Shown: one piece after another, positions 1 through 64,000 of the stretch | Numbering within the stretch: the first letter of the stretch is position 1 | Layout: the number at the start of each line of letters is the position of its first letter | DNA from: Lachnospiraceae bacterium | GTDB taxonomy: Bacteria > Bacillota > Clostridia > Lachnospirales > Lachnospiraceae | Assembly (NCBI GenBank): GCA_015058015.1 | Contig: SVDM01000004.1 | Coordinates: forward strand, 105,501 to 169,500 | Direction: 5' to 3' | DNA: 64,000 nt | Made by a program: the position numbers and the translations under genes | The notes under the pieces: model-generated | What the model was told of the DNA's origin: nothing | The model's database searches: none | Seen by the model: only the letters and a program-made list of their open reading frames with translations

Positions 1-756
1 GAGAGAGGTAAGCCGGAAGTTGGTTCTATCTGGTTGACAGCTTACCAGGAAGGTAACAACGTTATCATTGAGGTTAAGGATGATGGTAACGGAATCGATG
101 TTGAAAGCGTTAAGCAAAAGGGTATCGAGAGAGGCATCATTACTCCCGAACAGGCAGATACCATGAGTAGCAAGGAAATCATCGACCTCTTATTCCTTCC
201 CAGCTTCTCCATGGCGAAGAAGATATCCGATATCTCCGGTAGAGGTGTTGGACTTGACGTAGTTAAGTCCAAGATTGAATCCTTAAGCGGTGAGGTTGAA
301 GTTAAGAGTGTTCAGGGTGAAGGAAGTAAGTTCACTATTCGTCTTCCTCTTACACTTGCAATCATTCAGGCCCTTATGGTTGAAATCGGAAAAGAAAAAT
401 ACGCTATTTCCCTTGGAAGCATTCAGACCATTGAGGATGTTGCTTACGAGGATATCAAATACGTTGAAGCAAAAGAGGTTATCAACTTACGTGGTACCGT
501 TATTCCTCTTATCAGAATGGATCAGGTACTTGAAGTTGAAAGAACCGATGAAGAGAAACCCGAGAGCTTGACCGTAGTTATCGTTAGAAAGGGCGAGAGA
601 TTTGCCGGACTTATTGTCGATAACCTTATGGGACAGCAGGAAATCGTTATCAAATCATTAGGTAAGTACATTGATAACAACAAAGTCATCAGTGGTGCTA
701 CTATCCTCGGTGATGGTGAAGTTGCACTTATCCTTGATGTTAACGCGTTGATTTAA
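1..756 (+). CDS. cheA: Chemotaxis histidine kinase CheA, C-terminal part (the gene runs off the 5' edge of the window)
   Basis: Frame 1 is open from base 1. The translation shows HATPase-type motifs (DDGNGID, GRGVGLDVV, GEGSKFTIRLPLTLAI) followed by a CheW-like coupling domain. cheW-cheC-cheD follow directly. Confidence 0.9.
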   Translation, partial: ERGKPEVGSIWLTAYQEGNNVIIEVKDDGNGIDVESVKQKGIERGIITPEQADTMSSKEIIDLLFLPSFSMAKKISDISGRGVGLDVVKSKIESLSGEVEVKSVQGEGSKFTIRLPLTLAIIQALMVEIGKEKYAISLGSIQTIEDVAYEDIKYVEAKEVINLRGTVIPLIRMDQVLEVERTDEEKPESLTVVIVRKGERFAGLIVDNLMGQQEIVIKSLGKYIDNNKVISGATILGDGEVALILDVNALI

Positions 757-768
757 GGGGGATTCGAT

Positions 769-1257
769 ATGGAAAATGCAGTTGCTACTACAGAAAAAAA
801 GAAAAAAGTAATTACAGAAGTCGAAATGAAACAATACATCGTTGTCAAAATCGGCAGCGAGCGCTACGGAATTGATATTACATTCATTGATAATATCGTA
901 CGTATGCAGAAGATTACCAGAGTTCCCAAGGCTCAGGATTATTTCAACGGCGTTATTAACTTAAGAGGTGAGGTTGTTCCCGTAATGAGCGTTCGTATCA
1001 GAATGGGACTTGAACCGGATGAATTCACCAACAACTCAAGAATTATCATTATAAAACTGGAACAGCAGGGCTCCATCGGACTTATAGTTGATGAAGTTCA
1101 GGAAGTTGTTACCCTCAATACCAACCAGATTGACAGAATATCCTTTGATAATTCATCAGACAAGACAACATTCATTAATGGTATCGGTAAGCATGAAGAC
1201 CAGCTTATCTCCCTTTTGGAACTCCAGAGTGTTGTTGCTGAAAGAGTAATACAATAA
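769..1257 (+). CDS. cheW: Chemotaxis coupling protein CheW
   Basis: 162 aa with a typical CheW fold signature (GIDITFIDNIV, VINLRGEVVPV, GLIVDEVQEVV). GGGGGA RBS 8 nt upstream. Sits between cheA and cheC. Confidence 0.9.
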   Translation: MENAVATTEKKKKVITEVEMKQYIVVKIGSERYGIDITFIDNIVRMQKITRVPKAQDYFNGVINLRGEVVPVMSVRIRMGLEPDEFTNNSRIIIIKLEQQGSIGLIVDEVQEVVTLNTNQIDRISFDNSSDKTTFINGIGKHEDQLISLLELQSVVAERVIQ

Positions 1258-1269
1258 TTAAAAAGTAAA

Positions 1270-1305
1270 GCGAAAATCATAGCCGGTGCGGGCTGTGATT
1301 TTCGC
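1270..1305 (+). other. Strong intra-operon hairpin between cheW and cheC (15 bp stem, no U-tract)
   Basis: gcgaaaatcatagcc / ggctgtgattttcgc pair with one G-U around a 6-nt loop. The hairpin is followed by ggtttc, not a T-run. Confidence 0.3.
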
Positions 1306-1331
1306 GGTTTCATAGAAAACAGGGGGTTTAT

Positions 1332-1946
1332 ATGATTAACTTAGACGAGATTAATACAGTCTACTTTGATGTATTAAAAGAAATCGGTAATATCGGAGCC
1401 GGTAATGCCACTACGGCCCTTGCTAAGATGCTCGACATGAAGATTGACATGAAGGTGCCTAAGGTAGAGCTCCTTGAATTTGCCGCGCTGGCCGCTGTTA
1501 TCTCTGCTGAAGATGAACCGGTTATGGGTATTCTTCTGGAGGTGCAAAGCGATATAGCCGGAAGTATGATGTTCTTCCTGGAACTTGATTCTGCTTATTA
1601 TCTTTGTAATAAACTTATGGGCAGAGATCCTGATTGGAGAGGAGAATTCACCGAGATGGATCTCTCGGCTCTGAAAGAGATAGGTAATATTATTTCGGGT
1701 TCATATTTGTCAGCCCTTTCTTCACTGACGAATATGACCATTACATCGTCTGTTCCTTATCTTTGTATTGATATGGCCGGAGCAATATTAAGCGTACCTG
1801 CAATTGAATTCGGTAAGTATGGTGACAAAGCTCTGCTTATCCAGACAGAGTTCGGCGATGAGGTAAGAATAAACGGTTACTTTATTCTTCTTCCCGAGCT
1901 TGATTCTTATGAGAAGATTTTGAATTCACTGGGTATAATGATTTAA
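1332..1946 (+). CDS. cheC: CheY-P phosphatase CheC
   Basis: 204 aa with the duplicated CheC/FliY motif (EIGNIGAGNATTALAKML and EIGNIISGSYLSAL). Lies upstream of cheD, as in Firmicute che operons. Confidence 0.85.
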   Translation: MINLDEINTVYFDVLKEIGNIGAGNATTALAKMLDMKIDMKVPKVELLEFAALAAVISAEDEPVMGILLEVQSDIAGSMMFFLELDSAYYLCNKLMGRDPDWRGEFTEMDLSALKEIGNIISGSYLSALSSLTNMTITSSVPYLCIDMAGAILSVPAIEFGKYGDKALLIQTEFGDEVRINGYFILLPELDSYEKILNSLGIMI

Positions 1947-1959
1947 GGAGCAGGATTTT

Positions 1960-2445
1960 ATGGGAAATGTAATAAAGGTAGGCATGGCGGATTTGAACAT
2001 ATGTAAAAGTCCCGATATGATTACTACTTTGGGATTGGGATCATGTGTAGGTATAACCCTCTATGATCCGGTTACAAAGATTGGTGGGTTGGCACATGTA
2101 ATGTTGCCGGACAGCACGCAGATCCGTAATAATTCAAATATAGCCAAGTTTGCGGACACCGGAATAGACGAGCTCCTTAGAAGAGTTGTGGAAGCCGGAG
2201 CCAACAGAAGCAGACTGGTAGCCAAGATTGCAGGCGGAGCCAAGATGTTTGCTGTCAGCGGAACTTCTGATATGGGTCGTATCGGAGATCGTAATGCTGA
2301 AGCTGCCCGTGCCAAATTAAAAGAACTTGGAATTAAACTTCTCGCCGATGAAACAGGTCTTAATTTCGGACGTACTGTTGAACTATATTGCGAGACGGGA
2401 GAATTCCATATAAAAGCGGTTGGAAAACCGGAAAAGATTGTTTAA
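1960..2445 (+). CDS. cheD: Chemoreceptor glutamine deamidase CheD
   Basis: 161 aa. Motifs LGLGSCVGITLYD, GGLAHVMLP and KIAGGAKMF are typical of CheD. Confidence 0.9.
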   Translation: MGNVIKVGMADLNICKSPDMITTLGLGSCVGITLYDPVTKIGGLAHVMLPDSTQIRNNSNIAKFADTGIDELLRRVVEAGANRSRLVAKIAGGAKMFAVSGTSDMGRIGDRNAEAARAKLKELGIKLLADETGLNFGRTVELYCETGEFHIKAVGKPEKIV

Positions 2446-2467
2446 AACATAAACTTAGAGGTTTGAT

Positions 2468-2803
2468 ATGAAGACCAAACATATACCTGTAATGGTGGTG
2501 CTCATTGCCTGCGCCATCACATTGGTGCTGGATATCGTGCAAGGATTCGGTATCGACACCATCTTAAAGGACCTTTTGATTGTATTGGTAATATTCTTTA
2601 TCATAGGCTTTGTGGCCAAGTTCTTCTTGGACAGGGCATTCAATCCACCGGTTCCTGATGAAGAAGAGGGCAATGAGGAAAGAGAAGACTTCCCTGTAGA
2701 AGGAGAAGAGGCGGAAGAAGCTGCCGAAGAAGGGGAGCCTGCTGAAACAGAGGAAGAAGGTACCTCTGAAGAAAGCGAAGAAATGGAAGAGGATTTCTAT
2801 TAA
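2468..2803 (+). CDS. Small membrane protein with a poly-acidic C-terminal tail, unknown function
   Basis: 111 aa with two hydrophobic helices, then an E/D-rich tail (EEEGNEEREDFPVEGEEAEEAAEEGEPAETEEEGTSEESEEMEEDFY). RBS gaggt upstream. Inserted between cheD and fliA. Confidence 0.6.
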   Translation: MKTKHIPVMVVLIACAITLVLDIVQGFGIDTILKDLLIVLVIFFIIGFVAKFFLDRAFNPPVPDEEEGNEEREDFPVEGEEAEEAAEEGEPAETEEEGTSEESEEMEEDFY

Positions 2804-2825
2804 TTAATCTTCCCGGAGGGTAGAC

Positions 2826-3590
2826 ATGAACGACGCAGAGAAAAAGGCTTTATGGGAAAAGTACAGCAAGACCAGAGCGGCTGATATCAGGGAGAAGCTT
2901 ATTATTGAATATGTCCCCCTGGTTAAGGTTGTGGCAGGACGACTAAGCATGTATCTCGGTCATAACGTGGAGTATGACGATCTTGTAGGTTACGGTGTAT
3001 TCGGACTCATTGACGCCATCGACAAATTCGAGGTGGGCAAGGAGGTACGTTTTGAGACATATGCCAGCCTTAGAATAAGAGGAGCCATCTTAGACCAGAT
3101 AAGAAAGATGGACTGGATTCCCAGAACTCTTCGTCAGAAACAGAAGAATATAGAAGCCGCCATTAAGGAAGTTGAATCAATGACCGGCAAATCCGCGACG
3201 GATGAAGAAATTGCGGATCAGCTCCAGATATCCGTTGATGAGTTAAATGATTGGCAGAATCAGATGAAGGCCATGAACGTTATCTCATTGAACGAGTATG
3301 TTGACACGGTGGGCGAACCGGTTATGGATGCATCAAGGAATTCACATTTTGAGCAGCCTCACAACGTAGTTGAAAAAGAGGAATTAAAGAAGATGCTCAT
3401 GGAATCCTTAAGTGCCCTGACAGAGAAAGAGAAAAAGGTTATACTGCTTTACTATTATGAGGAGTTAACTCTAAAAGAAATAAGTAACGTTATGGAGGTT
3501 TCGGAATCTCGTGTTTCCCAGCTCCACACCAAGGCGCTGCAGAAGATGAAGAAGAAGATGGGACCTTACATGAATATTTTGGTTGAATAA
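2826..3590 (+). CDS. fliA: Flagellar sigma-28 factor FliA/SigD
   Basis: 254 aa with sigma-70 regions 2, 3 and 4 (DDLVGYGVFGLIDAIDKF, YASLRIRGAILD, LTLKEISNVMEVSESRVSQLHTKAL). Located at the end of the che genes. Confidence 0.9.
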   Translation: MNDAEKKALWEKYSKTRAADIREKLIIEYVPLVKVVAGRLSMYLGHNVEYDDLVGYGVFGLIDAIDKFEVGKEVRFETYASLRIRGAILDQIRKMDWIPRTLRQKQKNIEAAIKEVESMTGKSATDEEIADQLQISVDELNDWQNQMKAMNVISLNEYVDTVGEPVMDASRNSHFEQPHNVVEKEELKKMLMESLSALTEKEKKVILLYYYEELTLKEISNVMEVSESRVSQLHTKALQKMKKKMGPYMNILVE

Positions 3591-3614
3591 AGAAGAGTAT
3601 TTCGGGGGATAACA

Positions 3615-5219
3615 ATGGCTAACGGATATTTTCAAGCAGATTTGAGATCTGATGCATCCTATATTGTCCTTCATCCGGCAACGGAGGGTGGGCAACCTAT
3701 CCGATTTGATGAATTGGAGAGGTACCTGATATCTAACAAATTAACAGAGTATAAAAAGATAGATTTAAAAGAGGCCTGTGATAAGGTGGAGGCAGAAGGC
3801 AAGCCGGCCATGGTAAGGGTTGGAGGAGCACTTCCTTATAAGATTAGAGAGGAAATGCTGATTTTTTTGTCTGAGGACAAGATGAGACTTACTGCCAGAT
3901 TCTATCCGCCCTGTGTTAAGGGCGAGACTATGGATCCCGACGAGATGATTCGTCAGATTCAGGCCAACGGTATCAAATACGGTATCGATAATGCAGCCAT
4001 TAAAGATTACGTCACCAACAGACGTTTCTGTACCGACCTTATATTTGCCAAAGGCAAACCGCCTGTTGCGGGACATGATGCCAAGATAGAGTATTTTTTC
4101 AATACCAACACATCTCTAAAACCTGCCATGAATGAGGACGGTACCGTAGACTATAAGAACTTGGACAATATCTCTCATGTAACAGAAGACCAGCTTTTGG
4201 CCCGTATTACACCGGAAGATCCGGGTATTCCGGGCATGGATCTGTTCGCCAATCTTATTCGTCCGCCCCAGGTTAAGGGTCGTAAGCTCAATACCGGTAA
4301 CAATATCAGGATGAGTGAGGATGGCCTTGAGATTTACTCCACCGTTATGGGACATGCAAGCCTCGTAGGAGGTCAGGTCTTTGTCTCCGACATTTACGAG
4401 ATTCCTGCTGACGTGGATAACTCCACGGGAGATATCAAGTATTCCGGAACAGTACATGTAAAGGGTAATGTCAAAACCGGATTTACCATTGATACCCAAG
4501 GGGATATAATTGTTGATGGTGTAGTTGAGGGAGCCACCCTAAAGGCCGGGGGACAGATAGTCCTAAAACGTGGTGTTCAGGGTATGCAGAAGGCATATCT
4601 CGAGTCGGGCAGCAACCTTATTGCCAAGTTTATAGAGGGCGCCAGTGTTATAAGCGGTGGATATATAGAGACGGAATCCATTATGCACAGTAATGTTGTG
4701 GCCAAGACAGAGATTAATGTTACAGGTAAGAAGGGCTTTGTCACCGGTGGAAGAATTCAGGCAGGAAGCAAGCTTTGCGCCAAGAAAATCGGTTCTCCCA
4801 TGGGTGCCCATACAGTTGTTGAAGTGGGAATGAGCCATGAGACCAAGCAAAGATATAATGAATTAAAGACAGAACTTATGTCTCTGCAAAAAGAACTTAG
4901 TAAAGCATATCCCATCTTGCAGACCTTTATGGCCAAGATAAAAGAGGGAGAAAAGCTACCTCCCAAGAATATGCTTTATTTAAAACAGTTAGCAGCCCAG
5001 ACCAAGGATATGGAAGGTAAGATAAAAGCCCGCAAGCAGGAATATGAACTGCTTGAAGCTGAGATGGCTCTTAATGTTGGAGCTTCCGTGGAAGTACAGG
5101 GTATTATCTATCCCGGTGTGGAGATTAACATCGCCAACTGCAGAACCTTGACAGAGTCTGAGCGAAACTACTGCAAGTTTACCGTTGTGGATGGAGACAT
5201 TAAGTGCAGTAATCTTTAA
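3615..5219 (+). CDS. FapA/DUF342 family protein (flagellar-assembly associated)
   Basis: 534 aa. The central region is a repetitive G-x-V/I beta-helix-like segment (GNVKTGFTIDTQGDIIVDGVVEGATLKAGGQIVLKRGV...) and the C-terminus is coiled-coil. The position after sigD is typical for Clostridia. Confidence 0.75.
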   Translation: MANGYFQADLRSDASYIVLHPATEGGQPIRFDELERYLISNKLTEYKKIDLKEACDKVEAEGKPAMVRVGGALPYKIREEMLIFLSEDKMRLTARFYPPCVKGETMDPDEMIRQIQANGIKYGIDNAAIKDYVTNRRFCTDLIFAKGKPPVAGHDAKIEYFFNTNTSLKPAMNEDGTVDYKNLDNISHVTEDQLLARITPEDPGIPGMDLFANLIRPPQVKGRKLNTGNNIRMSEDGLEIYSTVMGHASLVGGQVFVSDIYEIPADVDNSTGDIKYSGTVHVKGNVKTGFTIDTQGDIIVDGVVEGATLKAGGQIVLKRGVQGMQKAYLESGSNLIAKFIEGASVISGGYIETESIMHSNVVAKTEINVTGKKGFVTGGRIQAGSKLCAKKIGSPMGAHTVVEVGMSHETKQRYNELKTELMSLQKELSKAYPILQTFMAKIKEGEKLPPKNMLYLKQLAAQTKDMEGKIKARKQEYELLEAEMALNVGASVEVQGIIYPGVEINIANCRTLTESERNYCKFTVVDGDIKCSNL

Positions 5220-5242
5220 GGTAACCTGAAAGGGTGGTATAT

Positions 5243-5554
5243 ATGGCACTTGGACCTATTGAGATGAACGGAATGATTTCCAGAACTCAGGACGTGACCA
5301 CAATCAAGCAAAACATTGACAACAAAGGAATGGTTGATCAGGCCAACATCAAGAATGTGGTTAATGAGGAAATCGACCAGGCCATGCACCAAGTCCATGA
5401 TGCGGATGACTCCAGAAACTCGGAGGGTGAATTTGATGCCAGAAGAGAAGGGCGGAACAAGTATATGAAGACTTCCACCAAGAAGAAAGGGAAGCCCAAG
5501 ACCGAAGGCAGAGTTGTGGTAAAGGATAATAAAGGATTTGATATAAAGATTTAG
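5243..5554 (+). CDS. Hypothetical small basic protein
   Basis: ATG at 5243 lies 8-9 nt after gaaaggg. The track start at 5234 is a GTG with no better RBS. I recognise no domain. Co-directional with the flagellar genes. Confidence 0.5.
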   Translation: MALGPIEMNGMISRTQDVTTIKQNIDNKGMVDQANIKNVVNEEIDQAMHQVHDADDSRNSEGEFDARREGRNKYMKTSTKKKGKPKTEGRVVVKDNKGFDIKI

Positions 5555-5567
5555 CGGGAGATATACT

Positions 5568-6281
5568 ATGACACCATTGCATATATGTCTGTTAATCGTG
5601 GGAGTGATTCTTATGGTGGGCAGTTTCTTCGTGGCGGAGAAGCTCACGGATAAAGAGGTGGATGAGCTTTCACGATTAAGTTCTGCTCAATTGCAAAGAG
5701 TAGTGGACAAAGAGTTAGAAAGTGTAGAAGATCGTGTGGCGGATATCGTCAGCGAGGCGGTTGATAAGACTGTAGAAGAGACAAAAAGGCCCATGGAGCA
5801 GCTCTCCAATGAGAAGATAATGGCCATTAACGAGTACTCCGATACGGTTATTGATCAGATTAATAAAAGCCACAGTGAGATTATCTTTCTGTACAATATG
5901 TTAAATGACAAGCAGGAAGAGATTAAAACAATAGTAGCGGGAATCGACAGAGATAAGGCCAGACTAAAAGAGATGACGGCGGAAGTAGATCTCTTGGAGA
6001 ACAAGATGACCCTTACGCCTTCCATCGGAGATGCGGTAGAGTCTATTGATGTGACTGAGGGTACTATCGAGGAAAAGGAAGAACCGGATGAGAGACTGGG
6101 ATTTATCTTCAGTGATTCCGAGAAGAAGAAAGAAGATAAGGGTAAACTTCACGACGAAATCATCGCGTTATATGACGAAGGGCTTCCTATTGTAGAGATA
6201 GGACGTCGCTTAAAATGCGGAGTAGGTGAAGTAAAACTTGTAATAGACCTTGCTAATCACGGAGGCAGCAATGAAGCTTAA
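5568..6281 (+). CDS. Hypothetical membrane-anchored coiled-coil protein with an HTH-like C-terminus
   Basis: 237 aa: N-terminal TM helix, long charged helical region, and a C-terminal segment DEIIALYDEGLPIVEIGRRLKCGVGEVKLVIDL that resembles a helix-turn-helix. Confidence 0.6.
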   Translation: MTPLHICLLIVGVILMVGSFFVAEKLTDKEVDELSRLSSAQLQRVVDKELESVEDRVADIVSEAVDKTVEETKRPMEQLSNEKIMAINEYSDTVIDQINKSHSEIIFLYNMLNDKQEEIKTIVAGIDRDKARLKEMTAEVDLLENKMTLTPSIGDAVESIDVTEGTIEEKEEPDERLGFIFSDSEKKKEDKGKLHDEIIALYDEGLPIVEIGRRLKCGVGEVKLVIDLANHGGSNEA

Positions 6282-6801
6282 ATACTACCTCAGAGGACTG
6301 GGGATAGGAATCATCATTTCGGTGCTTATTCTATCCCTAAGCGGTAGCACAGCCAGGATGAGTGATTCGGAAGTAATCAAACGAGCCGAAGAACTGGGAT
6401 ATACCAAGTCCAATGAGAATTCGGATAAGATAAAAGATCATATGAACGAGAACAGTTCCTCTGCACCGGAGGAATCTTCTGCCGCGCCTGAAGAACAGAC
6501 TTCCGTAGAACAACCTGCAGAGCCTTCTTCGGCAGAACCTGCAACAGTGGAACCTGCACCTGAGCCGGCAACCACCACTACTTCTGACACAAGTATTACT
6601 ATTACTATAGCCGACGGCGAGTATTCAGATGTTATTGCCAGCAGACTCGCCGCTGCCGGCGCCGTATCTGATGCGGATGATTTTAACAAATATCTCATTT
6701 CTAAGGGCTATGACAGACTAATCTACAAGGGTCAATGCATTATCCCTCCGGGGGCCGATTACGAGCAGATCGCTCAGATTCTCATATCAAAGGACAAATA
6801 A
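6271..6801 (+). CDS. Hypothetical membrane protein with a P/E/A/S-rich linker
   Basis: ATG at 6271 is preceded by ggagg at 6261-6265, so it is preferred over the TTG at 6250. It overlaps the previous stop by 11 nt. One TM helix, a low-complexity linker, and a small C-terminal globular domain. Confidence 0.55.
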   Translation: MKLKYYLRGLGIGIIISVLILSLSGSTARMSDSEVIKRAEELGYTKSNENSDKIKDHMNENSSSAPEESSAAPEEQTSVEQPAEPSSAEPATVEPAPEPATTTTSDTSITITIADGEYSDVIASRLAAAGAVSDADDFNKYLISKGYDRLIYKGQCIIPPGADYEQIAQILISKDK

Positions 6802-6805
6802 CATA

Positions 6806-6834
6806 TTGCAATAGACCGTGGCATATGCTATAAT
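6806..6834 (+). promoter_or_regulatory. Sigma-A type promoter for rpsB-tsf
   Basis: TTGCAA (6806-6811), 17 nt spacer, TATAAT (6829-6834). Lies about 110 nt upstream of the rpsB ATG. Confidence 0.6.
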
Positions 6835-6943
6835 ATGCGACGTATGTAAACATTAAACACGCTTTGCTGTAGGCGAATCGGTGCCGCTTATGCGGTTATT
6901 CGTGTTTTAAGGCAGGCGGAAGTTCAAACCGGGAGGAATTAAA

Positions 6944-7693
6944 ATGAGCGTAATTTCAATGAAACAGTTACTTGAAGCAGGTGTACATTTCGGACATCAG
7001 ACAAGAAGATGGAACCCTAAGATGGCTCCTTACATCTTCACAGAGCGTAACGGAATCTACATCATTGACTTACAGAAGTCTGTAGGAAAAGTAGATGAGG
7101 CATACAAAGCTGTAGCCGACATCGTAGCAGACGGAGGTACAATTCTTTTCGTTGGTACCAAGAAGCAGGCTCAGGATGCTATTAAGACAGAGGCAGAGCG
7201 TTGCGGAATGTACTACGTTAACGAGAGATGGCTTGGTGGAATGCTCACCAACTTCAAGACAATCAGAAGCAGAATCGACAGACTTAAAGAAATCGAGGCT
7301 ATGGAAGCAGACGGAACATTCGATGTACTTCCCAAGAAAGAAGTTATTGGTCTCAAGAAGGAGCAGGCTAAGTTAGAGAAGAACCTCGGCGGAATCAAAG
7401 ATATGAAGAGAATCCCCGATGCAATCTTCGTAGTAGATCCCAAGAAGGAAAGAATCTGTATCCAGGAAGCACATATCCTTGGCATTCCCCTTATCGGTAT
7501 CGCTGATACTAACTGCGATCCTGAGGAACTTGACTATGTTATTCCGGGTAACGATGATGCAATAAGAGCCGTTAAGCTTATCGTAGCTAAGATGGCTGAC
7601 GCAGTAATCGAGGCTAATCAGGGTGCAGCTGATGCTGACGAGGAATATGATGAATATGACGAGGAAGCTGCAGACGAGGCTGTAGAAGAGTAA
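6944..7693 (+). CDS. rpsB: 30S ribosomal protein S2
   Basis: 249 aa. [22 protein letters not shown] is the canonical S2 N-terminus. Acidic C-terminal tail. Confidence 0.97.
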
Positions 7694-7705
7694 TATAAAT
7701 ACATA

Positions 7706-7731
7706 AAGGAATCCGTTAGGATTCCTTTTTT
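7706..7731 (+). terminator. Rho-independent terminator or attenuator after rpsB
   Basis: ggaatcc-gtta-ggattcc hairpin followed by TTTTTT. Confidence 0.65.
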
Positions 7732-7769
7732 ACCTAATTAACGTTATTAAAGACATGGAGGAAATAATT

Positions 7770-8846
7770 ATGGCAATTACCGCATCAATGGTAAAAGAAT
7801 TAAGAGAAATGACCGGCGCAGGAATGATGGACTGCAAGAAGGCACTTACAGAAACTGACGGTGATATGGATGCAGCAGTAGAAGTACTTCGTAAGAGCGG
7901 TGCAGCCAAAGCTGAGAAGAAAGCAAGCAGAATTGCAGCTGAAGGTATTACAAGAGTTGCAGTTGATGGTAACAAGGCGGTTGTAGTAGAAGTTAACTCA
8001 GAGACTGACTTCGTTGCTAAGAATGAAGTATTCCAGACTTTTGTTCAGTCTGTAGCAGATAAGGCTCTTGCTTCAGGCTTACAGGGTGGCAAAGATGGTG
8101 AAGATATTGAAGCTCTCTTAGAGACTGACATAAAAGACGACTTAGTTGAGAAGATTGCAACAATCGGTGAGAAATTATCTATCAGAAGATTTGAGAAGAT
8201 CACAGGTGATATTGTTGTATCATATTTACACGGTGGCGGAAGAATCGGTGTATTGGTAGCCGGTGAAGGCGCTACAGATGATGCAGCCAAAGAAGCACTT
8301 ACTAACATTGCTATGCAGGTTGCAGCACTTAATCCTGAGTATATCTCAAGAGCAGATATCTCACAGGCAACACTTGACAAGATGAAAGAGATCACAATTG
8401 ATGCAGCAATCAATGATCCTGCTACTCTTCCTAAGCCAATCCTTAATGGAATCTTTGATACAGCGTTAGCAGAGAACAAGTTATCACCAGAGGACACAGC
8501 TATTCTTAACGAGAAGAGAAATGACAAGTACCTCTTTAACTTCTTCTCAGAAGCAGCTAAACCGGCTCTTGCTGCCATTGGTATGGCTGACAAGGCTAAT
8601 ATCGTGGAGAACAAGATTTTCAAAGGATTAGTTGAAGGACGTATTTCTAAGCAGATAAAAGACATAAGCCTTATGGATCAGGTATATGTTAAGGCAGAAG
8701 ACGGCAAGCAGAACGTTGCTAAATATCTTGAGTCTGTTAACAAGAATCTTAAAGTTGTTAAGTTCATTCGTTTTGAAGTTGGCGAAGGAATGGAGAAGAA
8801 GCAGGAAGATTTCGCTGCAGAAGTTGCAAAGCAGATGGGACAGTAG
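7770..8846 (+). CDS. tsf: Elongation factor Ts
   Basis: MAITASMVKELREMTGAGMMDCKKAL is the canonical EF-Ts N-terminus. ATG 7770 lies 8 nt after ggagg, so it is preferred over ATG 7755. Confidence 0.95.
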   Translation: MAITASMVKELREMTGAGMMDCKKALTETDGDMDAAVEVLRKSGAAKAEKKASRIAAEGITRVAVDGNKAVVVEVNSETDFVAKNEVFQTFVQSVADKALASGLQGGKDGEDIEALLETDIKDDLVEKIATIGEKLSIRRFEKITGDIVVSYLHGGGRIGVLVAGEGATDDAAKEALTNIAMQVAALNPEYISRADISQATLDKMKEITIDAAINDPATLPKPILNGIFDTALAENKLSPEDTAILNEKRNDKYLFNFFSEAAKPALAAIGMADKANIVENKIFKGLVEGRISKQIKDISLMDQVYVKAEDGKQNVAKYLESVNKNLKVVKFIRFEVGEGMEKKQEDFAAEVAKQMGQ

Positions 8847-8892
8847 AGCGAGTTTATAATCTGTTTATAAATTTTATAATTTGTTTATACGA

Positions 8893-8926
8893 AGTAGACC
8901 GAATACATATCGGTCTACTTTTTTTG
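8893..8926 (+). terminator. Rho-independent terminator after tsf
   Basis: agtagaccga / tcggtctact stem with a 7-nt loop, followed by a run of 7 T. Confidence 0.8.
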
Positions 8927-8987
8927 CATATTTGGTAAATTATTATTAACTAAATATAAAAAATATAAAAAAGAATTAAATATATCA

Positions 8988-9016
8988 TTGAATTACACCT
9001 TGAATTTTGCTATATT
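8988..9016 (+). promoter_or_regulatory. Candidate sigma-A promoter for adhesin 1
   Basis: TTGAAT, 17 nt spacer, TATATT. The spacer ends in ttttgc, like the candidate promoter of adhesin 2. Confidence 0.4.
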
Positions 9017-9073
9017 AGTGGAAGTGTTTTTTGGGGGGAAATAAAGAGAAAACAAGTATCTTTGGAGGCTATC

Positions 9074-12000
9074 ATGAAGAGACAATTGAAGAAAGGTCTG
9101 GCCCTATTGCTCACCCTGGCAATTGTGCTAACGTTTGGCGGTATATCCGGTTTAGTAAATGCTGCCATACCGGTGGGCTTCGACGAAGACTGGAGCGACC
9201 GATTTGAGGTCGTTGTTCGTGTTGGTTCGGGAACGGGAGATTTGCTTAAAGACGGCGATACCATTTCCTTAAAAGACACGTTGCATGTTGAAGGTACCAT
9301 CACACTCCCCCAAAAAGTAGCTGATGGTGCAATATTAGGTGGTTCTAATATTACCAACAACTATGCAGGAAAGAAATTCTATCTTGGAACAGTAACGGAT
9401 TTATTCAAATTAAATGGTTATAAGATTGAAATCTTTGATGAATCGGATACTGTTTGTTATGGCACGGCTACCATTGACAATGGTGCTATCTATTTTGAAT
9501 TTGACTCATCCACGGAACCGGGACATATCGCATGCGCCGAGTATGAGGATGAGATTCTGGGCAATATCGTATTCTCCTATGCGGCAGCATTCAGAGACGA
9601 TGTCAAAGACACCCTTAATGCAGAAACAGAGATTTGTTTTGCTGATAAGCCAAGCGGTAAATTTAGTGTTAAGATTGATGAGATACAGCCTAAGCCTGTT
9701 GAAGTTGAGAAGAACAATGTGACTTACAGCATTGAGAATAAAGAGGCTACCTGGAGCATTAAATTAACCAATAGGGGACAGGATAACGGTGGCGATGTAT
9801 TCTCGGTAACGGATATATATGACCCTGCTATTCCTCTTATTGAAGGAACCCTTACAGCTGACAAGGGAACCATAAGCGATGTAAACGTTGATACGGATAA
9901 TAATAAGTTTACCTTTACTTATACCGCTGACGCTGATTTTAACGGTAAGACTGCGGAGAATAAGACAAGGGTAATTACATATAAGACAAAGCTTAATATT
10001 AATACGGCAGCATATCTTGGACTTGAGGGAGAGAAGGCGCAGGTTATTACCAACTATGCGGACGTGAAGAATGTAACCAAAGGGGATGAATTCCCTAGAA
10101 AAGAAGCAACCATAGAAGTAAAGGGAGATCCTAAGGAGCTTATTACCAAGTCCGGTAACGGAGATGTAAGTATAGACGACGACGCTGATACAGCAACTGC
10201 TGGTTGGACTATTAATGTTAAGACCTTTAACATGTTTAGCAGGATGATGAATGCTCGCGTAGAAGACAAGCTTCAGAAACCTATTAAGTATGTACCGGGA
10301 ACCCTGGAGATTACAGTAGGTGGCAAGACTGTGAACTACGCAGAAGCAACCGGCGAAGATATCTCCTTCGGACCAAAGACAGGAGAGTCTTCGAATTATT
10401 CATTTGCAAGCATAGACCTTAAGAAGGTGGCTACCCTTGCAGGAGTAGATGCGGATGAGAGCAATGTAGACTTTACAATAAAGTATAAGACTGTATTGGA
10501 GAATTATACGAACTATGTTACAACCTTTAAAAATCAAAGTGTTGCACTTGGTAACAGTGCGAGATTTCTCTTTGATATAGAAGATTATCGCGGACCGGGA
10601 ACGGGAGTTGCTCCTGTGGCAACAGGCTGGGCTGATAAGACTCAGAAGTTTGTAAGAGCGGGTATCACAAAGGACGTAACGGCAAAGAGCATTGAAGAAG
10701 GGTCAGTTACCTGGAAGGTAGTTGTAGAACCCACCACATCAGGTAATATTTCCGTAGTTGACTTTCTTCCTGACGGAATGAAGTTTGATCCTGAAAGGGC
10801 TGAGCTTTCCGTTAAAAAGATTGCAGCAGGCGGCACCACGGAGCAGGATATTGAAAATGATGAGTATGTGGTAACCGCTAATGTGGCACCGGGGGCTTCC
10901 ACGTCTGACAAGTTTACCTTTAAGATTGTTAAAGACGGAGATGAAGCCAATCTTCTTACAGACAAAATAGTAATTCGCTTCAAGACATTCTGCACAGATC
11001 CTAACTTCTATGCCAAGAATGTGAAGGATAAGGCCTTTAACAATAACGTTACATTGTATTACGGTGATAAGGCCATGACAAGTGCAAGAGCTACGGCTAA
11101 ACTCACCAGTAACGTAATAAATAAGAAGGCTGTTACAGATACCAAGAAGGCGCCTAAGGGAATCAATTATTCTGAAAACCTTATTAACTGGTCAATTAAT
11201 GTTAATGAGAACGGAATGAAGATGGGCACCGATGCTAAGCCGGTGAAGGTAGTAGACTACATTCCCTGCGGAACAAAGCTTGATGAAGAAAGTCTTACAT
11301 ATACATTAAAGAAGTATAATAAGGCAAACGACCATTCTGCATCCACTAAGGTAAGCACTGCCAAGGCAGCGGATTTAAACTACACATATACTGAACCTAA
11401 GGGCAATACACCGGGAAAGTTGGAGATAGTACTTCCGAGCTTTACTGAGATGGGATATTGGGGAAACCTAACATATGCTACAAAGATTGATACCGATGAT
11501 TCCTTCTGGAGCAAGTGCTTTATGGAAGGAAAAGGTGCTGTAGAGATTAAGAATGAAGCAATATTGGAGAATGAGCATGAGGTTACCAAGGCACCGGCTG
11601 CTGAAGCCGGAGTTAAATATGAATACTCAACAGTTAAAAAGCTTGGTGAGATCATAGATTCCGAGACTTTGCAATATGGCATCGCTCTTAACAGTGCCAA
11701 GGTATTGTTGCCGAAGGGCACAGCTTTTAAGGATCAGATGTCTGCCGGTATGAACTACAAGCAGCGTGCTCTTGAACTATATGTGGCTGATGTAAATACC
11801 AAAGGCGAAGTTTATAAGCCAAAGGATGCCACCAAGCTTGAAAAGGGTAAGGATTATTCGGTAGACTTTAAGACTGATGAGTCAGGAAGCGAATATATGA
11901 TTATTACCTTCCTTCGGGATATCAAGGATGCCATCTACTTTGAATATACTGTAATGGTTCCCGACTCCAATGTTGCCGAAGAATACACCAACTCCATCTA

Positions 12001-12628
12001 TCAGGGAGAAAAGAAATTCGGCAACGAAGGAGAGGTTAGATTCGAGAGAAGTGCCATCCAGAAGGCTAAGGGAAGTTCAACGCGTGGAGCGGCCTACAGG
12101 GTTGAGCTTACCAAGACTGCTACAACTGACGAGAATGCCCTGCTTGAAGGTGCTGAGTACGGAATCTATTCTGACGAATCATGCACACAGCTTATTGAGA
12201 GCAACAAAACCAACGGATTCGGAAAGATTACCTTCTGGGATCTGGATCAGAATACAACCTACTATATTAAAGAACTGAAAGCTCCGGAAGGATACAAGTT
12301 AGATGAGAATGTACATCAGGTAAATACCTTAGCCAAGAAGACAGAAGCGGCAGTTACTGACGAAGAGGTTCTGGGGGAAGAATTCGGTAACCAAAAGAAA
12401 GACCCGGGATTGAATAATGGCGATAACGGGGAAACTCTCGGTGAGAATTCACAGGTTGTAAAAGAAGAACTTGTGTCTTCTTCAGAAAGCTCTACAGAAG
12501 AGGTTTTGAATCAGGAAATAGTTAAGGCCCAAACCGGGGACAAGAATAAGATAACAATCTTTATTATTCTTGGCTTAGCAAGTATATGTGTAATCGCAGG
12601 TTTCTTTTTCTTGACAAAGAAAAAATGA
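9074..12628 (+). CDS. Large cell-surface adhesin with repeated collagen-binding-type (Cna A-like) domains, one CnaB-type domain and a C-terminal wall-sorting-like signal
   Basis: ATG 9074 lies 5 nt after GGAGG; the track start at 9062 is a TTG inside the RBS. Signal peptide MKRQLKKGLALLLTLAIVLTFGG. Recurrent x-W-x-I-x-V/L-N modules (ATWSIKLTN, AGWTINVKT, VTWKVVVEP, INWSINVNE). CnaB-like segment LLEGAEYGIYSDESCTQL...TYYIKELKAPEGYKLD. The C-terminus is AQTGD, a hydrophobic helix, then KKK. Confidence 0.85.
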   Translation: MKRQLKKGLALLLTLAIVLTFGGISGLVNAAIPVGFDEDWSDRFEVVVRVGSGTGDLLKDGDTISLKDTLHVEGTITLPQKVADGAILGGSNITNNYAGKKFYLGTVTDLFKLNGYKIEIFDESDTVCYGTATIDNGAIYFEFDSSTEPGHIACAEYEDEILGNIVFSYAAAFRDDVKDTLNAETEICFADKPSGKFSVKIDEIQPKPVEVEKNNVTYSIENKEATWSIKLTNRGQDNGGDVFSVTDIYDPAIPLIEGTLTADKGTISDVNVDTDNNKFTFTYTADADFNGKTAENKTRVITYKTKLNINTAAYLGLEGEKAQVITNYADVKNVTKGDEFPRKEATIEVKGDPKELITKSGNGDVSIDDDADTATAGWTINVKTFNMFSRMMNARVEDKLQKPIKYVPGTLEITVGGKTVNYAEATGEDISFGPKTGESSNYSFASIDLKKVATLAGVDADESNVDFTIKYKTVLENYTNYVTTFKNQSVALGNSARFLFDIEDYRGPGTGVAPVATGWADKTQKFVRAGITKDVTAKSIEEGSVTWKVVVEPTTSGNISVVDFLPDGMKFDPERAELSVKKIAAGGTTEQDIENDEYVVTANVAPGASTSDKFTFKIVKDGDEANLLTDKIVIRFKTFCTDPNFYAKNVKDKAFNNNVTLYYGDKAMTSARATAKLTSNVINKKAVTDTKKAPKGINYSENLINWSINVNENGMKMGTDAKPVKVVDYIPCGTKLDEESLTYTLKKYNKANDHSASTKVSTAKAADLNYTYTEPKGNTPGKLEIVLPSFTEMGYWGNLTYATKIDTDDSFWSKCFMEGKGAVEIKNEAILENEHEVTKAPAAEAGVKYEYSTVKKLGEIIDSETLQYGIALNSAKVLLPKGTAFKDQMSAGMNYKQRALELYVADVNTKGEVYKPKDATKLEKGKDYSVDFKTDESGSEYMIITFLRDIKDAIYFEYTVMVPDSNVAEEYTNSIYQGEKKFGNEGEVRFERSAIQKAKGSSTRGAAYRVELTKTATTDENALLEGAEYGIYSDESCTQLIESNKTNGFGKITFWDLDQNTTYYIKELKAPEGYKLDENVHQVNTLAKKTEAAVTDEEVLGEEFGNQKKDPGLNNGDNGETLGENSQVVKEELVSSSESSTEEVLNQEIVKAQTGDKNKITIFIILGLASICVIAGFFFLTKKK

Positions 12629-12715
12629 TGTGATAAAAATGACACATTAGGTAATAATAGTAAAAAGTAATATTTCTTTTAAAATCAGTTGGATATTTTA
12701 TGAGTATAACTTTTG

Positions 12716-12748
12716 AAACAGACCGATACCTTAATCGGTCTGTTTTTT
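12716..12748 (+). terminator. Rho-independent terminator after adhesin 1
   Basis: acagaccgat / atcggtctgt stem followed by TTTTTT. Confidence 0.8.
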
Positions 12749-12813
12749 ATGCCTTTATAGAACTTAAGTATTATTTTTTTACAAAAAAAGTTGAATTTTT
12801 TTCCAAAAACCTA

Positions 12814-12842
12814 TTGCATGTAGGGTACTTTTTTGCTATTTT
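12814..12842 (+). promoter_or_regulatory. Candidate sigma-A promoter for adhesin 2
   Basis: TTGCAT, 17 nt spacer, TATTTT. Confidence 0.4.
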
Positions 12843-12888
12843 AAAGTTAGGGTTTTGATATTTTGCGGACAACTATTTATGGGAGGTT

Positions 12889-15800
12889 ATGATGCAAGGA
12901 AAATTTAAAAAATTGAAGAAAGGTCTTGCTGCACTGCTTTCATTAGCAATGGTACTTGGTTTCAGCGGTTTGTCCGGGACTGCAAACGCTGCTAAACCTG
13001 ACGGCTATGACGAGGACTGGAGTGATCGATATGAGGTTGAGATCAGACAGGGCTCAAGCACCGGTAAGGTATTGGATCCGGGTGATGTGGTTGATGTAGA
13101 AGAGGATTTCTACGTAACCGGAACAATTAAGTTTCCTACAGTTACTACAGACCCCAATGCTGTAATGGGTGGTAGCAACATCGCTAATAATTATGCGGGC
13201 AAGAAATGTTACGTGGCAACTATCAGTAACAATCTTATCTTTGAAGATTATCAGGTAAAGGTTACTGACAGAACAGAGACGGTAAGCTATGGAACTATTT
13301 CTATCTCCAAGGCAACAGGAATAATTAGTTTTACCTTTGACCCCAGCACAGAAGAGGGTCATATCGGTAATTCCGCTTATGAAGGTGAGCTGGTTAAGGA
13401 TATTGTCTTTACTTATAAGGCAAAGCTTAACAAGGCTACCATTAAGATTGATGCCCCGGAGTTGGATGTTACTTTCCATGACTATCCGTTTGATACTTTT
13501 AAACTTAAATTTGTAGATGATAAGCCACATCCTGTTGAAGTATCCAAGAAGAATGTTACTTTCAGCGAAGAGGATGGCACAGCTACATGGGCAATTACTT
13601 TAACCAACAAAGGACAACAAAATGGCAATAATGTATTCACTGTAACGGATACATTTGATAAGGAAATACCCCCTCTTGACGGAGCAAATTCTTTCTCGGT
13701 TGATAAGGGTTCTATTTCTGATGTCGTAATTGATGAGGCAAACCATAAGTTTACTCTTAAATATACGGCAGATGCTGATTTTAATGTCGAAAATGAAACC
13801 AGAACAATCACTTATAAATCCAAATTGTATGTACATGATAAGTGCAAGATCGGTTATGAAACACAGAAGACCAATAATACGGTGGATATTGTTAACGAGA
13901 CCACCAAGGATGTGTTGAATAAGGATACGGCAACAATTACGATTTCACATACAAAGGAGAAGATGATTGCTAAGACAGGGGGTACTGTCAAATTCGGAGT
14001 TGATCCCGAAACGGGAAAAACTACAGCAACTTCTGACTGGACAATTACAGCTCATACCAGAGGAATCTACAATCATATGACAGAGCTGTGGATTGAGGAC
14101 AAGCTTAGTCATTCAGACAGTAAGCAGAGACTTGAATACGTGGAAGGCAGCCTCAAGATAACAATCACAGCTGACGGTGTTACTTACAATACCGTTAATT
14201 ATGATAGTGCCGGCTCAGGTAGAAAGGTTTCTTTTGAAACCAGAAACGATAGTTCAAATAAAGAAGCATACATGCAGACAACAGATGCAAACGGAAATGT
14301 TTACAGACCTGTTGTAAAGTATGACTCAAAGAATAATGCTACATATGACAAATATGGCAAGCAGTACTACGGCGGACTTGACCTGATGTATGTAGGTGAG
14401 TTGGCGGGCGTTCCCAAGACTGCTAAGTATGTGGATTTTGTAATCAAGTATGAGACTGTCATGAAGGATTATGACAAGTATCTTACAGATTATAAGCCCA
14501 GTACCGAGAAGTATAGAAATTCTGCGGAGTTACTCTTTGAGATAGAGGATTACAATGGTCCCGGTACAGGAAAGACAGAAGAAGTTGATGCTTGGGTTGA
14601 TTTCGATCAAAGTTTCATTAAGGCCGGAATCAAGAAGACCACTGTAACAGCCAGTCCGGAGGACGGTTATGTAAGATGGGCATTCACGCTAGATCCTACA
14701 ACACAAGGTAACGTTACGGTTGCGGATATCCTTCCGGAAGGTCTTGATTTTATACCGGATAAAGCAAATATCGTTATTAAAAAGGTTGTTAAGAAAACCA
14801 ACAGTGCAGGGAAAGAATATGATTCTGAAGCAAATGTAACCGGTTATACTGTTACACCTAATGTTAATGCAACTGTATCCGGTAACGGAAAGGATGTATC
14901 TGTAACATTCGATATTGTAAAAGGCGATGATAAGACCCAAAAAATTACAGATAAGATAAAGGTATATTATTATACATATCTTAATAATCCTGTACATTAT
15001 AATGACAATAACAGTCATAACTATATTAATACCGCTATCTTGAAGTATGATAATGCAGAGATGGCAAGAGCAAAAGCTCAGGCTACCATTAAGAGCCAGG
15101 TTATTAACAAAAAGGGAATCCATGATACAGCTAACGGAGCTATCAATTGGACCATTGATGTTAACCAGAACAAGGTGAAGATGGGAACTGCAGATGCACC
15201 GGTATATATTGTTGATTATCTTCCTTTGGGTACAGATATCGACTTTAGTACTTTGAAATATGAGTTATGCCATACTGATCCCAATAAGAAAGAAGTAGTG
15301 GACAGCTCTACTATCATTACCAAGACATCCGGCAACCCCGGAACAGATTTGTATTACAATTATGATCCTTCAATCACAGCAGAGGATAAGGATTCCAAGG
15401 GTAATATAACTGCAGAGTACAAGGGTAAGCTTACGGTTTATCTTCCCAATTTCGAAAAGGGATACTACGGTCGCATTACCTATGCAACCAAGATTGATAC
15501 AAGTTCAGATCATTGGAAATGGGATGCCATCTCTTATGATGCTAAGACCGGTAAGTTTAAATCTACAGGAGTAAAAGCTACCAATAAGGCTGAATTCCAT
15601 AATGATGTTATTGTTACGCCGGCACCTACTGTTACATCAACTGTAGAGTTTACCTTCAGAGAAGTTAAGAAGATTGGTAAGATTGTTGATAAGGATATTG
15701 TAGAATACAATATCAACCTTAACTCTGAAAAGAGAACATTGCCTAAGGGAACTGCATACAAGGATCAGATGACCTTCGGTATGAATTACCAGCAGCATAC

Positions 15801-16866
15801 ATTGGATCTCTTTGTCGGTGCTGTTAATGACAAGGGCGAAGTATACCTGCCGGAGAATGCCAAGAAGCTTGAACTCGGGACTGATTACACTACTGAGTTT
15901 GCTACCGACAAAGACAGTAACGGTAAAGACTGTGAGTACATGATATTAAAACTCCAGCATGATATTACCGAAGCTATAGTTGTCAGGTATTATGTAAGAA
16001 TTCCGGATAAGAGCGCTGCAGAATCTTTCTCTAACACCATCTATATGGGTGAAACCAAGTTTGGTGAAGACAGTGAGGAGACATTTACATCTCACGAGAT
16101 TGAGAATGCCAGAGCTTACGCTGATATTCAAACCAGTTACAGAGCACACCTCATTAAGGTGGACGCTGACGATGACAGCCTTCCCGTTGAAGGTGCCGAG
16201 TATGGAATATTCAAAGATGAAGACTGCACACAGCTTGTTGAAAAGAAACTGACTGACAAGTATGGTAATATCACTTTCTGGGATCTTGAGTTAACGGCTA
16301 CATATTATGTTAAGGAGTTAGCTGCTCCCGAAGGATATGAGCTTGATCCGGAAGTACACGAAGTTGTAATTAAGGATAAGGTTAACGAAGTAAGAGTTAC
16401 TGACAAGAAGATTCCTAATACGTTATACAGCGTGGTATTAACCAAAGTATCGGAAAGCGATGAGAATCTCTTCCTTGAAGGAGCAATATTCGGTATCTAC
16501 AGTGATGAAGCTTGTACGCAGCTTATTGCAACTCGTACAACGGGTGAAGACGGTAAGCTTACATTTGACAGCTTAGAGTATGAGACGACATACTACATTC
16601 AGGAGATTGAAGCTCCTCTTGGGTATATCTTAGATACCACAGTAATTCCTGTAACAATCGAGCAGGAAGTTACTGAAATCACAGTAACCAATGAAGAAGA
16701 AGACGTTCTCGGTGAAGAATTTGAGAATGACGAAGAAGTTCTTGGCGAAGAGTTTGTTGCAACAGGCGACAAGGGACAGCTTGGATTGTTCCTCTTACTT
16801 GGAACCATAAGCTTAATGGTTATTACCGGATACGCTTTCTTCTCTAAGAAAAGAGTTTCTAAGTAA
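12889..16866 (+). CDS. Large cell-surface adhesin, paralogue of 9074-12628, with two CnaB-type repeats and a C-terminal wall-sorting-like signal
   Basis: Collinear with adhesin 1: DEDWSDRYEV vs DEDWSDRFEV, GGSNIANNYAGKK vs GGSNITNNYAGKK, EDYNGPGTG vs EDYRGPGTG, LPKGTAYKDQM vs LPKGTAFKDQM. Two CnaB-like repeats (VEGAEYGIFKDEDCTQL..., LEGAIFGIYSDEACTQL...). The C-terminus is VATGD, a hydrophobic helix, then KKRVSK. Confidence 0.85.
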   Translation: MMQGKFKKLKKGLAALLSLAMVLGFSGLSGTANAAKPDGYDEDWSDRYEVEIRQGSSTGKVLDPGDVVDVEEDFYVTGTIKFPTVTTDPNAVMGGSNIANNYAGKKCYVATISNNLIFEDYQVKVTDRTETVSYGTISISKATGIISFTFDPSTEEGHIGNSAYEGELVKDIVFTYKAKLNKATIKIDAPELDVTFHDYPFDTFKLKFVDDKPHPVEVSKKNVTFSEEDGTATWAITLTNKGQQNGNNVFTVTDTFDKEIPPLDGANSFSVDKGSISDVVIDEANHKFTLKYTADADFNVENETRTITYKSKLYVHDKCKIGYETQKTNNTVDIVNETTKDVLNKDTATITISHTKEKMIAKTGGTVKFGVDPETGKTTATSDWTITAHTRGIYNHMTELWIEDKLSHSDSKQRLEYVEGSLKITITADGVTYNTVNYDSAGSGRKVSFETRNDSSNKEAYMQTTDANGNVYRPVVKYDSKNNATYDKYGKQYYGGLDLMYVGELAGVPKTAKYVDFVIKYETVMKDYDKYLTDYKPSTEKYRNSAELLFEIEDYNGPGTGKTEEVDAWVDFDQSFIKAGIKKTTVTASPEDGYVRWAFTLDPTTQGNVTVADILPEGLDFIPDKANIVIKKVVKKTNSAGKEYDSEANVTGYTVTPNVNATVSGNGKDVSVTFDIVKGDDKTQKITDKIKVYYYTYLNNPVHYNDNNSHNYINTAILKYDNAEMARAKAQATIKSQVINKKGIHDTANGAINWTIDVNQNKVKMGTADAPVYIVDYLPLGTDIDFSTLKYELCHTDPNKKEVVDSSTIITKTSGNPGTDLYYNYDPSITAEDKDSKGNITAEYKGKLTVYLPNFEKGYYGRITYATKIDTSSDHWKWDAISYDAKTGKFKSTGVKATNKAEFHNDVIVTPAPTVTSTVEFTFREVKKIGKIVDKDIVEYNINLNSEKRTLPKGTAYKDQMTFGMNYQQHTLDLFVGAVNDKGEVYLPENAKKLELGTDYTTEFATDKDSNGKDCEYMILKLQHDITEAIVVRYYVRIPDKSAAESFSNTIYMGETKFGEDSEETFTSHEIENARAYADIQTSYRAHLIKVDADDDSLPVEGAEYGIFKDEDCTQLVEKKLTDKYGNITFWDLELTATYYVKELAAPEGYELDPEVHEVVIKDKVNEVRVTDKKIPNTLYSVVLTKVSESDENLFLEGAIFGIYSDEACTQLIATRTTGEDGKLTFDSLEYETTYYIQEIEAPLGYILDTTVIPVTIEQEVTEITVTNEEEDVLGEEFENDEEVLGEEFVATGDKGQLGLFLLLGTISLMVITGYAFFSKKRVSK

Positions 16867-16881
16867 AATTTTATAAACATT

Positions 16882-16913
16882 AAACGAGCAGGCATTTGGC
16901 CTGCTCGTTTTTT
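16882..16913. terminator. Bidirectional rho-independent terminator between convergent genes
   Basis: acgagcaggc-atttg-gcctgctcgt hairpin flanked by AAA on the left and TTTTT on the right. Confidence 0.85.
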
Positions 16914-16926
16914 AAATGCTGTAAAA

Positions 16927-17148
16927 CTAATCTACATTAAATTCGTAAACTACTTCAAATCCCCCGCGCTCAAATCTTATTATATAAGATCCGTCATCGT
17001 TTTTCGTAACATCAAGGTCTGCATTAGGCTCTTCAGCTTTAACGAAAGCTACGGGATCGTCGGTCTCGATGGTTCTTATGTCGGCCTTTGATCCTGATTT
17101 GCCGCCGCAAGTGGGTTGCTTTTCATCAATGATTAATTCATACCTCAT
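16927..17148 (-). CDS. Hypothetical small protein (73 aa)
   Basis: ggagg RBS upstream on the - strand (cctcc at 17157-17161). No domain recognised. Distant resemblance to the 78-aa ORF at 38036-38272. Confidence 0.5.
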   Translation of the reverse strand: MRYELIIDEKQPTCGGKSGSKADIRTIETDDPVAFVKAEEPNADLDVTKNDDGSYIIRFERGGFEVVYEFNVD

Positions 17149-17237
17149 AAAACTACCTCCTCTGTGTACTTTTTGTACAAGACCATTTTAGCACCGAAAT
17201 AGTCTGAAATCAATATTGCGAATGTGAAATTTTCCAT

Positions 17238-17265
17238 TTATTGTTAGCGGACAACATGTTATAAT
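17238..17265 (+). promoter_or_regulatory. Candidate extended -10 promoter for the aldo/keto reductase gene
   Basis: TTATTG, 16 nt spacer, then TGtTATAAT (TATAAT at 17260-17265). Confidence 0.35.
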
Positions 17266-17298
17266 AGACGCGAGAATGTATATTGAAAGGGGATTATT

Positions 17299-18450
17299 AT
17301 GTATTACAACGATTTTCAGGGATTAAAACTATCTGCCCTTGGAATGGGCAACATGAGATTGCCGGTTATGGAGGGCAATGACAGTAAGATTGACAAGGCA
17401 AAGACCAAGGAGATGCTGGACTTTTGCTTTGATGCGGGAATCAATTATTTCGATACGGCTTACGGATATCATGCAGGTAATTCGGAGCTTGTAGTAGGAG
17501 AGATATTAGAAGGACACGACAGAAACACTTTCTATCTGGCATCAAAGTTTCCCGGATATGATTCAAGCAATATGTCAAAGGTTAAGGAAATATTTGAAGA
17601 ACAGCTTAAAAAATGCCGGGTTGACTATTTCGATTTTTATCTCTTCCACAACGTGTGCGAAGCCAATATTGACGGCTACTTAGACCCCAAATTCGGAATA
17701 TTTGATTATCTGATGGAACAAAAGAAGAAAGGACGCATTAAGCACTTAGGCTTTTCTACCCACGGAAGCCATGATACCATTAAGCGCTTCCTGGATGCTT
17801 ACGGCAAGGACATGGAGTTTTGCCAGATTGAGCTAAACTATTATGACTGGACCTTCCAGGATGCCAAAGGCACTGTGGAGATGCTTGATAAATGGAATAT
17901 TCCCGTTTGGGTTATGGAACCGGTAAGGGGCGGCCAGCTTGCTACATTACCGGAAGAAGCCGCGGCTAAGCTTAAAGCTGCAAGGCCAAATGAGGATGTC
18001 CCGGCCTGGGCATTCAGGTTCCTTCAGGGAATTAAGAGCGTAACCATGATTTTATCCGGAATGTCCAATATGGACCAGCTTAAAGCAAATGTGGCCACCT
18101 TTGATGAGAGAAAGCCCCTTAACAAGGAGGAGGAAGAGCTTATCTTAGGTATTGCTGAGGACATGATTAAAAAGACTACGGTTCACTGTACCGCTTGTCA
18201 TTATTGTGTATCAAAATGCCCCCAGGAGCTTGATATTCCTCACCTCTTGAAGCTTTATAATGAGGCTATGGTTGAAGGATCCGGTAATTTCATCTCAGCA
18301 ATGGGAATATCAGTTTTACCGGAGGATAAGAGACCGGACAAATGCGTAGCTTGCGAGTCCTGTATGGAGGTTTGCCCCCAGAATATTGAGATTCCCAAGC
18401 ACCTGGCCGATTTTGCAGAGAAATTACAGCATAATCCCATGGCAGGATAA
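17299..18450 (+). CDS. Aldo/keto reductase fused to a C-terminal 2x[4Fe-4S] ferredoxin-like domain
   Basis: 383 aa. The AKR core carries GMGNMRLP, INYFDTAYGYH and GFSTHG. The C-terminus has two CxxCxxCxxxCP motifs (CTACHYCVSKCP, CVACESCMEVCP). Confidence 0.85.
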   Translation: MYYNDFQGLKLSALGMGNMRLPVMEGNDSKIDKAKTKEMLDFCFDAGINYFDTAYGYHAGNSELVVGEILEGHDRNTFYLASKFPGYDSSNMSKVKEIFEEQLKKCRVDYFDFYLFHNVCEANIDGYLDPKFGIFDYLMEQKKKGRIKHLGFSTHGSHDTIKRFLDAYGKDMEFCQIELNYYDWTFQDAKGTVEMLDKWNIPVWVMEPVRGGQLATLPEEAAAKLKAARPNEDVPAWAFRFLQGIKSVTMILSGMSNMDQLKANVATFDERKPLNKEEEELILGIAEDMIKKTTVHCTACHYCVSKCPQELDIPHLLKLYNEAMVEGSGNFISAMGISVLPEDKRPDKCVACESCMEVCPQNIEIPKHLADFAEKLQHNPMAG

Positions 18451-18478
18451 GACTATGAACCGGAAAAAATTTGAAGTT

Positions 18479-18512
18479 GGGGAGGTCGCCTAAAGGGCGG
18501 CCTCCATTTTTT
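18479..18512 (+). terminator. Rho-independent terminator after the aldo/keto reductase gene
   Basis: ggaggtcgcc-taaa-gggcggcctcc hairpin followed by ATTTTTT. Confidence 0.75.
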
Positions 18513-18636
18513 GTCTAAAAAAGATACGTAAAAATTAACAAAAAAACCCCCTTCACGAGGGAGAACTTGTTCAAAAGATAGTAATTGCATTTTCAAGGGA
18601 TAAAGGATTAGACAGGGGTAGTTTAATATGTTTAAA

Positions 18637-18653
18637 TTATCCCATAGGGATAA
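18637..18653 (+). promoter_or_regulatory. Perfect 17-bp palindrome TTATCCC-ATA-GGGATAA in the fhs upstream region or leader
   Basis: Read directly from the sequence. It lies 24 nt upstream of the fhs ATG. A second GGGATAA half-site is at 18598-18604. A related motif sits in the acs promoter at 38338-38375. Confidence 0.35.
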
Positions 18654-18676
18654 AACAAAAGGAGGAAAGAAGCGGG

Positions 18677-20353
18677 ATGGAATTTAAATCGGATATTGAG
18701 ATTGCTCAGGAAACTAAGATGGAGAACATTAAAACCATAGCTGACAAAATAGGGATTGACGGCAAGTATCTTGAGTATTACGGTTATTATAAGGCAAAGA
18801 TTGATTATAATATTTTAACTGAGAAGAAAGATAAGAAAAACGGCAAGCTGATTCTGGTAACAGCTATTTCACCTACTCCGGCAGGAGAGGGAAAGACCAC
18901 AACCACTATAGGTCTGGGAGATGCTATGCGTAAGATCGGTAAGAATGCTATTCTTGCCATAAGGGAGCCTTCTATGGGACCTGTATTCGGTGTAAAAGGC
19001 GGTGCTGCCGGTGGCGGATATGCCCAGGTGGTGCCTATGGAAGATATCAATCTTCACTTCACCGGAGATATGCATGCCATAAGTGCAGCCCAGAATCTTA
19101 TTGCGGCTATGCTGGATAATCACATCTACCAGGGCAACAAGCTAAGGATTGACCCTGAGAGGATTACCTGGCGCCGATGTGTTGATATGAACGACCGTCA
19201 GCTCCGCTTTGTAAGGGATGGCCTGGGTGGCAAGACCAATGGGGTCCCCAGAGATGACGGATATGATATCACTGTTGCCACTGAGATTATGGCTATTTTG
19301 TGCCTTGCACGAGATATTCCCGATTTGAAGGAACGTCTTGCAAATATCACTCTTGGATATACATATGAGGGAAAACCTGTCTTCGTTCGAGACATAAAGG
19401 GACAGGGTGCGGCAGCGGCCCTCTTAAAAGATGCCCTTAAGCCAAACCTTGTGCAGACTTTAGAGCATACTCCGGCATTTGTCCATGGAGGACCCTTTGC
19501 CAATATCGCCCATGGTTGCAATTCGGTCATGTCCACTAAGATAGCCTTAAAACTTGGGGATTACGTGGTGACAGAAGCGGGATTCGGTGCAGATCTTGGA
19601 GCAGAGAAGTTCCTGGATATTAAGTGTCGTATGGCAGGACTAAAACCCGATGCGGTTGTTATGGTTGCCACGGTTCGAGCCTTAAAACATCACGGCGGTG
19701 TAGCAAAAGAAGACTTGGGCAAGGAGAATCTGGAGGCTCTTGATAAGGGACTACCAAACCTTTTACAGCATGTGGAGAATATAACTAAGGTTTATAAGCT
19801 TCCCTGCGTTGTTGCCATTAACGCATTTCCCACTGATACCAAAGCAGAGCTTGACTTGGTGGAGAAGCGATGCGGAGAGCTTGGAGTAAAGGTTGCCTTA
19901 TCCGAAGTATGGGCAAAAGGCGGCGAAGGCGGCAAGGCTTTGGCAGAAGAAGTTGTAAAACTTTGCGATAATTCAAATGATTTTTCCTATTCTTACTCAG
20001 ATGATGATACAATAGAACAAAAGATTATAAATGTGGCAGGGAAGGTTTACCGGGCTGACGGTGTAGCGTTTGAACCGGAAGCAGCACAGCAGATTAAAGA
20101 ATTAGAGGCAGAAGGGTATGGCAGTCTTCTTGTATGTATTGCCAAGACCCAGTACAGCTTTTCTGATAATCCGGCTCTTCTTGGAGCACCTAAAGGTTTT
20201 GACATTACCGTTCGTAAGGTAAAGGTATCTTCAGGTGCGGGATTTGTAGTAGTATATACAGGGGATATTCTTACAATGCCCGGTCTTCCGCCGATTCCCG
20301 CTGCGGAGAACATTGACGTGGATGAGACGGGTAAGATATCGGGGTTGTTTTAA
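18677..20353 (+). CDS. fhs: Formate--tetrahydrofolate ligase
   Basis: 558 aa with hallmark segments ([42 protein letters not shown]). Confidence 0.97.
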
Positions 20354-20396
20354 ATACCCCGGCTTAGAACAAAATTAAATAAGGGGGAGCAGTTTT

Positions 20397-21026
20397 ATGG
20401 GAATGTATCAAATGTCATGTACCGATTTTGCCAGTGCTCTTGCATCTGAGGAAGCGGTTCCAGGTGGGGGTGGTGCAGCAGCAATGGCCGGAGCTTTCGG
20501 AGTGGCCCTTGGAAGTATGGTAGCTAATCTCACCATAGGCAAGGAGAAGTATGCCGATATTCAAGACGACATAATAAGAATTAAGGGTAAGGCAGAGGAT
20601 ATCTTAGCGTCATTCCTGCTTCTTGTGCAGGAGGATGCGGAAAACTGCGAGCCGTTAGCCCTTGCATACAGACTTGAAGCGGACACGGACGAAGAGAAGT
20701 TCCAGAAGATAATGATGATGGAGGAGGCTTTGAAGAAAGCCAGCGAGACTCCGCTTGATATTATGAAAATGTGCGGTGAAGCAATAGCTCTTCATGAAGA
20801 GTTAGCCAAGAAAGGTTCGGCCCTGGCCAAATGCGATGTAGGCGTGGGCGTGGAGCTTTGTCTTGCAGCTCTTAGAGGGGCTGCCTTCAACGTATTCATT
20901 AATACAAAAATGATGAGAGAAAGAGACTATGCCGAAGATCTTAATGCCCAGGCCGAAGAGATGCTTGCGGAATACGGCAAGAAGGCAGAAGAAGTATCAA
21001 GGATGGTCAGAGAATCTCTCAAATAA
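20397..21026 (+). CDS. fchA: Cyclodeaminase/cyclohydrolase family protein (putative methenyl-THF cyclohydrolase FchA)
   Basis: 209 aa. The FTCD C-terminal-domain-like N-terminus is FASALASEEAVPGGGGAAAMAGAFGVALGSMVANLT. Immediately downstream of fhs. Confidence 0.8.
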   Translation: MGMYQMSCTDFASALASEEAVPGGGGAAAMAGAFGVALGSMVANLTIGKEKYADIQDDIIRIKGKAEDILASFLLLVQEDAENCEPLALAYRLEADTDEEKFQKIMMMEEALKKASETPLDIMKMCGEAIALHEELAKKGSALAKCDVGVGVELCLAALRGAAFNVFINTKMMRERDYAEDLNAQAEEMLAEYGKKAEEVSRMVRESLK

Positions 21027-21051
21027 GCAAAATTAAAGAGGAGGAGAGAAT

Positions 21052-21420
21052 ATGGAGTACCCTGCAAGTTTGAGGTATAGCGAAAGTCATGTGTGGGCGA
21101 AGAAAGAGGGAGATACCGTTAAACTCGGTGTAACGGATTATGCCCAGGATCAGTTGGGAGATGTATTGTTTGTAGATCTTCCGGAAGTGGGGGCAGAATT
21201 CAGCGTAGGAGATGCATTCACTGAGATCGAATCTTCCAAGACAGCCACAGAGGTTGAGATTCCTGTATCAGGAGAGGTTGTTGCGGTGAATAACGACCTG
21301 GATGATTCACCGGAGCTTATTAATGAATCACCCTATGACGCGTGGATTATTGAGATTAACACCGACGATGATGTAGATGCCTTAATGACCGCCGCCGAGT
21401 ATAAAGACCATCTTGACTAG
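21052..21420 (+). CDS. gcvH: Glycine cleavage system H protein (lipoyl carrier)
   Basis: 122 aa. SHVWAKKEGDTVKLGVTDYAQDQLGDVLFVDLPEVG. The lipoyl-lysine context is EIESSKTATEVEIPVSGEV. Confidence 0.9.
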   Translation: MEYPASLRYSESHVWAKKEGDTVKLGVTDYAQDQLGDVLFVDLPEVGAEFSVGDAFTEIESSKTATEVEIPVSGEVVAVNNDLDDSPELINESPYDAWIIEINTDDDVDALMTAAEYKDHLD

Positions 21421-21453
21421 TCAAGACTATACGCATTGTAAATAAAATGCTTA

Positions 21454-21492
21454 GAAAAATAACGCACCTGTTGTAATAACAGGTGCATTTAT
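21454..21492. terminator. Bidirectional terminator between gcvH and the convergent lipoprotein gene
   Basis: gcacctgtt-gtaat-aacaggtgc hairpin flanked by an A-run on the left and T-rich sequence on the right. Confidence 0.7.
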
Positions 21493-22722
21493 TTACTCTT
21501 TAAATAATACTTTCAAGACTTGGGAGGGTTTCATGGACCGCATTCCATCCGGGTCTGTCAGACCCGCAGAGGAGATATGCCAGGAAAACAATCCTGCAGT
21601 GGTATTGTCCGTATCAAAGAATAATACCGGATTGTTAAGATATACATTATATCTGGCATACCAGTCCGGATAATACCTGGCCATGTATTTTTTGGCCAGA
21701 GTGTATGCTTCGCAATTTCTTGAACTTCCTATGGCGGCTATCTGAACTCCTGCCCCGGGTTTGGAATTTCTGCTGGAGGTAAAATCGGAATTCACCATAA
21801 GGGTACTGCCGTCAGAGCAGGTGCCAAGGGATATCCAGACATGTTCGGTGGTGCTTATTATATCGCCGGGATAGGTAATTTTATTACCGTTTTTGTCCGT
21901 GGCAATGGTCTTGGAATAAGTGCCAAGGCCCTTATCCGCCAAGGATTTGGCCATGGTGGTAGCCTTTGTCACATAGGATTCTTTCATATCCTCTTTTTCC
22001 AAGGTGTTATATAATACCCAGCCCACGAAGCCTGAGCAATCAAGGCCTGCGTAATGGTACTGATTGAAACCGCCGTAAGGATAGTAGCTGTCGTAAGGCC
22101 TGCTATCGTCCTTAAAGGTGTAATCCTCGTTATGTTCTTTAAAGAAGCGAACCCAGTCAGTAGAAAACCCAATGGTTCTTGAACTGTAGGAACCGGAATC
22201 GTCCTGCCAGTTCCAACCTCCGCCGTATACATAGAGGGCGGTGCCCACCGGCATCATGGCGGTCTTTAGGAAGTTGGTTATGGTTCGAACTCCCGCCTCA
22301 CCGGATACCACCGGTTTTGCATCTGTATATTCCTTACTGTCAATAACTTCCGCCTTGGTAACGGCCCCGTCTTTAACCACAATATTATATTGGTAGCCTA
22401 CTTTTAGGGTGTTTTGAATAGAATAATCAGGCTCCGTACTTATTGTATAGGTCTTCTCGGCATCGCCTACCTTAAACCGATACTTGAAAGATGCCGCATT
22501 GGATTTAACAATTCCCGGATTCCCGTATCCGTAGACCCCAAGGAAGGTGGCCTTTACCGTTTGCTTTGCTTCCTCCGAGGAAGCTGCCGGCGGCACCGGA
22601 TCCGGCACTGAATCTGCGGCGCTTGTTAAAAAATCGCCGCCGGTCTCAGACTTCTGACAGCCTCCCGAGACTACGCATAATGCTATTGTCAAAACTATCG
22701 CTATGGCTCGTTTTAATTTCAT
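21493..22722 (-). CDS. Lipoprotein with a C-terminal NlpC/P60 (C40)-like cysteine peptidase domain
   Basis: 409 aa. Signal peptide with lipobox VVSGGC. Catalytic-type motifs GLDCSGFVGWVLYN and GDIISTTEHVWISLG. Confidence 0.7.
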   Translation of the reverse strand: MKLKRAIAIVLTIALCVVSGGCQKSETGGDFLTSAADSVPDPVPPAASSEEAKQTVKATFLGVYGYGNPGIVKSNAASFKYRFKVGDAEKTYTISTEPDYSIQNTLKVGYQYNIVVKDGAVTKAEVIDSKEYTDAKPVVSGEAGVRTITNFLKTAMMPVGTALYVYGGGWNWQDDSGSYSSRTIGFSTDWVRFFKEHNEDYTFKDDSRPYDSYYPYGGFNQYHYAGLDCSGFVGWVLYNTLEKEDMKESYVTKATTMAKSLADKGLGTYSKTIATDKNGNKITYPGDIISTTEHVWISLGTCSDGSTLMVNSDFTSSRNSKPGAGVQIAAIGSSRNCEAYTLAKKYMARYYPDWYARYNVYLNNPVLFFDTDNTTAGLFSWHISSAGLTDPDGMRSMKPSQVLKVLFKE

Positions 22723-22725
22723 ATT

Positions 22726-23304
22726 CTACTTGGGCAGTAAAGTCTTGGTAGGCGTTACCACCATATCAACTTTATAGTCGTGGGGCTCTGTCGGCAGAGA
22801 GTCCACAATCTGAAAATCATAGGTAATAGCCACTTTGGTAAAGAGCACATCCGGGTGATTGGACAGATACTTATCATAATATCCTCCACCGTAACCGATG
22901 CGGTTAAGGTCAGGGTCAAAAGCCACACCCGGCATAATAATTAAGACTCTCGGGTCCTTGGCAACCTCGTTGGAAGCGGGAGGCTCCGGAATATTAAAGC
23001 CGCTAAGCTCAAAATGGTCTAAATCCTTGATATATAAGAATTCCATGTAATCATCAAAGACTCTGGGAGCGGCAACCTTCTTGCCCTGCTTGAAAGCGTC
23101 TTCGATAATCTCTGTAGTTATAACTTCCTGGTTATAAGCAATGTAAGGATAGATAACATCCGCAGACTTGTAGTAATCGCTTTCTATAATACGCTTGGCG
23201 ATCTCGTGACTGAGCTCTTCAACCTGTTTAGGAGAGAGCTCCTCCTTAAGCGCTTTGATTCTGCGACGAATCTCTTTCTTTTTTTGCATCATTTCTTTAT
23301 CCAT
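22726..23304 (-). CDS. 5-formyltetrahydrofolate cyclo-ligase
   Basis: 192 aa. The C-terminal motif PGVAFDPDLNRIGYGGGYYDKYL is typical of the MTHFS family. Confidence 0.85.
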   Translation of the reverse strand: MDKEMMQKKKEIRRRIKALKEELSPKQVEELSHEIAKRIIESDYYKSADVIYPYIAYNQEVITTEIIEDAFKQGKKVAAPRVFDDYMEFLYIKDLDHFELSGFNIPEPPASNEVAKDPRVLIIMPGVAFDPDLNRIGYGGGYYDKYLSNHPDVLFTKVAITYDFQIVDSLPTEPHDYKVDMVVTPTKTLLPK

Positions 23305-23481
23305 AGATAATACCCCCTGTCATTATTGAGAGCCACGACAACCTGAATCTGCCAAGCAGATGTCGTGGCCTACGTAGTATAAAGTTTTCATAGAAAACTT
23401 TACACTACCTTGTATAATGTTGTTTAAAAATCTTCTCACAGACAAAATTATAACATATATATACGTTGGTAAACCAAAATA

Positions 23482-24447
23482 TTAATTAAAGTCCAAAGTA
23501 GTTACAAAATCAGCCACATCCCCGGCCTGTAATTTCGATACTATGGAATCTTTTGTGGCTTCGCAGCCTTCAAAGCATTTTTCCAAAGCGTCAATGTAAT
23601 CCGGGTCCAGGGAATCCGAGTAGATGCGGCAAACGGAGATAACTCCATTGTCCACCGCCAGGTTTAAGTCAAAATCTCCCCAGGAAAATCTGGTTTTAAA
23701 CCTGTGGGTAAATGCCGTCGCCCGTCCCATCAACCATTCCTTGGAACTGAGATGTCTATAGATTTCCTGTACTCCTGCTGTCTTGGAAAGCTGATTTAGG
23801 TCTATAATCGTACAGTCTTTGCCGGAGCATCTTTCCTTCCATGCATCAGACAAAGCCTTTGCCATGGAATCCGCGGTAATAGCGGGATTGAGAGATGAAA
23901 GATTAACGGTCCTTGATTTTACGGAAGCGACCCCTTTTGATTGAAGCTTCTCCTTAGATGGCGTCAGATACTTGCCAAGGGCCGCGGAATCCACATTAAT
24001 CATAATGGTGCCATGATGAAGAAAGCCGGTTTTTGTGCGTAAAAAAGCATTGCCGGAGATCTTCCTGCCATCCACGGTGATGTCGTTACGTCCCGTGGCT
24101 TTTGCCTCAATGCCAAATTGTTTGCAGGCATCGATAATAAAGTCTAAGTTGCCTCTGATATTTTCATCATCCTTGTGGCAGATAAATGAAAAATTTAAGT
24201 TTCCACGATCGTGAAACACGGCTCCTCCGCCGGTGTAGCGCCTTGCAAGAAAGACACCGTCACTTTCCATGGCAGCCAGGTTGCATTCTCCCTCTGCGTT
24301 TTGGTTACGGCCGATAACCACCGTGGGGTCATTCTGCCATACAAAAAAAATATGCTCGTTCTTATTGACGTTATCAAGCATATATTTTTCCAGGCTTAAG
24401 TTGAGATGGGGATTATAGAATACCCCCGTTGCAAAATTAAATTTCAT
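23482..24447 (-). CDS. lplA: Lipoate--protein ligase A
   Basis: 321 aa. VVIGRNQN, RRYTGGGAVFHDRGNLNFSF and KISGNAF are typical of LplA. Confidence 0.9.
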   Translation of the reverse strand: MKFNFATGVFYNPHLNLSLEKYMLDNVNKNEHIFFVWQNDPTVVIGRNQNAEGECNLAAMESDGVFLARRYTGGGAVFHDRGNLNFSFICHKDDENIRGNLDFIIDACKQFGIEAKATGRNDITVDGRKISGNAFLRTKTGFLHHGTIMINVDSAALGKYLTPSKEKLQSKGVASVKSRTVNLSSLNPAITADSMAKALSDAWKERCSGKDCTIIDLNQLSKTAGVQEIYRHLSSKEWLMGRATAFTHRFKTRFSWGDFDLNLAVDNGVISVCRIYSDSLDPDYIDALEKCFEGCEATKDSIVSKLQAGDVADFVTTLDFN

Positions 24448-24609
24448 ACCTTAGTTCTCCTTTTTCTCCTAAATTTTACCTGTTTATCATTCTACCACAG
24501 AAAAATTAAACCGAATATAAATTATTGAGAAAATAAGAATTTTTTAATGCATTTTGTTCTAAATATGGTAAACTAATTACGAGATTGATTTAGATATTGG
24601 GGGAGACTA

Positions 24610-25575
24610 ATGGATACTAGCAGTAATTCAGAGAAAGAGTATCGCCAGCAGCGTAAGGCGAGAGTTCAGAGGATGAAGAGGACTCTTATTATTGTTTGCG
24701 CGATTTTACTTATAGTGCCCACTGTGGCATGTATTTTTTTGGCCGTAAAAGTGGGATCTTTACAGAAACAGATTGATTACTTATACGAGGCGAAGTTCGG
24801 CAATGGCAGTATAGAAGCCGGGGGAGAAGTGGTCAGGATGGCAGATTCCAAATCGGATTATGCCATTGTTGAAGAAGGCACCAAGCTCCTTGAAGGCAAG
24901 ATCTCGGGAGAGAACAACACCAAGCCGGAGAATACGGGACGCAGAAAGGTCTACCTCACCTTTGATGACGGCCCCAGCAAATATACAGAGGATATTTTAA
25001 AGATTCTTAAGGATAATAATGTTAAGGCCACCTTCTTTGTGGTTGGCAAGACCGACGATTCCCTTGTTCCTCTTTACAAGAAGATAGTGGATTCGGGCAA
25101 TACATTGGGACTTCATTCATACAGTCACCAATACAGCGTGATTTATAATTCTTTGGATGCTTTTAAAGAAGACTTCTATAAGATTCAGAATTACGTAAAG
25201 GATTTGACAGGATATAAGTCTACATTATATCGTTTCCCGGGAGGCAGCAGCAATCAGGTAAGCAACACAGATATGGCGGAGTTTATCAGGTTCCTGAATT
25301 CCGAGAAGGTCACCTACTTTGACTGGAACGCAGCCAACGGAGATGCCACCACCAAGCAGTATACAGTCAGCGAACTGGTAAGCAATGTTATTAACGGCTT
25401 GGAGAAGGAAGGCGACACAGTTGTGCTTATGCATGACACCAACACTAAGGGAACAACAGTAGAAGCATTACCCATTCTTATTAAGAAACTAAAAGCAATG
25501 GATGTAGATATTGTTCCGATAGATTCGAACACTGAACCTGTTCAGCATATTAAGGCTGAGACGGTTACGAACTAA
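24610..25575 (+). CDS. Membrane-anchored polysaccharide deacetylase (NodB family)
   Basis: 321 aa with an N-terminal TM helix. NodB motifs are KVYLTFDDGPS, LGLHSYSH and YRFPGGS. Confidence 0.85.
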   Translation: MDTSSNSEKEYRQQRKARVQRMKRTLIIVCAILLIVPTVACIFLAVKVGSLQKQIDYLYEAKFGNGSIEAGGEVVRMADSKSDYAIVEEGTKLLEGKISGENNTKPENTGRRKVYLTFDDGPSKYTEDILKILKDNNVKATFFVVGKTDDSLVPLYKKIVDSGNTLGLHSYSHQYSVIYNSLDAFKEDFYKIQNYVKDLTGYKSTLYRFPGGSSNQVSNTDMAEFIRFLNSEKVTYFDWNAANGDATTKQYTVSELVSNVINGLEKEGDTVVLMHDTNTKGTTVEALPILIKKLKAMDVDIVPIDSNTEPVQHIKAETVTN

Positions 25576-25594
25576 TAATTGGAGGAAAGAGTTT

Positions 25595-26419
25595 ATGAGT
25601 TTTTTCAAGGATTTCAAAGAGGATTTATCCCAGGCAGTTAACGAACTTATGCCGGAAGAGGAATTCGATTCTGATTTCGAAGAAGAAGAGATGGTTAACA
25701 CCTTAGAGGAAGAAGACGGGGAAGTAAGCGATGAGTTAGATCAGCTTAACGGTTTCCTTGACAATATGGAGGCTAAAGAAGAAGCCCCCGAATTTGAGGA
25801 GATTACCATGGAGGAGCCCCAGGCTCCCGCAGAGCCCGAGTTCGAGACAATTAAGGTAGAAGAGCCAGAACCGGCACCGGCTGCACCTGTTGCAGAACCC
25901 GCATACACAGAGACTATTGCAAAAGAGGAGAAGACAGTGGACACAACTAACAGTATGGGACTTGGTGTGGCTTCAGATACCATCACCACAATCACAAAAG
26001 GAACAAGAATTATCGGAAGCATTGAGTCAGAAGGCTCAGTTGAAATAGCAGGTATTGTAGAAGGCAATGTATTATGTAACGGCAAGATTACCATTACAGG
26101 AGCAGTTAAGGGTGATACAACATCTTCTGAGTTCTTTGCTGATTCAGCAAGACTTGAGGGAGAGGTTAGAAGCTCAGGAACAGTTAAGGTTGGACTGGGC
26201 TCTGTTATCGTAGGTAATGTGGAAGCTACATCTGCTGTTATTGCAGGAGCCGTTAAGGGTGATATTGATGTTCAGGGACCTGTAGTTGTTGATACTTCAG
26301 CAGTAGTTATGGGTAATATCAAGTCACGTTCCGTACAGATTAACAACGGTGCGGTTATCGAAGGTTTCTGTTCACAGTGCTACGCAGATATCGATGTTAA
26401 GGGAATTTTCGGAGAATAA
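25595..26419 (+). CDS. Bactofilin-family cytoskeletal protein with an acidic N-terminal extension
   Basis: 274 aa. E/P-rich N-terminal half, then repetitive beta-helix segments (IIGSIESEGSVEIAGIVEGNVLCNGKITITGAVKGD...). Confidence 0.75.
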   Translation: MSFFKDFKEDLSQAVNELMPEEEFDSDFEEEEMVNTLEEEDGEVSDELDQLNGFLDNMEAKEEAPEFEEITMEEPQAPAEPEFETIKVEEPEPAPAAPVAEPAYTETIAKEEKTVDTTNSMGLGVASDTITTITKGTRIIGSIESEGSVEIAGIVEGNVLCNGKITITGAVKGDTTSSEFFADSARLEGEVRSSGTVKVGLGSVIVGNVEATSAVIAGAVKGDIDVQGPVVVDTSAVVMGNIKSRSVQINNGAVIEGFCSQCYADIDVKGIFGE

Positions 26420-26422
26420 TTC

Positions 26423-27118
26423 ATGAGCAGATATTTACTTAAATTAAGCGGAGAGGCTCTTGCCGGAGATAATAAGACAGGACTTGATGAGGCAACGGCA
26501 CTTATGGTTGCCAAGCAGGTTAAGCAGCTTATTGATAAAGGAGAGCAGGTGGCTGTTGTAATAGGCGGCGGTAACTTCTGGAGAGGAAGAACCAGCAAGA
26601 ATATTGACAGAACCAAGGCAGACCAGATAGGAATGCTTGCCACCGTTATGAACTGCATATATGTATCGGAGATATTCCGCTCCGTGGGTATGAAGACTCA
26701 GATACTTACCCCCTTTGAAGTAGGAACATTCACCAAGCCCTTTTCCAAGGATAGGGCAATGAAGTACTTCCAGAAGGGAATGGTAGTATTCTTTGCAGGT
26801 GGAACGGGTCATCCTTATTTTTCCACCGACACCACCACGGTGCTTAGAGCCATTGAGATAGAGGCTGATGAGATACTCCTTGCCAAGAATATTGACGGTG
26901 TATATGATTCAGACCCGGCGGTTAATCCTAAGGCTGTGAAGTATGATACATTATCTATTCAGGAAGTTGTAGACAAACAGCTTGGTGTTATTGACCTTAC
27001 TGCCTCCATTATGTGTATGGTGAATAAAGTCCCCATGAGGGTATTCGGACTTAAAGGTGAGGATTCTATAGTTAATGCCCTGTACGGTAAGTTTACAGGA
27101 ACAATGATTACTGTGTAA
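26423..27118 (+). CDS. pyrH: UMP kinase
   Basis: 231 aa. LLKLSGEAL, VVIGGGNFWRG and FFAGGTGHPYFSTDT are present. Conserved pyrH-frr context. Confidence 0.95.
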   Translation: MSRYLLKLSGEALAGDNKTGLDEATALMVAKQVKQLIDKGEQVAVVIGGGNFWRGRTSKNIDRTKADQIGMLATVMNCIYVSEIFRSVGMKTQILTPFEVGTFTKPFSKDRAMKYFQKGMVVFFAGGTGHPYFSTDTTTVLRAIEIEADEILLAKNIDGVYDSDPAVNPKAVKYDTLSIQEVVDKQLGVIDLTASIMCMVNKVPMRVFGLKGEDSIVNALYGKFTGTMITV

Positions 27119-27137
27119 TTACGGAGAGGATAAGAAC

Positions 27138-27692
27138 ATGAATGAGAAATTAGCTGTATATGAAGACAAGATGCAGAAATCACTTAACAATCTTTTGGAC
27201 GAATATGCAACAATAAGAGCAGGTCGTGCCAATCCTCATATATTAGACAAGCTTCGCGTAGATTATTACGGAACACCTACACCTATCCAGCAGGTTGCCA
27301 ATGTTAGCATCCCCGAGGCAAGAATGATTCAGATTCAGCCCTGGGAGCCTGCCATGGTTAAGGAGATTGAAAAAGCTATCATGACATCTGAAATCGGTAT
27401 TAATCCGGTTAACGACGGCAAGATGATTCGTCTTGTATTCCCGGAACTTACAGAGGACCGTCGTAAGGAACTGGTTAAAGATGTTAAGAAAAAAGGTGAG
27501 CAGTGCAAGGTTGCTATCCGTAACATCAGAAGAGATGCCAACGATGCGTTTAAGAAGCAGATTAAGGCAAACGAGATTTCTGAGGACGAAGAGAAGCAGC
27601 TTCTTGATGAAGCACAGAAGCTTACTGACAAATTTGTTGCTGAGGTAGATAAGACTATTGACGATAAGTCTAAAGAAATCCTTACTGTATAG
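27138..27692 (+). CDS. frr: Ribosome recycling factor
   Basis: 184 aa. IRAGRANPHILD, LTEDRRKELVK and IRNIRRDAND are present. Confidence 0.95.
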   Translation: MNEKLAVYEDKMQKSLNNLLDEYATIRAGRANPHILDKLRVDYYGTPTPIQQVANVSIPEARMIQIQPWEPAMVKEIEKAIMTSEIGINPVNDGKMIRLVFPELTEDRRKELVKDVKKKGEQCKVAIRNIRRDANDAFKKQIKANEISEDEEKQLLDEAQKLTDKFVAEVDKTIDDKSKEILTV

Positions 27693-27726
27693 GATTGATA
27701 CATCGGCATAAAACAACGTACAGTAT

Positions 27727-27763
27727 ATGGGAGCATGGCCGAGTGTGCTGTGCTCCCATTTTA
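27727..27763 (+). terminator. Hairpin with a short T-run after frr (weak terminator or attenuator)
   Basis: atgggagca ... tgctcccat stem followed by TTTTA. Confidence 0.45.
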
Positions 27764-27793
27764 GTTTAAGTCGGAAGGTCAGGAGAATACATT

Positions 27794-28501
27794 ATGAAGG
27801 TTCCCAATCATATAGCAATTATCTTAGACGGTAACGGAAGATGGGCCAAGGCTAAGGGCATGCCAAGAGCCTTAGGTCACAAGCAGGGAAGCAAGAATGT
27901 GGAAGATATGTGCGAGATTATGGATGATATCGGAGTTAAGTATTTCACCGTCTACGCATTCTCTACTGAGAACTGGAACAGGCCGGACAAGGAAGTTACA
28001 GGCATAATGTCCCTCCTTCGCAACTACCTTAAAACAGGTATAAAGCGTGCCAATAAGAACAATATGAGAATACGAATTCTCGGAGACATCTCAAGACTTG
28101 ACGAAGACTTACAAGAGAGTATAGTAGAAACCGAGAAGGCGACTGCAGCCAATACGGGTCTGCAGTTTCAGATGGCCCTAAACTACGGTTCGAGAGATGA
28201 AATAAGAAGGGCCGTTACCAAGATTGCCGAGAAGGTGGAAGCAGGAGACCTTAAGGCGACAGATATCACAGAAGATACTATAAGCGCCTCCCTTGATACT
28301 GCAGGGATTCCCGACCCGGATTTGCTTATTCGTACCAGCGGTGAGCAACGATTGTCCAACTACCTGTTATGGCAGTGCGCTTATACGGAGTTTTATTTTA
28401 CGGACAAGCATTGGCCTGATTTCAATAAAGAGGAATTACTTAAGGCAATTGATAGTTATAATAACAGAGACAGAAGATACGGAAAGGTTACGGAAGAGTA
28501 A
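27794..28501 (+). CDS. uppS: Isoprenyl transferase (undecaprenyl diphosphate synthase)
   Basis: 235 aa. HIAIILDGNGRWA, FSTENWNRP and IRTSGEQRLSNYLLWQ are present. Confidence 0.95.
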   Translation: MKVPNHIAIILDGNGRWAKAKGMPRALGHKQGSKNVEDMCEIMDDIGVKYFTVYAFSTENWNRPDKEVTGIMSLLRNYLKTGIKRANKNNMRIRILGDISRLDEDLQESIVETEKATAANTGLQFQMALNYGSRDEIRRAVTKIAEKVEAGDLKATDITEDTISASLDTAGIPDPDLLIRTSGEQRLSNYLLWQCAYTEFYFTDKHWPDFNKEELLKAIDSYNNRDRRYGKVTEE

Positions 28502-29325
28502 TGAAATCATTTGTTACCAGACTGGTAAGCGGCATTATTCTGGTGCTGGTTGCATTATTTACAATTGTTAAAGGCGGAGAGATTCTTTTTGCCATGGTAC
28601 TCATACTTTCTCTTGTGGGATTGTATGAATTCTACAGGGTATTTAAGGTTCATAACAGACTCCCGGGTATTATGGGATATCTGGCCACATTGGGTTATTA
28701 CGCATTGATGTACTTCAGACTGGTGGAGGGTTATGTGCCACTGGCTCTGGGATTTATAGTGCTTCTTATGTTTGCCTTTGTATTCACTTATCCCAGATAT
28801 AATGTGGAACAGGTCATGAGTGTATTCTTTGGTCTGTTTTACGTTGTTGTTATGCTGTCCTATATCTACCATACCAGAATGCTTCCTGACGGAGCCTTTA
28901 TCGTATGGCTTATATTTATCGCTTCCTGGGGATCGGATACAGGCGCATACTGTATAGGTATGCTTTTCGGTAAGCACAAGATGACACCGGAGCTTAGTCC
29001 TAAGAAATCCGTGGAGGGAGCCATCGGTGGCGTGGTATTCGCCGTACTTATCGGCACAGCTTACGCGTGGATTGCCCAGTACGGTCTTGGGTATACTGAC
29101 AGAACCAAGGTTATTCTTGCGGTAATCTGCGGACTGGGTTCAGTATTATCCCAGTTGGGTGACTTGGCGGCATCAGCCATCAAACGTAATAAGGATATTA
29201 AGGATTTCGGTGATATAATACCGGGTCACGGCGGCGTATTAGATCGTTTTGACAGTGTTATAATTACCGCACCTATTATATATTATCTGGCATTTTTCTT
29301 CGGAAAGATGACCGGACTTATGTAG
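28501..29325 (+). CDS. cdsA: Phosphatidate cytidylyltransferase
   Basis: 274 aa polytopic membrane protein. The C-terminal signature is SAIKRNKDIKDFGDIIPGHGGVLDRFDS. Confidence 0.9.
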   Translation: MKSFVTRLVSGIILVLVALFTIVKGGEILFAMVLILSLVGLYEFYRVFKVHNRLPGIMGYLATLGYYALMYFRLVEGYVPLALGFIVLLMFAFVFTYPRYNVEQVMSVFFGLFYVVVMLSYIYHTRMLPDGAFIVWLIFIASWGSDTGAYCIGMLFGKHKMTPELSPKKSVEGAIGGVVFAVLIGTAYAWIAQYGLGYTDRTKVILAVICGLGSVLSQLGDLAASAIKRNKDIKDFGDIIPGHGGVLDRFDSVIITAPIIYYLAFFFGKMTGLM

Positions 29326-29334
29326 GAGGAGAAT

Positions 29335-30480
29335 ATGATAAACCTAACGATTCTTGGTTCTACGGGATCCATCGGTACACAAGCTTTGGATGTAGCAAGA
29401 TACAACAAGGATATAACTATTGTCGGCCTGGCAGCAGGGAGCAATGTCTCGGCTTTGGAACAACAGATAAGAGAGTTCTCTCCCCGGGCCGTTTGTTTAT
29501 ATGACGAGAAAGCGGCAGACGACTTAAGAAGCCGGGTGGCAGATTTGGATACTAAAGTTTTATCCGGCATGGAAGGCCTGCTGACCATCGCCTCTCTTGA
29601 AGGTGCTGATACTGTTTTGGCATCTGTGGTGGGGATGATTGGTATACAGCCGGCCATTGCGGCAATTAAGGCGGGCAAACGACTTGCCCTTGCAAATAAA
29701 GAGACCCTGGTTTGTGCCGGGCATATTATTATGCCCTTAGCGGCAAAGTGTGGAGTTCCCATTCTGCCGGTGGACAGTGAGCACAGCGCTATCTTTCAGT
29801 GCTTAAACGGTGAGGACAGAGGCAGTATTGCCAAGATTCTTCTTACTGCATCGGGAGGCCCCTTTAGAGGAAAGAAAAGGGACGAACTGTTAGATATTAA
29901 GCCGGAGGATGCCTTAAAGCACCCTAACTGGTCCATGGGCAGGAAGATTACCATTGATTCTTCTACTCTGGTTAACAAGGGACTTGAGGTTATGGAAGCC
30001 AAGTGGCTCTTTGGGGTGGAGACTAAAGACATTCAGGTGGTGGTTCAGCCTAAGAGTGTTATTCACTCCATGGTGGAATTTGCTGATGGGGCTGTTATGG
30101 CCCAGCTGGGACTCCCTGATATGAAGCTGCCTATTCAGTATGCCTTATATTACCCGGAGAGAAGATATATGCCCGGGGAACGCCTTGATTTTGCTGCGAT
30201 TAAACAGATTGCTTTTGAGGAACCGGATACGAAGACTTTCAAAGGACTCCCTTTGGCTTATAATGCAATGGAGCGGGGCGGCAATATTCCCACCGTTTAT
30301 AATGCGGCCAACGAAGAAGCAGTTGCCATGTTCTTAGACGGCAAGATTGCTTATCCGGATATTACCGATACCATAGAAGAGTGCATGGAGTCAGGTAGGT
30401 TTATAGCAGATCCTACGGTAGATGATATTCTGGATACGGAAAGAGAGATTCGTGACCGTATCAAAAGCAAATATAACTGA
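29335..30480 (+). CDS. dxr: 1-deoxy-D-xylulose 5-phosphate reductoisomerase
   Basis: 381 aa. ILGSTGSIGTQALDV, LANKETLV, PVDSEHSAIFQC and HPNWSMG are present. Confidence 0.95.
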   Translation: MINLTILGSTGSIGTQALDVARYNKDITIVGLAAGSNVSALEQQIREFSPRAVCLYDEKAADDLRSRVADLDTKVLSGMEGLLTIASLEGADTVLASVVGMIGIQPAIAAIKAGKRLALANKETLVCAGHIIMPLAAKCGVPILPVDSEHSAIFQCLNGEDRGSIAKILLTASGGPFRGKKRDELLDIKPEDALKHPNWSMGRKITIDSSTLVNKGLEVMEAKWLFGVETKDIQVVVQPKSVIHSMVEFADGAVMAQLGLPDMKLPIQYALYYPERRYMPGERLDFAAIKQIAFEEPDTKTFKGLPLAYNAMERGGNIPTVYNAANEEAVAMFLDGKIAYPDITDTIEECMESGRFIADPTVDDILDTEREIRDRIKSKYN

Positions 30481-30495
30481 CAGGAAGTATAGTCT

Positions 30496-31545
30496 ATGAA
30501 GATTATTATAGGAATATTGGTCTTTAGCATCATAATTATTATTCATGAGCTGGGGCATTTTATTCTGGCCAAGAAAAACAATATATTGGTTAAGGAATTC
30601 TGTATCGGCTTTGGCCCTACAATTGTGGGTTTTACCAAGGGTGAGACCAAGTACTCCATTAAGCTGCTTCCCCTTGGCGGAGCATGCATGATGCTAGGTG
30701 AGGATGACGAGGACGGAGAGTTTGACAATGACCCCAGGTCCTTCGGAGCACAGTCGGTGGCAGCAAGAATCAGCGTGGTTTTGGCAGGCCCTGTATTTAA
30801 CCTTATACTGGCCTTCCTCTTGTCCCTTATCGTTATGGGAACTGTAGGCTATGATGCGCCTATTGTTAAGACTCTTACGGAGAATGGACCTGCCCAGGCT
30901 GCAGGAATTAAGCCGGGTGATGAGATCCTTACCATCAACGGCGGGGCGGTAACTTTATTCAGAGAGATTGACAATGCCTCCGTATTTATTAGAGGCAATG
31001 AGATAGATGTGACCTACAAGCGGGACGGAGAGGTTCTTTCCACCCATATAGTAGGTAATGTTTTGGAAGGCTCCAACCAGGTTGACTACGGATTCGGAAG
31101 AGGTGTAGGCCGTGTAAAGACGGATTTTTGGGGTACCATCAAGTATTCCTTTAACGAGGTCAGATTCTGGATTGATACCACTGTTAAAAGCTTGTGGACA
31201 TTGATTACGGGGCGGGCATCCTTTAATGATATGCAGGGCCCGGTGGGAATCGTCAAAGCCATAGGCAATACTTACGACAGAAGCAAGCGAGACGGTATAT
31301 TCTACGTCTTTATTAATATGGTTAATATCGCCATTCTCCTTACAGCCAACTTAGGAATTATGAATCTGATTCCTATTCCGGCTTTAGACGGAGGAAGGTT
31401 CGTATTCCTTGTGATTGAGGGAATAAGACGTAAGCGTTTTAACCCCAAGATAGAAACAGCCATCAACATGGTAAGCTTTGTGGCTCTTTTAGGCCTTATG
31501 GTTGTTATCATGTTTAATGATATTCGAAAGATAATTTTTCCTTAG
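30496..31545 (+). CDS. rseP: RIP site-2 metalloprotease RseP/RasP family
   Basis: 349 aa. HELGH zinc motif in TM1, a central PDZ-like segment, and NLIPIPALDGG near the C-terminus. Confidence 0.85.
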   Translation: MKIIIGILVFSIIIIIHELGHFILAKKNNILVKEFCIGFGPTIVGFTKGETKYSIKLLPLGGACMMLGEDDEDGEFDNDPRSFGAQSVAARISVVLAGPVFNLILAFLLSLIVMGTVGYDAPIVKTLTENGPAQAAGIKPGDEILTINGGAVTLFREIDNASVFIRGNEIDVTYKRDGEVLSTHIVGNVLEGSNQVDYGFGRGVGRVKTDFWGTIKYSFNEVRFWIDTTVKSLWTLITGRASFNDMQGPVGIVKAIGNTYDRSKRDGIFYVFINMVNIAILLTANLGIMNLIPIPALDGGRFVFLVIEGIRRKRFNPKIETAINMVSFVALLGLMVVIMFNDIRKIIFP

Positions 31546-31684
31546 AACGGATAGAATTTTAGCGACCTTCGGATGAATATCAATACCCCCGGAGATATTA
31601 TATTCATCTCGAGGGTAAGTAACATTATGTCTTCATACAATCAAGGATTTGTATACGAGTATAGATTATACGAGGAGAGTGCCT

Positions 31685-32740
31685 ATGAATAGGAATAACA
31701 CTAAGGTTGTACATATAGGTGACAAGATGATAGGCGGGGGCAACCCCATACTCATACAATCAATGACTAATACGCTCACTGAGGATGTGGAGGCGACCGT
31801 AGCCCAGATTAACCGCCTTGAGGCGGTGGGCTGTGATATCATCAGATGTGCGGTGCCCACCAAAGAGGCGGCTCTTGCCTTGGGGGAGATAAAAAAGCAG
31901 ATTAGCATTCCACTGGTGGCGGATATCCATTTTGATTACAAGCTGGCCATTGCTGCAATGGAGAATGGCGCCGACAAGATTCGTATTAATCCCGGCAATA
32001 TCGGCTCCGAGGATAGAATTCGTGCTGTTGTGGATTGCGCCAAAGAGAGAAATATCCCCATTAGAGTAGGAGTTAACAGCGGTTCCTTAGAGAAGGAGCT
32101 TGTGGAAAAATACAAAGGTGTTACTGCCCAGGGATTGGTGGAAAGCGCCTTAGACAAGGCCCATCTGATAGAGGATATGGGCTATGATAATCTGGTTATA
32201 AGCATTAAGTCTGCTGATGTTATGATGTGTGTTGCGGCCCACAAACTAATAGCAGACAAGACAACCCATCCTCTTCATGTTGGAATTACAGAATCCGGAA
32301 CCGTAATAAGCGGTAATATCAAATCATCCATTGGATTAGGCCTTATATTAGATGCCGGAATCGGTGATACAATAAGGGTTTCTCTTACTGGAGACCCGGC
32401 AGAAGAGATTAAGTCAGCAAAGATTATTCTTCGTACCCTCGGACTTCGTAAAGGGGGTATTGAAGTAGTATCATGCCCAACCTGCGGACGTACCAAGATA
32501 GACCTTATAGGTCTGGCAACAAAAGTAGAGAATATGGTAGCTGACATCCCTCTTGATATTAAAGTTGCTGTTATGGGTTGCATCGTTAACGGCCCGGGAG
32601 AGGCCAAGGAAGCGGATATAGGCATTGCCGGGGGCAAGGGTGAAGGAATTCTCATTAAACACGGAGAAACTGTAGGCAAATACCCTGAAGACAAGCTTTT
32701 ATCTGTACTTAGAGAAGAATTGGAAAACTGGAGAGTGTAG
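31685..32740 (+). CDS. ispG: 4-hydroxy-3-methylbut-2-enyl diphosphate synthase
   Basis: ATG 31685 is preceded by gaggagag; the track start at 31649 is a TTG with no RBS. IQSMTNT, RINPGNIG and VSCPTCGRT are present. Confidence 0.93.
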   Translation: MNRNNTKVVHIGDKMIGGGNPILIQSMTNTLTEDVEATVAQINRLEAVGCDIIRCAVPTKEAALALGEIKKQISIPLVADIHFDYKLAIAAMENGADKIRINPGNIGSEDRIRAVVDCAKERNIPIRVGVNSGSLEKELVEKYKGVTAQGLVESALDKAHLIEDMGYDNLVISIKSADVMMCVAAHKLIADKTTHPLHVGITESGTVISGNIKSSIGLGLILDAGIGDTIRVSLTGDPAEEIKSAKIILRTLGLRKGGIEVVSCPTCGRTKIDLIGLATKVENMVADIPLDIKVAVMGCIVNGPGEAKEADIGIAGGKGEGILIKHGETVGKYPEDKLLSVLREELENWRV

Positions 32741-32745
32741 TAAGA

Positions 32746-35700
32746 ATGGGAAAAGGGTTTTTTGAGGCATTTCCAACTTTACAATTAGATAAAAACCTGC
32801 ATGATCTCTTTGACGGATCAGTGGTAAGCAAAGTAACCACGTCAAAGAGTAAGGGCAGGGTTTCGGTCTATGTGACTTCACAGAGGCTGTTGCACAAATC
32901 CGATGTTTTCAAGATGGAACAAGAGATTAAGCAACAGCTTTTTTCGGATATAGTTATATCCGTACGAATAGTGGAATCCTTTGAATTGTCGGCCCAGTAC
33001 AATCCCGAGAATCTGTGGGAGGCTTACAGGGAGAGTCTGGCCTTTGAGATAAGGCAAAAAGACCCCATTATGTACAATGCCTTTGCTGAGGCAGATATTA
33101 ATGTCAGCGGTGACACCTTTAACATAACCATGGTAAGGGATGTCTTCGGGCGAGCTGCTTCAGATGGATTGGTGGCATTTATCAAGGATGTATTCGAGAA
33201 CAGATGTCACATGCAGGTGCAGGTGGTGCCGGAATTCGTGGAGAAGACTAATTTCAGATATGTAAAAGAAGGGGAAGATCTGATTGCAAAAAAGGTAGCC
33301 TCCGTTATGGACCGCCTTGCATCAGATACTGAAGAGCCTGCCAAAGAAGAGACTATTATCGGCAAAAGTGCGGCCAAAAAGCCTGAAGGGAAGGCAGCGG
33401 AAGGCAAAGAGTCTGCCCTTACAAAGGGTGGGAAGAAAGCACCTTCCGGCAAGAAAGAGTCTTCCTGGAAAAGGAATCTGGCTAAGAAGAAGGCTCCTGA
33501 CCTTATCTATGGCAGGAACTTTGGAGATGATGAGCCGATTATGCGACTTGATGAGGTCCTTGGAGAAATCGGCAGTGTTATAGTAAGGGGTTGCATTTCC
33601 GAAGAAGAGATAAAAGAGATTCGTGAGGATTTATCACTTATTTCATTTGTTATAACGGATTATACCGACAGTATATCCTGCAAGATATTCGTAAAAAACG
33701 ACGCTCTTCTTGATGCCAAGGAAGCCATCAAGATAGGTGAGTTCGTTAAGATAATGGGTGTGGTTACCTACGACACCTTCGAAAAAGATGTTGTGCTTTC
33801 CGCTAAGGGTATAAAGAAGATTCCTGACTTTACGGTTAAGAGGATGGACATGGCCACGAGAAAGAGAGTGGAGCTTCATTGCCATACCAAGATGAGCAAT
33901 ATGGATGCGGTATCCGATTGTACGGAGCTTCTTAAAAGAGCTGAGAAATGGGGACATCCTGCCATTGCCATCACGGATCACGGTGTGGTACAAAGCTTCC
34001 CGGATGCATATCATGCGGTATGCGGAGGCAAGTATTCCGGTAAGGTAATATACGGCTGTGAGATATACTTAGCAGACGACCTTCGAAGCATAGTGGAGAA
34101 TTCCAAGGGCCAATCCTTAAAGTCTGACTATGTGGTCTTCGATATTGAAACCACGGGTTTCTCCTCGGAAAAAGACAAGATTATTGAAATCGGCGCTGTC
34201 AAAGTAAGCGGCGGTAATATTGTGGACAGGTTTTCTACATTTGTTAATCCTGAAAGACCCATTCCCTTCAGAATTGAGCAGCTTACATCCATCAATGATT
34301 CAATGGTGATTGACGCGCCTGTTATTGAAGAAGTTCTGCCAAAGTTTTTGGACTTTGTGGGAGACTGTGTTTTGGTTGCCCATAATGCAGGCTTTGATGT
34401 GGGATTTATCAGGAAGAACGCAAGAGATCTGGGAATCCAAACGGACTTCACGGTTGTTGATACCGTGGGGCTTTCAAGAATGCTTCTTCCCAAACTTGCC
34501 AAGTACAAATTAGACAGTGTTGCCAAGGCTCTTAAGGTAAGCCTTGACCATCACCACAGGGCTGTGGATGATGCTGAATGTACGGCAATGATATTTGTCA
34601 AAGAGATAGAGATGCTGGAAGAAAGGGGCATTCCGGACCTTGATACCCTTAGTACAAAGGGTGTGCTGTCGAAGGAAAGTATCAGAAAGCTTCCCACCTT
34701 CCATGCTATTGTGTTATGTAAAAACGATGTGGGAAGGGTGAACCTGTACCGCCTGGTTTCCATGTCCCACCTGGATTATTTCCACAGACATCCGGTTGTT
34801 CCAAAGAGCAAGCTTAATGAGCTAAGAGATGGCTTGATTCTAGGCTCTGCCTGCGAGGCGGGAGAATTATACAGAGCTATCCATGACGGCAGGTCTGAGG
34901 AGATTATTGCAGAGATAGTTGATTATTATGATTATTTGGAGATTCAGCCCATTGGCAACAACCGTTTTATGATTGATTCGGACAAGAGCTGGGTTACTTC
35001 AGATGAAGATTTGATAGAGATAAACAAGAAGATTGTAAGACTTGGGGATGCGGCAGGTAAGCCTGTGGTGGCTACTTGTGATGTGCATTTTCTTGACCCG
35101 GAGGACGAGGTGTATCGTAGAATCATCCAGAAGGGTAATGGATACGACGACGCGGATAATCAGGCGCCCTTGTATTTCCGTACTACAGAGGAGATGCTGG
35201 ATGAGTTTGCTTACCTGGGAAGTGACAGAGCCATGGAAGTGGTGGTTGACAATACCAATAAGATTGCTGACATGTGTGAGGTTATCTCACCTGTTCGTCC
35301 GGACAAATGCCCTCCTGTTATTGAAGACTCCGACAAGCAGTTGACGGAGATCTGCTATAAGAGAGCAAGAGAGGTGTATGGTGAGGATTTGCCAAAACCC
35401 GTTGAGGAAAGGCTTGAACGTGAGCTTAACTCTATTATATCCAACGGTTATGCTGTAATGTATATTATCGCACAAAAGCTGGTATGGAAGTCAGTTGAAG
35501 ACGGATATCTGGTAGGTTCAAGAGGATCTGTCGGGTCTTCTTTCGTGGCAACCATGGCGGAGATAACGGAGGTTAATCCCTTAAGTCCCCACTATTATTG
35601 CCCTAAGTGTCACTATTCGGATTTTGAATCCGATGAGGTGAAGGCCTATGCCGGCAGGGGAGGCTGCGATATGCCCGACAAGAAGTGCCCTGTTTGCGGT

Positions 35701-37221
35701 GCCGATTTAAAGAAGGACGGATTTGATATACCCTTTGAGACCTTCCTTGGATTTAAAGGAGATAAGGAGCCAGATATCGACCTGAACTTTTCCGGAGAGT
35801 ACCAGGCCAAAGCCCACAAGTATACAGAGGTTCTCTTTGGAGAAGGACACACCTTCAAAGCGGGAACCATAGGTACCCTGGCGGACAAGACGGTATACGG
35901 CTATGTGAAGAAATACTTCGAAGAAAAGGGAATACAGAAACGTAAATGTGAGATTAACCGACTGGTTAAGGGATGCCTGGGAGTAAGACGTACCACGGGT
36001 CAGCACCCCGGCGGTATAGTTGTACTGCCCCACGGTGAGGAGATTAACTCCTTTACACCGGTTCAGCACCCGGCGGATGATAACGATACGGATATCATTA
36101 CTACCCATTTTGATTATCACTCCATTGATCACAACCTGTTAAAACTTGATATATTGGGACACGATGATCCCACCATGATAAAAGTCCTTGAAGACTTAAC
36201 GGGTATTAACGCCAGAGAGATACCCCTAGACGATCCCGGGGTTATGTCCCTTTTTGAGTCTACTGCGGCTTTGGGAATTACGCCGGAGGATATCGACGGA
36301 TGTCCCGTGGGCTCTTTGGGTATACCTGAGTTTGGAACCAAATTCGTAATAGATATGCTTCTTGATGCCAAGCCCAAGTGCTTCACAGACCTGGTACGTA
36401 TAGCAGGTCTCGGACACGGAACCGATGTATGGCTGGGCAACGCCCAGGAGCTTATACGTTCCGGCAAAGCCACCATATCAACAGCCATTTGTACCCGTGA
36501 CGACATAATGACCTACCTGATTAACAAGGGACTTGAGCCGGCGGATGCATTTTCCATAATGGAAAATGTCCGTAAGGGCAAGGTGGCTTCAGGGGGTTGC
36601 GATAAATGGCCGGGCTGGAAAGAGGATATGCTTGCTCATGACGTGCCTGACTGGTATATTTGGTCTTGTGAGAAGATAAAGTACATGTTCCCCAAGGCCC
36701 ATGCGGCGGCTTACGTTATGATGGCCTGGAGAATAGCTTACTTCAAGATTAACTATCCCCTGGCTTACTATGCCGCATATTTTGGTGTAAGAGCAAAGGG
36801 ATTCGACTATGAGATGATGTGCTTCGGACCGGAAAAGCTGGATGCCATGGTAAACAGGCTGAAACACCAGGCAGTCCTTACCGCCAACGAAGAAAACGTC
36901 CTAAAGACTTCTGCCATCGTAAAAGAGATGTATGCCAGGGGTATAGAATTTGCCCCCATAGACTTAACAAAAGCCAAAGCCGACCGCTTTATCATAGACG
37001 AGGGCAGGATAATGCCATCATTTTTAAGCATCGCCGGCATGGGTGACAAGGCGGCAGAGATGGTGGAGATAGAGGCGTCCAAAGGACCTTTCCTTTCCAA
37101 GGATGACTTCAGAGACCGCACCAAGGTCAGCAAGACCATTACGGATTTGATGTGCAGACTGGGAGTACTCCATGATATACCGGAGACCAATCAGCTTAGT
37201 TTGTTTGATCTGATTAATTAA
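32746..37221 (+). CDS. polC: DNA polymerase III PolC-type (Gram-positive replicative polymerase with an intrinsic 3'-5' exonuclease)
   Basis: 1491 aa. PHP domain (VELHCHTKMSNMDA), DEDDh exonuclease (VVFDIETTGFS, VAHNAGFDVGF, HHRAVDDA), a zinc finger (CPKCHY...CPVCG) and the polymerase core. Confidence 0.97.
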   Translation: MGKGFFEAFPTLQLDKNLHDLFDGSVVSKVTTSKSKGRVSVYVTSQRLLHKSDVFKMEQEIKQQLFSDIVISVRIVESFELSAQYNPENLWEAYRESLAFEIRQKDPIMYNAFAEADINVSGDTFNITMVRDVFGRAASDGLVAFIKDVFENRCHMQVQVVPEFVEKTNFRYVKEGEDLIAKKVASVMDRLASDTEEPAKEETIIGKSAAKKPEGKAAEGKESALTKGGKKAPSGKKESSWKRNLAKKKAPDLIYGRNFGDDEPIMRLDEVLGEIGSVIVRGCISEEEIKEIREDLSLISFVITDYTDSISCKIFVKNDALLDAKEAIKIGEFVKIMGVVTYDTFEKDVVLSAKGIKKIPDFTVKRMDMATRKRVELHCHTKMSNMDAVSDCTELLKRAEKWGHPAIAITDHGVVQSFPDAYHAVCGGKYSGKVIYGCEIYLADDLRSIVENSKGQSLKSDYVVFDIETTGFSSEKDKIIEIGAVKVSGGNIVDRFSTFVNPERPIPFRIEQLTSINDSMVIDAPVIEEVLPKFLDFVGDCVLVAHNAGFDVGFIRKNARDLGIQTDFTVVDTVGLSRMLLPKLAKYKLDSVAKALKVSLDHHHRAVDDAECTAMIFVKEIEMLEERGIPDLDTLSTKGVLSKESIRKLPTFHAIVLCKNDVGRVNLYRLVSMSHLDYFHRHPVVPKSKLNELRDGLILGSACEAGELYRAIHDGRSEEIIAEIVDYYDYLEIQPIGNNRFMIDSDKSWVTSDEDLIEINKKIVRLGDAAGKPVVATCDVHFLDPEDEVYRRIIQKGNGYDDADNQAPLYFRTTEEMLDEFAYLGSDRAMEVVVDNTNKIADMCEVISPVRPDKCPPVIEDSDKQLTEICYKRAREVYGEDLPKPVEERLERELNSIISNGYAVMYIIAQKLVWKSVEDGYLVGSRGSVGSSFVATMAEITEVNPLSPHYYCPKCHYSDFESDEVKAYAGRGGCDMPDKKCPVCGADLKKDGFDIPFETFLGFKGDKEPDIDLNFSGEYQAKAHKYTEVLFGEGHTFKAGTIGTLADKTVYGYVKKYFEEKGIQKRKCEINRLVKGCLGVRRTTGQHPGGIVVLPHGEEINSFTPVQHPADDNDTDIITTHFDYHSIDHNLLKLDILGHDDPTMIKVLEDLTGINAREIPLDDPGVMSLFESTAALGITPEDIDGCPVGSLGIPEFGTKFVIDMLLDAKPKCFTDLVRIAGLGHGTDVWLGNAQELIRSGKATISTAICTRDDIMTYLINKGLEPADAFSIMENVRKGKVASGGCDKWPGWKEDMLAHDVPDWYIWSCEKIKYMFPKAHAAAYVMMAWRIAYFKINYPLAYYAAYFGVRAKGFDYEMMCFGPEKLDAMVNRLKHQAVLTANEENVLKTSAIVKEMYARGIEFAPIDLTKAKADRFIIDEGRIMPSFLSIAGMGDKAAEMVEIEASKGPFLSKDDFRDRTKVSKTITDLMCRLGVLHDIPETNQLSLFDLIN

Positions 37222-37249
37222 GAATAGAATTAAAAATAGGGAGATAATT

Positions 37250-37843
37250 ATGAATACAGGAGATAAACTGGTAGAAGGATACAAGATGATAGAGGGAGGA
37301 AAACCTGAGGGTGCCTACCTCTATTTGGAGGCCGTAGCCGAGATGTTTATAAATGACGAGATAGAAGATATAATCTACGGCAATCTTTTACACTATGTGG
37401 CCTCCATGGACTTAAAGGGCAAGACGGAGCCTGACCAGTGGCTGAAACTTGTGCTTTTGGATGCCCGTTACGGAAAGCTGATGTTAGAACCGGGAGATTT
37501 ATTGGAAAACTTAAGAAAGAATCTGAATGAGAAGGAACTCCACAGTGACGAGTATGTAATCCAAAGCATGTTAGACGGTTCCATCGGCAAGATAAAGTAT
37601 ATAGACGGAGCGTACATAACTGTAAAAATCGACTACGAGAAAAATCTGCGCTATCTGGTTCGAATAGCGGGTAACGAGATGGAACCCTTGGACTTTGACG
37701 TGGAGGATTTTCGTATTAACAGACTTGCCAAAAGAGTAGAGTTTAACTACGTTAGAGGCAATAAGAAAGTAATGAGTATTAACCCTGACGGCAGCGATAA
37801 AAGAGAGCTTGACAGAATCAAGCTCTATCCGGAGGAATCTTAA
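37250..37843 (+). CDS. Hypothetical protein (197 aa)
   Basis: RBS gggag upstream and clean coding frame. No domain recognised. Confidence 0.55.
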   Translation: MNTGDKLVEGYKMIEGGKPEGAYLYLEAVAEMFINDEIEDIIYGNLLHYVASMDLKGKTEPDQWLKLVLLDARYGKLMLEPGDLLENLRKNLNEKELHSDEYVIQSMLDGSIGKIKYIDGAYITVKIDYEKNLRYLVRIAGNEMEPLDFDVEDFRINRLAKRVEFNYVRGNKKVMSINPDGSDKRELDRIKLYPEES

Positions 37844-38035
37844 ATCTCGGGTAATAAGTAATAAGAAATGAAAAAGGGGCATTTGTGATAACATTACAAT
37901 ACAAAATTATGATGTAAATATTTACATTGTTAAAAGTGCACAAAAACCCGCCTTTGGAATTAGACAAAAATAACGAGGAAATTTTAGCACGATAAATTGA
38001 CTGACAATTAGCGGAAAAAGGGGGACAACAGACCT

Positions 38036-38272
38036 ATGGAATACGAAATCATCTACGAGATATTCAACAGCTGTTCAGGCAATCAAATGAGGGACATTTT
38101 TTTCGAAGAACGAGAGTTTTCAAGCCCTGACGAGATCGAACCCTATATACGGGAAAAGCACAAAAACACTATAGGTGACATTGACAAAACAGAGCTTGAA
38201 GATGGTGTGACAATTTTCGATTTCACCGTGGGAAATGTACCCCAGAGATACACATTTACCCCTATTGGATAA
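38036..38272 (+). CDS. Hypothetical small protein (78 aa)
   Basis: RBS ggggga 8-9 nt upstream. No domain recognised. Distant resemblance to 16927-17148. Confidence 0.45.
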   Translation: MEYEIIYEIFNSCSGNQMRDIFFEEREFSSPDEIEPYIREKHKNTIGDIDKTELEDGVTIFDFTVGNVPQRYTFTPIG

Positions 38273-38331
38273 AAAGTGCAAAATGCAAAAATAACAAGCC
38301 AAAATGTTTGGAGATATTGCATAAAATGGAC

Positions 38332-38360
38332 TTGACATATCCCATATAGGGGGATATAAT
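38332..38360 (+). promoter_or_regulatory. Consensus sigma-A promoter for the cooC-acsA-cooC-acsB unit
   Basis: TTGACA (38332-38337), 17 nt spacer, TATAAT (38355-38360). Lies about 100 nt upstream of the cooC ATG. Confidence 0.6.
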
Positions 38361-38375
38361 TTCCCTATATATGGG
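38338..38375 (+). promoter_or_regulatory. Inverted CCC-(AT)n-GGG repeats overlapping the acs promoter (candidate operator)
   Basis: CCCATATAGGG (38341-38351) lies in the promoter spacer. CCCTATATATGGG (38363-38375) lies at about +1. The flanking TATCCCATA is shared with the fhs palindrome. Confidence 0.35.
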
Positions 38376-38460
38376 CGCGCGCAAGAGGGGTAGTGTGCCT
38401 TGGGAGAGGAACTTTTCTGTTGTGATTAACAACTCACAAACGGACGGAGGAATATTTATT

Positions 38461-39231
38461 ATGTCGAAGACTATTGCTGTAGCAGGAAAAGGTGGCGTGG
38501 GCAAAACCACCACATGTGGTCTGCTTATTGATTACTTAATCAGACACAACAAGAAACCGGTATTGGCAGTGGATGCAGATGCCAACTCCAACCTTAACGA
38601 GGTTCTCGGTGTAGAGGTAGAAGCTACCCTCGGAGAGATCAGAGAAGAAATCGCCAATGCGGAGATTGCACTTGATAATCCTATTCCCCTCGGAATGTCG
38701 AAACAGGATTATGCAAATTGGAAGTTTAACAGTGCTCTTATTGAAGAAGACGACTTTGACATGCTTGTTATGGGAAGAACCCAGGGCAAGGGCTGTTATT
38801 GTTACGTTAACGGAGTACTTCAATCCCAGATTCAGAAGTTCGCCGGCAATTACCAGTATGTGGTAGTTGATAATGAGGCGGGCATGGAGCATATCAGCAG
38901 AGGACTTCTACCCCATGTTGATATAGTTATTCTTGTAAGCGACTGTTCAAGAAGAGGCATACAAGCTGTTGGAAGAATAGCCAAGCTTATCAAAGAAATC
39001 GAACTTAATCCCAGTGAAGTAAAATTGATTGTTAACAGAGCACCGGGAGGCAAGTTAAATGATGGAATTCTTGAGGAAATCAAGATTCAGGAGCTTGACC
39101 TTGCAGGCGTGCTTCCTCATGATGAGGATGTATACGAGTTTGACTGCGAAGGAAAGCCTACGATTCAATTGCCTGCGGGTTCTGCCATGAGAGTTGAGCT
39201 TGAAAAGGTACTTGACGGTCTCAACCTGTAA
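38461..39231 (+). CDS. cooC: CODH nickel-insertion accessory ATPase CooC (copy 1)
   Basis: ATG 38461 is preceded by acggagga; the upstream extension to 38371 has no RBS. P-loop AVAGKGGVGKTT and Ni-binding CxC (GKGCYCYVN). Confidence 0.85.
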   Translation: MSKTIAVAGKGGVGKTTTCGLLIDYLIRHNKKPVLAVDADANSNLNEVLGVEVEATLGEIREEIANAEIALDNPIPLGMSKQDYANWKFNSALIEEDDFDMLVMGRTQGKGCYCYVNGVLQSQIQKFAGNYQYVVVDNEAGMEHISRGLLPHVDIVILVSDCSRRGIQAVGRIAKLIKEIELNPSEVKLIVNRAPGGKLNDGILEEIKIQELDLAGVLPHDEDVYEFDCEGKPTIQLPAGSAMRVELEKVLDGLNL

Positions 39232-39340
39232 TTTTATACGTTTCACTTACGGTCGAATTTTTCGAGGGGGCGAGTGGGCAACCTTGGAATTAAGATAAAA
39301 ATGTTTTCAAAAGAGACATAAGATATTAAAGGAGGTCTAT

Positions 39341-41239
39341 ATGGAAGAATTCAAATTAACAACTATTGAGGAGTTTGAAGCGGAAACTAATAAACTTCTC
39401 GAGACAGGCGCTAAAGTTGGCGCTGATTCATGGCAGCAGAGAGCTGCTAATCAGACACCTCACTGTAAGTTTGGTGAGCAGGGTGTTTGCTGTAGAATCT
39501 GTTCTATGGGACCCTGTCGTATTACACCTAAGGCACCCCGTGGAATCTGCGGATGTGATGCTGATGGTATCGTAGCAAGAAACTTCCTTCGTTTTACAGC
39601 GGGTGGTACAGCTACTCACTCAGACCACGGTCGTGAAATTGCTTACACACTTATGGAAGCAAGCCCGGATGGTCCTTACGAAGTAAAGGATCCCGAGAAA
39701 CTTCTTGTTATTGCCAAGGAGTGGGGCGTTGAGACAGAAGGCAGAGACATCTATGATGTTGCTCATGAAGTAGCAGAATTAGGTGTTATGGAATATGGTA
39801 AGGTAAGAGGATTCCAGAGATGGATTAAGAGAGCTACTCCCGAGCGTCAGAAGACATGGGAAGAGCAGGGCGTTGCACCAAGAGCTATCGACCGTGAGGT
39901 TGTTACAGCTATGCATATGACACATATGGGTAACTCCTCATTACCTGAAGCACTTATCAGACAGTCTATCCGTTGCGGTCTTTCCGATGGATGGGGCGGT
40001 TCCATGATGGGAACAGAGTTCTCCGATGTACTTTTCGGTACACCTCACGAGGTGGAGACAGAGGCTAACCTCGGTGTTATGAAAGAGGATATGGTTAATA
40101 TCGTAGTACACGGACATGACCCCTCACTTTCAGAAATGATCGTTAAATATTCAGAGACTCCGGAGATGGTAGCATATGCTAAAGAGCAGGGTGCTAACGG
40201 AATTCAGATTTCCGGTGTTTGCTGTACATCAAACGAAGTAACAATGCGTCACGGAATTCCTATGGCAGGTAACTTTCTTGCACAGGAGAACGTCGTACTT
40301 ACAGGTGCTTGCGAGGCTATCGTAGTAGACGTTCAGTGTATTTTCCCTGCATTAGGACCCTTAAGCAAGTGCTTCCATACAAAGTTCATCACAACATCTG
40401 ACATTTGCCGTCAGCCGGATTCAGAGTTCATTCACTTTGACGCACACAATGCAAAAGAGAATGCTATCGCAATCATTAAGATGGCTTGTGAGAACTTCAA
40501 GAACAGAAAGAAAGAGCTTGTTTACATCCCGCAGATGAAGCAGAAGGCAGTTGTTGGATACTCATGCGAGCAGATTATTAAGAAACTTGACGGTGTTACC
40601 AACTCTAACGTTGATGAGATGGGAACATACAAGCCACTCGTAGAGTGCGTTAACTCAGGTGTTCTTCGTGGTGCTGTTGCTATGGTTGGATGTAACAACC
40701 CGAAACAGAGAGCAGACTTTATGCATGTTGAGCTTATGAAGAAGCTCATTGCTAATGATATTATTCTTGTATTATCAGGATGTTCAGCACAGGCTGCTGC
40801 AAAAGCAGGTCTTATGGATCCAAGAGCTAAAGAGTTCTGTGGACAGGGACTTAAGCGTGTATGTGAGCTTGTTGGTATTCCTCCTGTACTTCACATGGGA
40901 TCATGCGTTGATATCAGCCGTATGATGCGTCTTGTATGTGATCTTGCAAAAGATATGGGCTGCGAGACATACGAACTTCCTGTAGTAGGATGCGCTCCTG
41001 AGTGGATGTCAGAGAAGGCTGTATCAATCGGTAACTATGTTATCGGTACAGGTATTGATACATTCCTTGGAATCAATCCTTACACTTCAGGTTCAGAAAA
41101 AGTTGAAGGAATCCTTAAGGGAAGCATTTCTGAAATGATTGGTGCTAAGTATTTCGAGGAACATGATCTTGACAAATTAGCACAGATGATGATTGACAGA
41201 ATCGAAGAGAAGAGAGCTGCATTAGCAAGCTGTAACTAA
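39341..41239 (+). CDS. acsA: Anaerobic carbon monoxide dehydrogenase catalytic subunit (CooS/AcsA)
   Basis: 632 aa. N-terminal Cys clusters (CKFGEQGVCCRICSMGPCRI, GICGCDADG) and C-cluster region motifs (VHGHDP, SGVCCTSNE, MVGCNNP, HMGSCVD). Confidence 0.95.
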   Translation: MEEFKLTTIEEFEAETNKLLETGAKVGADSWQQRAANQTPHCKFGEQGVCCRICSMGPCRITPKAPRGICGCDADGIVARNFLRFTAGGTATHSDHGREIAYTLMEASPDGPYEVKDPEKLLVIAKEWGVETEGRDIYDVAHEVAELGVMEYGKVRGFQRWIKRATPERQKTWEEQGVAPRAIDREVVTAMHMTHMGNSSLPEALIRQSIRCGLSDGWGGSMMGTEFSDVLFGTPHEVETEANLGVMKEDMVNIVVHGHDPSLSEMIVKYSETPEMVAYAKEQGANGIQISGVCCTSNEVTMRHGIPMAGNFLAQENVVLTGACEAIVVDVQCIFPALGPLSKCFHTKFITTSDICRQPDSEFIHFDAHNAKENAIAIIKMACENFKNRKKELVYIPQMKQKAVVGYSCEQIIKKLDGVTNSNVDEMGTYKPLVECVNSGVLRGAVAMVGCNNPKQRADFMHVELMKKLIANDIILVLSGCSAQAAAKAGLMDPRAKEFCGQGLKRVCELVGIPPVLHMGSCVDISRMMRLVCDLAKDMGCETYELPVVGCAPEWMSEKAVSIGNYVIGTGIDTFLGINPYTSGSEKVEGILKGSISEMIGAKYFEEHDLDKLAQMMIDRIEEKRAALASCN

Positions 41240-41286
41240 AGCATGTTGGAACTCTTCTAATAAAATCAGAAAGGTTGTGACCTTTA

Positions 41287-42066
41287 ATGAAAATTGCTGT
41301 TACAGGCAAGGGCGGGGTAGGAAAGACTACTTTGTCATCAACACTGGCAAGATTATATGCCGAAGAAAACCGTAGTGTTCTTGCTGCGGATGTTGACCCG
41401 GATGCTAACTTAGGCTTGGCTCTCGGATTTACGGAAGAGGAGCTTGATTCTATAGTTCCTATTTCCAAGATGCGAGAGTTGGTTGAAGAAAGAACCGGCG
41501 CAAGTTCCGATGGATTGGGACAATTCTTCAGGCTTAATCCCAAGGTTGATGATATACCGGAGAAATTCGCTAAAGAATGCAACGGTGTAAAGCTTCTTGT
41601 GCTAGGAACGGTAGAGACGGCAAACAGCGGATGTGTCTGCCCGGAGCATGTAATGCTTAAGCGGATAATCTCCCACCTCTTGGTTCAGGATAAGGATGTT
41701 GTTATCCTGGATATGGAAGCAGGGTTAGAGCATCTGGGACGAGGTACTACGGAAGATATGGACCAGTTCATAGTAGTAATAGAGCCCGGAGCCAGAAGCG
41801 TACAGACATACAAGAACGTGAAGAGGCTTGCTAACGAGCTGGGAATTGAACGGGTGAGCGTTGTAGCCAACAAGGTCAGAAACGAAGCTGACGAAGAATT
41901 CATTAAGGATCATATTCCGGCAGAAGATTTACTTGGATTCATCCATTACAATGAAGAAGTGATTGATGCGGACAGACAGGGCAAATCACCATATGATATG
42001 AGTGAAGAAGCCGTTGCCGAGATTCGCACAATCAAGGACAAAATAGATAACATGTTCAATAAATAA
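41287..42066 (+). CDS. cooC: CODH/ACS nickel-insertion accessory ATPase CooC/AcsF (copy 2)
   Basis: 259 aa. P-loop AVTGKGGVGKTT and CxC motif (NSGCVCPEH). Confidence 0.85.
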   Translation: MKIAVTGKGGVGKTTLSSTLARLYAEENRSVLAADVDPDANLGLALGFTEEELDSIVPISKMRELVEERTGASSDGLGQFFRLNPKVDDIPEKFAKECNGVKLLVLGTVETANSGCVCPEHVMLKRIISHLLVQDKDVVILDMEAGLEHLGRGTTEDMDQFIVVIEPGARSVQTYKNVKRLANELGIERVSVVANKVRNEADEEFIKDHIPAEDLLGFIHYNEEVIDADRQGKSPYDMSEEAVAEIRTIKDKIDNMFNK

Positions 42067-42093
42067 TATGTTTATTCGATAGGAGGAAATACA

Positions 42094-44220
42094 TTGAGAT
42101 TACTTGACAGAGTTTTTAATGGTGCAACAACCATTTACGAACAAACAGTAAAAGCTGTTGACGAAGCAATTGCAAAATACGGTGCAGATCAGGCAGTTTC
42201 ACTTCCCGACACAGCATTTGCTCTTCCCTGCTACTATGCAGTAACAGGTGTTAAAGTTACAACACTTGGAGAGATGAAAGAAGCTTGTGAATTCCTTAAG
42301 AATTCCAACACAAGAGAGCAGCGTCTTGCTGATGGTTTCACATCAGGTATCGCTACAGCAATCGGTGCAGAGTTCACCGAGGCAATCAAATATATTGAAG
42401 GCAATCCTTACGAAGAGCCAATCGTAGCTCACTTCTCAGATGCTATGGTTCGTGAGCTCGGACTTCCCCTGGTTACAGAGGATATCCCCGGTGTTGCAGT
42501 ATTCATCGGTGAGGCTCCTTCAACACAGGAACTTTGCGATTTAATTAAACAGTATCAGTCACAGGGTATCTTCGTTGCACTTGTTGGTAAGTGTATCGAC
42601 CAGGCTGTAGAAGGAAATGCTAAGTTAGGATTCAACGTACGTTGTACACCTCTCGGATATCACATCGAGTCAGTAGTACATATCGTATCTGTTGCTCTAA
42701 GAGCAGGTCTTATCTTCGGTAACATTACACCGGGACACAACGAAGAACTTAAAGCATACACAATGAAGAGAGTTAAGGCATTCGTTAATGCTTACGCTCC
42801 TGTAGATGATGTAACAGTTGCATTTGGTGCAGGCGCAATCGCTTACGGTTTCCCTGTTATCTCTAACGATACCAATGACCTTAAGCCGGTTCCTAAGAGC
42901 ATCGTTATCCAGCCGGATACAACTAAGTTCAATGCTACATCAATCGAGGCAAGAGATGTCAGAGTTAAGATTTCTAACGTTGATATTCCTGTACCTTACG
43001 GCTCAGCTTTCGAGGGTGAGATTATCCGTAAGGGTGATATGAAAATCGAAGTTGATGGTTCCAGAATGGACTGCTTCGAGCTTGTTCAGTCCAAACCTCT
43101 TGCAGAAGTTGAAGACCACAAGATTGAAGTATTCGGAGATGACTTCGACAAATATGAAGACGGAACAAAGATTTCTATGGCTATCATCGCTGAAGTTGCC
43201 GGTAAGAGCATGCAGTCAGACTTCGAGTCAGTTATGGAAAGAAAGTTCCATGCATTTATCAACTGCGCTGAAGGTATCATGCATACAGGACAGCGTGATA
43301 TGATTCGTATCCGTGTAAGCAAAGATGCTTTCAATGAAGGATTCAGAGCTAAACACTTCGGTGAAATCCTTTACGCTAAGTTAAAGAGCGAGTACGATGC
43401 AGTTGTTGACAAATGTCAGATTAAGATTTACATCGGTGAGGAGACAACGAGACTTCGTAACGAACTTGCTACTCCTACCTTTGATCACAGAGATGAGAGA
43501 CTTGGTTCTCTTACAGATGAGAGCGTTGACGAATTCTACACATGTATTCTTTGTCAGGCATTCTCACCCAGCCATGTATGTATCGTAACACCTGAGAGAC
43601 TTGGACTTTGCGGTGCTGTTTCATGGTTAGATGCTAAGGCAACACATGAGCTTGATCCTAACGGACCTTGCCAGATCGTTAAGAAAGAACACGTTATCGA
43701 CGAGAGAGTTGGACGTATCGAAGAAGTTAACGAGGCAGTTAAGAAGTACTCACAGGGTGCTCTTGAAGAAGTTACACTTTACTCAATCATGGAAGATCCT
43801 ATGACATCATGCGGATGTTTCGAGTGTATCTGTGGTATCGAGCCTATGTCAAACGGTGTTGTTATCGTTAACCGTGAGCATACAGGAATCACACCTGTTG
43901 GTATGACATTCTCAGAGCTCGCAGCTATGACCGGTGGTGGAGTTCAGACTCCCGGATTCATGGGACATGGTAAGCATTTCATCGCTTCTAAGAAGTTCAT
44001 GAAGGCTGAAGGCGGAATCCAGAGAATCGTTTGGTTACCCAAGGCTCTTAAGGAGCAGGTAGCTGACAAGCTTAACGCTACAGCAAAAGAACTTTACGGA
44101 ATCGACAACTTCACAGACATGATCGCTGATGAGACAATCGTTGAGGGCGATCCTGAAGCATTAATGAACTTCTTAACAGAGAAGAATCATCCTGCTTTAA
44201 GCTTAGAGCCGATGATGTAA
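42094..44220 (+). CDS. acsB: Acetyl-CoA synthase subunit AcsB, copy 1
   Basis: TTG start 7 nt after AGGAGG. 708 aa. The A-cluster region has CILCQAFSPSHVC, LGLCGAVSW and SCGCFEC. Confidence 0.95.
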   Translation: MRLLDRVFNGATTIYEQTVKAVDEAIAKYGADQAVSLPDTAFALPCYYAVTGVKVTTLGEMKEACEFLKNSNTREQRLADGFTSGIATAIGAEFTEAIKYIEGNPYEEPIVAHFSDAMVRELGLPLVTEDIPGVAVFIGEAPSTQELCDLIKQYQSQGIFVALVGKCIDQAVEGNAKLGFNVRCTPLGYHIESVVHIVSVALRAGLIFGNITPGHNEELKAYTMKRVKAFVNAYAPVDDVTVAFGAGAIAYGFPVISNDTNDLKPVPKSIVIQPDTTKFNATSIEARDVRVKISNVDIPVPYGSAFEGEIIRKGDMKIEVDGSRMDCFELVQSKPLAEVEDHKIEVFGDDFDKYEDGTKISMAIIAEVAGKSMQSDFESVMERKFHAFINCAEGIMHTGQRDMIRIRVSKDAFNEGFRAKHFGEILYAKLKSEYDAVVDKCQIKIYIGEETTRLRNELATPTFDHRDERLGSLTDESVDEFYTCILCQAFSPSHVCIVTPERLGLCGAVSWLDAKATHELDPNGPCQIVKKEHVIDERVGRIEEVNEAVKKYSQGALEEVTLYSIMEDPMTSCGCFECICGIEPMSNGVVIVNREHTGITPVGMTFSELAAMTGGGVQTPGFMGHGKHFIASKKFMKAEGGIQRIVWLPKALKEQVADKLNATAKELYGIDNFTDMIADETIVEGDPEALMNFLTEKNHPALSLEPMM

Positions 44221-44243
44221 TTCAATATTATTTAATTAATATA

Positions 44244-44276
44244 CATAAGCCTCGCACAAAATGTGCGAGGCTTATG
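44244..44276 (+). terminator. Perfect 15-bp hairpin after acsB copy 1 (terminator-like, no U-tract)
   Basis: cataagcctcgcaca-aaa-tgtgcgaggcttatg, followed by cccttaattg. Confidence 0.45.
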
Positions 44277-44485
44277 CCCTTAATTGTTATGTAAACTATT
44301 ACATGGACTATTATGCAAGTAATACAAAAACAGAAAGATTGTTAAAAAATTATCCTTGTTGAAAAGTAACATATCATTCGAATTCATTAAAACGTATAAT
44401 GTTGTTAACACTGGGTTTTCCCGACAATAATGCATGGGCAGACTCTGTTAAAAAATATATATACTTATACTGGAGGTAGGTTTTA

Positions 44486-46615
44486 ATGACACTTTATGAA
44501 AGAATTTTTGCAGGTTCAGATGCAGTCTATGGATTGACCTGCGGAGCAATCGATGATGCCATCGCCAAATATGGCGCTGACAAGGCAATTTCATTCCCCG
44601 AAACAGCTTATTGCCTTCCCTGTTACTACGCAGTTACAGGACAGAAGATTAAGACTCTTGCAGAATTAAAGCAGGGATGTGAGACATTAAAGTCTCTTAA
44701 TTCCGCTGAGACAAGAGAAGCCAACCCCTTACTCTCAGGTGTAGCTACAGCTCTTGGTGCAGAGTTCTTGGAAGCATTGAAGTATATTGACGGTTCAACC
44801 CCCTATGCAGAACCCTATTATGGTCATTTACCCGATGCTATTATTCGTGAGCTGGGAGTACCTCTTGTAACGGGAGATATTCCCGGAGTTGCTGTTATTA
44901 TCGGAGAAGCACCCACAGCACAGGAAGGCGTAGATCTTATTAAGAGTTATCAGGCACAGGGTATCCTTGTTACTCTTGTGGGCAAGATTGTTGAGCAGGC
45001 ACAGAGTCTTAACTACAATATGGGATACGGCGTAAGAGTTGTTCCCTTGGGAACTGACATCACATCAGTAATCCATGTGGTTTCAGTTGCTTTAAGAGCA
45101 GCCCTTATCTTTGGTAATGTGACACCCGGAGATGCAGCCGGTCTTATGAAGTACACAGCAGAAAGAGTACCTGCATTTGTTAATGCATTTAAGCCTATTG
45201 ATGATGTTGTTCTTTCAGCAGGAGCAGGCGCTATTGCCCTTGGATTCCCGGTAATCACCAACGAAACAGAGAATGTTACAGAGGTTCCCAAGGCACTTCT
45301 TTCACAGCCTGACGTATCAAAGTTTAATCAGTTATCACTTGAAACAAGAGAAATCAAAATCAAGATTACCAAGATTGATATTCCCGTTGCTTATGCATCA
45401 GCATTTGAAGGCGAGATAATAAGAAAAGCCGATATGAAGATTGAGGCAGACGGATCAAGAGTCGATTGCTTCGAGCTTGTACAGGCAAAAGGTCTTGACG
45501 AGATTGAAGATCATAAGATTGAGGTTATCGGCAAAGACATTGATGAGTTTGAAGACGGAGAGAAGATCCAGATGGCTCTTATCGCTGAAGTCGCAGGTAA
45601 ATCAATGCAGACTGACTTTGAGTCTGTTATGGAAAGAAAATTCCATGCATTCATCAACTGCATCGAAGGCGTAATGCATACAGGACAGCGTGATATGATA
45701 CGTATCCGTGTAAGCAAAGATGCTTTTAATGCAGGTTTTCGAGCAAAACACTTTGGTGAAGTTCTTTATGCTAAGTTAAAGAGCGAATACGAAGCAGTAG
45801 TAGACAAATGTCAGATTAAGATCATAACTGATCCTGACAAATGTAGCGATCTTCGTCATAACCTTGCTATTCCCACATTTGATCATAGAGACGAAAGACT
45901 CGGCTCCATGACTGATGAGAGTGTAGACGAATTCTATACATGTATTCTTTGCCAAGCATTCTCACCAAGCCACGTATGTATCATCACACCAGAAAGACTC
46001 GGTCTTTGCGGTGCTGTTTCATGGCTTGATGCCAAGGCTACCAATGAGCTTGATCCCAACGGACCTTGCCAGATTGTTAAGAAAGAGCATGTAATTGATG
46101 AGAGAGTAGGAAGATATGAAGAAGTAGATGAAGCTGTTAAGAAGTATTCTCAGGGTGCATTAGAGCATGTTACACTCTACTCTATTATGGAAGACCCCAT
46201 GACATCCTGCGGATGTTTCGAGTGTATCTGCGGTATCGAGCCTATGTCAAATGGCGTAGTTATCGTTAACCGTGAGCATACCGGTGTTACACCTATCGGT
46301 ATGACCTTCTCAGAACTTGCTTCCATGACCGGCGGTGGAGTTCAGACTCCGGGATTTATGGGACACGGAAAGCATTTCATTGCTTCCAAGAAGTTTATGA
46401 AGGCAGAAGGCGGAATCGAAAGAATAGTATGGCTTCCCAAGGCATTAAAGGAGCAGATAGCTGACAAGCTTAACGCTACAGCCAAGGATTTATATGGAAT
46501 TGACAACTTCACAGATATGGTAGCTGACGAGACCATTGCAGAAGATGCAGAAACTCTGATGAACTTCTTAACAGAGAAGAATCATCCTGCATTAAAGTTA
46601 GAACCCATGATGTAA
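44486..46615 (+). CDS. acsB: Acetyl-CoA synthase subunit AcsB, copy 2 (tandem paralogue)
   Basis: 709 aa with a ggagg RBS. It has the same A-cluster motifs as copy 1. The N-terminal ~300 aa are clearly more diverged than the rest. Confidence 0.95.
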   Translation: MTLYERIFAGSDAVYGLTCGAIDDAIAKYGADKAISFPETAYCLPCYYAVTGQKIKTLAELKQGCETLKSLNSAETREANPLLSGVATALGAEFLEALKYIDGSTPYAEPYYGHLPDAIIRELGVPLVTGDIPGVAVIIGEAPTAQEGVDLIKSYQAQGILVTLVGKIVEQAQSLNYNMGYGVRVVPLGTDITSVIHVVSVALRAALIFGNVTPGDAAGLMKYTAERVPAFVNAFKPIDDVVLSAGAGAIALGFPVITNETENVTEVPKALLSQPDVSKFNQLSLETREIKIKITKIDIPVAYASAFEGEIIRKADMKIEADGSRVDCFELVQAKGLDEIEDHKIEVIGKDIDEFEDGEKIQMALIAEVAGKSMQTDFESVMERKFHAFINCIEGVMHTGQRDMIRIRVSKDAFNAGFRAKHFGEVLYAKLKSEYEAVVDKCQIKIITDPDKCSDLRHNLAIPTFDHRDERLGSMTDESVDEFYTCILCQAFSPSHVCIITPERLGLCGAVSWLDAKATNELDPNGPCQIVKKEHVIDERVGRYEEVDEAVKKYSQGALEHVTLYSIMEDPMTSCGCFECICGIEPMSNGVVIVNREHTGVTPIGMTFSELASMTGGGVQTPGFMGHGKHFIASKKFMKAEGGIERIVWLPKALKEQIADKLNATAKDLYGIDNFTDMVADETIAEDAETLMNFLTEKNHPALKLEPMM

Positions 46616-46620
46616 ATGAT

Positions 46621-46846
46621 ATAGACTCTCAAAGTCACCCGGCTCGTGCTTGCACGGAAGCCGGAGTGACCTTGAGAGGCTAACAAATATGAGCATGCAG
46701 CCCGATAGGGCGGAATGCGAATATTTGTAGAAACGCAAGAGCTGCGAAGCGGCGAGCGTTTCGTATATCATTTAGAAATGAAAGCGGAATGCGAATATTT
46801 GTAGAAACGCAAGAGCTGCGAAGCGGCGAGCGTTTCGTATATCATT
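46621..46846 (+). repeat. Unclassified structured intergenic element, locus A: long hairpin, conserved linker, then a hairpin module duplicated in tandem
   Basis: Hairpin 46626-46678 has a CUUG apical loop. The 40-nt linker 46689-46728 is 36/40 identical to 55431-55470. A 63-nt unit is repeated exactly at 46710-46772 and 46784-46846. Confidence 0.5.
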
Positions 46847-46963
46847 ATTAAAAACTTGCTAATTGTGAAGTGTGCATAATGATTTTTTTAATTCCTTATG
46901 CATTTGTATAAAAAAATATCCTAAAATTTTTACACAAATGATAAGATTTTAACAAGGAATAAA

Positions 46964-46992
46964 TTGACATGCCCGTCAATTCTGTGTATAAT
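46964..46992 (+). promoter_or_regulatory. Consensus sigma-A promoter for acsD-acsC-acsE
   Basis: TTGACA (46964-46969), 17 nt spacer, TATAAT (46987-46992). The -35 lies within TTGACatgcccGTCAA. Confidence 0.65.
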
Positions 46993-47122
46993 ATTTTACG
47001 GTGCTTACACAGATTTGTACCATTTTTAAAAATGTGCTTAGGGGTATATGTATAAGCTGATTACATATACGTTGCTTATAAACTATGATGTTACTTAAGC
47101 GAAACAAAAAGGAGGATAAAAA

Positions 47123-48064
47123 ATGGCTTTTAAACCCGCATCACAGAAATTTAATGCTACTATCAACCAAGTTGAAATCGGTAGCGGAGACAAGAAAATT
47201 ACTCTCGGAGGAGAATGCACATTACCATTCTACACCTTCGACGCAGAGATCCCCAATGCTCCCAAGGTAGGCGTTGAGCTTACAGACCTTGGAATCGATG
47301 AGACATTACCGGGACTCAAGGAATTCTACGCTGGTGCAGCAACTGTTGCTGAGCAGGCTGCTAAGGCTGCTACAATGGAAGGTGCTGACTTCATCTCAAT
47401 CAGATTTGAAGGTGCTGATCCCAACGGTGAGAATAAGTCTGTTGACGAGTGTGTTGAAATCGCCAAGGCAGTTGCAGACGCAACAGATATGCCTTTAGTA
47501 ATCTGCGGATGTAAGAACGCAGAGAAGGATGCCGATCTTTTCAACAAGATTGCTGAAGCATTGGCAGGAAAGAATGTATTATTCCTTGCAGCTAAGGAAG
47601 AAAACTATAAGACAGTAGGTGCATCTGCAGGTCTTGCTTACAACCAGAAGGTTGGAGCAGAGTCAGCAGTTGATATCAACCTTGCTAAACAGCTCAACGT
47701 AGTACTTGGACAGCTCGGCGTTAAGAACGAGACAATCGTTATGAACGTTGGTACAGCTACAGCAGGATACGGTTTTGAGTATGTTGTTTCTACAATGGAC
47801 AGAGTTAAAGCAGCTGCTCTTTCACAGAACGATGCAGCTCTTCAGATGCCTATTATGACACCTATCGCTTCTGAAACTTACAACGTAAAAGAGGCTATTG
47901 TTTCTGAGGAAGATTTCCCTGAGTGGGGCGACCGTGAGACAAGAGCTATCGACATGGAAATTACAACTGCAGCAGCTTGCCTTGCTTCAGGATCAAACGC
48001 TGTTATCTTAAAGCATCCGGCTTCAGTTGCAACAATTTCTAAAATGATTAAAGAATTAGTTTAA
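47123..48064 (+). CDS. acsD: Corrinoid iron-sulfur protein small subunit (AcsD)
   Basis: 313 aa with an aaggagg RBS. The N-terminus QKFNATINQVEIGSGDKKITLGGE and TIM-barrel-like body are typical of AcsD/CdhD. Adjacent to acsC. Confidence 0.9.
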   Translation: MAFKPASQKFNATINQVEIGSGDKKITLGGECTLPFYTFDAEIPNAPKVGVELTDLGIDETLPGLKEFYAGAATVAEQAAKAATMEGADFISIRFEGADPNGENKSVDECVEIAKAVADATDMPLVICGCKNAEKDADLFNKIAEALAGKNVLFLAAKEENYKTVGASAGLAYNQKVGAESAVDINLAKQLNVVLGQLGVKNETIVMNVGTATAGYGFEYVVSTMDRVKAAALSQNDAALQMPIMTPIASETYNVKEAIVSEEDFPEWGDRETRAIDMEITTAAACLASGSNAVILKHPASVATISKMIKELV

Positions 48065-48090
48065 TTAGTTGACTGAAGGAGGATTATAAA

Positions 48091-49419
48091 ATGGCATTAA
48101 AAGGTCTTGATATTTTTAAATTAACACCAAAAACAAACTGTAAAGAGTGCGGAAACCCAACATGTATGGCTTTCTCAATGAAGGTTGCTCAGGGTGCCGC
48201 TCAGTTGGACGCATGTCCCCATATTACCGATGACGTAAAGGCTCAGCTCGCTGAGGCTACAGCTCCCCCAATGAAGACCATCAAGGTTGGCGAGCATCAG
48301 CTCGGTGGAGAGACTGTTCTCTGCAGACATGAGAAGACATTCGTAAGCAAGACATTATATGCAGTAGCAATTAATGATGCTATGGATGATGCAACTGTAG
48401 ACGCTAAATTAGAAGGCGTTAAGAAAGTTGATTACGACCGTATCGGTGAGAGAATGTATGTTGAGTTCTTATATGTTAAGCATGAGGACGGAGTTGACGG
48501 AGCTAAGTTCGTTGACCTCGTTAAGAAAGCAGCAGGACTCAGCAGAAACCTTATCCTTGAAGTAGAGGATGCAGACCTTGCTAAGCAGGCAGCTGCAGTA
48601 GCAGGCGGAGATTGCATCATCAACGGTGCTACACCGGCTAACTTTGAGGCTATGAGTGCAGCAGCAACAGAAGCTAAGGCTGTACTTGGCGTTAAGGCTG
48701 GAAGCCTTGATGAATTATATGATACAGTAGCAGCTATCGAGAAGCTTGGTAACAAGAACCTTGTTCTTGATGCTACAGCAGATACAATCAAAGCTACATT
48801 CGAGAACGTAGTTCAGATCAGAAGAGCAGCTTTGAAGAACAACGACAGAACATTCGGATATCCTACAATCGTTAAGGTTGGTAAGCTTGCTAAGGATGAT
48901 GACAAGATGCAGATGGCACTTGCTTCATTATTCACAGTTAAGTATGGTTCAATCGTTGTTATGCAGGATATGACTTACGCTCAGGCTTTACCGGTATTCG
49001 GTTTAAGACAGAACGTATTCACAGATCCTCAGAAGCCGATGACAGTAGAGCCGGGTATCTACCCGATCAACGGTGCTACACCGGACGACATCTGCGCAAC
49101 AACAGTAGACTTCGCACTTACATACTTCGTAGTATCAGGAGAGTTAGAGCGCTCAGGAAAGCCTGTTAACCTTCTTATTTCTGATGCCGGCGGAATGTCA
49201 GTTCTTACTGCTTGGGCAGCTGGTAAGCTCAGTGCTTCTACCATCGCAAAATTCTTCGAGGAGCAGGATATTGCAGGCAAGATTAACAACAGAAAGCTTA
49301 TTATCCCCGGAAAAGTTGCAGTACTTAAGGGTGAGATTGAGGCTAAGCTTCCTGATTGGGAAATCATTGTTGCTCCTAACGAAGCAGTACAGCTTGTTAA
49401 ATTCATGAAGGATTTATAA
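48091..49419 (+). CDS. acsC: Corrinoid iron-sulfur protein large subunit (AcsC)
   Basis: 442 aa. N-terminal [4Fe-4S] motif CKECGNPTCMAFSMKV...C. The C-terminal corrinoid-binding region follows. Confidence 0.92.
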   Translation: MALKGLDIFKLTPKTNCKECGNPTCMAFSMKVAQGAAQLDACPHITDDVKAQLAEATAPPMKTIKVGEHQLGGETVLCRHEKTFVSKTLYAVAINDAMDDATVDAKLEGVKKVDYDRIGERMYVEFLYVKHEDGVDGAKFVDLVKKAAGLSRNLILEVEDADLAKQAAAVAGGDCIINGATPANFEAMSAAATEAKAVLGVKAGSLDELYDTVAAIEKLGNKNLVLDATADTIKATFENVVQIRRAALKNNDRTFGYPTIVKVGKLAKDDDKMQMALASLFTVKYGSIVVMQDMTYAQALPVFGLRQNVFTDPQKPMTVEPGIYPINGATPDDICATTVDFALTYFVVSGELERSGKPVNLLISDAGGMSVLTAWAAGKLSASTIAKFFEEQDIAGKINNRKLIIPGKVAVLKGEIEAKLPDWEIIVAPNEAVQLVKFMKDL

Positions 49420-49448
49420 AATAAACACATATTGAGAGGAGAGTTTCA

Positions 49449-50240
49449 ATGGCAAAATTTATCGTAATTGGAGAAAGAATTTCTACAACAGCTCCATCAA
49501 TCAACAAGGCTTTAACAGAGAGAGATCCTGAGCCTATCGTAAAGAGAGCTAAAGAGCAGATCGCAGCAGGAGCAGCTTACATCGATGTTAACATCGGACC
49601 TGCTGAATCAGATGGTGAGGAGAGAATGAAATGGGCAGTACAGCTCATTCAGTCAGAGTGTGACAACATCCCCCTTGCTCTTGACACATCAAACGCTAAG
49701 GCAATCGAGGCTGGTATCTCTGTTTACAACAGATCAAAAGGAAAACCAATCGTTAACTCTGCAGATGCAGGCGACAGAATTGGTTATATTGATCTTGCAG
49801 CAGCTAACGATGCAATCTGTATCGCACTTTGCTCAAAGGGTGTAGTTGCAGCAGATAATGACGAGCGTATGGCTTTCTTACAGGAGATGCTCGAGAGAGG
49901 ACTTGGACTTGGTATGGAAGCTGAAGACCTCTGGTTTGACCCCTTATTCCTTGTAATCAAAGGAATGCAGGATAAGCAGATGGATATTCTTGAGGCAATC
50001 AAGATGATCAGCGACATGGGACTTAACACAACAGGTGGTCTTTCAAACAATTCAAACGGTATGCCCAAGGAGCTCAGACAGATCTTCGATTCTAACCTCT
50101 TAGCTATGGCTATCATGAACGGATTTACATCTGCTATCGTTAATCCTAACGACAAGAGACTTATGGAGACAGTTCGTGTAACTGATATCATCAGAAACGA
50201 AGTACTCTATGCAGATTCTTGTTTAGATGACTTAAACTAA
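49449..50240 (+). CDS. acsE: Methyltetrahydrofolate:corrinoid/iron-sulfur protein methyltransferase (AcsE)
   Basis: 263 aa pterin-binding barrel (IGERIS, YIDVNIGP, LALDTSN, VNSA). Position follows acsC. Confidence 0.9.
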   Translation: MAKFIVIGERISTTAPSINKALTERDPEPIVKRAKEQIAAGAAYIDVNIGPAESDGEERMKWAVQLIQSECDNIPLALDTSNAKAIEAGISVYNRSKGKPIVNSADAGDRIGYIDLAAANDAICIALCSKGVVAADNDERMAFLQEMLERGLGLGMEAEDLWFDPLFLVIKGMQDKQMDILEAIKMISDMGLNTTGGLSNNSNGMPKELRQIFDSNLLAMAIMNGFTSAIVNPNDKRLMETVRVTDIIRNEVLYADSCLDDLN

Positions 50241-50256
50241 TTAAAGTTTAAATTTA

Positions 50257-50290
50257 GGGCGGGAATGAATATTTCATTCCCGCCTTTTTG
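50257..50290 (+). terminator. Rho-independent terminator after acsE
   Basis: ggcgggaatgaa-tatt-tcattcccgcc hairpin followed by TTTTTG. Confidence 0.85.
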
Positions 50291-50319
50291 TTGGTTTACG
50301 CTATAAAATATGCTATAAT
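50291..50319 (+). promoter_or_regulatory. Candidate extended -10 promoter for DUF3786-RACo
   Basis: TTGGTT, 17 nt spacer ending in TGc, then TATAAT (50314-50319). Confidence 0.5.
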
Positions 50320-50360
50320 CGAACGGTACGAACGATATTAGAAAATGAGGTTAACATTAT

Positions 50361-50999
50361 ATGAACGTTGATGAAAAGAATAACAAAGATCGACTCCCCT
50401 TTGAACATTACAAAGGTCTTTACGAGAAGATGGACCCGGAAGAAGCGGCTGCTCGTTGCAGAGTTCCTTATGATCCTGAGACTCACGAATTTACAATAAC
50501 ACTTATGAACAAGAAATATAAGGTATCGCACCCCGATTACGTCATTACTCCCGTGGAGGATGACGGAACTTATCATGCCCTTACTTCTTACAATCCGGCA
50601 GAGATTCTGATTCTTCGTTATCTCCTTGAAGGTGTTAACAAGGATTGTACCGGAGAGAAGAAGGCTTATGCAGATATGCCTTGGGGCGAGGTGTATTTGC
50701 AGCAGTTTTCAGGGAGATGTCTCGCGAGACTTGCTTACGGTTTCGGATATAAGTTAGACAAGTTTGCAGAGGCTATGGAAAAGATGGGAGCAGAGAAGGT
50801 TGATATGGGAGATGTAGCTTATAAGCTTGAATTCCTTAACAATCTTTACCTCTATTTTATTCTTTGGGGTCCGGATGATGAGTTTCCACCTTCATCCCAG
50901 ATACTTTTTTCAGATAACTTTGAATGTGCATTTAAGGCAGAGGATATGGCGGTTGTGGGCGACATATCTATCGGAGCTATGAAGCAGGTATCACAATAA
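50361..50999 (+). CDS. DUF3786-like protein commonly linked to acs clusters
   Basis: 212 aa. The call rests on position between acsE and the RACo gene and on general resemblance to this family. No catalytic motif recognised. Confidence 0.65.
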   Translation: MNVDEKNNKDRLPFEHYKGLYEKMDPEEAAARCRVPYDPETHEFTITLMNKKYKVSHPDYVITPVEDDGTYHALTSYNPAEILILRYLLEGVNKDCTGEKKAYADMPWGEVYLQQFSGRCLARLAYGFGYKLDKFAEAMEKMGAEKVDMGDVAYKLEFLNNLYLYFILWGPDDEFPPSSQILFSDNFECAFKAEDMAVVGDISIGAMKQVSQ

Positions 51000-51048
51000 C
51001 AGCTGTCATAGCACATGGGAAGAGTAATTGATTTTAGGAGGAACTGAT

Positions 51049-52848
51049 ATGGGGTTTACAATTAAGTTTATTCCAAACAATGTTACCGTTACTGTAGATG
51101 ACGGAACTACCATTCTTGACGCTCAGATTAAAGCGGGTCTTGTGCCGGACGCACCATGCGGAGGCAAGGGCACTTGCGGCAAGTGTCTGGTTAACGTTAC
51201 CGAGAGCAAGGAAATCTCAGGTATAGTTAAAGCGTGTCAGATCAAGATTCACGAGGACATGACAGTGGATCTTATTAACGTGCCTAAAGGGTATAACTTA
51301 CTTACCCAGGGTGTAGAAAGAGAGATTGACATCAATCCCGGACTTAAATCTGTTGATGTTACGGTTAAAGAATGCATTATCGGCGATAATCGCTCTGATT
51401 GGGAAAGACTGAAAGATGCGGTGGCTGAACGTGTCGCCATTAATGAGAAAGCAATCCCGCCTAACATTAGGGTGGTAGCAGATTTATACAATGTTTTGCA
51501 GGATAATGATTACAAGGTAAATGTCATTGTTTTCAATGATGAGATCCTTGAAGTAAGAGCGGAGAACAAGCCTATATATATTGTGGCTTTTGATATCGGA
51601 ACTACCTCTGTAGTCGGATATTTACTGGATGCTGCAACCGGCAAGGAGCTTGCTGTTGCCAGCATGTTAAATCCCCAGGCTCAGTTTGGAGCAGACGTTA
51701 TTCAGCGTTCAAACTATGCTATAGAGCATGGCACTAAAGAATTGGCTGATGCTATTAGGGGAGCACTTAATCAGCTTATTGAAAAGGTATGCAAGAAGGC
51801 AAAGATTGATGTTACTGATGTTTACGCAGTAAACCTGGTAGGTAATACCTGTATGAATCATCTCTTCTTTGGCATTACACCGGGAGCTCTGGTTCATTCA
51901 CCTTACAATCCGTCCTTAAGTGAGACTGTTCACTGCAATGCCGGTCATGTGGGAATTAAGATTAACCCGGTGGGTAAGCTTACCTTCTTATCCAACATTG
52001 CAGGATTTGTAGGCGCTGACACGGTGGGTGTTCTTCTGGCGACGGGATTTGACGAGATAGAGCCCATCACTTTAGCCATCGATATCGGTACAAACGGAGA
52101 GCTGGTACTTGGCAATAAAGACAGGGCTATTACATGTTCTACTGCAGCCGGTCCTGCTTTTGAAGGGGCTAAAATTGAATGTGGTATGAGAGGCTCTGAG
52201 GGAGCAATTGACCATTTACAGGTTAACGGAACCAATCTGGAGATGTCGGTTATTGGAGATAAGAAGCCCATTGGAATATGCGGTTCCGGTCTGATGGATA
52301 TAATATGCATTATGATTGAAACCGGTATCGTGGACGAGGGCGGAAGAATCGTTGATGAGGACGAACTTACAACTGATTTTGCCAAGGCAAATGCAGGCAG
52401 AATCACTGAGATTGACGGCAAGAAGGCCTTCGTTCTTGCGGATAAAGATGCAAGTGGCAACGGTGAGCCGGTGTTCATCGGTCAAAAAGATGTGCGAGAA
52501 GTACAACTTGCCAAGGGCGCTATGGCTGCAGGTATTGAACTTATGTCTAAACAGTTGGGAATTCAGACTGAAGATATTAAGCAGGTTATGATAGCGGGAG
52601 CCTTTGGTAATTACATGGATCCCCACAGTGCTTGTGCTATAGGACTCATTCCTAGGGAACTGGAAGATCGAATAATTCCTATTGGTAACGCTGCGGGTGA
52701 GGGCTCAAAGATTGCGGCTCTTTCCAGAAAAGAATGTGAGCGTTCACAGCGGATGGCAAAGCATACGGAGTTTCTTGAACTGGCCACGGATCCTGATTTT
52801 CAGGATTGCTTTGTAGACCAATTAGAGTTTCCTGAACAGGACCAATAA
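51049..52848 (+). CDS. Corrinoid activation/regeneration protein (RACo/AcsV type: [2Fe-2S] ferredoxin domain plus ASKHA ATPase domain)
   Basis: ATG 51049 follows AGGAGG. Plant-type ferredoxin motif CGGKGTCGKC...C. ASKHA-like segments are VAFDIGTTSV, LAIDIGTNGE and GICGSG. Confidence 0.85.
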   Translation: MGFTIKFIPNNVTVTVDDGTTILDAQIKAGLVPDAPCGGKGTCGKCLVNVTESKEISGIVKACQIKIHEDMTVDLINVPKGYNLLTQGVEREIDINPGLKSVDVTVKECIIGDNRSDWERLKDAVAERVAINEKAIPPNIRVVADLYNVLQDNDYKVNVIVFNDEILEVRAENKPIYIVAFDIGTTSVVGYLLDAATGKELAVASMLNPQAQFGADVIQRSNYAIEHGTKELADAIRGALNQLIEKVCKKAKIDVTDVYAVNLVGNTCMNHLFFGITPGALVHSPYNPSLSETVHCNAGHVGIKINPVGKLTFLSNIAGFVGADTVGVLLATGFDEIEPITLAIDIGTNGELVLGNKDRAITCSTAAGPAFEGAKIECGMRGSEGAIDHLQVNGTNLEMSVIGDKKPIGICGSGLMDIICIMIETGIVDEGGRIVDEDELTTDFAKANAGRITEIDGKKAFVLADKDASGNGEPVFIGQKDVREVQLAKGAMAAGIELMSKQLGIQTEDIKQVMIAGAFGNYMDPHSACAIGLIPRELEDRIIPIGNAAGEGSKIAALSRKECERSQRMAKHTEFLELATDPDFQDCFVDQLEFPEQDQ

Positions 52849-52895
52849 TGTAAAATATTATATGGTACGAGAGTACAAAAATTAAGTCATTTATC

Positions 52896-52912
52896 GGTTG
52901 AATTGTTCAACC
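52896..52912 (+). promoter_or_regulatory. Perfect 17-bp palindrome GGTTGAA-TTG-TTCAACC immediately upstream of a promoter (candidate operator)
   Basis: Read directly from the sequence. It ends 8 nt before the -35 hexamer at 52920. Confidence 0.35.
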
Positions 52913-52919
52913 AATTTCA

Positions 52920-52948
52920 TTGACATTTGCATTTCTATGCCTTAAAAT
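52920..52948 (+). promoter_or_regulatory. Candidate sigma-A promoter for the methyltransferase/corrinoid protein pair
   Basis: TTGACA, 17 nt spacer, TAAAAT. Confidence 0.5.
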
Positions 52949-53054
52949 AATTAAGGTAAGACCATAGAATAGTATGGTTATGTGGTTTTTCTAAGATCTA
53001 TTTTTATTTAAAATGATAATTAAAGATAGAAGTGAAACAAGGAGGATATTTTAA

Positions 53055-53861
53055 ATGATTATCATTGGAGAGAAAATTAACGGTTCTATTCCTTCAGTAG
53101 CTAAAGCTATTGCTGAGAAAGACGGAGATTTCATCAAGAACCTCGCAAAGATCCAGACAGAGGCTAATGCAACATACATCGACGTTTGTGCATCAGTTGA
53201 AGAGGACATCGAGGTTGAGACTATGAAATGGCTCATTGACTTAGTACAGGAGGTTACTGACACACCTATCGCAGTAGATAGCCCAAGTGCTAAGGTTTGC
53301 GTAGAAGCGATGAAATTCTGTAATAAGCCCGGACTTATTAACTCAGTATCAATGGAAGGCGATAAGGTTGAGACAGTATTCCCTGTTATCGCTGATACAG
53401 AGTGGGAGTGCTGTGCATTACTTTGTGACGACACAGGAATTCCTCAGACAGCAGAGAAGCGTTTATCAGTATTCGCTGACTTAATGGCTAAGGCTAAGGA
53501 ATATAACATTGACCCCAGCCGTCTTCACATCGATCCCCTTATCGAGATGCTTTGTACAGCAGAAGATGGAATTAACATGGTAACAAGTGTTATGGAAGAG
53601 ATTAAGAGACAGTATCCTACAATCCATATTACAGGTGCAGTATCAAATATTTCTTTCAACCTTCCTGTTAGAAAGATTCTTAACCAGGCATTCACAGTTC
53701 TTTCAATGAATTCCGGTCTTGATAGTGCAATCTTCGATCCTACCAACAGAGATCTTATCGGTCTTATCTATGCTACAGAGGCTATGCTTGGTATGGATGA
53801 TTACTGCATGGAGTACATCAGTGCTTATCGTGACGGACTTTTCGGACCCGTACAGAAATAA
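53055..53861 (+). CDS. Pterin-binding methyltransferase (methylcorrinoid:tetrahydrofolate methyltransferase type, AcsE/MtrH-like paralogue)
   Basis: 268 aa. IGEKINGSIPSV, YIDVCASV, IAVDSPS and INSVS are collinear with AcsE at 49449. Confidence 0.85.
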   Translation: MIIIGEKINGSIPSVAKAIAEKDGDFIKNLAKIQTEANATYIDVCASVEEDIEVETMKWLIDLVQEVTDTPIAVDSPSAKVCVEAMKFCNKPGLINSVSMEGDKVETVFPVIADTEWECCALLCDDTGIPQTAEKRLSVFADLMAKAKEYNIDPSRLHIDPLIEMLCTAEDGINMVTSVMEEIKRQYPTIHITGAVSNISFNLPVRKILNQAFTVLSMNSGLDSAIFDPTNRDLIGLIYATEAMLGMDDYCMEYISAYRDGLFGPVQK

Positions 53862-53904
53862 TTTAATAAATAATTGATTTAAGATTTTTACATTACGTAA
53901 GATA

Positions 53905-53945
53905 CCTATGCTGCTGTTTCGCCAAATAGCAGCGGCATAGTTTTC
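53905..53945 (+). terminator. Hairpin with a short T-run between the methyltransferase and corrinoid protein genes (attenuator or partial terminator)
   Basis: ctatgctgctg / cagcggcatag stem (one G-U) followed by TTTTC. Confidence 0.4.
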
Positions 53946-53998
53946 TTAAATAAAAACCTATAAGGGAATTATTTAACTAAACAAAGGAGGACAATAAT

Positions 53999-54631
53999 AT
54001 GTCAAAAATTGATGAAATCGCTGCTGCTGTAGAAGCAGGAAAAGCAAAAATCGTAGGCGGACTTGTAGAGGAAGCTATCAAAGAGGGATGCGATCCCACA
54101 GAAATCCTTAACGTTGGTATGATCGACGCTATGGGTGTTGTAGGTGATAAGTTCAAGAAAAACGAGATCTTCGTACCTGAGATGCTTGTTGCAGCTCGTG
54201 CTATGAAGAAGGGTGTTGAGGTTCTTAAGCCCCATTTGGCAGGAGATAGCTCAGCTACAATCGGAAAATACATCATCGGAACAGTTGCAGGTGACCTTCA
54301 TGATATCGGAAAGAACCTTGTAGCTATGATGATCGAGTCTGCAGGCTTCGAAGTAATCGACCTTGGTGTTGATGTACCTGCTGAGAAGTTTGTTGAGGCT
54401 ATCAAAGAAAACCCAGATTGTAAGGTAGTTGGTGTATCTGCACTTCTTACAACAACAATGCCTGCTATGAAGGATACTGTTAAGGCTATCATCGATGCAG
54501 GATTACAGAGCCAGGTTAAGATCATGGTTGGTGGAGCTCCTATTACTCAGGAGTTCGCTGATGAGATCGGCGCTGACGCTTATACACAGGACGCAGCTTC
54601 AGCAGCTCAGGTTGCTAAGACTTTAGTATAA
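53999..54631 (+). CDS. Cobalamin-binding corrinoid protein (B12-binding domain with N-terminal helical cap)
   Basis: 210 aa. DxHxxG motif (GDLHDIGKN), plus SALLTTT and MVGGAP. Confidence 0.9.
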   Translation: MSKIDEIAAAVEAGKAKIVGGLVEEAIKEGCDPTEILNVGMIDAMGVVGDKFKKNEIFVPEMLVAARAMKKGVEVLKPHLAGDSSATIGKYIIGTVAGDLHDIGKNLVAMMIESAGFEVIDLGVDVPAEKFVEAIKENPDCKVVGVSALLTTTMPAMKDTVKAIIDAGLQSQVKIMVGGAPITQEFADEIGADAYTQDAASAAQVAKTLV

Positions 54632-54657
54632 TCTGTGTAGATTAATCAGTATTTCTA

Positions 54658-54695
54658 AGAACCGGGGAAGTTTTCCCCGGTTCTTTTGCTTTTTG
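54658..54695 (+). terminator. Rho-independent terminator after the corrinoid protein gene
   Basis: agaaccgggga-agtt-tccccggttct hairpin followed by TTTGCTTTTT. Confidence 0.85.
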
Positions 54696-54848
54696 GGCGC
54701 ATAAGTATACAGTGTAAAATAAATCAAAAATGAGATTAAACATTGTATAAAAAACGTTTATTTATTAGAGATTACGTGCTATAATAACATGGTATGTTTT
54801 TGGAATAAATATGCATAATTTTTGTAAAGTGTAAGAGGGGATGAGCAG

Positions 54849-55355
54849 ATGACAACGGAGCACAAACATGAGCATGGACATGAGCATGAGCATGAACACG
54901 GTCACGACCATGGACATGTACACAGCCACGAACATTCCCATTACCACGAGCATAGTCATGAACATGAACACGATCACGGACATTCACATAGCCATGAGGA
55001 GATGTGTGATCACAGCCATGGAGAGGGTGAGGCACATACACATGTATTAGAGGATGGTACAATTATTACCCATACTCATCACGGACATCACCATTCAAAG
55101 GACCATATCAAGGCTGTATCCAACAGATTGGCGAGAGCTATCGGTCATCTTGAGTCCGTTAAGAGAATGGTTGAGGATGACAGAGATTGCTCAGAAGTAC
55201 TTATACAGCTGGCCGCTGTTAAGTCGGCAATTAATAATACAGGTAAGGTTATTCTTCAGGAGCATATTAAACATTGCGTTATTGATGCGGTGGAGCATGA
55301 TGATGATGAATCTCTTGAAGAATTATACAAGGCAATAGATAAGTTTATGAAGTGA
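54849..55355 (+). CDS. CsoR/RcnR/InrS-family metal-sensing repressor (DUF156 core) with a ~80-residue His-rich N-terminal extension
   Basis: 168 aa. Residues 1-82 are dominated by HEH/HGH/HSH repeats. The core NRLARAIGHLESVKRMVEDDRDCSEVLIQLAAVKSAINNTGKVILQEHIKHC has Cys114, His139 and Cys143 (spacing C-25-H-4-C). Confidence 0.8.
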   Translation: MTTEHKHEHGHEHEHEHGHDHGHVHSHEHSHYHEHSHEHEHDHGHSHSHEEMCDHSHGEGEAHTHVLEDGTIITHTHHGHHHSKDHIKAVSNRLARAIGHLESVKRMVEDDRDCSEVLIQLAAVKSAINNTGKVILQEHIKHCVIDAVEHDDDESLEELYKAIDKFMK

Positions 55356-55361
55356 GCGATA

Positions 55362-55520
55362 TGGGGACGAAAGGTCTTACAGCGATTGTGCTTGCACAAA
55401 GAGATGAAAGACTTTTCGGGCCTAACGTACATGAGCATGTAGCCCGATAGGGCGGAATGTGAATGTATGTCGAATCGTGAGAGTTGTATGCAACGGAACG
55501 ATTCGAAGTATCGCGATAGG
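55362..55520 (+). repeat. Unclassified structured intergenic element, locus B (same family as 46621-46846)
   Basis: Outer stem cgaaaggtctt / aagacttttcg. Apical tgtg-CTTG-caca. The conserved linker 55431-55470 is 36/40 identical to locus A. 3' hairpin tcgaatcg ... cgattcga with inner gttg-tatg-caac. Confidence 0.5.
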
Positions 55521-55559
55521 GAACGCATATCAACAATATTTATAAAGGAGGTACCCCAT

Positions 55560-55877
55560 ATGTGCGAAGGCAATAGAATTACCAGCAACTGTGAGGCGGC
55601 AGGCCATGACTGCAGTCATTGCGCAGACAGCGACGGTGCAGGTGGATGTGCACATTCAACCAATGATGCTCCGGCTCAAAGAACCATGGAAGATTACCTG
55701 GACCTTACTTATAAGCAGAATCAGGTAATAGCGCTTAAACTTGATGCATATGCCAAGGACCTTCGTAAAGCAGGAAGGAACGATGTGGCAGATCAGTTAA
55801 CCAGAGCCATTCCTGAGTTCGAAAAGGGGAATATGTATATTAATCTTGCAAAGTCAATGTTGCAGGAGAGATTTTAG
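55560..55877 (+). CDS. Small Cys/His-rich putative metal-binding protein
   Basis: ATG 55560 lies 7-8 nt after aaggagg; the track ORF start at 55467 lies inside the structured element and has no RBS. The N-terminus is MCEGNRITSNCEAAGHDCSHCADSDGAGGCAH. The C-terminal helical part resembles that of the next protein. Confidence 0.55.
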   Translation: MCEGNRITSNCEAAGHDCSHCADSDGAGGCAHSTNDAPAQRTMEDYLDLTYKQNQVIALKLDAYAKDLRKAGRNDVADQLTRAIPEFEKGNMYINLAKSMLQERF

Positions 55878-55928
55878 ATTGAGAGAATAACTGTTCAGGG
55901 AACAGATAAAGTATAAGGAGGCTTTACT

Positions 55929-56459
55929 ATGAGCGAGCACAATCACGACCATGAATGCTGCCATGAGCATTCACACGAACACACACATGAGCACGGACAT
56001 TGTCACGAGCATACACATGAGCACGGACATACCCATGATCATGAGCATACCCACGATCATGAACACCTTCATACACATGAGCATACACATGCAGATGGAA
56101 CAACACATGAGCACGGACATGTACATCATCACACCCATGAGCACACAGGTGACCATGATCATGTAGATGCAGGACATGCACATACACATGACGGTGAACA
56201 TGGACATGACCATGAGCACGGACATCCACATACACATGATCATTCTCATGGAGAGAAGAAGGATTCTAATGTGGCGCTTCTTGCTTATATGTTAGATCAT
56301 AATGAGCACCATGCCGAAGAGCTGGTTGGAGTAGCTGACAAGTTGAAAGAAGCAGGATTCGACGTTCCCGCGGGCGAAATAATGGAAGGCGTTGAGTTCT
56401 TTAAGCAGGGCAATGCAAAGCTTGCAAAGGCTTTGGAAGTAATAAAAGCGCACAACTAA
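55929..56459 (+). CDS. Histidine-rich putative nickel/cobalt-binding protein (His-rich N-terminus plus helical C-terminal domain)
   Basis: 176 aa with an aaggagg RBS. About 110 residues of HEH/HTH/HDH repeats including a CC and a further C, then a non-repetitive helical domain (LLAYMLDHNEHHAEELVGVADKLKEAG...GNAKLAKALEVIK). Confidence 0.7.
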   Translation: MSEHNHDHECCHEHSHEHTHEHGHCHEHTHEHGHTHDHEHTHDHEHLHTHEHTHADGTTHEHGHVHHHTHEHTGDHDHVDAGHAHTHDGEHGHDHEHGHPHTHDHSHGEKKDSNVALLAYMLDHNEHHAEELVGVADKLKEAGFDVPAGEIMEGVEFFKQGNAKLAKALEVIKAHN

Positions 56460-56486
56460 GATTCACACTAATCGGAGGTGGCAAAT

Positions 56487-56675
56487 ATGTGTTTAGCAAC
56501 AGCTTATAAGAATAAAGAGACAAAAGAGCAGATTATTTGCGAGAATATTACTAAGATTCTTATCGACGGAGATAATATTACAATGCTTGATATTTTAGGT
56601 GATGAGATAAAGGTTGAAGGAAAGATTTCAATGGTAGACCTTACCAAGAGTGTTGTTATTATCGATGCGGCTTAA
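56487..56675 (+). CDS. cooT: CooT-family small nickel-binding protein
   Basis: ATG 56487 lies 8 nt after ggagg and gives a 62-aa protein starting MCLA. Cys2 is the Ni ligand in characterised CooT. The size and alternating beta-strand pattern fit CooT. Confidence 0.65.
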   Translation: MCLATAYKNKETKEQIICENITKILIDGDNITMLDILGDEIKVEGKISMVDLTKSVVIIDAA

Positions 56676-56704
56676 GAATATTTATTTAATGGAGATGAAG
56701 AATT

Positions 56705-57517
56705 ATGAAAGCTATTAAGAAGATTTTATCATTAGCACTTGTATGCGCAATGGTTGTAGCCCTTGGAGCATGCGGACAGAAAACAGAAGAAAAGAAGGCA
56801 GCTTCTATCACAGGACCTAAGGACTTAAACGGCAAGAAGGTTGGAGTTCAGACAGGAACCACAGGAGATATCTTTATATCGGATGATAAAGAATTACCGG
56901 ATGTTAAAGTGGAGCGTTTCAGCAAGGGTGCTGAAGCAGTACAGGCACTTTCACAGGGTAAACTTGATGCAGTTGTAATCGATAACGAACCTGCTAAGGC
57001 ATTTGTTAAAGAAGTAAAGGGACTTAAGATTCTTGATACAGAGTATGTTCAGGAAGATTATGCCATTGCAATCAAAAAAGACCGTGCTGACGGACTTAAG
57101 GATAAGATTAATAAGGCTTTGGCAGAGCTTAAAGCTGACGGAACTATAGACAAGATTGTTAGCTATTACATCTATGAAGATGAGAGCAAGCGTGGAGACA
57201 GATATGTACCTTCACAGGAAGCTAAAACCAACGGTAAGCTGGTTATGGCTACCAACGCTGCATTCCCTCCATACGAGTTTGTAGAAAGTCAGGAGATTGT
57301 GGGAATTGACGTTGACATTGCTTTGGCTATTGCTGATAAGCTTGGTATGGAACTTAAGATTGAGGATATGGAATTTGATTCAATCATCAGCGCTGTTCAG
57401 GCCGGAAAAGCTGACATCGGAGTTGCCGGAATGACGGTTACAGAAGACAGAAAGAAGAACGTTGATTTCTCTGATACATATTACACAGGACGTCAGGTAA
57501 TCATCGTTAAAGCGTAG
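56705..57517 (+). CDS. Polar amino-acid ABC transporter substrate-binding lipoprotein with circularly permuted domain order
   Basis: 270 aa with lipobox LGAC. The sequence starts with the segment that is normally C-terminal (LNGKKVGVQTGTTGD...DGTIDKIVSYY). It ends with the segment that is normally N-terminal (KLVMATNAAFPPYEF...GIDVDIALAIADKLG...DFSDTYY). Confidence 0.85.
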   Translation: MKAIKKILSLALVCAMVVALGACGQKTEEKKAASITGPKDLNGKKVGVQTGTTGDIFISDDKELPDVKVERFSKGAEAVQALSQGKLDAVVIDNEPAKAFVKEVKGLKILDTEYVQEDYAIAIKKDRADGLKDKINKALAELKADGTIDKIVSYYIYEDESKRGDRYVPSQEAKTNGKLVMATNAAFPPYEFVESQEIVGIDVDIALAIADKLGMELKIEDMEFDSIISAVQAGKADIGVAGMTVTEDRKKNVDFSDTYYTGRQVIIVKA

Positions 57518-57564
57518 ATTTTAGTCGAAGTTTTGCCCTCGATAAATAAATCGGGGGCATATCT

Positions 57565-58281
57565 TTGTTTATTGAATTGGAGGAAGAGCAAGTGGAACAG
57601 CTAGCAGAGAAATTTGTCCAGAACTTCATAGCCGATAACAGATGGCAGTATCTTGTTAACGGCCTTGGTGTTACATTAAGGGTGACATTTTTTGCATTGA
57701 TAATAGGTATTGTTCTCGGATTCTTAATAGGAGCCATAACGTCTACCAATAAGTTAAACGGCACATTGAAGATTCCCAATGCCATCTGCAAATTATATAT
57801 TACCATTATAAGAGGAACGCCTGTTGTAGTTCAGCTTCTTATAATTTATTTTGTAATATTCGGTGCTGTTGATATTGATAAGGTTACTGTTGCGGTATTG
57901 GCATTCGGTTTTAACTCTGCCGCATATGTTGCGGAGATATTCCGTTCGGGTATCATGTCCATAGACCCGGGTCAGTTCGAAGCGGGACGAAGCCTCGGAT
58001 TCAATTATATTGAGACCATGAGACATATTATTATGCCTCAGGCATTTAAGAATGTACTTCCTGCCCTTGGTAATGAGTTTATTGTATTGCTGAAGGAGAC
58101 TTCCGTTGCAGGCTATATTGCCCTGCAGGACCTTACCAAAGGCGGAGATATTATAAGGAGCCGTACATATGATGCATTTATGCCTCTTATTGCGGTAGCA
58201 CTTATCTACCTTGTTTTGGTTATTATCTTCCAGGCATTGGTTAATCGAATGGAGAGGAGGTTAAGAAGCAGTGACAGGTAG
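57565..58281 (+). CDS. Polar amino-acid ABC transporter permease
   Basis: 238 aa. The His/Glu/Gln/Arg-type permease signature region is [28 protein letters not shown]. The start is uncertain: TTG 57565, or in-frame GTG 57592 preceded by GGAGGA. Confidence 0.85.
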
Positions 58282-59014
58282 TGATGAAGTATTAATAAAG
58301 GTTGAGAATCTCTGCAAGGATTTCGGAGATCTCAAGGTTTTGAAAAATATCAACGAAGAGATCAAAAAGGGCGAGGTTGTGGTTATAGTCGGACCTTCGG
58401 GTTCAGGTAAATCCACCTTTCTTCGTTCATTAAATCTCTTAGAGAAGCCCACAAGCGGTCAGATCTTTTTTGAAGGGGACGACATAACAGATCCTAAGGT
58501 GGATCTTGATCTTCACAGGCAGAAGATGGGAATGGTGTTCCAGCACTTTAACCTTTTCCCGCATATGACCATTAAGAAGAATCTTACCATTGCCCCCATG
58601 AAGCTTTTGAAAAAGACTGAGAAAGAAGCCGAAGAGCGCGCTATGGAACTTTTACGAATGGTAGGGCTTGAGGATAAGGCGGATGGCTATCCGTCCCAGT
58701 TATCCGGTGGACAGAAACAACGTGTTGCAATTGTTCGTTCTCTTGCAATGAATCCGGATGTTATGCTTTTTGATGAGCCTACTTCAGCTTTAGACCCTGA
58801 GATGGTAGGCGAAGTATTGGAGATTATGAAGAAGCTGGCAGCTGACGGAATGACTATGGTTGTAGTAACTCATGAGATGGGATTTGCCAGAGAAGTGGCA
58901 GATAGGGTTTTATTTATGGCTGACGGGGAGATCTGTGAGCAGAATACTCCGGGTGACTTCTTCGACAACCCTCAGAATCCCAGATTACAGGATTTTCTTG
59001 CGAAGGTGTTATAA
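58271..59014 (+). CDS. Polar amino-acid ABC transporter ATP-binding protein
   Basis: 247 aa. GTG start overlaps the permease stop. Walker [10 protein letters not shown], signature [11 protein letters not shown] and Walker [12 protein letters not shown]. Confidence 0.93.
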
Positions 59015-59221
59015 ATGGGAGCTTTTGAAGATGCTTTACAAAACTTCGTAAAAGGATTTGCATACACAGGCGCGGTTAAACATTTGCTTAACCGCGGCTA
59101 TTCTGTTGAGCGCATAATGAAGGAATATGATTATCGCTTAAGCAGGGAAGAAATAGAAAAACTTGCGGAAGAAGTACGTCTTGAAAAAGAAAAAGAGGAC
59201 TCTTCCGATTCAGATAAGTAA
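59015..59221 (+). CDS. Hypothetical small protein (68 aa)
   Basis: The ATG abuts the stop of the ABC ATPase gene. Charged C-terminal tail. No domain recognised. Confidence 0.4.
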   Translation: MGAFEDALQNFVKGFAYTGAVKHLLNRGYSVERIMKEYDYRLSREEIEKLAEEVRLEKEKEDSSDSDK

Positions 59222-59236
59222 TAGGGAGAATTTTTA

Positions 59237-60823
59237 TTGGCTGATTATAAGAAAGAAATAGAAAGAAGAAGGACATTTGCCATCATATCACACCCGGATG
59301 CAGGTAAGACTACCTTGACAGAGAAGTTCCTGCTCTATGGAGGAGCCATTAATCTGGCAGGTTCTGTTAAGGGCAAGGCTACCGCAAGACATGCGGTGTC
59401 TGACTGGATGGAGATAGAAAAGCAGAGAGGTATCTCTGTTACATCCTCGGTTCTTCAGTTTGAATATGACGGATATTGCATTAATATCCTTGATACCCCG
59501 GGACACCAGGATTTCTCGGAGGATACATACAGAACCCTTATGGCTGCCGATTCTGCAGTAATGGTTATTGACGGCTCTAAAGGTGTAGAGGCACAGACCA
59601 GAAAGCTTTTTAAGGTTTGTGTTATGAGACACATCCCCATCTTTACCTTTATCAACAAGATGGATAGGGATGCTAATGACAGTTTTGATCTTTTAGATGA
59701 GATTGAGAATGAACTGGGAATAGCTACATGTCCCGTTAACTGGCCCATAGGCTCAGGTAAGGAGTTTAAGGGGGTTTACGACCGTAACACTAAAAAGGTT
59801 ACCACCTTTTCCGATACGCAAAAAGGTACCAAGGAAGGCGAAACTAAGATAATAGATGTGGACAGCGATGAGCTCTTAGGCGAGATTGGTGAAGAAGCAA
59901 GGGCTAAGCTTTTAGAGGAAATCGAGCTTCTTGACGGCGCTGGTGCCGAGTTTGATCAGGAACTTGTAAGTAAAGGAGAATTATCTCCCGTCTTCTTCGG
60001 TTCGGCTCTTACCAACTTCGGTGTGGAGAATTTCCTGAAGCATTTCCTTCAGATGACCACATCTCCCCTTCCCAGAAAAGCCGATGAGGGAGTGATAGAC
60101 CCCTTTAGCGAAGACTTTTCCGCATTCGTATTCAAGATTCAGGCTAATATGAACAAGGCCCACAGAGACAGAGTTGCATTTATGCGAATCTGCTCCGGGG
60201 TATTTGATCCTGAAAAGGAAGTAAATCATATTCAGGGGGGTAAGAAGATTAAGCTTTCTCAGCCCCAACAGATAATGGCTTCAGAACGTAAGCTCCTTAC
60301 CGAAGCCTATGCGGGAGATATTATCGGAGTGTTTGATCCCGGAATCTTTTCCATAGGAGATACATTATGCGGCGGCAAGCAGAATTTCAAGTTTGAAGGT
60401 ATACCAACCTTTGCTCCTGAACATTTTGCCAGAGTGCGTCAGGTTGATACTATGAAACGTAAGCAGTTTATAAAGGGTATCACCCAGATTGCCCAGGAGG
60501 GTGCAATTCAGATCTTCCAGGAGTATAATACAGGTATGGAAGAAATAATTGTCGGCGTAGTCGGCGTCCTCCAGTTCGACGTATTGAAGTTCCGTTTAGA
60601 GAATGAATACAATGTTGAAATCAAGATGGAGAACCTTCCCTATGAGCATATCAGATGGATTGAAAATGAAGGCATCGACCTTGATAAGATAAGCGGTACT
60701 TCTGATATGAAGAAGATTAAAGACTTAAAGGGCAATCCCTTACTTCTCTTTGTGAATGCATGGAGTGTGGGAATGACATTGGAACGTAACGAAGGACTTG
60801 TTTTATCCGAATTCGGAAGATAG
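59237..60823 (+). CDS. prfC: Peptide chain release factor 3
   Basis: 528 aa with a TTG start after agggaga. Translational GTPase motifs are AIISHPDAGKTT, DTPGHQDF and NKMD. RF3-type C-terminus. Confidence 0.95.
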   Translation: MADYKKEIERRRTFAIISHPDAGKTTLTEKFLLYGGAINLAGSVKGKATARHAVSDWMEIEKQRGISVTSSVLQFEYDGYCINILDTPGHQDFSEDTYRTLMAADSAVMVIDGSKGVEAQTRKLFKVCVMRHIPIFTFINKMDRDANDSFDLLDEIENELGIATCPVNWPIGSGKEFKGVYDRNTKKVTTFSDTQKGTKEGETKIIDVDSDELLGEIGEEARAKLLEEIELLDGAGAEFDQELVSKGELSPVFFGSALTNFGVENFLKHFLQMTTSPLPRKADEGVIDPFSEDFSAFVFKIQANMNKAHRDRVAFMRICSGVFDPEKEVNHIQGGKKIKLSQPQQIMASERKLLTEAYAGDIIGVFDPGIFSIGDTLCGGKQNFKFEGIPTFAPEHFARVRQVDTMKRKQFIKGITQIAQEGAIQIFQEYNTGMEEIIVGVVGVLQFDVLKFRLENEYNVEIKMENLPYEHIRWIENEGIDLDKISGTSDMKKIKDLKGNPLLLFVNAWSVGMTLERNEGLVLSEFGR

Positions 60824-60832
60824 GAGCGGCCT

Positions 60833-60967
60833 ATGGTTTGGAATATTGTAAGGTTAGTATTGTTGATAGCAATCGTTGCAGGGGCATTTATCGTCTTTGC
60901 CTGGTACAATGTCAAGAATAAAGACAGAAATCATGATGATGATATTGATGTGCATGATTTCTCATAA
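60833..60967 (+). CDS. Possible small membrane protein (44 aa, below the ORF-track cutoff)
   Basis: ATG lies 6 nt after GGAG. The translation is MVWNIVRLVLLIAIVAGAFIVFAWYNVKNKDRNHDDDIDVHDFS: one TM helix plus a charged tail. Confidence 0.3.
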   Translation: MVWNIVRLVLLIAIVAGAFIVFAWYNVKNKDRNHDDDIDVHDFS

Positions 60968-61081
60968 ATGGAAGATAATGGTTGAATGGGCGAGGGATAT
61001 GTGATATCATATCCTCGTCCTTATTTTTTGCCGTTTAGTCATTGCATGACGAACAAACTTTCGATTTTTTATAAAAATGTA

Positions 61082-61110
61082 TTGACAGCGTTTTTTAAGT
61101 ATACTATCAT
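61082..61110 (+). promoter_or_regulatory. Sigma-A promoter of recA
   Basis: TTGACA (61082-61087), 17 nt spacer, TATCAT (61105-61110). Confidence 0.6.
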
Positions 61111-61121
61111 AATTTATGGAA

Positions 61122-61135
61122 CGAACATTCGTTCG
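61122..61135 (+). promoter_or_regulatory. LexA (DinR) SOS box
   Basis: CGAACATTCGTTCG matches the Gram-positive consensus CGAAC-N4-GTTCG. It sits just downstream of the -10 of recA. Confidence 0.75.
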
Positions 61136-61163
61136 TTCGACTCGAATACGGAGGAGAATATTT

Positions 61164-62198
61164 ATGGCAAAAGATAATGTTAACGAGGATAAATTAAGAG
61201 CACTGGAGGCTGCAGTCTCCAAGATTGAGAAGGATTTCGGTAAGGGATCCATTATGAAACTGGGAGATGCTTCGGCACATATGAATGTAGAGACTGTTCC
61301 TACAGGTTCCCTTAGCCTTGATGCGGCTTTGGGCATGGGAGGTATCCCCAAGGGAAGAATTATAGAGATATACGGACCGGAGTCTTCAGGTAAGACAACG
61401 GTTGCTCTTCATATGGTGGCAGAGATTCAAAAGAGAGGCGGTATCGCAGGCTTTATTGATGCGGAACATGCATTAGACCCCGCATATGCTAAGAATATCG
61501 GTGTTAATATCGACGAATTGTATATTTCTCAGCCGGATAATGGTGAGCAGGCCCTTGAGATCGCGGATACCATGGTTAGGTCCGGAGCCATCGATATTAT
61601 AATTATAGACTCTGTTGCAGCACTTGTTCCCAAGTCTGAGATTGACGGAGAGATGGGAGATTCCCACATGGGACAGCAGGCAAGACTTATGTCTCAGGCC
61701 CTTAGAAAGATGACGGCTCAGGCTAACAAGTCTGATTGTATCATCATCTTTATCAACCAGTTGCGTGAAAAGATCGGTGTAATGTTCGGTAATCCCGAGA
61801 CCACTACAGGCGGACGCGCGTTGAAGTTCTACGCCTCTATTCGACTTGATGTAAGACGTATCGAATCCTTAAAACAGGGCGGAGAAGTAATCGGCAACAG
61901 GACAAGAATCAAAGTTGTTAAGAATAAGATTGCGCCTCCATTTAAGGAAGCTGAGTTTGATATCATGTTTGGTAAGGGAATCTCAAAAGAGGGAGATTTA
62001 CTTGATCTTGCCTCTGATTACGATATTGTTAATAAGAGCGGAGCCTGGTATGCATACAATGGAGAGAAGATTGGACAGGGCCGCGAGAATGCCAAGAAAT
62101 ATCTGGTGGAGAATCCGGCAGTTGCAGAAGAAATTGATGCAAAGGTTAGAGCCAAACTCGGACTTGTTCCTGAAGAGGCTTCAGAAGCAGAAGAATAG
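61164..62198 (+). CDS. recA: Recombinase RecA
   Basis: ATG 61164 follows ggaggag; the track start at 61116 would read through the SOS box. [20 protein letters not shown] and [11 protein letters not shown] are present. Confidence 0.97.
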
Positions 62199-62251
62199 TG
62201 AAATATTCAATATTTTATATTGAATATTGAGGAATACCCCGTCTACACCGC

Positions 62252-62280
62252 TTGACAGCCCTTTAAAAAAAGTTTAAAAT
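62252..62280 (+). promoter_or_regulatory. Candidate sigma-A promoter of rny
   Basis: TTGACA, 17 nt spacer, TAAAAT. Confidence 0.55.
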
Positions 62281-62327
62281 TTATTTGTTGTAATTGTACA
62301 ATGAAAATAAAATAAGGAGGTGCTCCT

Positions 62328-63887
62328 GTGCCCATAGAAGCAATAATTATTCTCGTAGTTGCGATTATTGCTGTGGTATTGGCGATTCTCATCACCCGAA
62401 GCGCTACCTTGAAGGCTAAAGAAAAGGCTGACAAAGAGAAGGTAGACAGTGCCGAACATAAGGCAAGAGAGATTATAGATGAAGCTCTCAGGGTTGCAGA
62501 GACTAAGAAGCGTGAAGCACTTTTAGAGGCTAAAGAAGAGGCTCTTAAGAATAAAAATGACTTCGATAAAGAAGTTAAAGAACGTCGTAATGAACTTCAG
62601 AAATTCGAAAGACGTGTTCTTCAGAAAGAAGAGAACCTTGATAAGAAGCTTGAGTCTATTGAGAAGCGCGAAGCAGACTTCGCAAGAAGAGAAGAGGAAA
62701 TTAAGAAGCAAAAAGCAGATATTTCCGAATTACATCAGCAGAGAGTACAGGAACTTGAACGAATCTCAGGATTAACCTCCGAACAAGCAAAAGATTATCT
62801 TTTAAAAATTGTTGAAGAAGACATTAAACATGATACCGCAAAGATGATTAAAGAATATGAAGCCCAGGCTAAAGATGAGGCTTCCAAGAAAGCTCGTGAC
62901 TATGTTGTTACAGCTATTCAGAAATGCGCGGCAGATCATGTGGCTGAGACTACTATTTCAGTAGTACAGCTTCCGAATGACGAAATGAAGGGCAGAATTA
63001 TCGGTAGAGAGGGACGTAACATCAGAACTCTTGAGACCATGACCGGCGTAGATCTTATTATTGATGATACTCCGGAAGCAGTTATTCTGTCAGGGTTTGA
63101 TCCCATTAGAAGAGAAGTAGCCAGAATTGCTCTTGAGAAGCTTATCGTTGATGGAAGAATCCATCCGGCAAGAATCGAAGAGATGGTTGAAAAGGCTCAA
63201 AAAGAAGTAGAAGTAATGATGAGGGAAGAAGGAGAAGCCGCTACTCTTGAAGTCGGTGTACACGGCATTCACCCTGAACTTGTAAAATTACTTGGAAAGA
63301 TGAAATTCAGATCAAGCTACGGTCAGAATGCTTTGAAGCATTCTATAGAGGTAGCGCATCTGTCAGGACTGTTGGCTGCAGAAGTCGGTATCGACGTTCG
63401 TACAGCTAAACGTGCCGGATTGTTACATGATATCGGTAAGTCCTTAGACCACGAGATGGAAGGAACGCATATTCAGATTGGTGTTGATCTTTGTCGTAAG
63501 TACAAAGAGTCACCTATCGTTATTAATGCAGTTGAAGCCCATCACGGAGATGTGGATCCCGAGTCCCTGTGCGCATGCATAGTACAGGCTGCAGATACTA
63601 TATCAGCAGCAAGACCCGGTGCAAGAAGAGAGACTTTAGAGACCTATACCAACAGACTTAAACAATTAGAAGAGATAACCAATTCCTATAAGGGAGTTGA
63701 TAAATCATTTGCTATTCAGGCAGGTAGAGAGATTCGTGTTATGGTAGTTCCGGAACAGGTTACTGATGATGACATGGTAATTATGGCAAGAGATATTTCT
63801 AAGCAGATTGAAGCGGAGCTTGAATATCCGGGCCAGATTAAGGTTAATGTAATTAGGGAATCTCGAGCAATCGAGTATGCTAAATAG
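62328..63887 (+). CDS. rny: Ribonuclease Y
   Basis: 519 aa with a GTG start after aaggagg. N-terminal TM helix, coiled coil, KH domain ([12 protein letters not shown]) and HD domain (LLHDIGK, HHGD). Confidence 0.95.
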
Positions 63888-63912
63888 ATTCATTTTAATC
63901 ATTTAAGGAAGA

Positions 63913-63950
63913 AAGCAGCAAGGCGTAATAGTCTTGCTGCTTATTTTTTT
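63913..63950 (+). terminator. Rho-independent terminator after rny
   Basis: aagcagcaag / cttgctgctt stem followed by ATTTTTTT. Confidence 0.85.
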
Positions 63951-64000
63951 CCAAAAAGGAAAAAGAAATGCTTCTTGCTTCAAAATATGAATAATTAAAG

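Follow-up and report, generated by a model that had tools for sequence, protein, structure and literature searches.

By what route do the CODH C-cluster and the ACS A-cluster of acetogens receive their nickel? The question is raised by four co-directional genes (g1–g4) that lie beside the CODH/ACS cluster in a 64,000-nt stretch of DNA from a Lachnospiraceae bacterium (contig SVDM01000004.1, positions 105,501 to 169,500; hereafter the window), described in an original prediction as a nickel sensing, buffering and delivery module. We judge, with a probability of roughly 0.55, that they form a metal-regulated operon supplying and buffering nickel for the adjacent CODH/ACS. All coordinates are those of the window, and all features lie on its forward strand.

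Layout of the locus

The acs cluster is complete, encoding CODH, ACS, CFeSP, MeTr and RACo, and its cooS gene is flanked by the two predicted cooC genes, one for a CooC-like P-loop ATPase upstream of cooS (38371–39231) and one for a second CooC-like ATPase between cooS and acsB (41287–42066), each matching PF01656 and PF13614. The Wood-Ljungdahl/corrinoid gene row upstream of the block is closed by an intrinsic terminator at 54657–54685, with a 13-bp stem containing 7 GC pairs followed by a T-run (TTGCTTTTTG). The block has a promoter of its own at 54756–54785, read directly as a GTTTATTTATT box and an extended −10 element, TGcTATAAT, at 54777–54785. All items of the earlier description are present in the sequence, and its account of four co-directional genes with their own extended −10 promoter after a terminator is confirmed. 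In an alignment of five orthologous loci from different species, the GTTTATTTATT...TG(A/C)TATAAT pattern of the block is invariant or nearly so, and no sequence conservation is seen 3′ of the −10 element. A search of the promoter for a GC-rich operator or palindrome of the CsoR/RcnR type found none; the promoter palindromes are AT-rich, imperfect only, and not kept in the orthologues.

Downstream, an ABC transporter of the polar-amino-acid type (SBP_bac_3 binding protein, permease and ATPase; 56705–59014) starts 29 nt 3′ of cooT with no intervening terminator. The same order, with gaps of 3–52 nt, is found in loci L007, L009–L011 and L132–L134, which is every orthologous locus with downstream sequence long enough to show it. 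Because the transporter adjoins cooT without a terminator in the orthologues, the transcription unit may, judging from sequence, be longer than four genes. Comparison of the transporter with Gln, Cys, Arg and His transporter models gave sub-threshold matches only. The predicted lack of a nickel importer or exporter is borne out among the neighbour genes tested, none of which matched a Ni transporter family.

The first gene encodes a predicted metal-sensing repressor

The g1 product (54849–55355; 168 aa) is a predicted metal-sensing repressor of the CsoR/RcnR family (DUF156), matching PF02583 at E=9e-28 (96.9 bits against a cut-off of 22.8) over residues 88–165 and profile positions 3–78 of 78, behind a polyHis N-terminal extension of ~80 aa. 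In repressors of this family helix 2 opens with a conserved Cys (position X), further ligands occupy positions Y and Z, and effector binding releases the protein from DNA (PMC5016687). The best match of g1 in a PDB sequence search is the Ni sensor InrS (5FMN, E=1.3e-19), and all four ligand positions of InrS are kept, with H21, C53, H78 and C82 aligning with g1 H82, C113, H138 and C142. The W-X-Y-Z fingerprint of the InrS-type subgroup is H-C-H-C, which g1 fits with a His from its N-terminal region, H82 being located within the string HTHHGHHHS. The ligand positions are kept in four of five g1 orthologues (L133, L134, L007 and L183), and in the fifth (L009) Val and Tyr replace two of them. The next PDB matches are the Cu-CsoR structures 4M1P (4.5e-15), 3AAI and 4ADZ, and the best NCBIfam match is RicR, which is sub-threshold. 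The x-C-H-C core of g1 is the fingerprint of Cu(I) CsoR as well, which counts against the nickel reading. The prediction of an InrS-like regulator is supported, InrS being the closest relative of solved structure, and we infer from sequence that g1 is an InrS-like repressor with nickel specificity that acts on its own operon.

g2 and g3 end in the same helical hairpin

The second gene, g2 (55560–55877), was predicted to encode a Cys-rich protein, and its 105-aa product, which starts MCEGN, has 5 Cys within its first 30 residues. The Shine-Dalgarno sequence, AAGGAGG, lies at 55546, and public gene calls share the 105-aa form. The N-terminal motif is C11-x6-C18-x2-C21-x8-C30 plus Cys2, and the homologue alignment shows invariant cysteines. 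The g3 product (55929–56459; 176 aa) consists of a His-rich region of ~105 aa followed by a DUF8180 hairpin carrying the family motif YMLDHNEHHAEEL. DUF8180 (PF26551), an uncharacterised family, is defined as a C-terminal two-helix domain of ~65 aa with the pattern YMLxHNxxHAxEL ... FxxGN, and comprises 648 representative clusters at 50% identity. Within YMLxHNxxHAxEL the successive H, N, H and E are conserved in 135, 143, 136 and 129 of 143 sequences, respectively, and about half of 148 newly listed representatives (P0024–P0171) have tails with more than 12% His. In two of these (P0039 and P0058), as judged by eye, DUF8180 is apparently fused to the C-terminal part of a CobW-type GTPase.

The assignment of g2 and g3 to PF26551 comes from precomputed labels of their homologues together with alignment; the label is on all 12 homologues of the C-terminal 71 aa of g3, and those of g2 carry weak or faint labels. 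Scans of g2 and g3 with NCBIfam and with a Pfam set that excludes PF26551 gave no match, PDB sequence searches with g2, the g3 C-terminus and the DUF8180 profile gave no usable matches, and the literature searched held nothing relevant on DUF8180. The C-terminus of g2 is a DUF8180 helical hairpin without the motif residues H/H/E. It aligns in register with g3, with N, L, G, A, F, G and A invariant, although a pairwise BLASTP comparison of the two proteins is not significant (E=0.63). In AF2 models, g2 residues 43–103 fold into a helical hairpin (pLDDT above 90), and the g3 hairpin has a pLDDT of 93. Family alignment and structure models together suggest that g2 and g3 are paralogues, both ending in the DUF8180 hairpin.

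CooT and its linkage to CODH/ACS

The last gene, g4 (56487–56675), encodes the 62-aa protein with a Met-Cys start, placing a cysteine at position 2, that had been called CooT-like. It matches the CooT nickel chaperone profile (PF10133) at 59 bits against a cut-off of 27, over positions 1–59 of 60, and carries the NCBI name 'CooT family nickel-binding protein'; the Pfam assignments anticipated for the block, PF02583 and PF10133, therefore both hold. The relation of g4 to RrCooT and ChCooT is a profile-level one, since a PDB sequence search with g4 found no match at E≤0.1. RrCooT binds Ni via Cys2, and CooC, CooT and CooJ mutants require added Ni (PMC6006190).

Relatives of g3 were surveyed in 80 metagenome loci, obtained by a search that was seeded with g3-type sequences and is biased toward g3-like proteins. 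A cooT gene lies directly 3′ of the His-rich DUF8180 gene in 35 of the 43 distinct variants with room downstream, at gaps of −20 to +49 nt (one variant, L161, falls outside this range at −127 nt, probably through an error in ORF calling), and all 35 neighbouring CooT proteins have the Met-Cys start. CODH, ACS or CFeSP is encoded in the locus of 13 of the 22 distinct variants with at least 3.5 kb of flank. The DUF8180 gene often heads cooC-cooS-acsB clusters, the typical order being DUF8180-cooT-metF-cooC-cooS-cooC-acsB. The DUF8180-cooT pair also occurs in a Treponema MAG (L131), where, as in the L189-type pairs, no CODH is found within 10 kb. The entire g1-g2-g3-g4 block lies 3′ of the acs cluster in three species (the window, L007 and L134). 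Conservation of the block beside acs clusters, which had been proposed as a check, is seen for the whole block in L007 and L134 and, in many genomes, for the DUF8180-cooT pair; the sensor gene and the Cys-rich paralogue are confined to the lineage of the source bacterium. The literature searched held nothing relevant on CooT together with InrS.

Is g3 a CooJ?

CooJ is hard to recognise from sequence. In a Foldseek search with the g3 hairpin model, the CooJ structure 6HK5 ranks second of 350,542 chains, with TM-scores of 0.76/0.84, an rmsd of 1.6 Å and an identity of 24%, the highest in the list, at an E-value of 0.8 that is not significant. The g2 hairpin model retrieves generic ferritin/rubrerythrin-like helix pairs only, and helical-hairpin matches, including that of g3 with CooJ, are for this reason of low specificity. 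The DUF8180 profile finds no CooJ chain among PDB sequences at E≤10. The Ni site H(W/F)xxHxxxH is strictly conserved in the CooJ helix (bioRxiv 10.64898/2026.03.10.710785); this canonical site is absent from the DUF8180 helix, where HNxxHAxE occupies the corresponding position. A string that matches H(W/F)xxHxxxH occurs in only one of the 148 newly listed DUF8180 representatives, located in the His-rich tail.

In architecture, g3 resembles CooJ in having a His-rich region and a helical domain, the latter predicted by the AF2 model, and the gene is tightly linked to cooT and to CODH/ACS, in keeping with the role proposed for the His-rich third gene. The existence of a CODH/ACS-linked pair of nickel chaperones, one CooJ-like and the other CooT, is well supported, and with g3, g4 and the two cooC genes the locus contains the CooC/CooT/CooJ-type set that had been proposed.

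The spacer RNA is an inserted Clostridiales-1 copy

The spacer between g1 and g2 is strongly structured (z = −6.1). Alignment with L134, L133, L007 and L009 delimits an insertion of ~191 nt (55357–55547) that separates the g1 stop codon from the g2 Shine-Dalgarno sequence. Its structured core is a Clostridiales-1 RNA (RF01699; copy B, 55357–55513) that covers model positions 1–166 with a score of 99.9 bits, the gathering score being 48. Another copy in the window (copy A), 3′ of acsB, scores 101.7 bits over the same model positions and is distinguished from copy B by compensatory changes in P2. No RF01699 match is found in the orthologous operons, where g1 and g2 are only 13–23 nt apart. The earlier description of a conserved structured RNA is accordingly right as to structure and as to conservation of the family, but not as to conservation at the g1-g2 position. 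In Lachnospiraceae, RF01699 is present in several copies per genome and in tandem arrays, its neighbours are unrelated and diverse housekeeping genes, and its closing helix often contains the stop codon of the upstream gene. Because the RNA is a lineage-specific insertion of a multi-copy element found beside unrelated genes, we conclude that this copy of a repeated orphan RNA was inserted here and is no part of the nickel module, to which it had been assigned.

The RNA lies in sense orientation inside the operon with no promoter-like site after it, the MFE fold pairs its 5′ strand (55359–55366) with the g2 start region (CCCCAUAU), and in the RF01699 family scan 74 of 101 loci have a downstream gene of the same orientation; these observations would suit a dedicated cis-regulator, such as a metal riboswitch, gating g2–g4. 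Such a role is nonetheless scarcely credible, given the absence of the RNA from all orthologous operons, the repeated occurrence of its family beside housekeeping genes, the finding that 0 of 118 other loci carrying the motif encode relatives of g1–g4, and the judgement of Weinberg et al. 2010 that the Clostridiales-1 motif is not cis-regulatory (PMC2864571). Riboswitch models including NiCo gave no match at E≤1 in 54600–56800, and a metal riboswitch was rejected, the RNA being an RF01699 member that is absent from orthologous operons and unlinked to g1–g4 homologues. We also regard as doubtful a reading in which Clostridiales-1 would be a ribosome-sensed coupler of nickel chaperone and sensor translation and DUF8180 the missing acetogen equivalent of CooJ under a nickel sensor. 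Here a terminating ribosome would melt the closing helix built on the upstream stop and last codons, which would free the strand at 55359–55366, otherwise paired with the g2 start region at 55554–55561, and would link termination on one gene to what becomes of the mRNA downstream.

Proposed working of the operon and alternatives

In the favoured reading, that of nickel supply and buffering for CODH/ACS, g1 would occupy the promoter of its operon and, on the model of its family, come off the DNA upon binding Ni(II), and therefore the operon would be on when nickel is plentiful. The g3 protein would be the functional counterpart of CooJ, with a disordered His-rich tail storing several Ni ions and a hairpin predicted to dimerise and to carry an H-x3-H-x2-E site. 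As a duplicate of g3 with a four-cysteine motif in place of the His tail, g2 might coordinate Ni, Zn or an Fe-S cluster, or it might associate with g3. By extension from the R. rubrum CooCTJ proteins, CooT would load Ni on Cys2 and hand it over to the CODH C-cluster, and possibly the ACS A-cluster, with the two CooC ATPases encoded in the acs cluster as intermediaries. The Clostridiales-1 RNA, as a later insertion, would be transcribed in the mRNA and dispensable, altering at most the coupling of g2–g4 to g1 expression. Against this reading, a response to excess nickel would be more in keeping with a store or buffer than with a delivery system, which would be needed when nickel is limiting.

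The genes might instead form a general operon for the storage and detoxification of nickel or other metals, comparable to Hpn, that serves any Ni enzyme or shields the cell from excess metal, its proximity to CODH/ACS being only loosely functional. This is unlikely on balance, though an alternative to be taken seriously. A derepression-type sensor turns genes on at high metal (PMC5016687), the His-rich and Cys-rich tails resemble buffers, and some DUF8180 domains are apparently fused to a CobW-type GTPase. The pairs distant from CODH are likewise compatible with it, those of the L189 type having ArgRS, MGMT, MntP and SpoVA as neighbours. Against it, CODH, ACS or CFeSP accompanies the pair in the proportion given above, usually in the same gene row as cooC and cooS, the position after the acs cluster is kept in three species, and CooT is so far known solely as a CODH accessory protein (PMC6006190).

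There is a slim chance that g1 senses Cu(I) or another effector (Co, Zn or persulfide) and that the operon guards Ni-Fe-S enzymes, which are sensitive to oxygen and copper, from mis-metallation. The C-H-C at X-Y-Z equals the Cu(I) CsoR positions, Cu-CsoR structures and the sub-threshold RicR model follow among the matches of g1, and the four-cysteine motif of g2 would be appropriate for Cu(I) or Zn. The top PDB match is nevertheless a Ni sensor, and g1 retains both the W-position His (InrS H21) and the run rich in His that precedes helix 1. CooT is among the regulated genes, whose relatives are tied to CODH rather than to copper exporters, and neither copA nor copZ is found near the block.

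The regular partnership of DUF8180 with CooT, often at the head of cooC-cooS-acsB clusters, provides concrete, testable candidates for the missing nickel donor of gut and rumen acetogens. The variant in the window, with its sensor and Cys-rich duplicate, offers a natural system for sensing, storage and delivery. The descriptive facts on RF01699 (its insertion, its multi-copy nature and the stop codon in its closing helix) could guide work on the function of that RNA.

Comparison with known systems

The spacer RNA is a full-length member of the Clostridiales-1 motif and, like those described (PMC2864571), lies in a Lachnospiraceae genome; the insertion reported here, the multiple copies, the tandem arrays and the frequent inclusion of the upstream stop codon in the closing helix go beyond that description. 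Synechocystis InrS (5FMN), which senses Ni(II), resembles g1 in that a His-rich stretch precedes helix 1 in both, although the ~80-aa polyHis extension of g1 is much longer, and InrS controls a Ni efflux gene, whereas g1 precedes chaperone/storage genes. The Hpn and Hpn-like proteins of Helicobacter pylori offer a parallel as small, His-dominated proteins that contain some Cys and are believed to act as Ni buffers supplying Ni enzymes (PMC8704837), but there is no sequence relationship, and Hpn has neither a DUF8180 hairpin nor a link to CooT.

A close parallel is cooFSCTJ of R. rubrum, which, like the window, encodes beside a Ni-CODH a CooC P-loop ATPase, a CooT of ~7 kDa with Cys2 and a small helical protein with a long His-rich tail. 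R. rubrum CooJ is dimeric, and a g3 dimer is predicted by likeness. The arrangement in the window differs in that the J-like gene precedes the T gene, both being in an operon of their own downstream of the cluster that contains the cooC genes, and the target is a bifunctional CODH/ACS of an acetogen-type cluster. Unlike R. rubrum CooJ, g3 has its His-rich region at the N-terminus and HNxxHAxE, not HWxxHxxxH, as its helix motif, and the window has in addition the Cys-rich paralogue g2 and a DUF156 sensor dedicated to the operon. SfCooJ of Shewanella fodinae and CooJ of Clostridium pasteurianum BC1 also have the His-rich region at the N-terminus, and their genes accompany cooT and a CODH of clade E or clade F (bioRxiv 10.64898/2026.03.10.710785). 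Compared by description only, these resemble g3 in having a helical metal-binding domain, putative in g3, after the His-rich region, but unlike the window they retain HWxxHxxxH and the C-T-J order. Also in 2026, clade E CODH operons associated with one-carbon genes were reported to include CooT and CooJ (PMC13056359). In view of these two reports the novelty originally claimed for the arrangement was too broad, and only the sensor gene and the Cys-rich paralogue are particular to the lineage of the source bacterium.

Gene content and promoter of the putative nickel operon

The window, from an uncultured Lachnospiraceae bacterium, holds a complete Wood-Ljungdahl carbonyl-branch cluster, at the end of which lie four co-directional genes encoding a CsoR/InrS-like repressor (g1, 54849–55355, + strand), a Cys-rich protein (g2, 55560–55877, +, in the 105-aa form of the public gene calls), a His-rich protein (g3, 55929–56459, +) and CooT (g4, 56487–56675, +). 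The cluster comprises a cooC-like gene (38371–39231), cooS (39341–41239), a second cooC (41287–42066), two tandem acsB paralogues (42094–44220 and 44486–46615), both CFeSP subunits, a methyltransferase, DUF3786, RACo, a second pterin-binding protein and a corrinoid protein, and is closed by a strong terminator (54657–54685). Both acsB copies are full-length (708 and 709 aa) and have an identical set of three Pfam domains. A perfect sigma-70 consensus (TTGACA, 17 nt, TATAAT; 12/12) at 46964–46992 (+), in the gap that separates the second acsB and the RNA behind it from the gene for the small CFeSP subunit (47123), suggests a promoter internal to the acs cluster.

The prediction that g1 is a polyHis CsoR/InrS-like repressor was borne out: it matches PF02583 in the profile search (E = 9e-28), among solved structures it comes closest to InrS, a nickel sensor of cyanobacteria (5FMN, E = 1.3e-19), and a His-rich stretch of ~80 residues precedes the core. 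In the alignment, H21, C53, H78 and C82 of InrS fall on H82, C113, H138 and C142 of g1, which reads as the H-C-H-C version of the W-X-Y-Z fingerprint of DUF156 sensors (PMC5016687). Three core ligands are kept in 4/5 orthologues. In the orthologue of loci L009–L012 the X-position Cys is replaced by Val and the Y-position His by Tyr, and both the long polyHis extension and the operon are retained.

A TGcTATAAT box is read in the sequence at 54777–54785. The block around it, GTTTATTTATT...TTACGTG(A/C)TATAAT, is near-invariant in five orthologous loci from different species amid flanking DNA that shows no conservation, which is good evidence that it is a real promoter. In all orthologous loci with enough downstream sequence, genes for an SBP_bac_3 binding protein, a permease and an ATPase follow 3–52 nt after cooT; the gap to the SBP_bac_3 gene in the window is 29 nt with no terminator in between, so the transcription unit may be longer than four genes. 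The predicted four-gene unit stands as regards gene direction and a conserved promoter, but it may run on into the ABC transporter. A weak promoter-like site lies within the 3' end of cooT. The transporter is matched only by generic polar-amino-acid transporter models, all below curated cut-offs. Its binding protein (56705–57517) looks circularly permuted: amino-acid-binding-protein models match it in swapped order, with residues 169–269 corresponding to their N-terminal part and residues 28–158 to their C-terminal part.

The DUF8180 proteins g2 and g3

Profile scans of the local Pfam and NCBIfam copies gave no match for g2 or g3. Database homologues of the final 71 g3 residues are, without exception, pre-labelled PF26551 (DUF8180), a C-terminal helical hairpin family; for homologues of g2 the label is weak. 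The two DUF8180 domains align in register with seven invariant columns, and a two-helix hairpin is predicted for both (pLDDT 93 for g3 and above 90 for g2 residues 43–103), on which grounds we read g2 and g3 as paralogues. A His-rich tail of ~105 aa distinguishes g3, and the invariant motif C11-x6-C18-x2-C21-x8-C30 distinguishes g2. In many single-copy DUF8180 proteins elsewhere the hairpin is immediately preceded by a His-rich stretch as well as a CxxC...C motif, so the pair looks like a partition of the His and Cys features between duplicates. A short His-rich motif, HTHxxDGTxxTHxH, is common to g1 (HTHVLEDGTIITHTHH, within 55041–55100) and g3 (HTHADGTTHEHGH, within 56080–56130), and recurs in further members of DUF8180, P0032 and P0082 among them.

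An exhaustive profile search returned 648 representative DUF8180 clusters at E ≤ 1e-3. Among the 148 newly listed representatives used for composition and motif counts (P0024–P0171), 73 contain more than 12% His, 31 have four or more Cys and 71 start with Met-His, many of these last opening with MH(L/I)xxDExGNxxxHG. Such a Met-His start bears some resemblance to the MHE Ni site of HypA. The signature YMLxHNxxHAxEL is well kept (H 135/143, N 143/143, H 136/143, E 129/143). In P0039 and P0058 the segment before the His-rich stretch looks by eye like a C-terminal CobW/COG0523-type metallochaperone GTPase segment. The NCBI proteins MBE6014588–90 correspond to g1, g2 (MBE6014589) and CooT (MBE6014590), with no accession for g3 in this series of the MAG record, and many of its database homologues are called only from an internal Met before the hairpin (56–58 aa); His-rich DUF8180 proteins are thus likely to be under-annotated.

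CooT and conservation of the gene block

As predicted for a CooT-like protein, g4 scores 59 bits against PF10133 (cut-off 27) and begins with Met-Cys; Cys2 is the Ni ligand of Rhodospirillum rubrum CooT (PMC6006190). With a g3-type alignment as query, metagenome contigs yielded 80 loci, a set biased to g3-like sequences, whose neighbours were identified by our own ORF calling and searches with the window proteins. cooT lies directly 3' of DUF8180 in 35 of the 43 distinct variants with at least 300 nt downstream, at a gap of −20 to +49 nt apart from L161 (−127 nt, probably an ORF-call artefact), and every CooT of these 35 pairs starts with Met-Cys. Where the flank reaches 3.5 kb or more (22 DUF8180 variants), the locus contains CODH, ACS or CFeSP in 13 cases, the usual order being DUF8180-cooT-metF-cooC-cooS-cooC-acsB-acsD... 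(L138, L141, L142, L144, L151).

The full g1–g4 order recurs in L007, L008 (partial), L009–L012, L133 and L134, with g2 identities of 68–79%, and in L007 and L134 the block again lies 3' of an acs cluster and a corrinoid protein. Among the loci scanned, the Cys-rich paralogue was seen only in this group, and the sensor gene only there and as a divergently oriented copy in L183. Conservation of the whole block beside acs clusters is seen in L007 and L134; other acetogen-type clusters carry DUF8180-cooT at the cluster head, without a DUF156 gene. In a second layout (L156, L158, L182, L183, L185, L188), DUF8180 stands without cooT between a divergent corrinoid-binding protein and a convergent SBP_bac_3/ABC transporter, joined in L183 by a DUF156 repressor with the divergent corrinoid-binding protein; the link between DUF8180, DUF156 sensor and amino-acid-type transporter therefore recurs in a different arrangement.

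A Clostridiales-1 RNA in the g1–g2 spacer

A conserved structured element had been predicted between g1 and g2. The spacer is indeed a full-model match to the Rfam Clostridiales-1 motif (RF01699; copy B), an orphan classed as a probable RNA that is neither cis-regulatory nor a switch (PMC2864571), but the element is absent from the orthologous operons. A gap of 13–23 nt separates the g1 stop from the g2 Shine-Dalgarno in L134, L133, L007 and L009, where a search with RF01699 found no match, and the window has ~191 extra nt exactly between these two points, so that the spacer RNA is an insertion. A second full-length copy (copy A, 46616–46771, +, 101.7 bits) directly follows the second acsB stop and differs from copy B by compensatory changes. 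The 3' part of copy A (46710–46772) is repeated at 46784–46846, and the hairpin ending each repeat was picked up by the terminator scan.

Scanning one genome per species for the conserved core gave at least 118 loci, nearly all in Lachnospiraceae, none of which encodes relatives of g1–g4. Several genomes have multiple copies, some in tandem arrays of two to four, and the neighbours are housekeeping genes of various kinds (GroEL, acetolactate synthase, RF3, L19, PFL, S1, MetK). Insertion, repetition, housekeeping neighbours and the missing link to g1–g4 lead us to reject the RNA as a nickel regulator and to regard it as a generic repeated element that is not a conserved part of the module. The genes upstream of the RNA include GroEL (four times), acetolactate synthase, RF3, L19 and PFL. 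The arrays run head-to-tail with periods of about 105–185 nt (L018, L020, L066, L118, L123), with variant arrays in L015 and L073 and a shorter same-core variant below the Rfam threshold in, for example, L017 and L043. In the unrelated acs cluster of L142 a copy (17151–17368) directly follows the acsB stop, the position of copy A; no such RNA follows acsB in L134, L138, L141, L144 or L151.

The RNA begins at the stop codon of the upstream gene in 19 of 58 copies with a co-directional upstream gene. Among 33 distinct cases abutting such a gene, with the helix at the expected span (L013–L130 and the window copies), 11 have a closing helix of 7–17 bp that takes in the entire stop codon plus as much as 10 nt of the coding region, so its 3' strand is complementary to the ends of unrelated genes; examples are L076, L069, L046, L053, L123 and copy A, where TAAATGATATA pairs with TATATCATTTA (46613–46623 with 46764–46774). 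That this helix reflects coupling to translation termination is speculation, and we consider it unlikely. The minimum-energy fold of copy B pairs its 5' strand with the g2 start region through a CCCC specific to the window.

Proposed working of the module

The analysis shows what each part is, that the promoter is conserved, and that DUF8180 and cooT are a conserved pair often placed in cooC-cooS-acsB rows. Overall we propose a nickel-sensing operon that stores and delivers nickel for CODH/ACS, and we assign this reading a probability of about 0.55. By analogy with DUF156 sensors, which let go of DNA on effector binding (PMC5016687), g1 would repress its own promoter and be released by Ni(II), so that the operon would be induced when nickel is available. 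The g3 tail is proposed to store several Ni ions and its helix site to bind one, and g2 may be a Cys-type variant that pairs with g3. CooT would take Ni at Cys2 and act alongside both CooC ATPases in loading CODH, and perhaps also ACS, in the way proposed for R. rubrum (PMC6006190). Derepression at high metal suits buffering or storage better than scavenging, so buffering may be the main role of the operon.

A nickel store of general use, with no dedication to CODH/ACS, is the leading alternative, at clearly lower odds than the dedicated operon. Lone DUF8180-cooT pairs occur in a Treponema MAG and, among unrelated neighbours, in a frequent human-gut contig type. That g1 responds to copper or another effector is more doubtful still: several Cu(I) CsoR structures are among its relatives, and all rank behind InrS.

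Comparison with known nickel maturation systems

The general idea behind the original prediction, put forward as undescribed, is known: a 2026 study (PMC13056359) reported clade E CODH operons, linked to one-carbon genes, that contain CooT and candidate CooJ genes, and CooJ proteins with an N-terminal His-rich region exist (bioRxiv 10.64898/2026.03.10.710785). Particular points appear new with respect to the searchable literature, in which no mention of DUF8180 was found: the equation of this family with the partner of CooT, a family motif of its own, the existence of a Cys-rich paralogue, and the DUF8180-cooT pair behind an InrS-like sensor.

The CooJ-type assignment of g3 holds in part. When the g3 hairpin served as Foldseek query, CooJ (crystal structure 6HK5) ranked second of 350,542 chains (TM-scores 0.76/0.84, rmsd 1.6 Å over 63 columns, E = 0.8) with the highest identity in the list (24%), though helical hairpins match many things and the g2 model retrieved only ferritin-like helix pairs. 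The CooJ-defining HWxxHxxxH is missing from DUF8180, whose helix 1 reads HNxxHAxE at the corresponding point, and the DUF8180 profile did not find CooJ among PDB sequences; we therefore do not accept g3 as a member of the CooJ family. It shares with CooJ a His-rich region joined to a helical domain and encoded beside cooT and a CODH, and judged from this architecture and the structural models it is probably CooJ-like in its mode of action.
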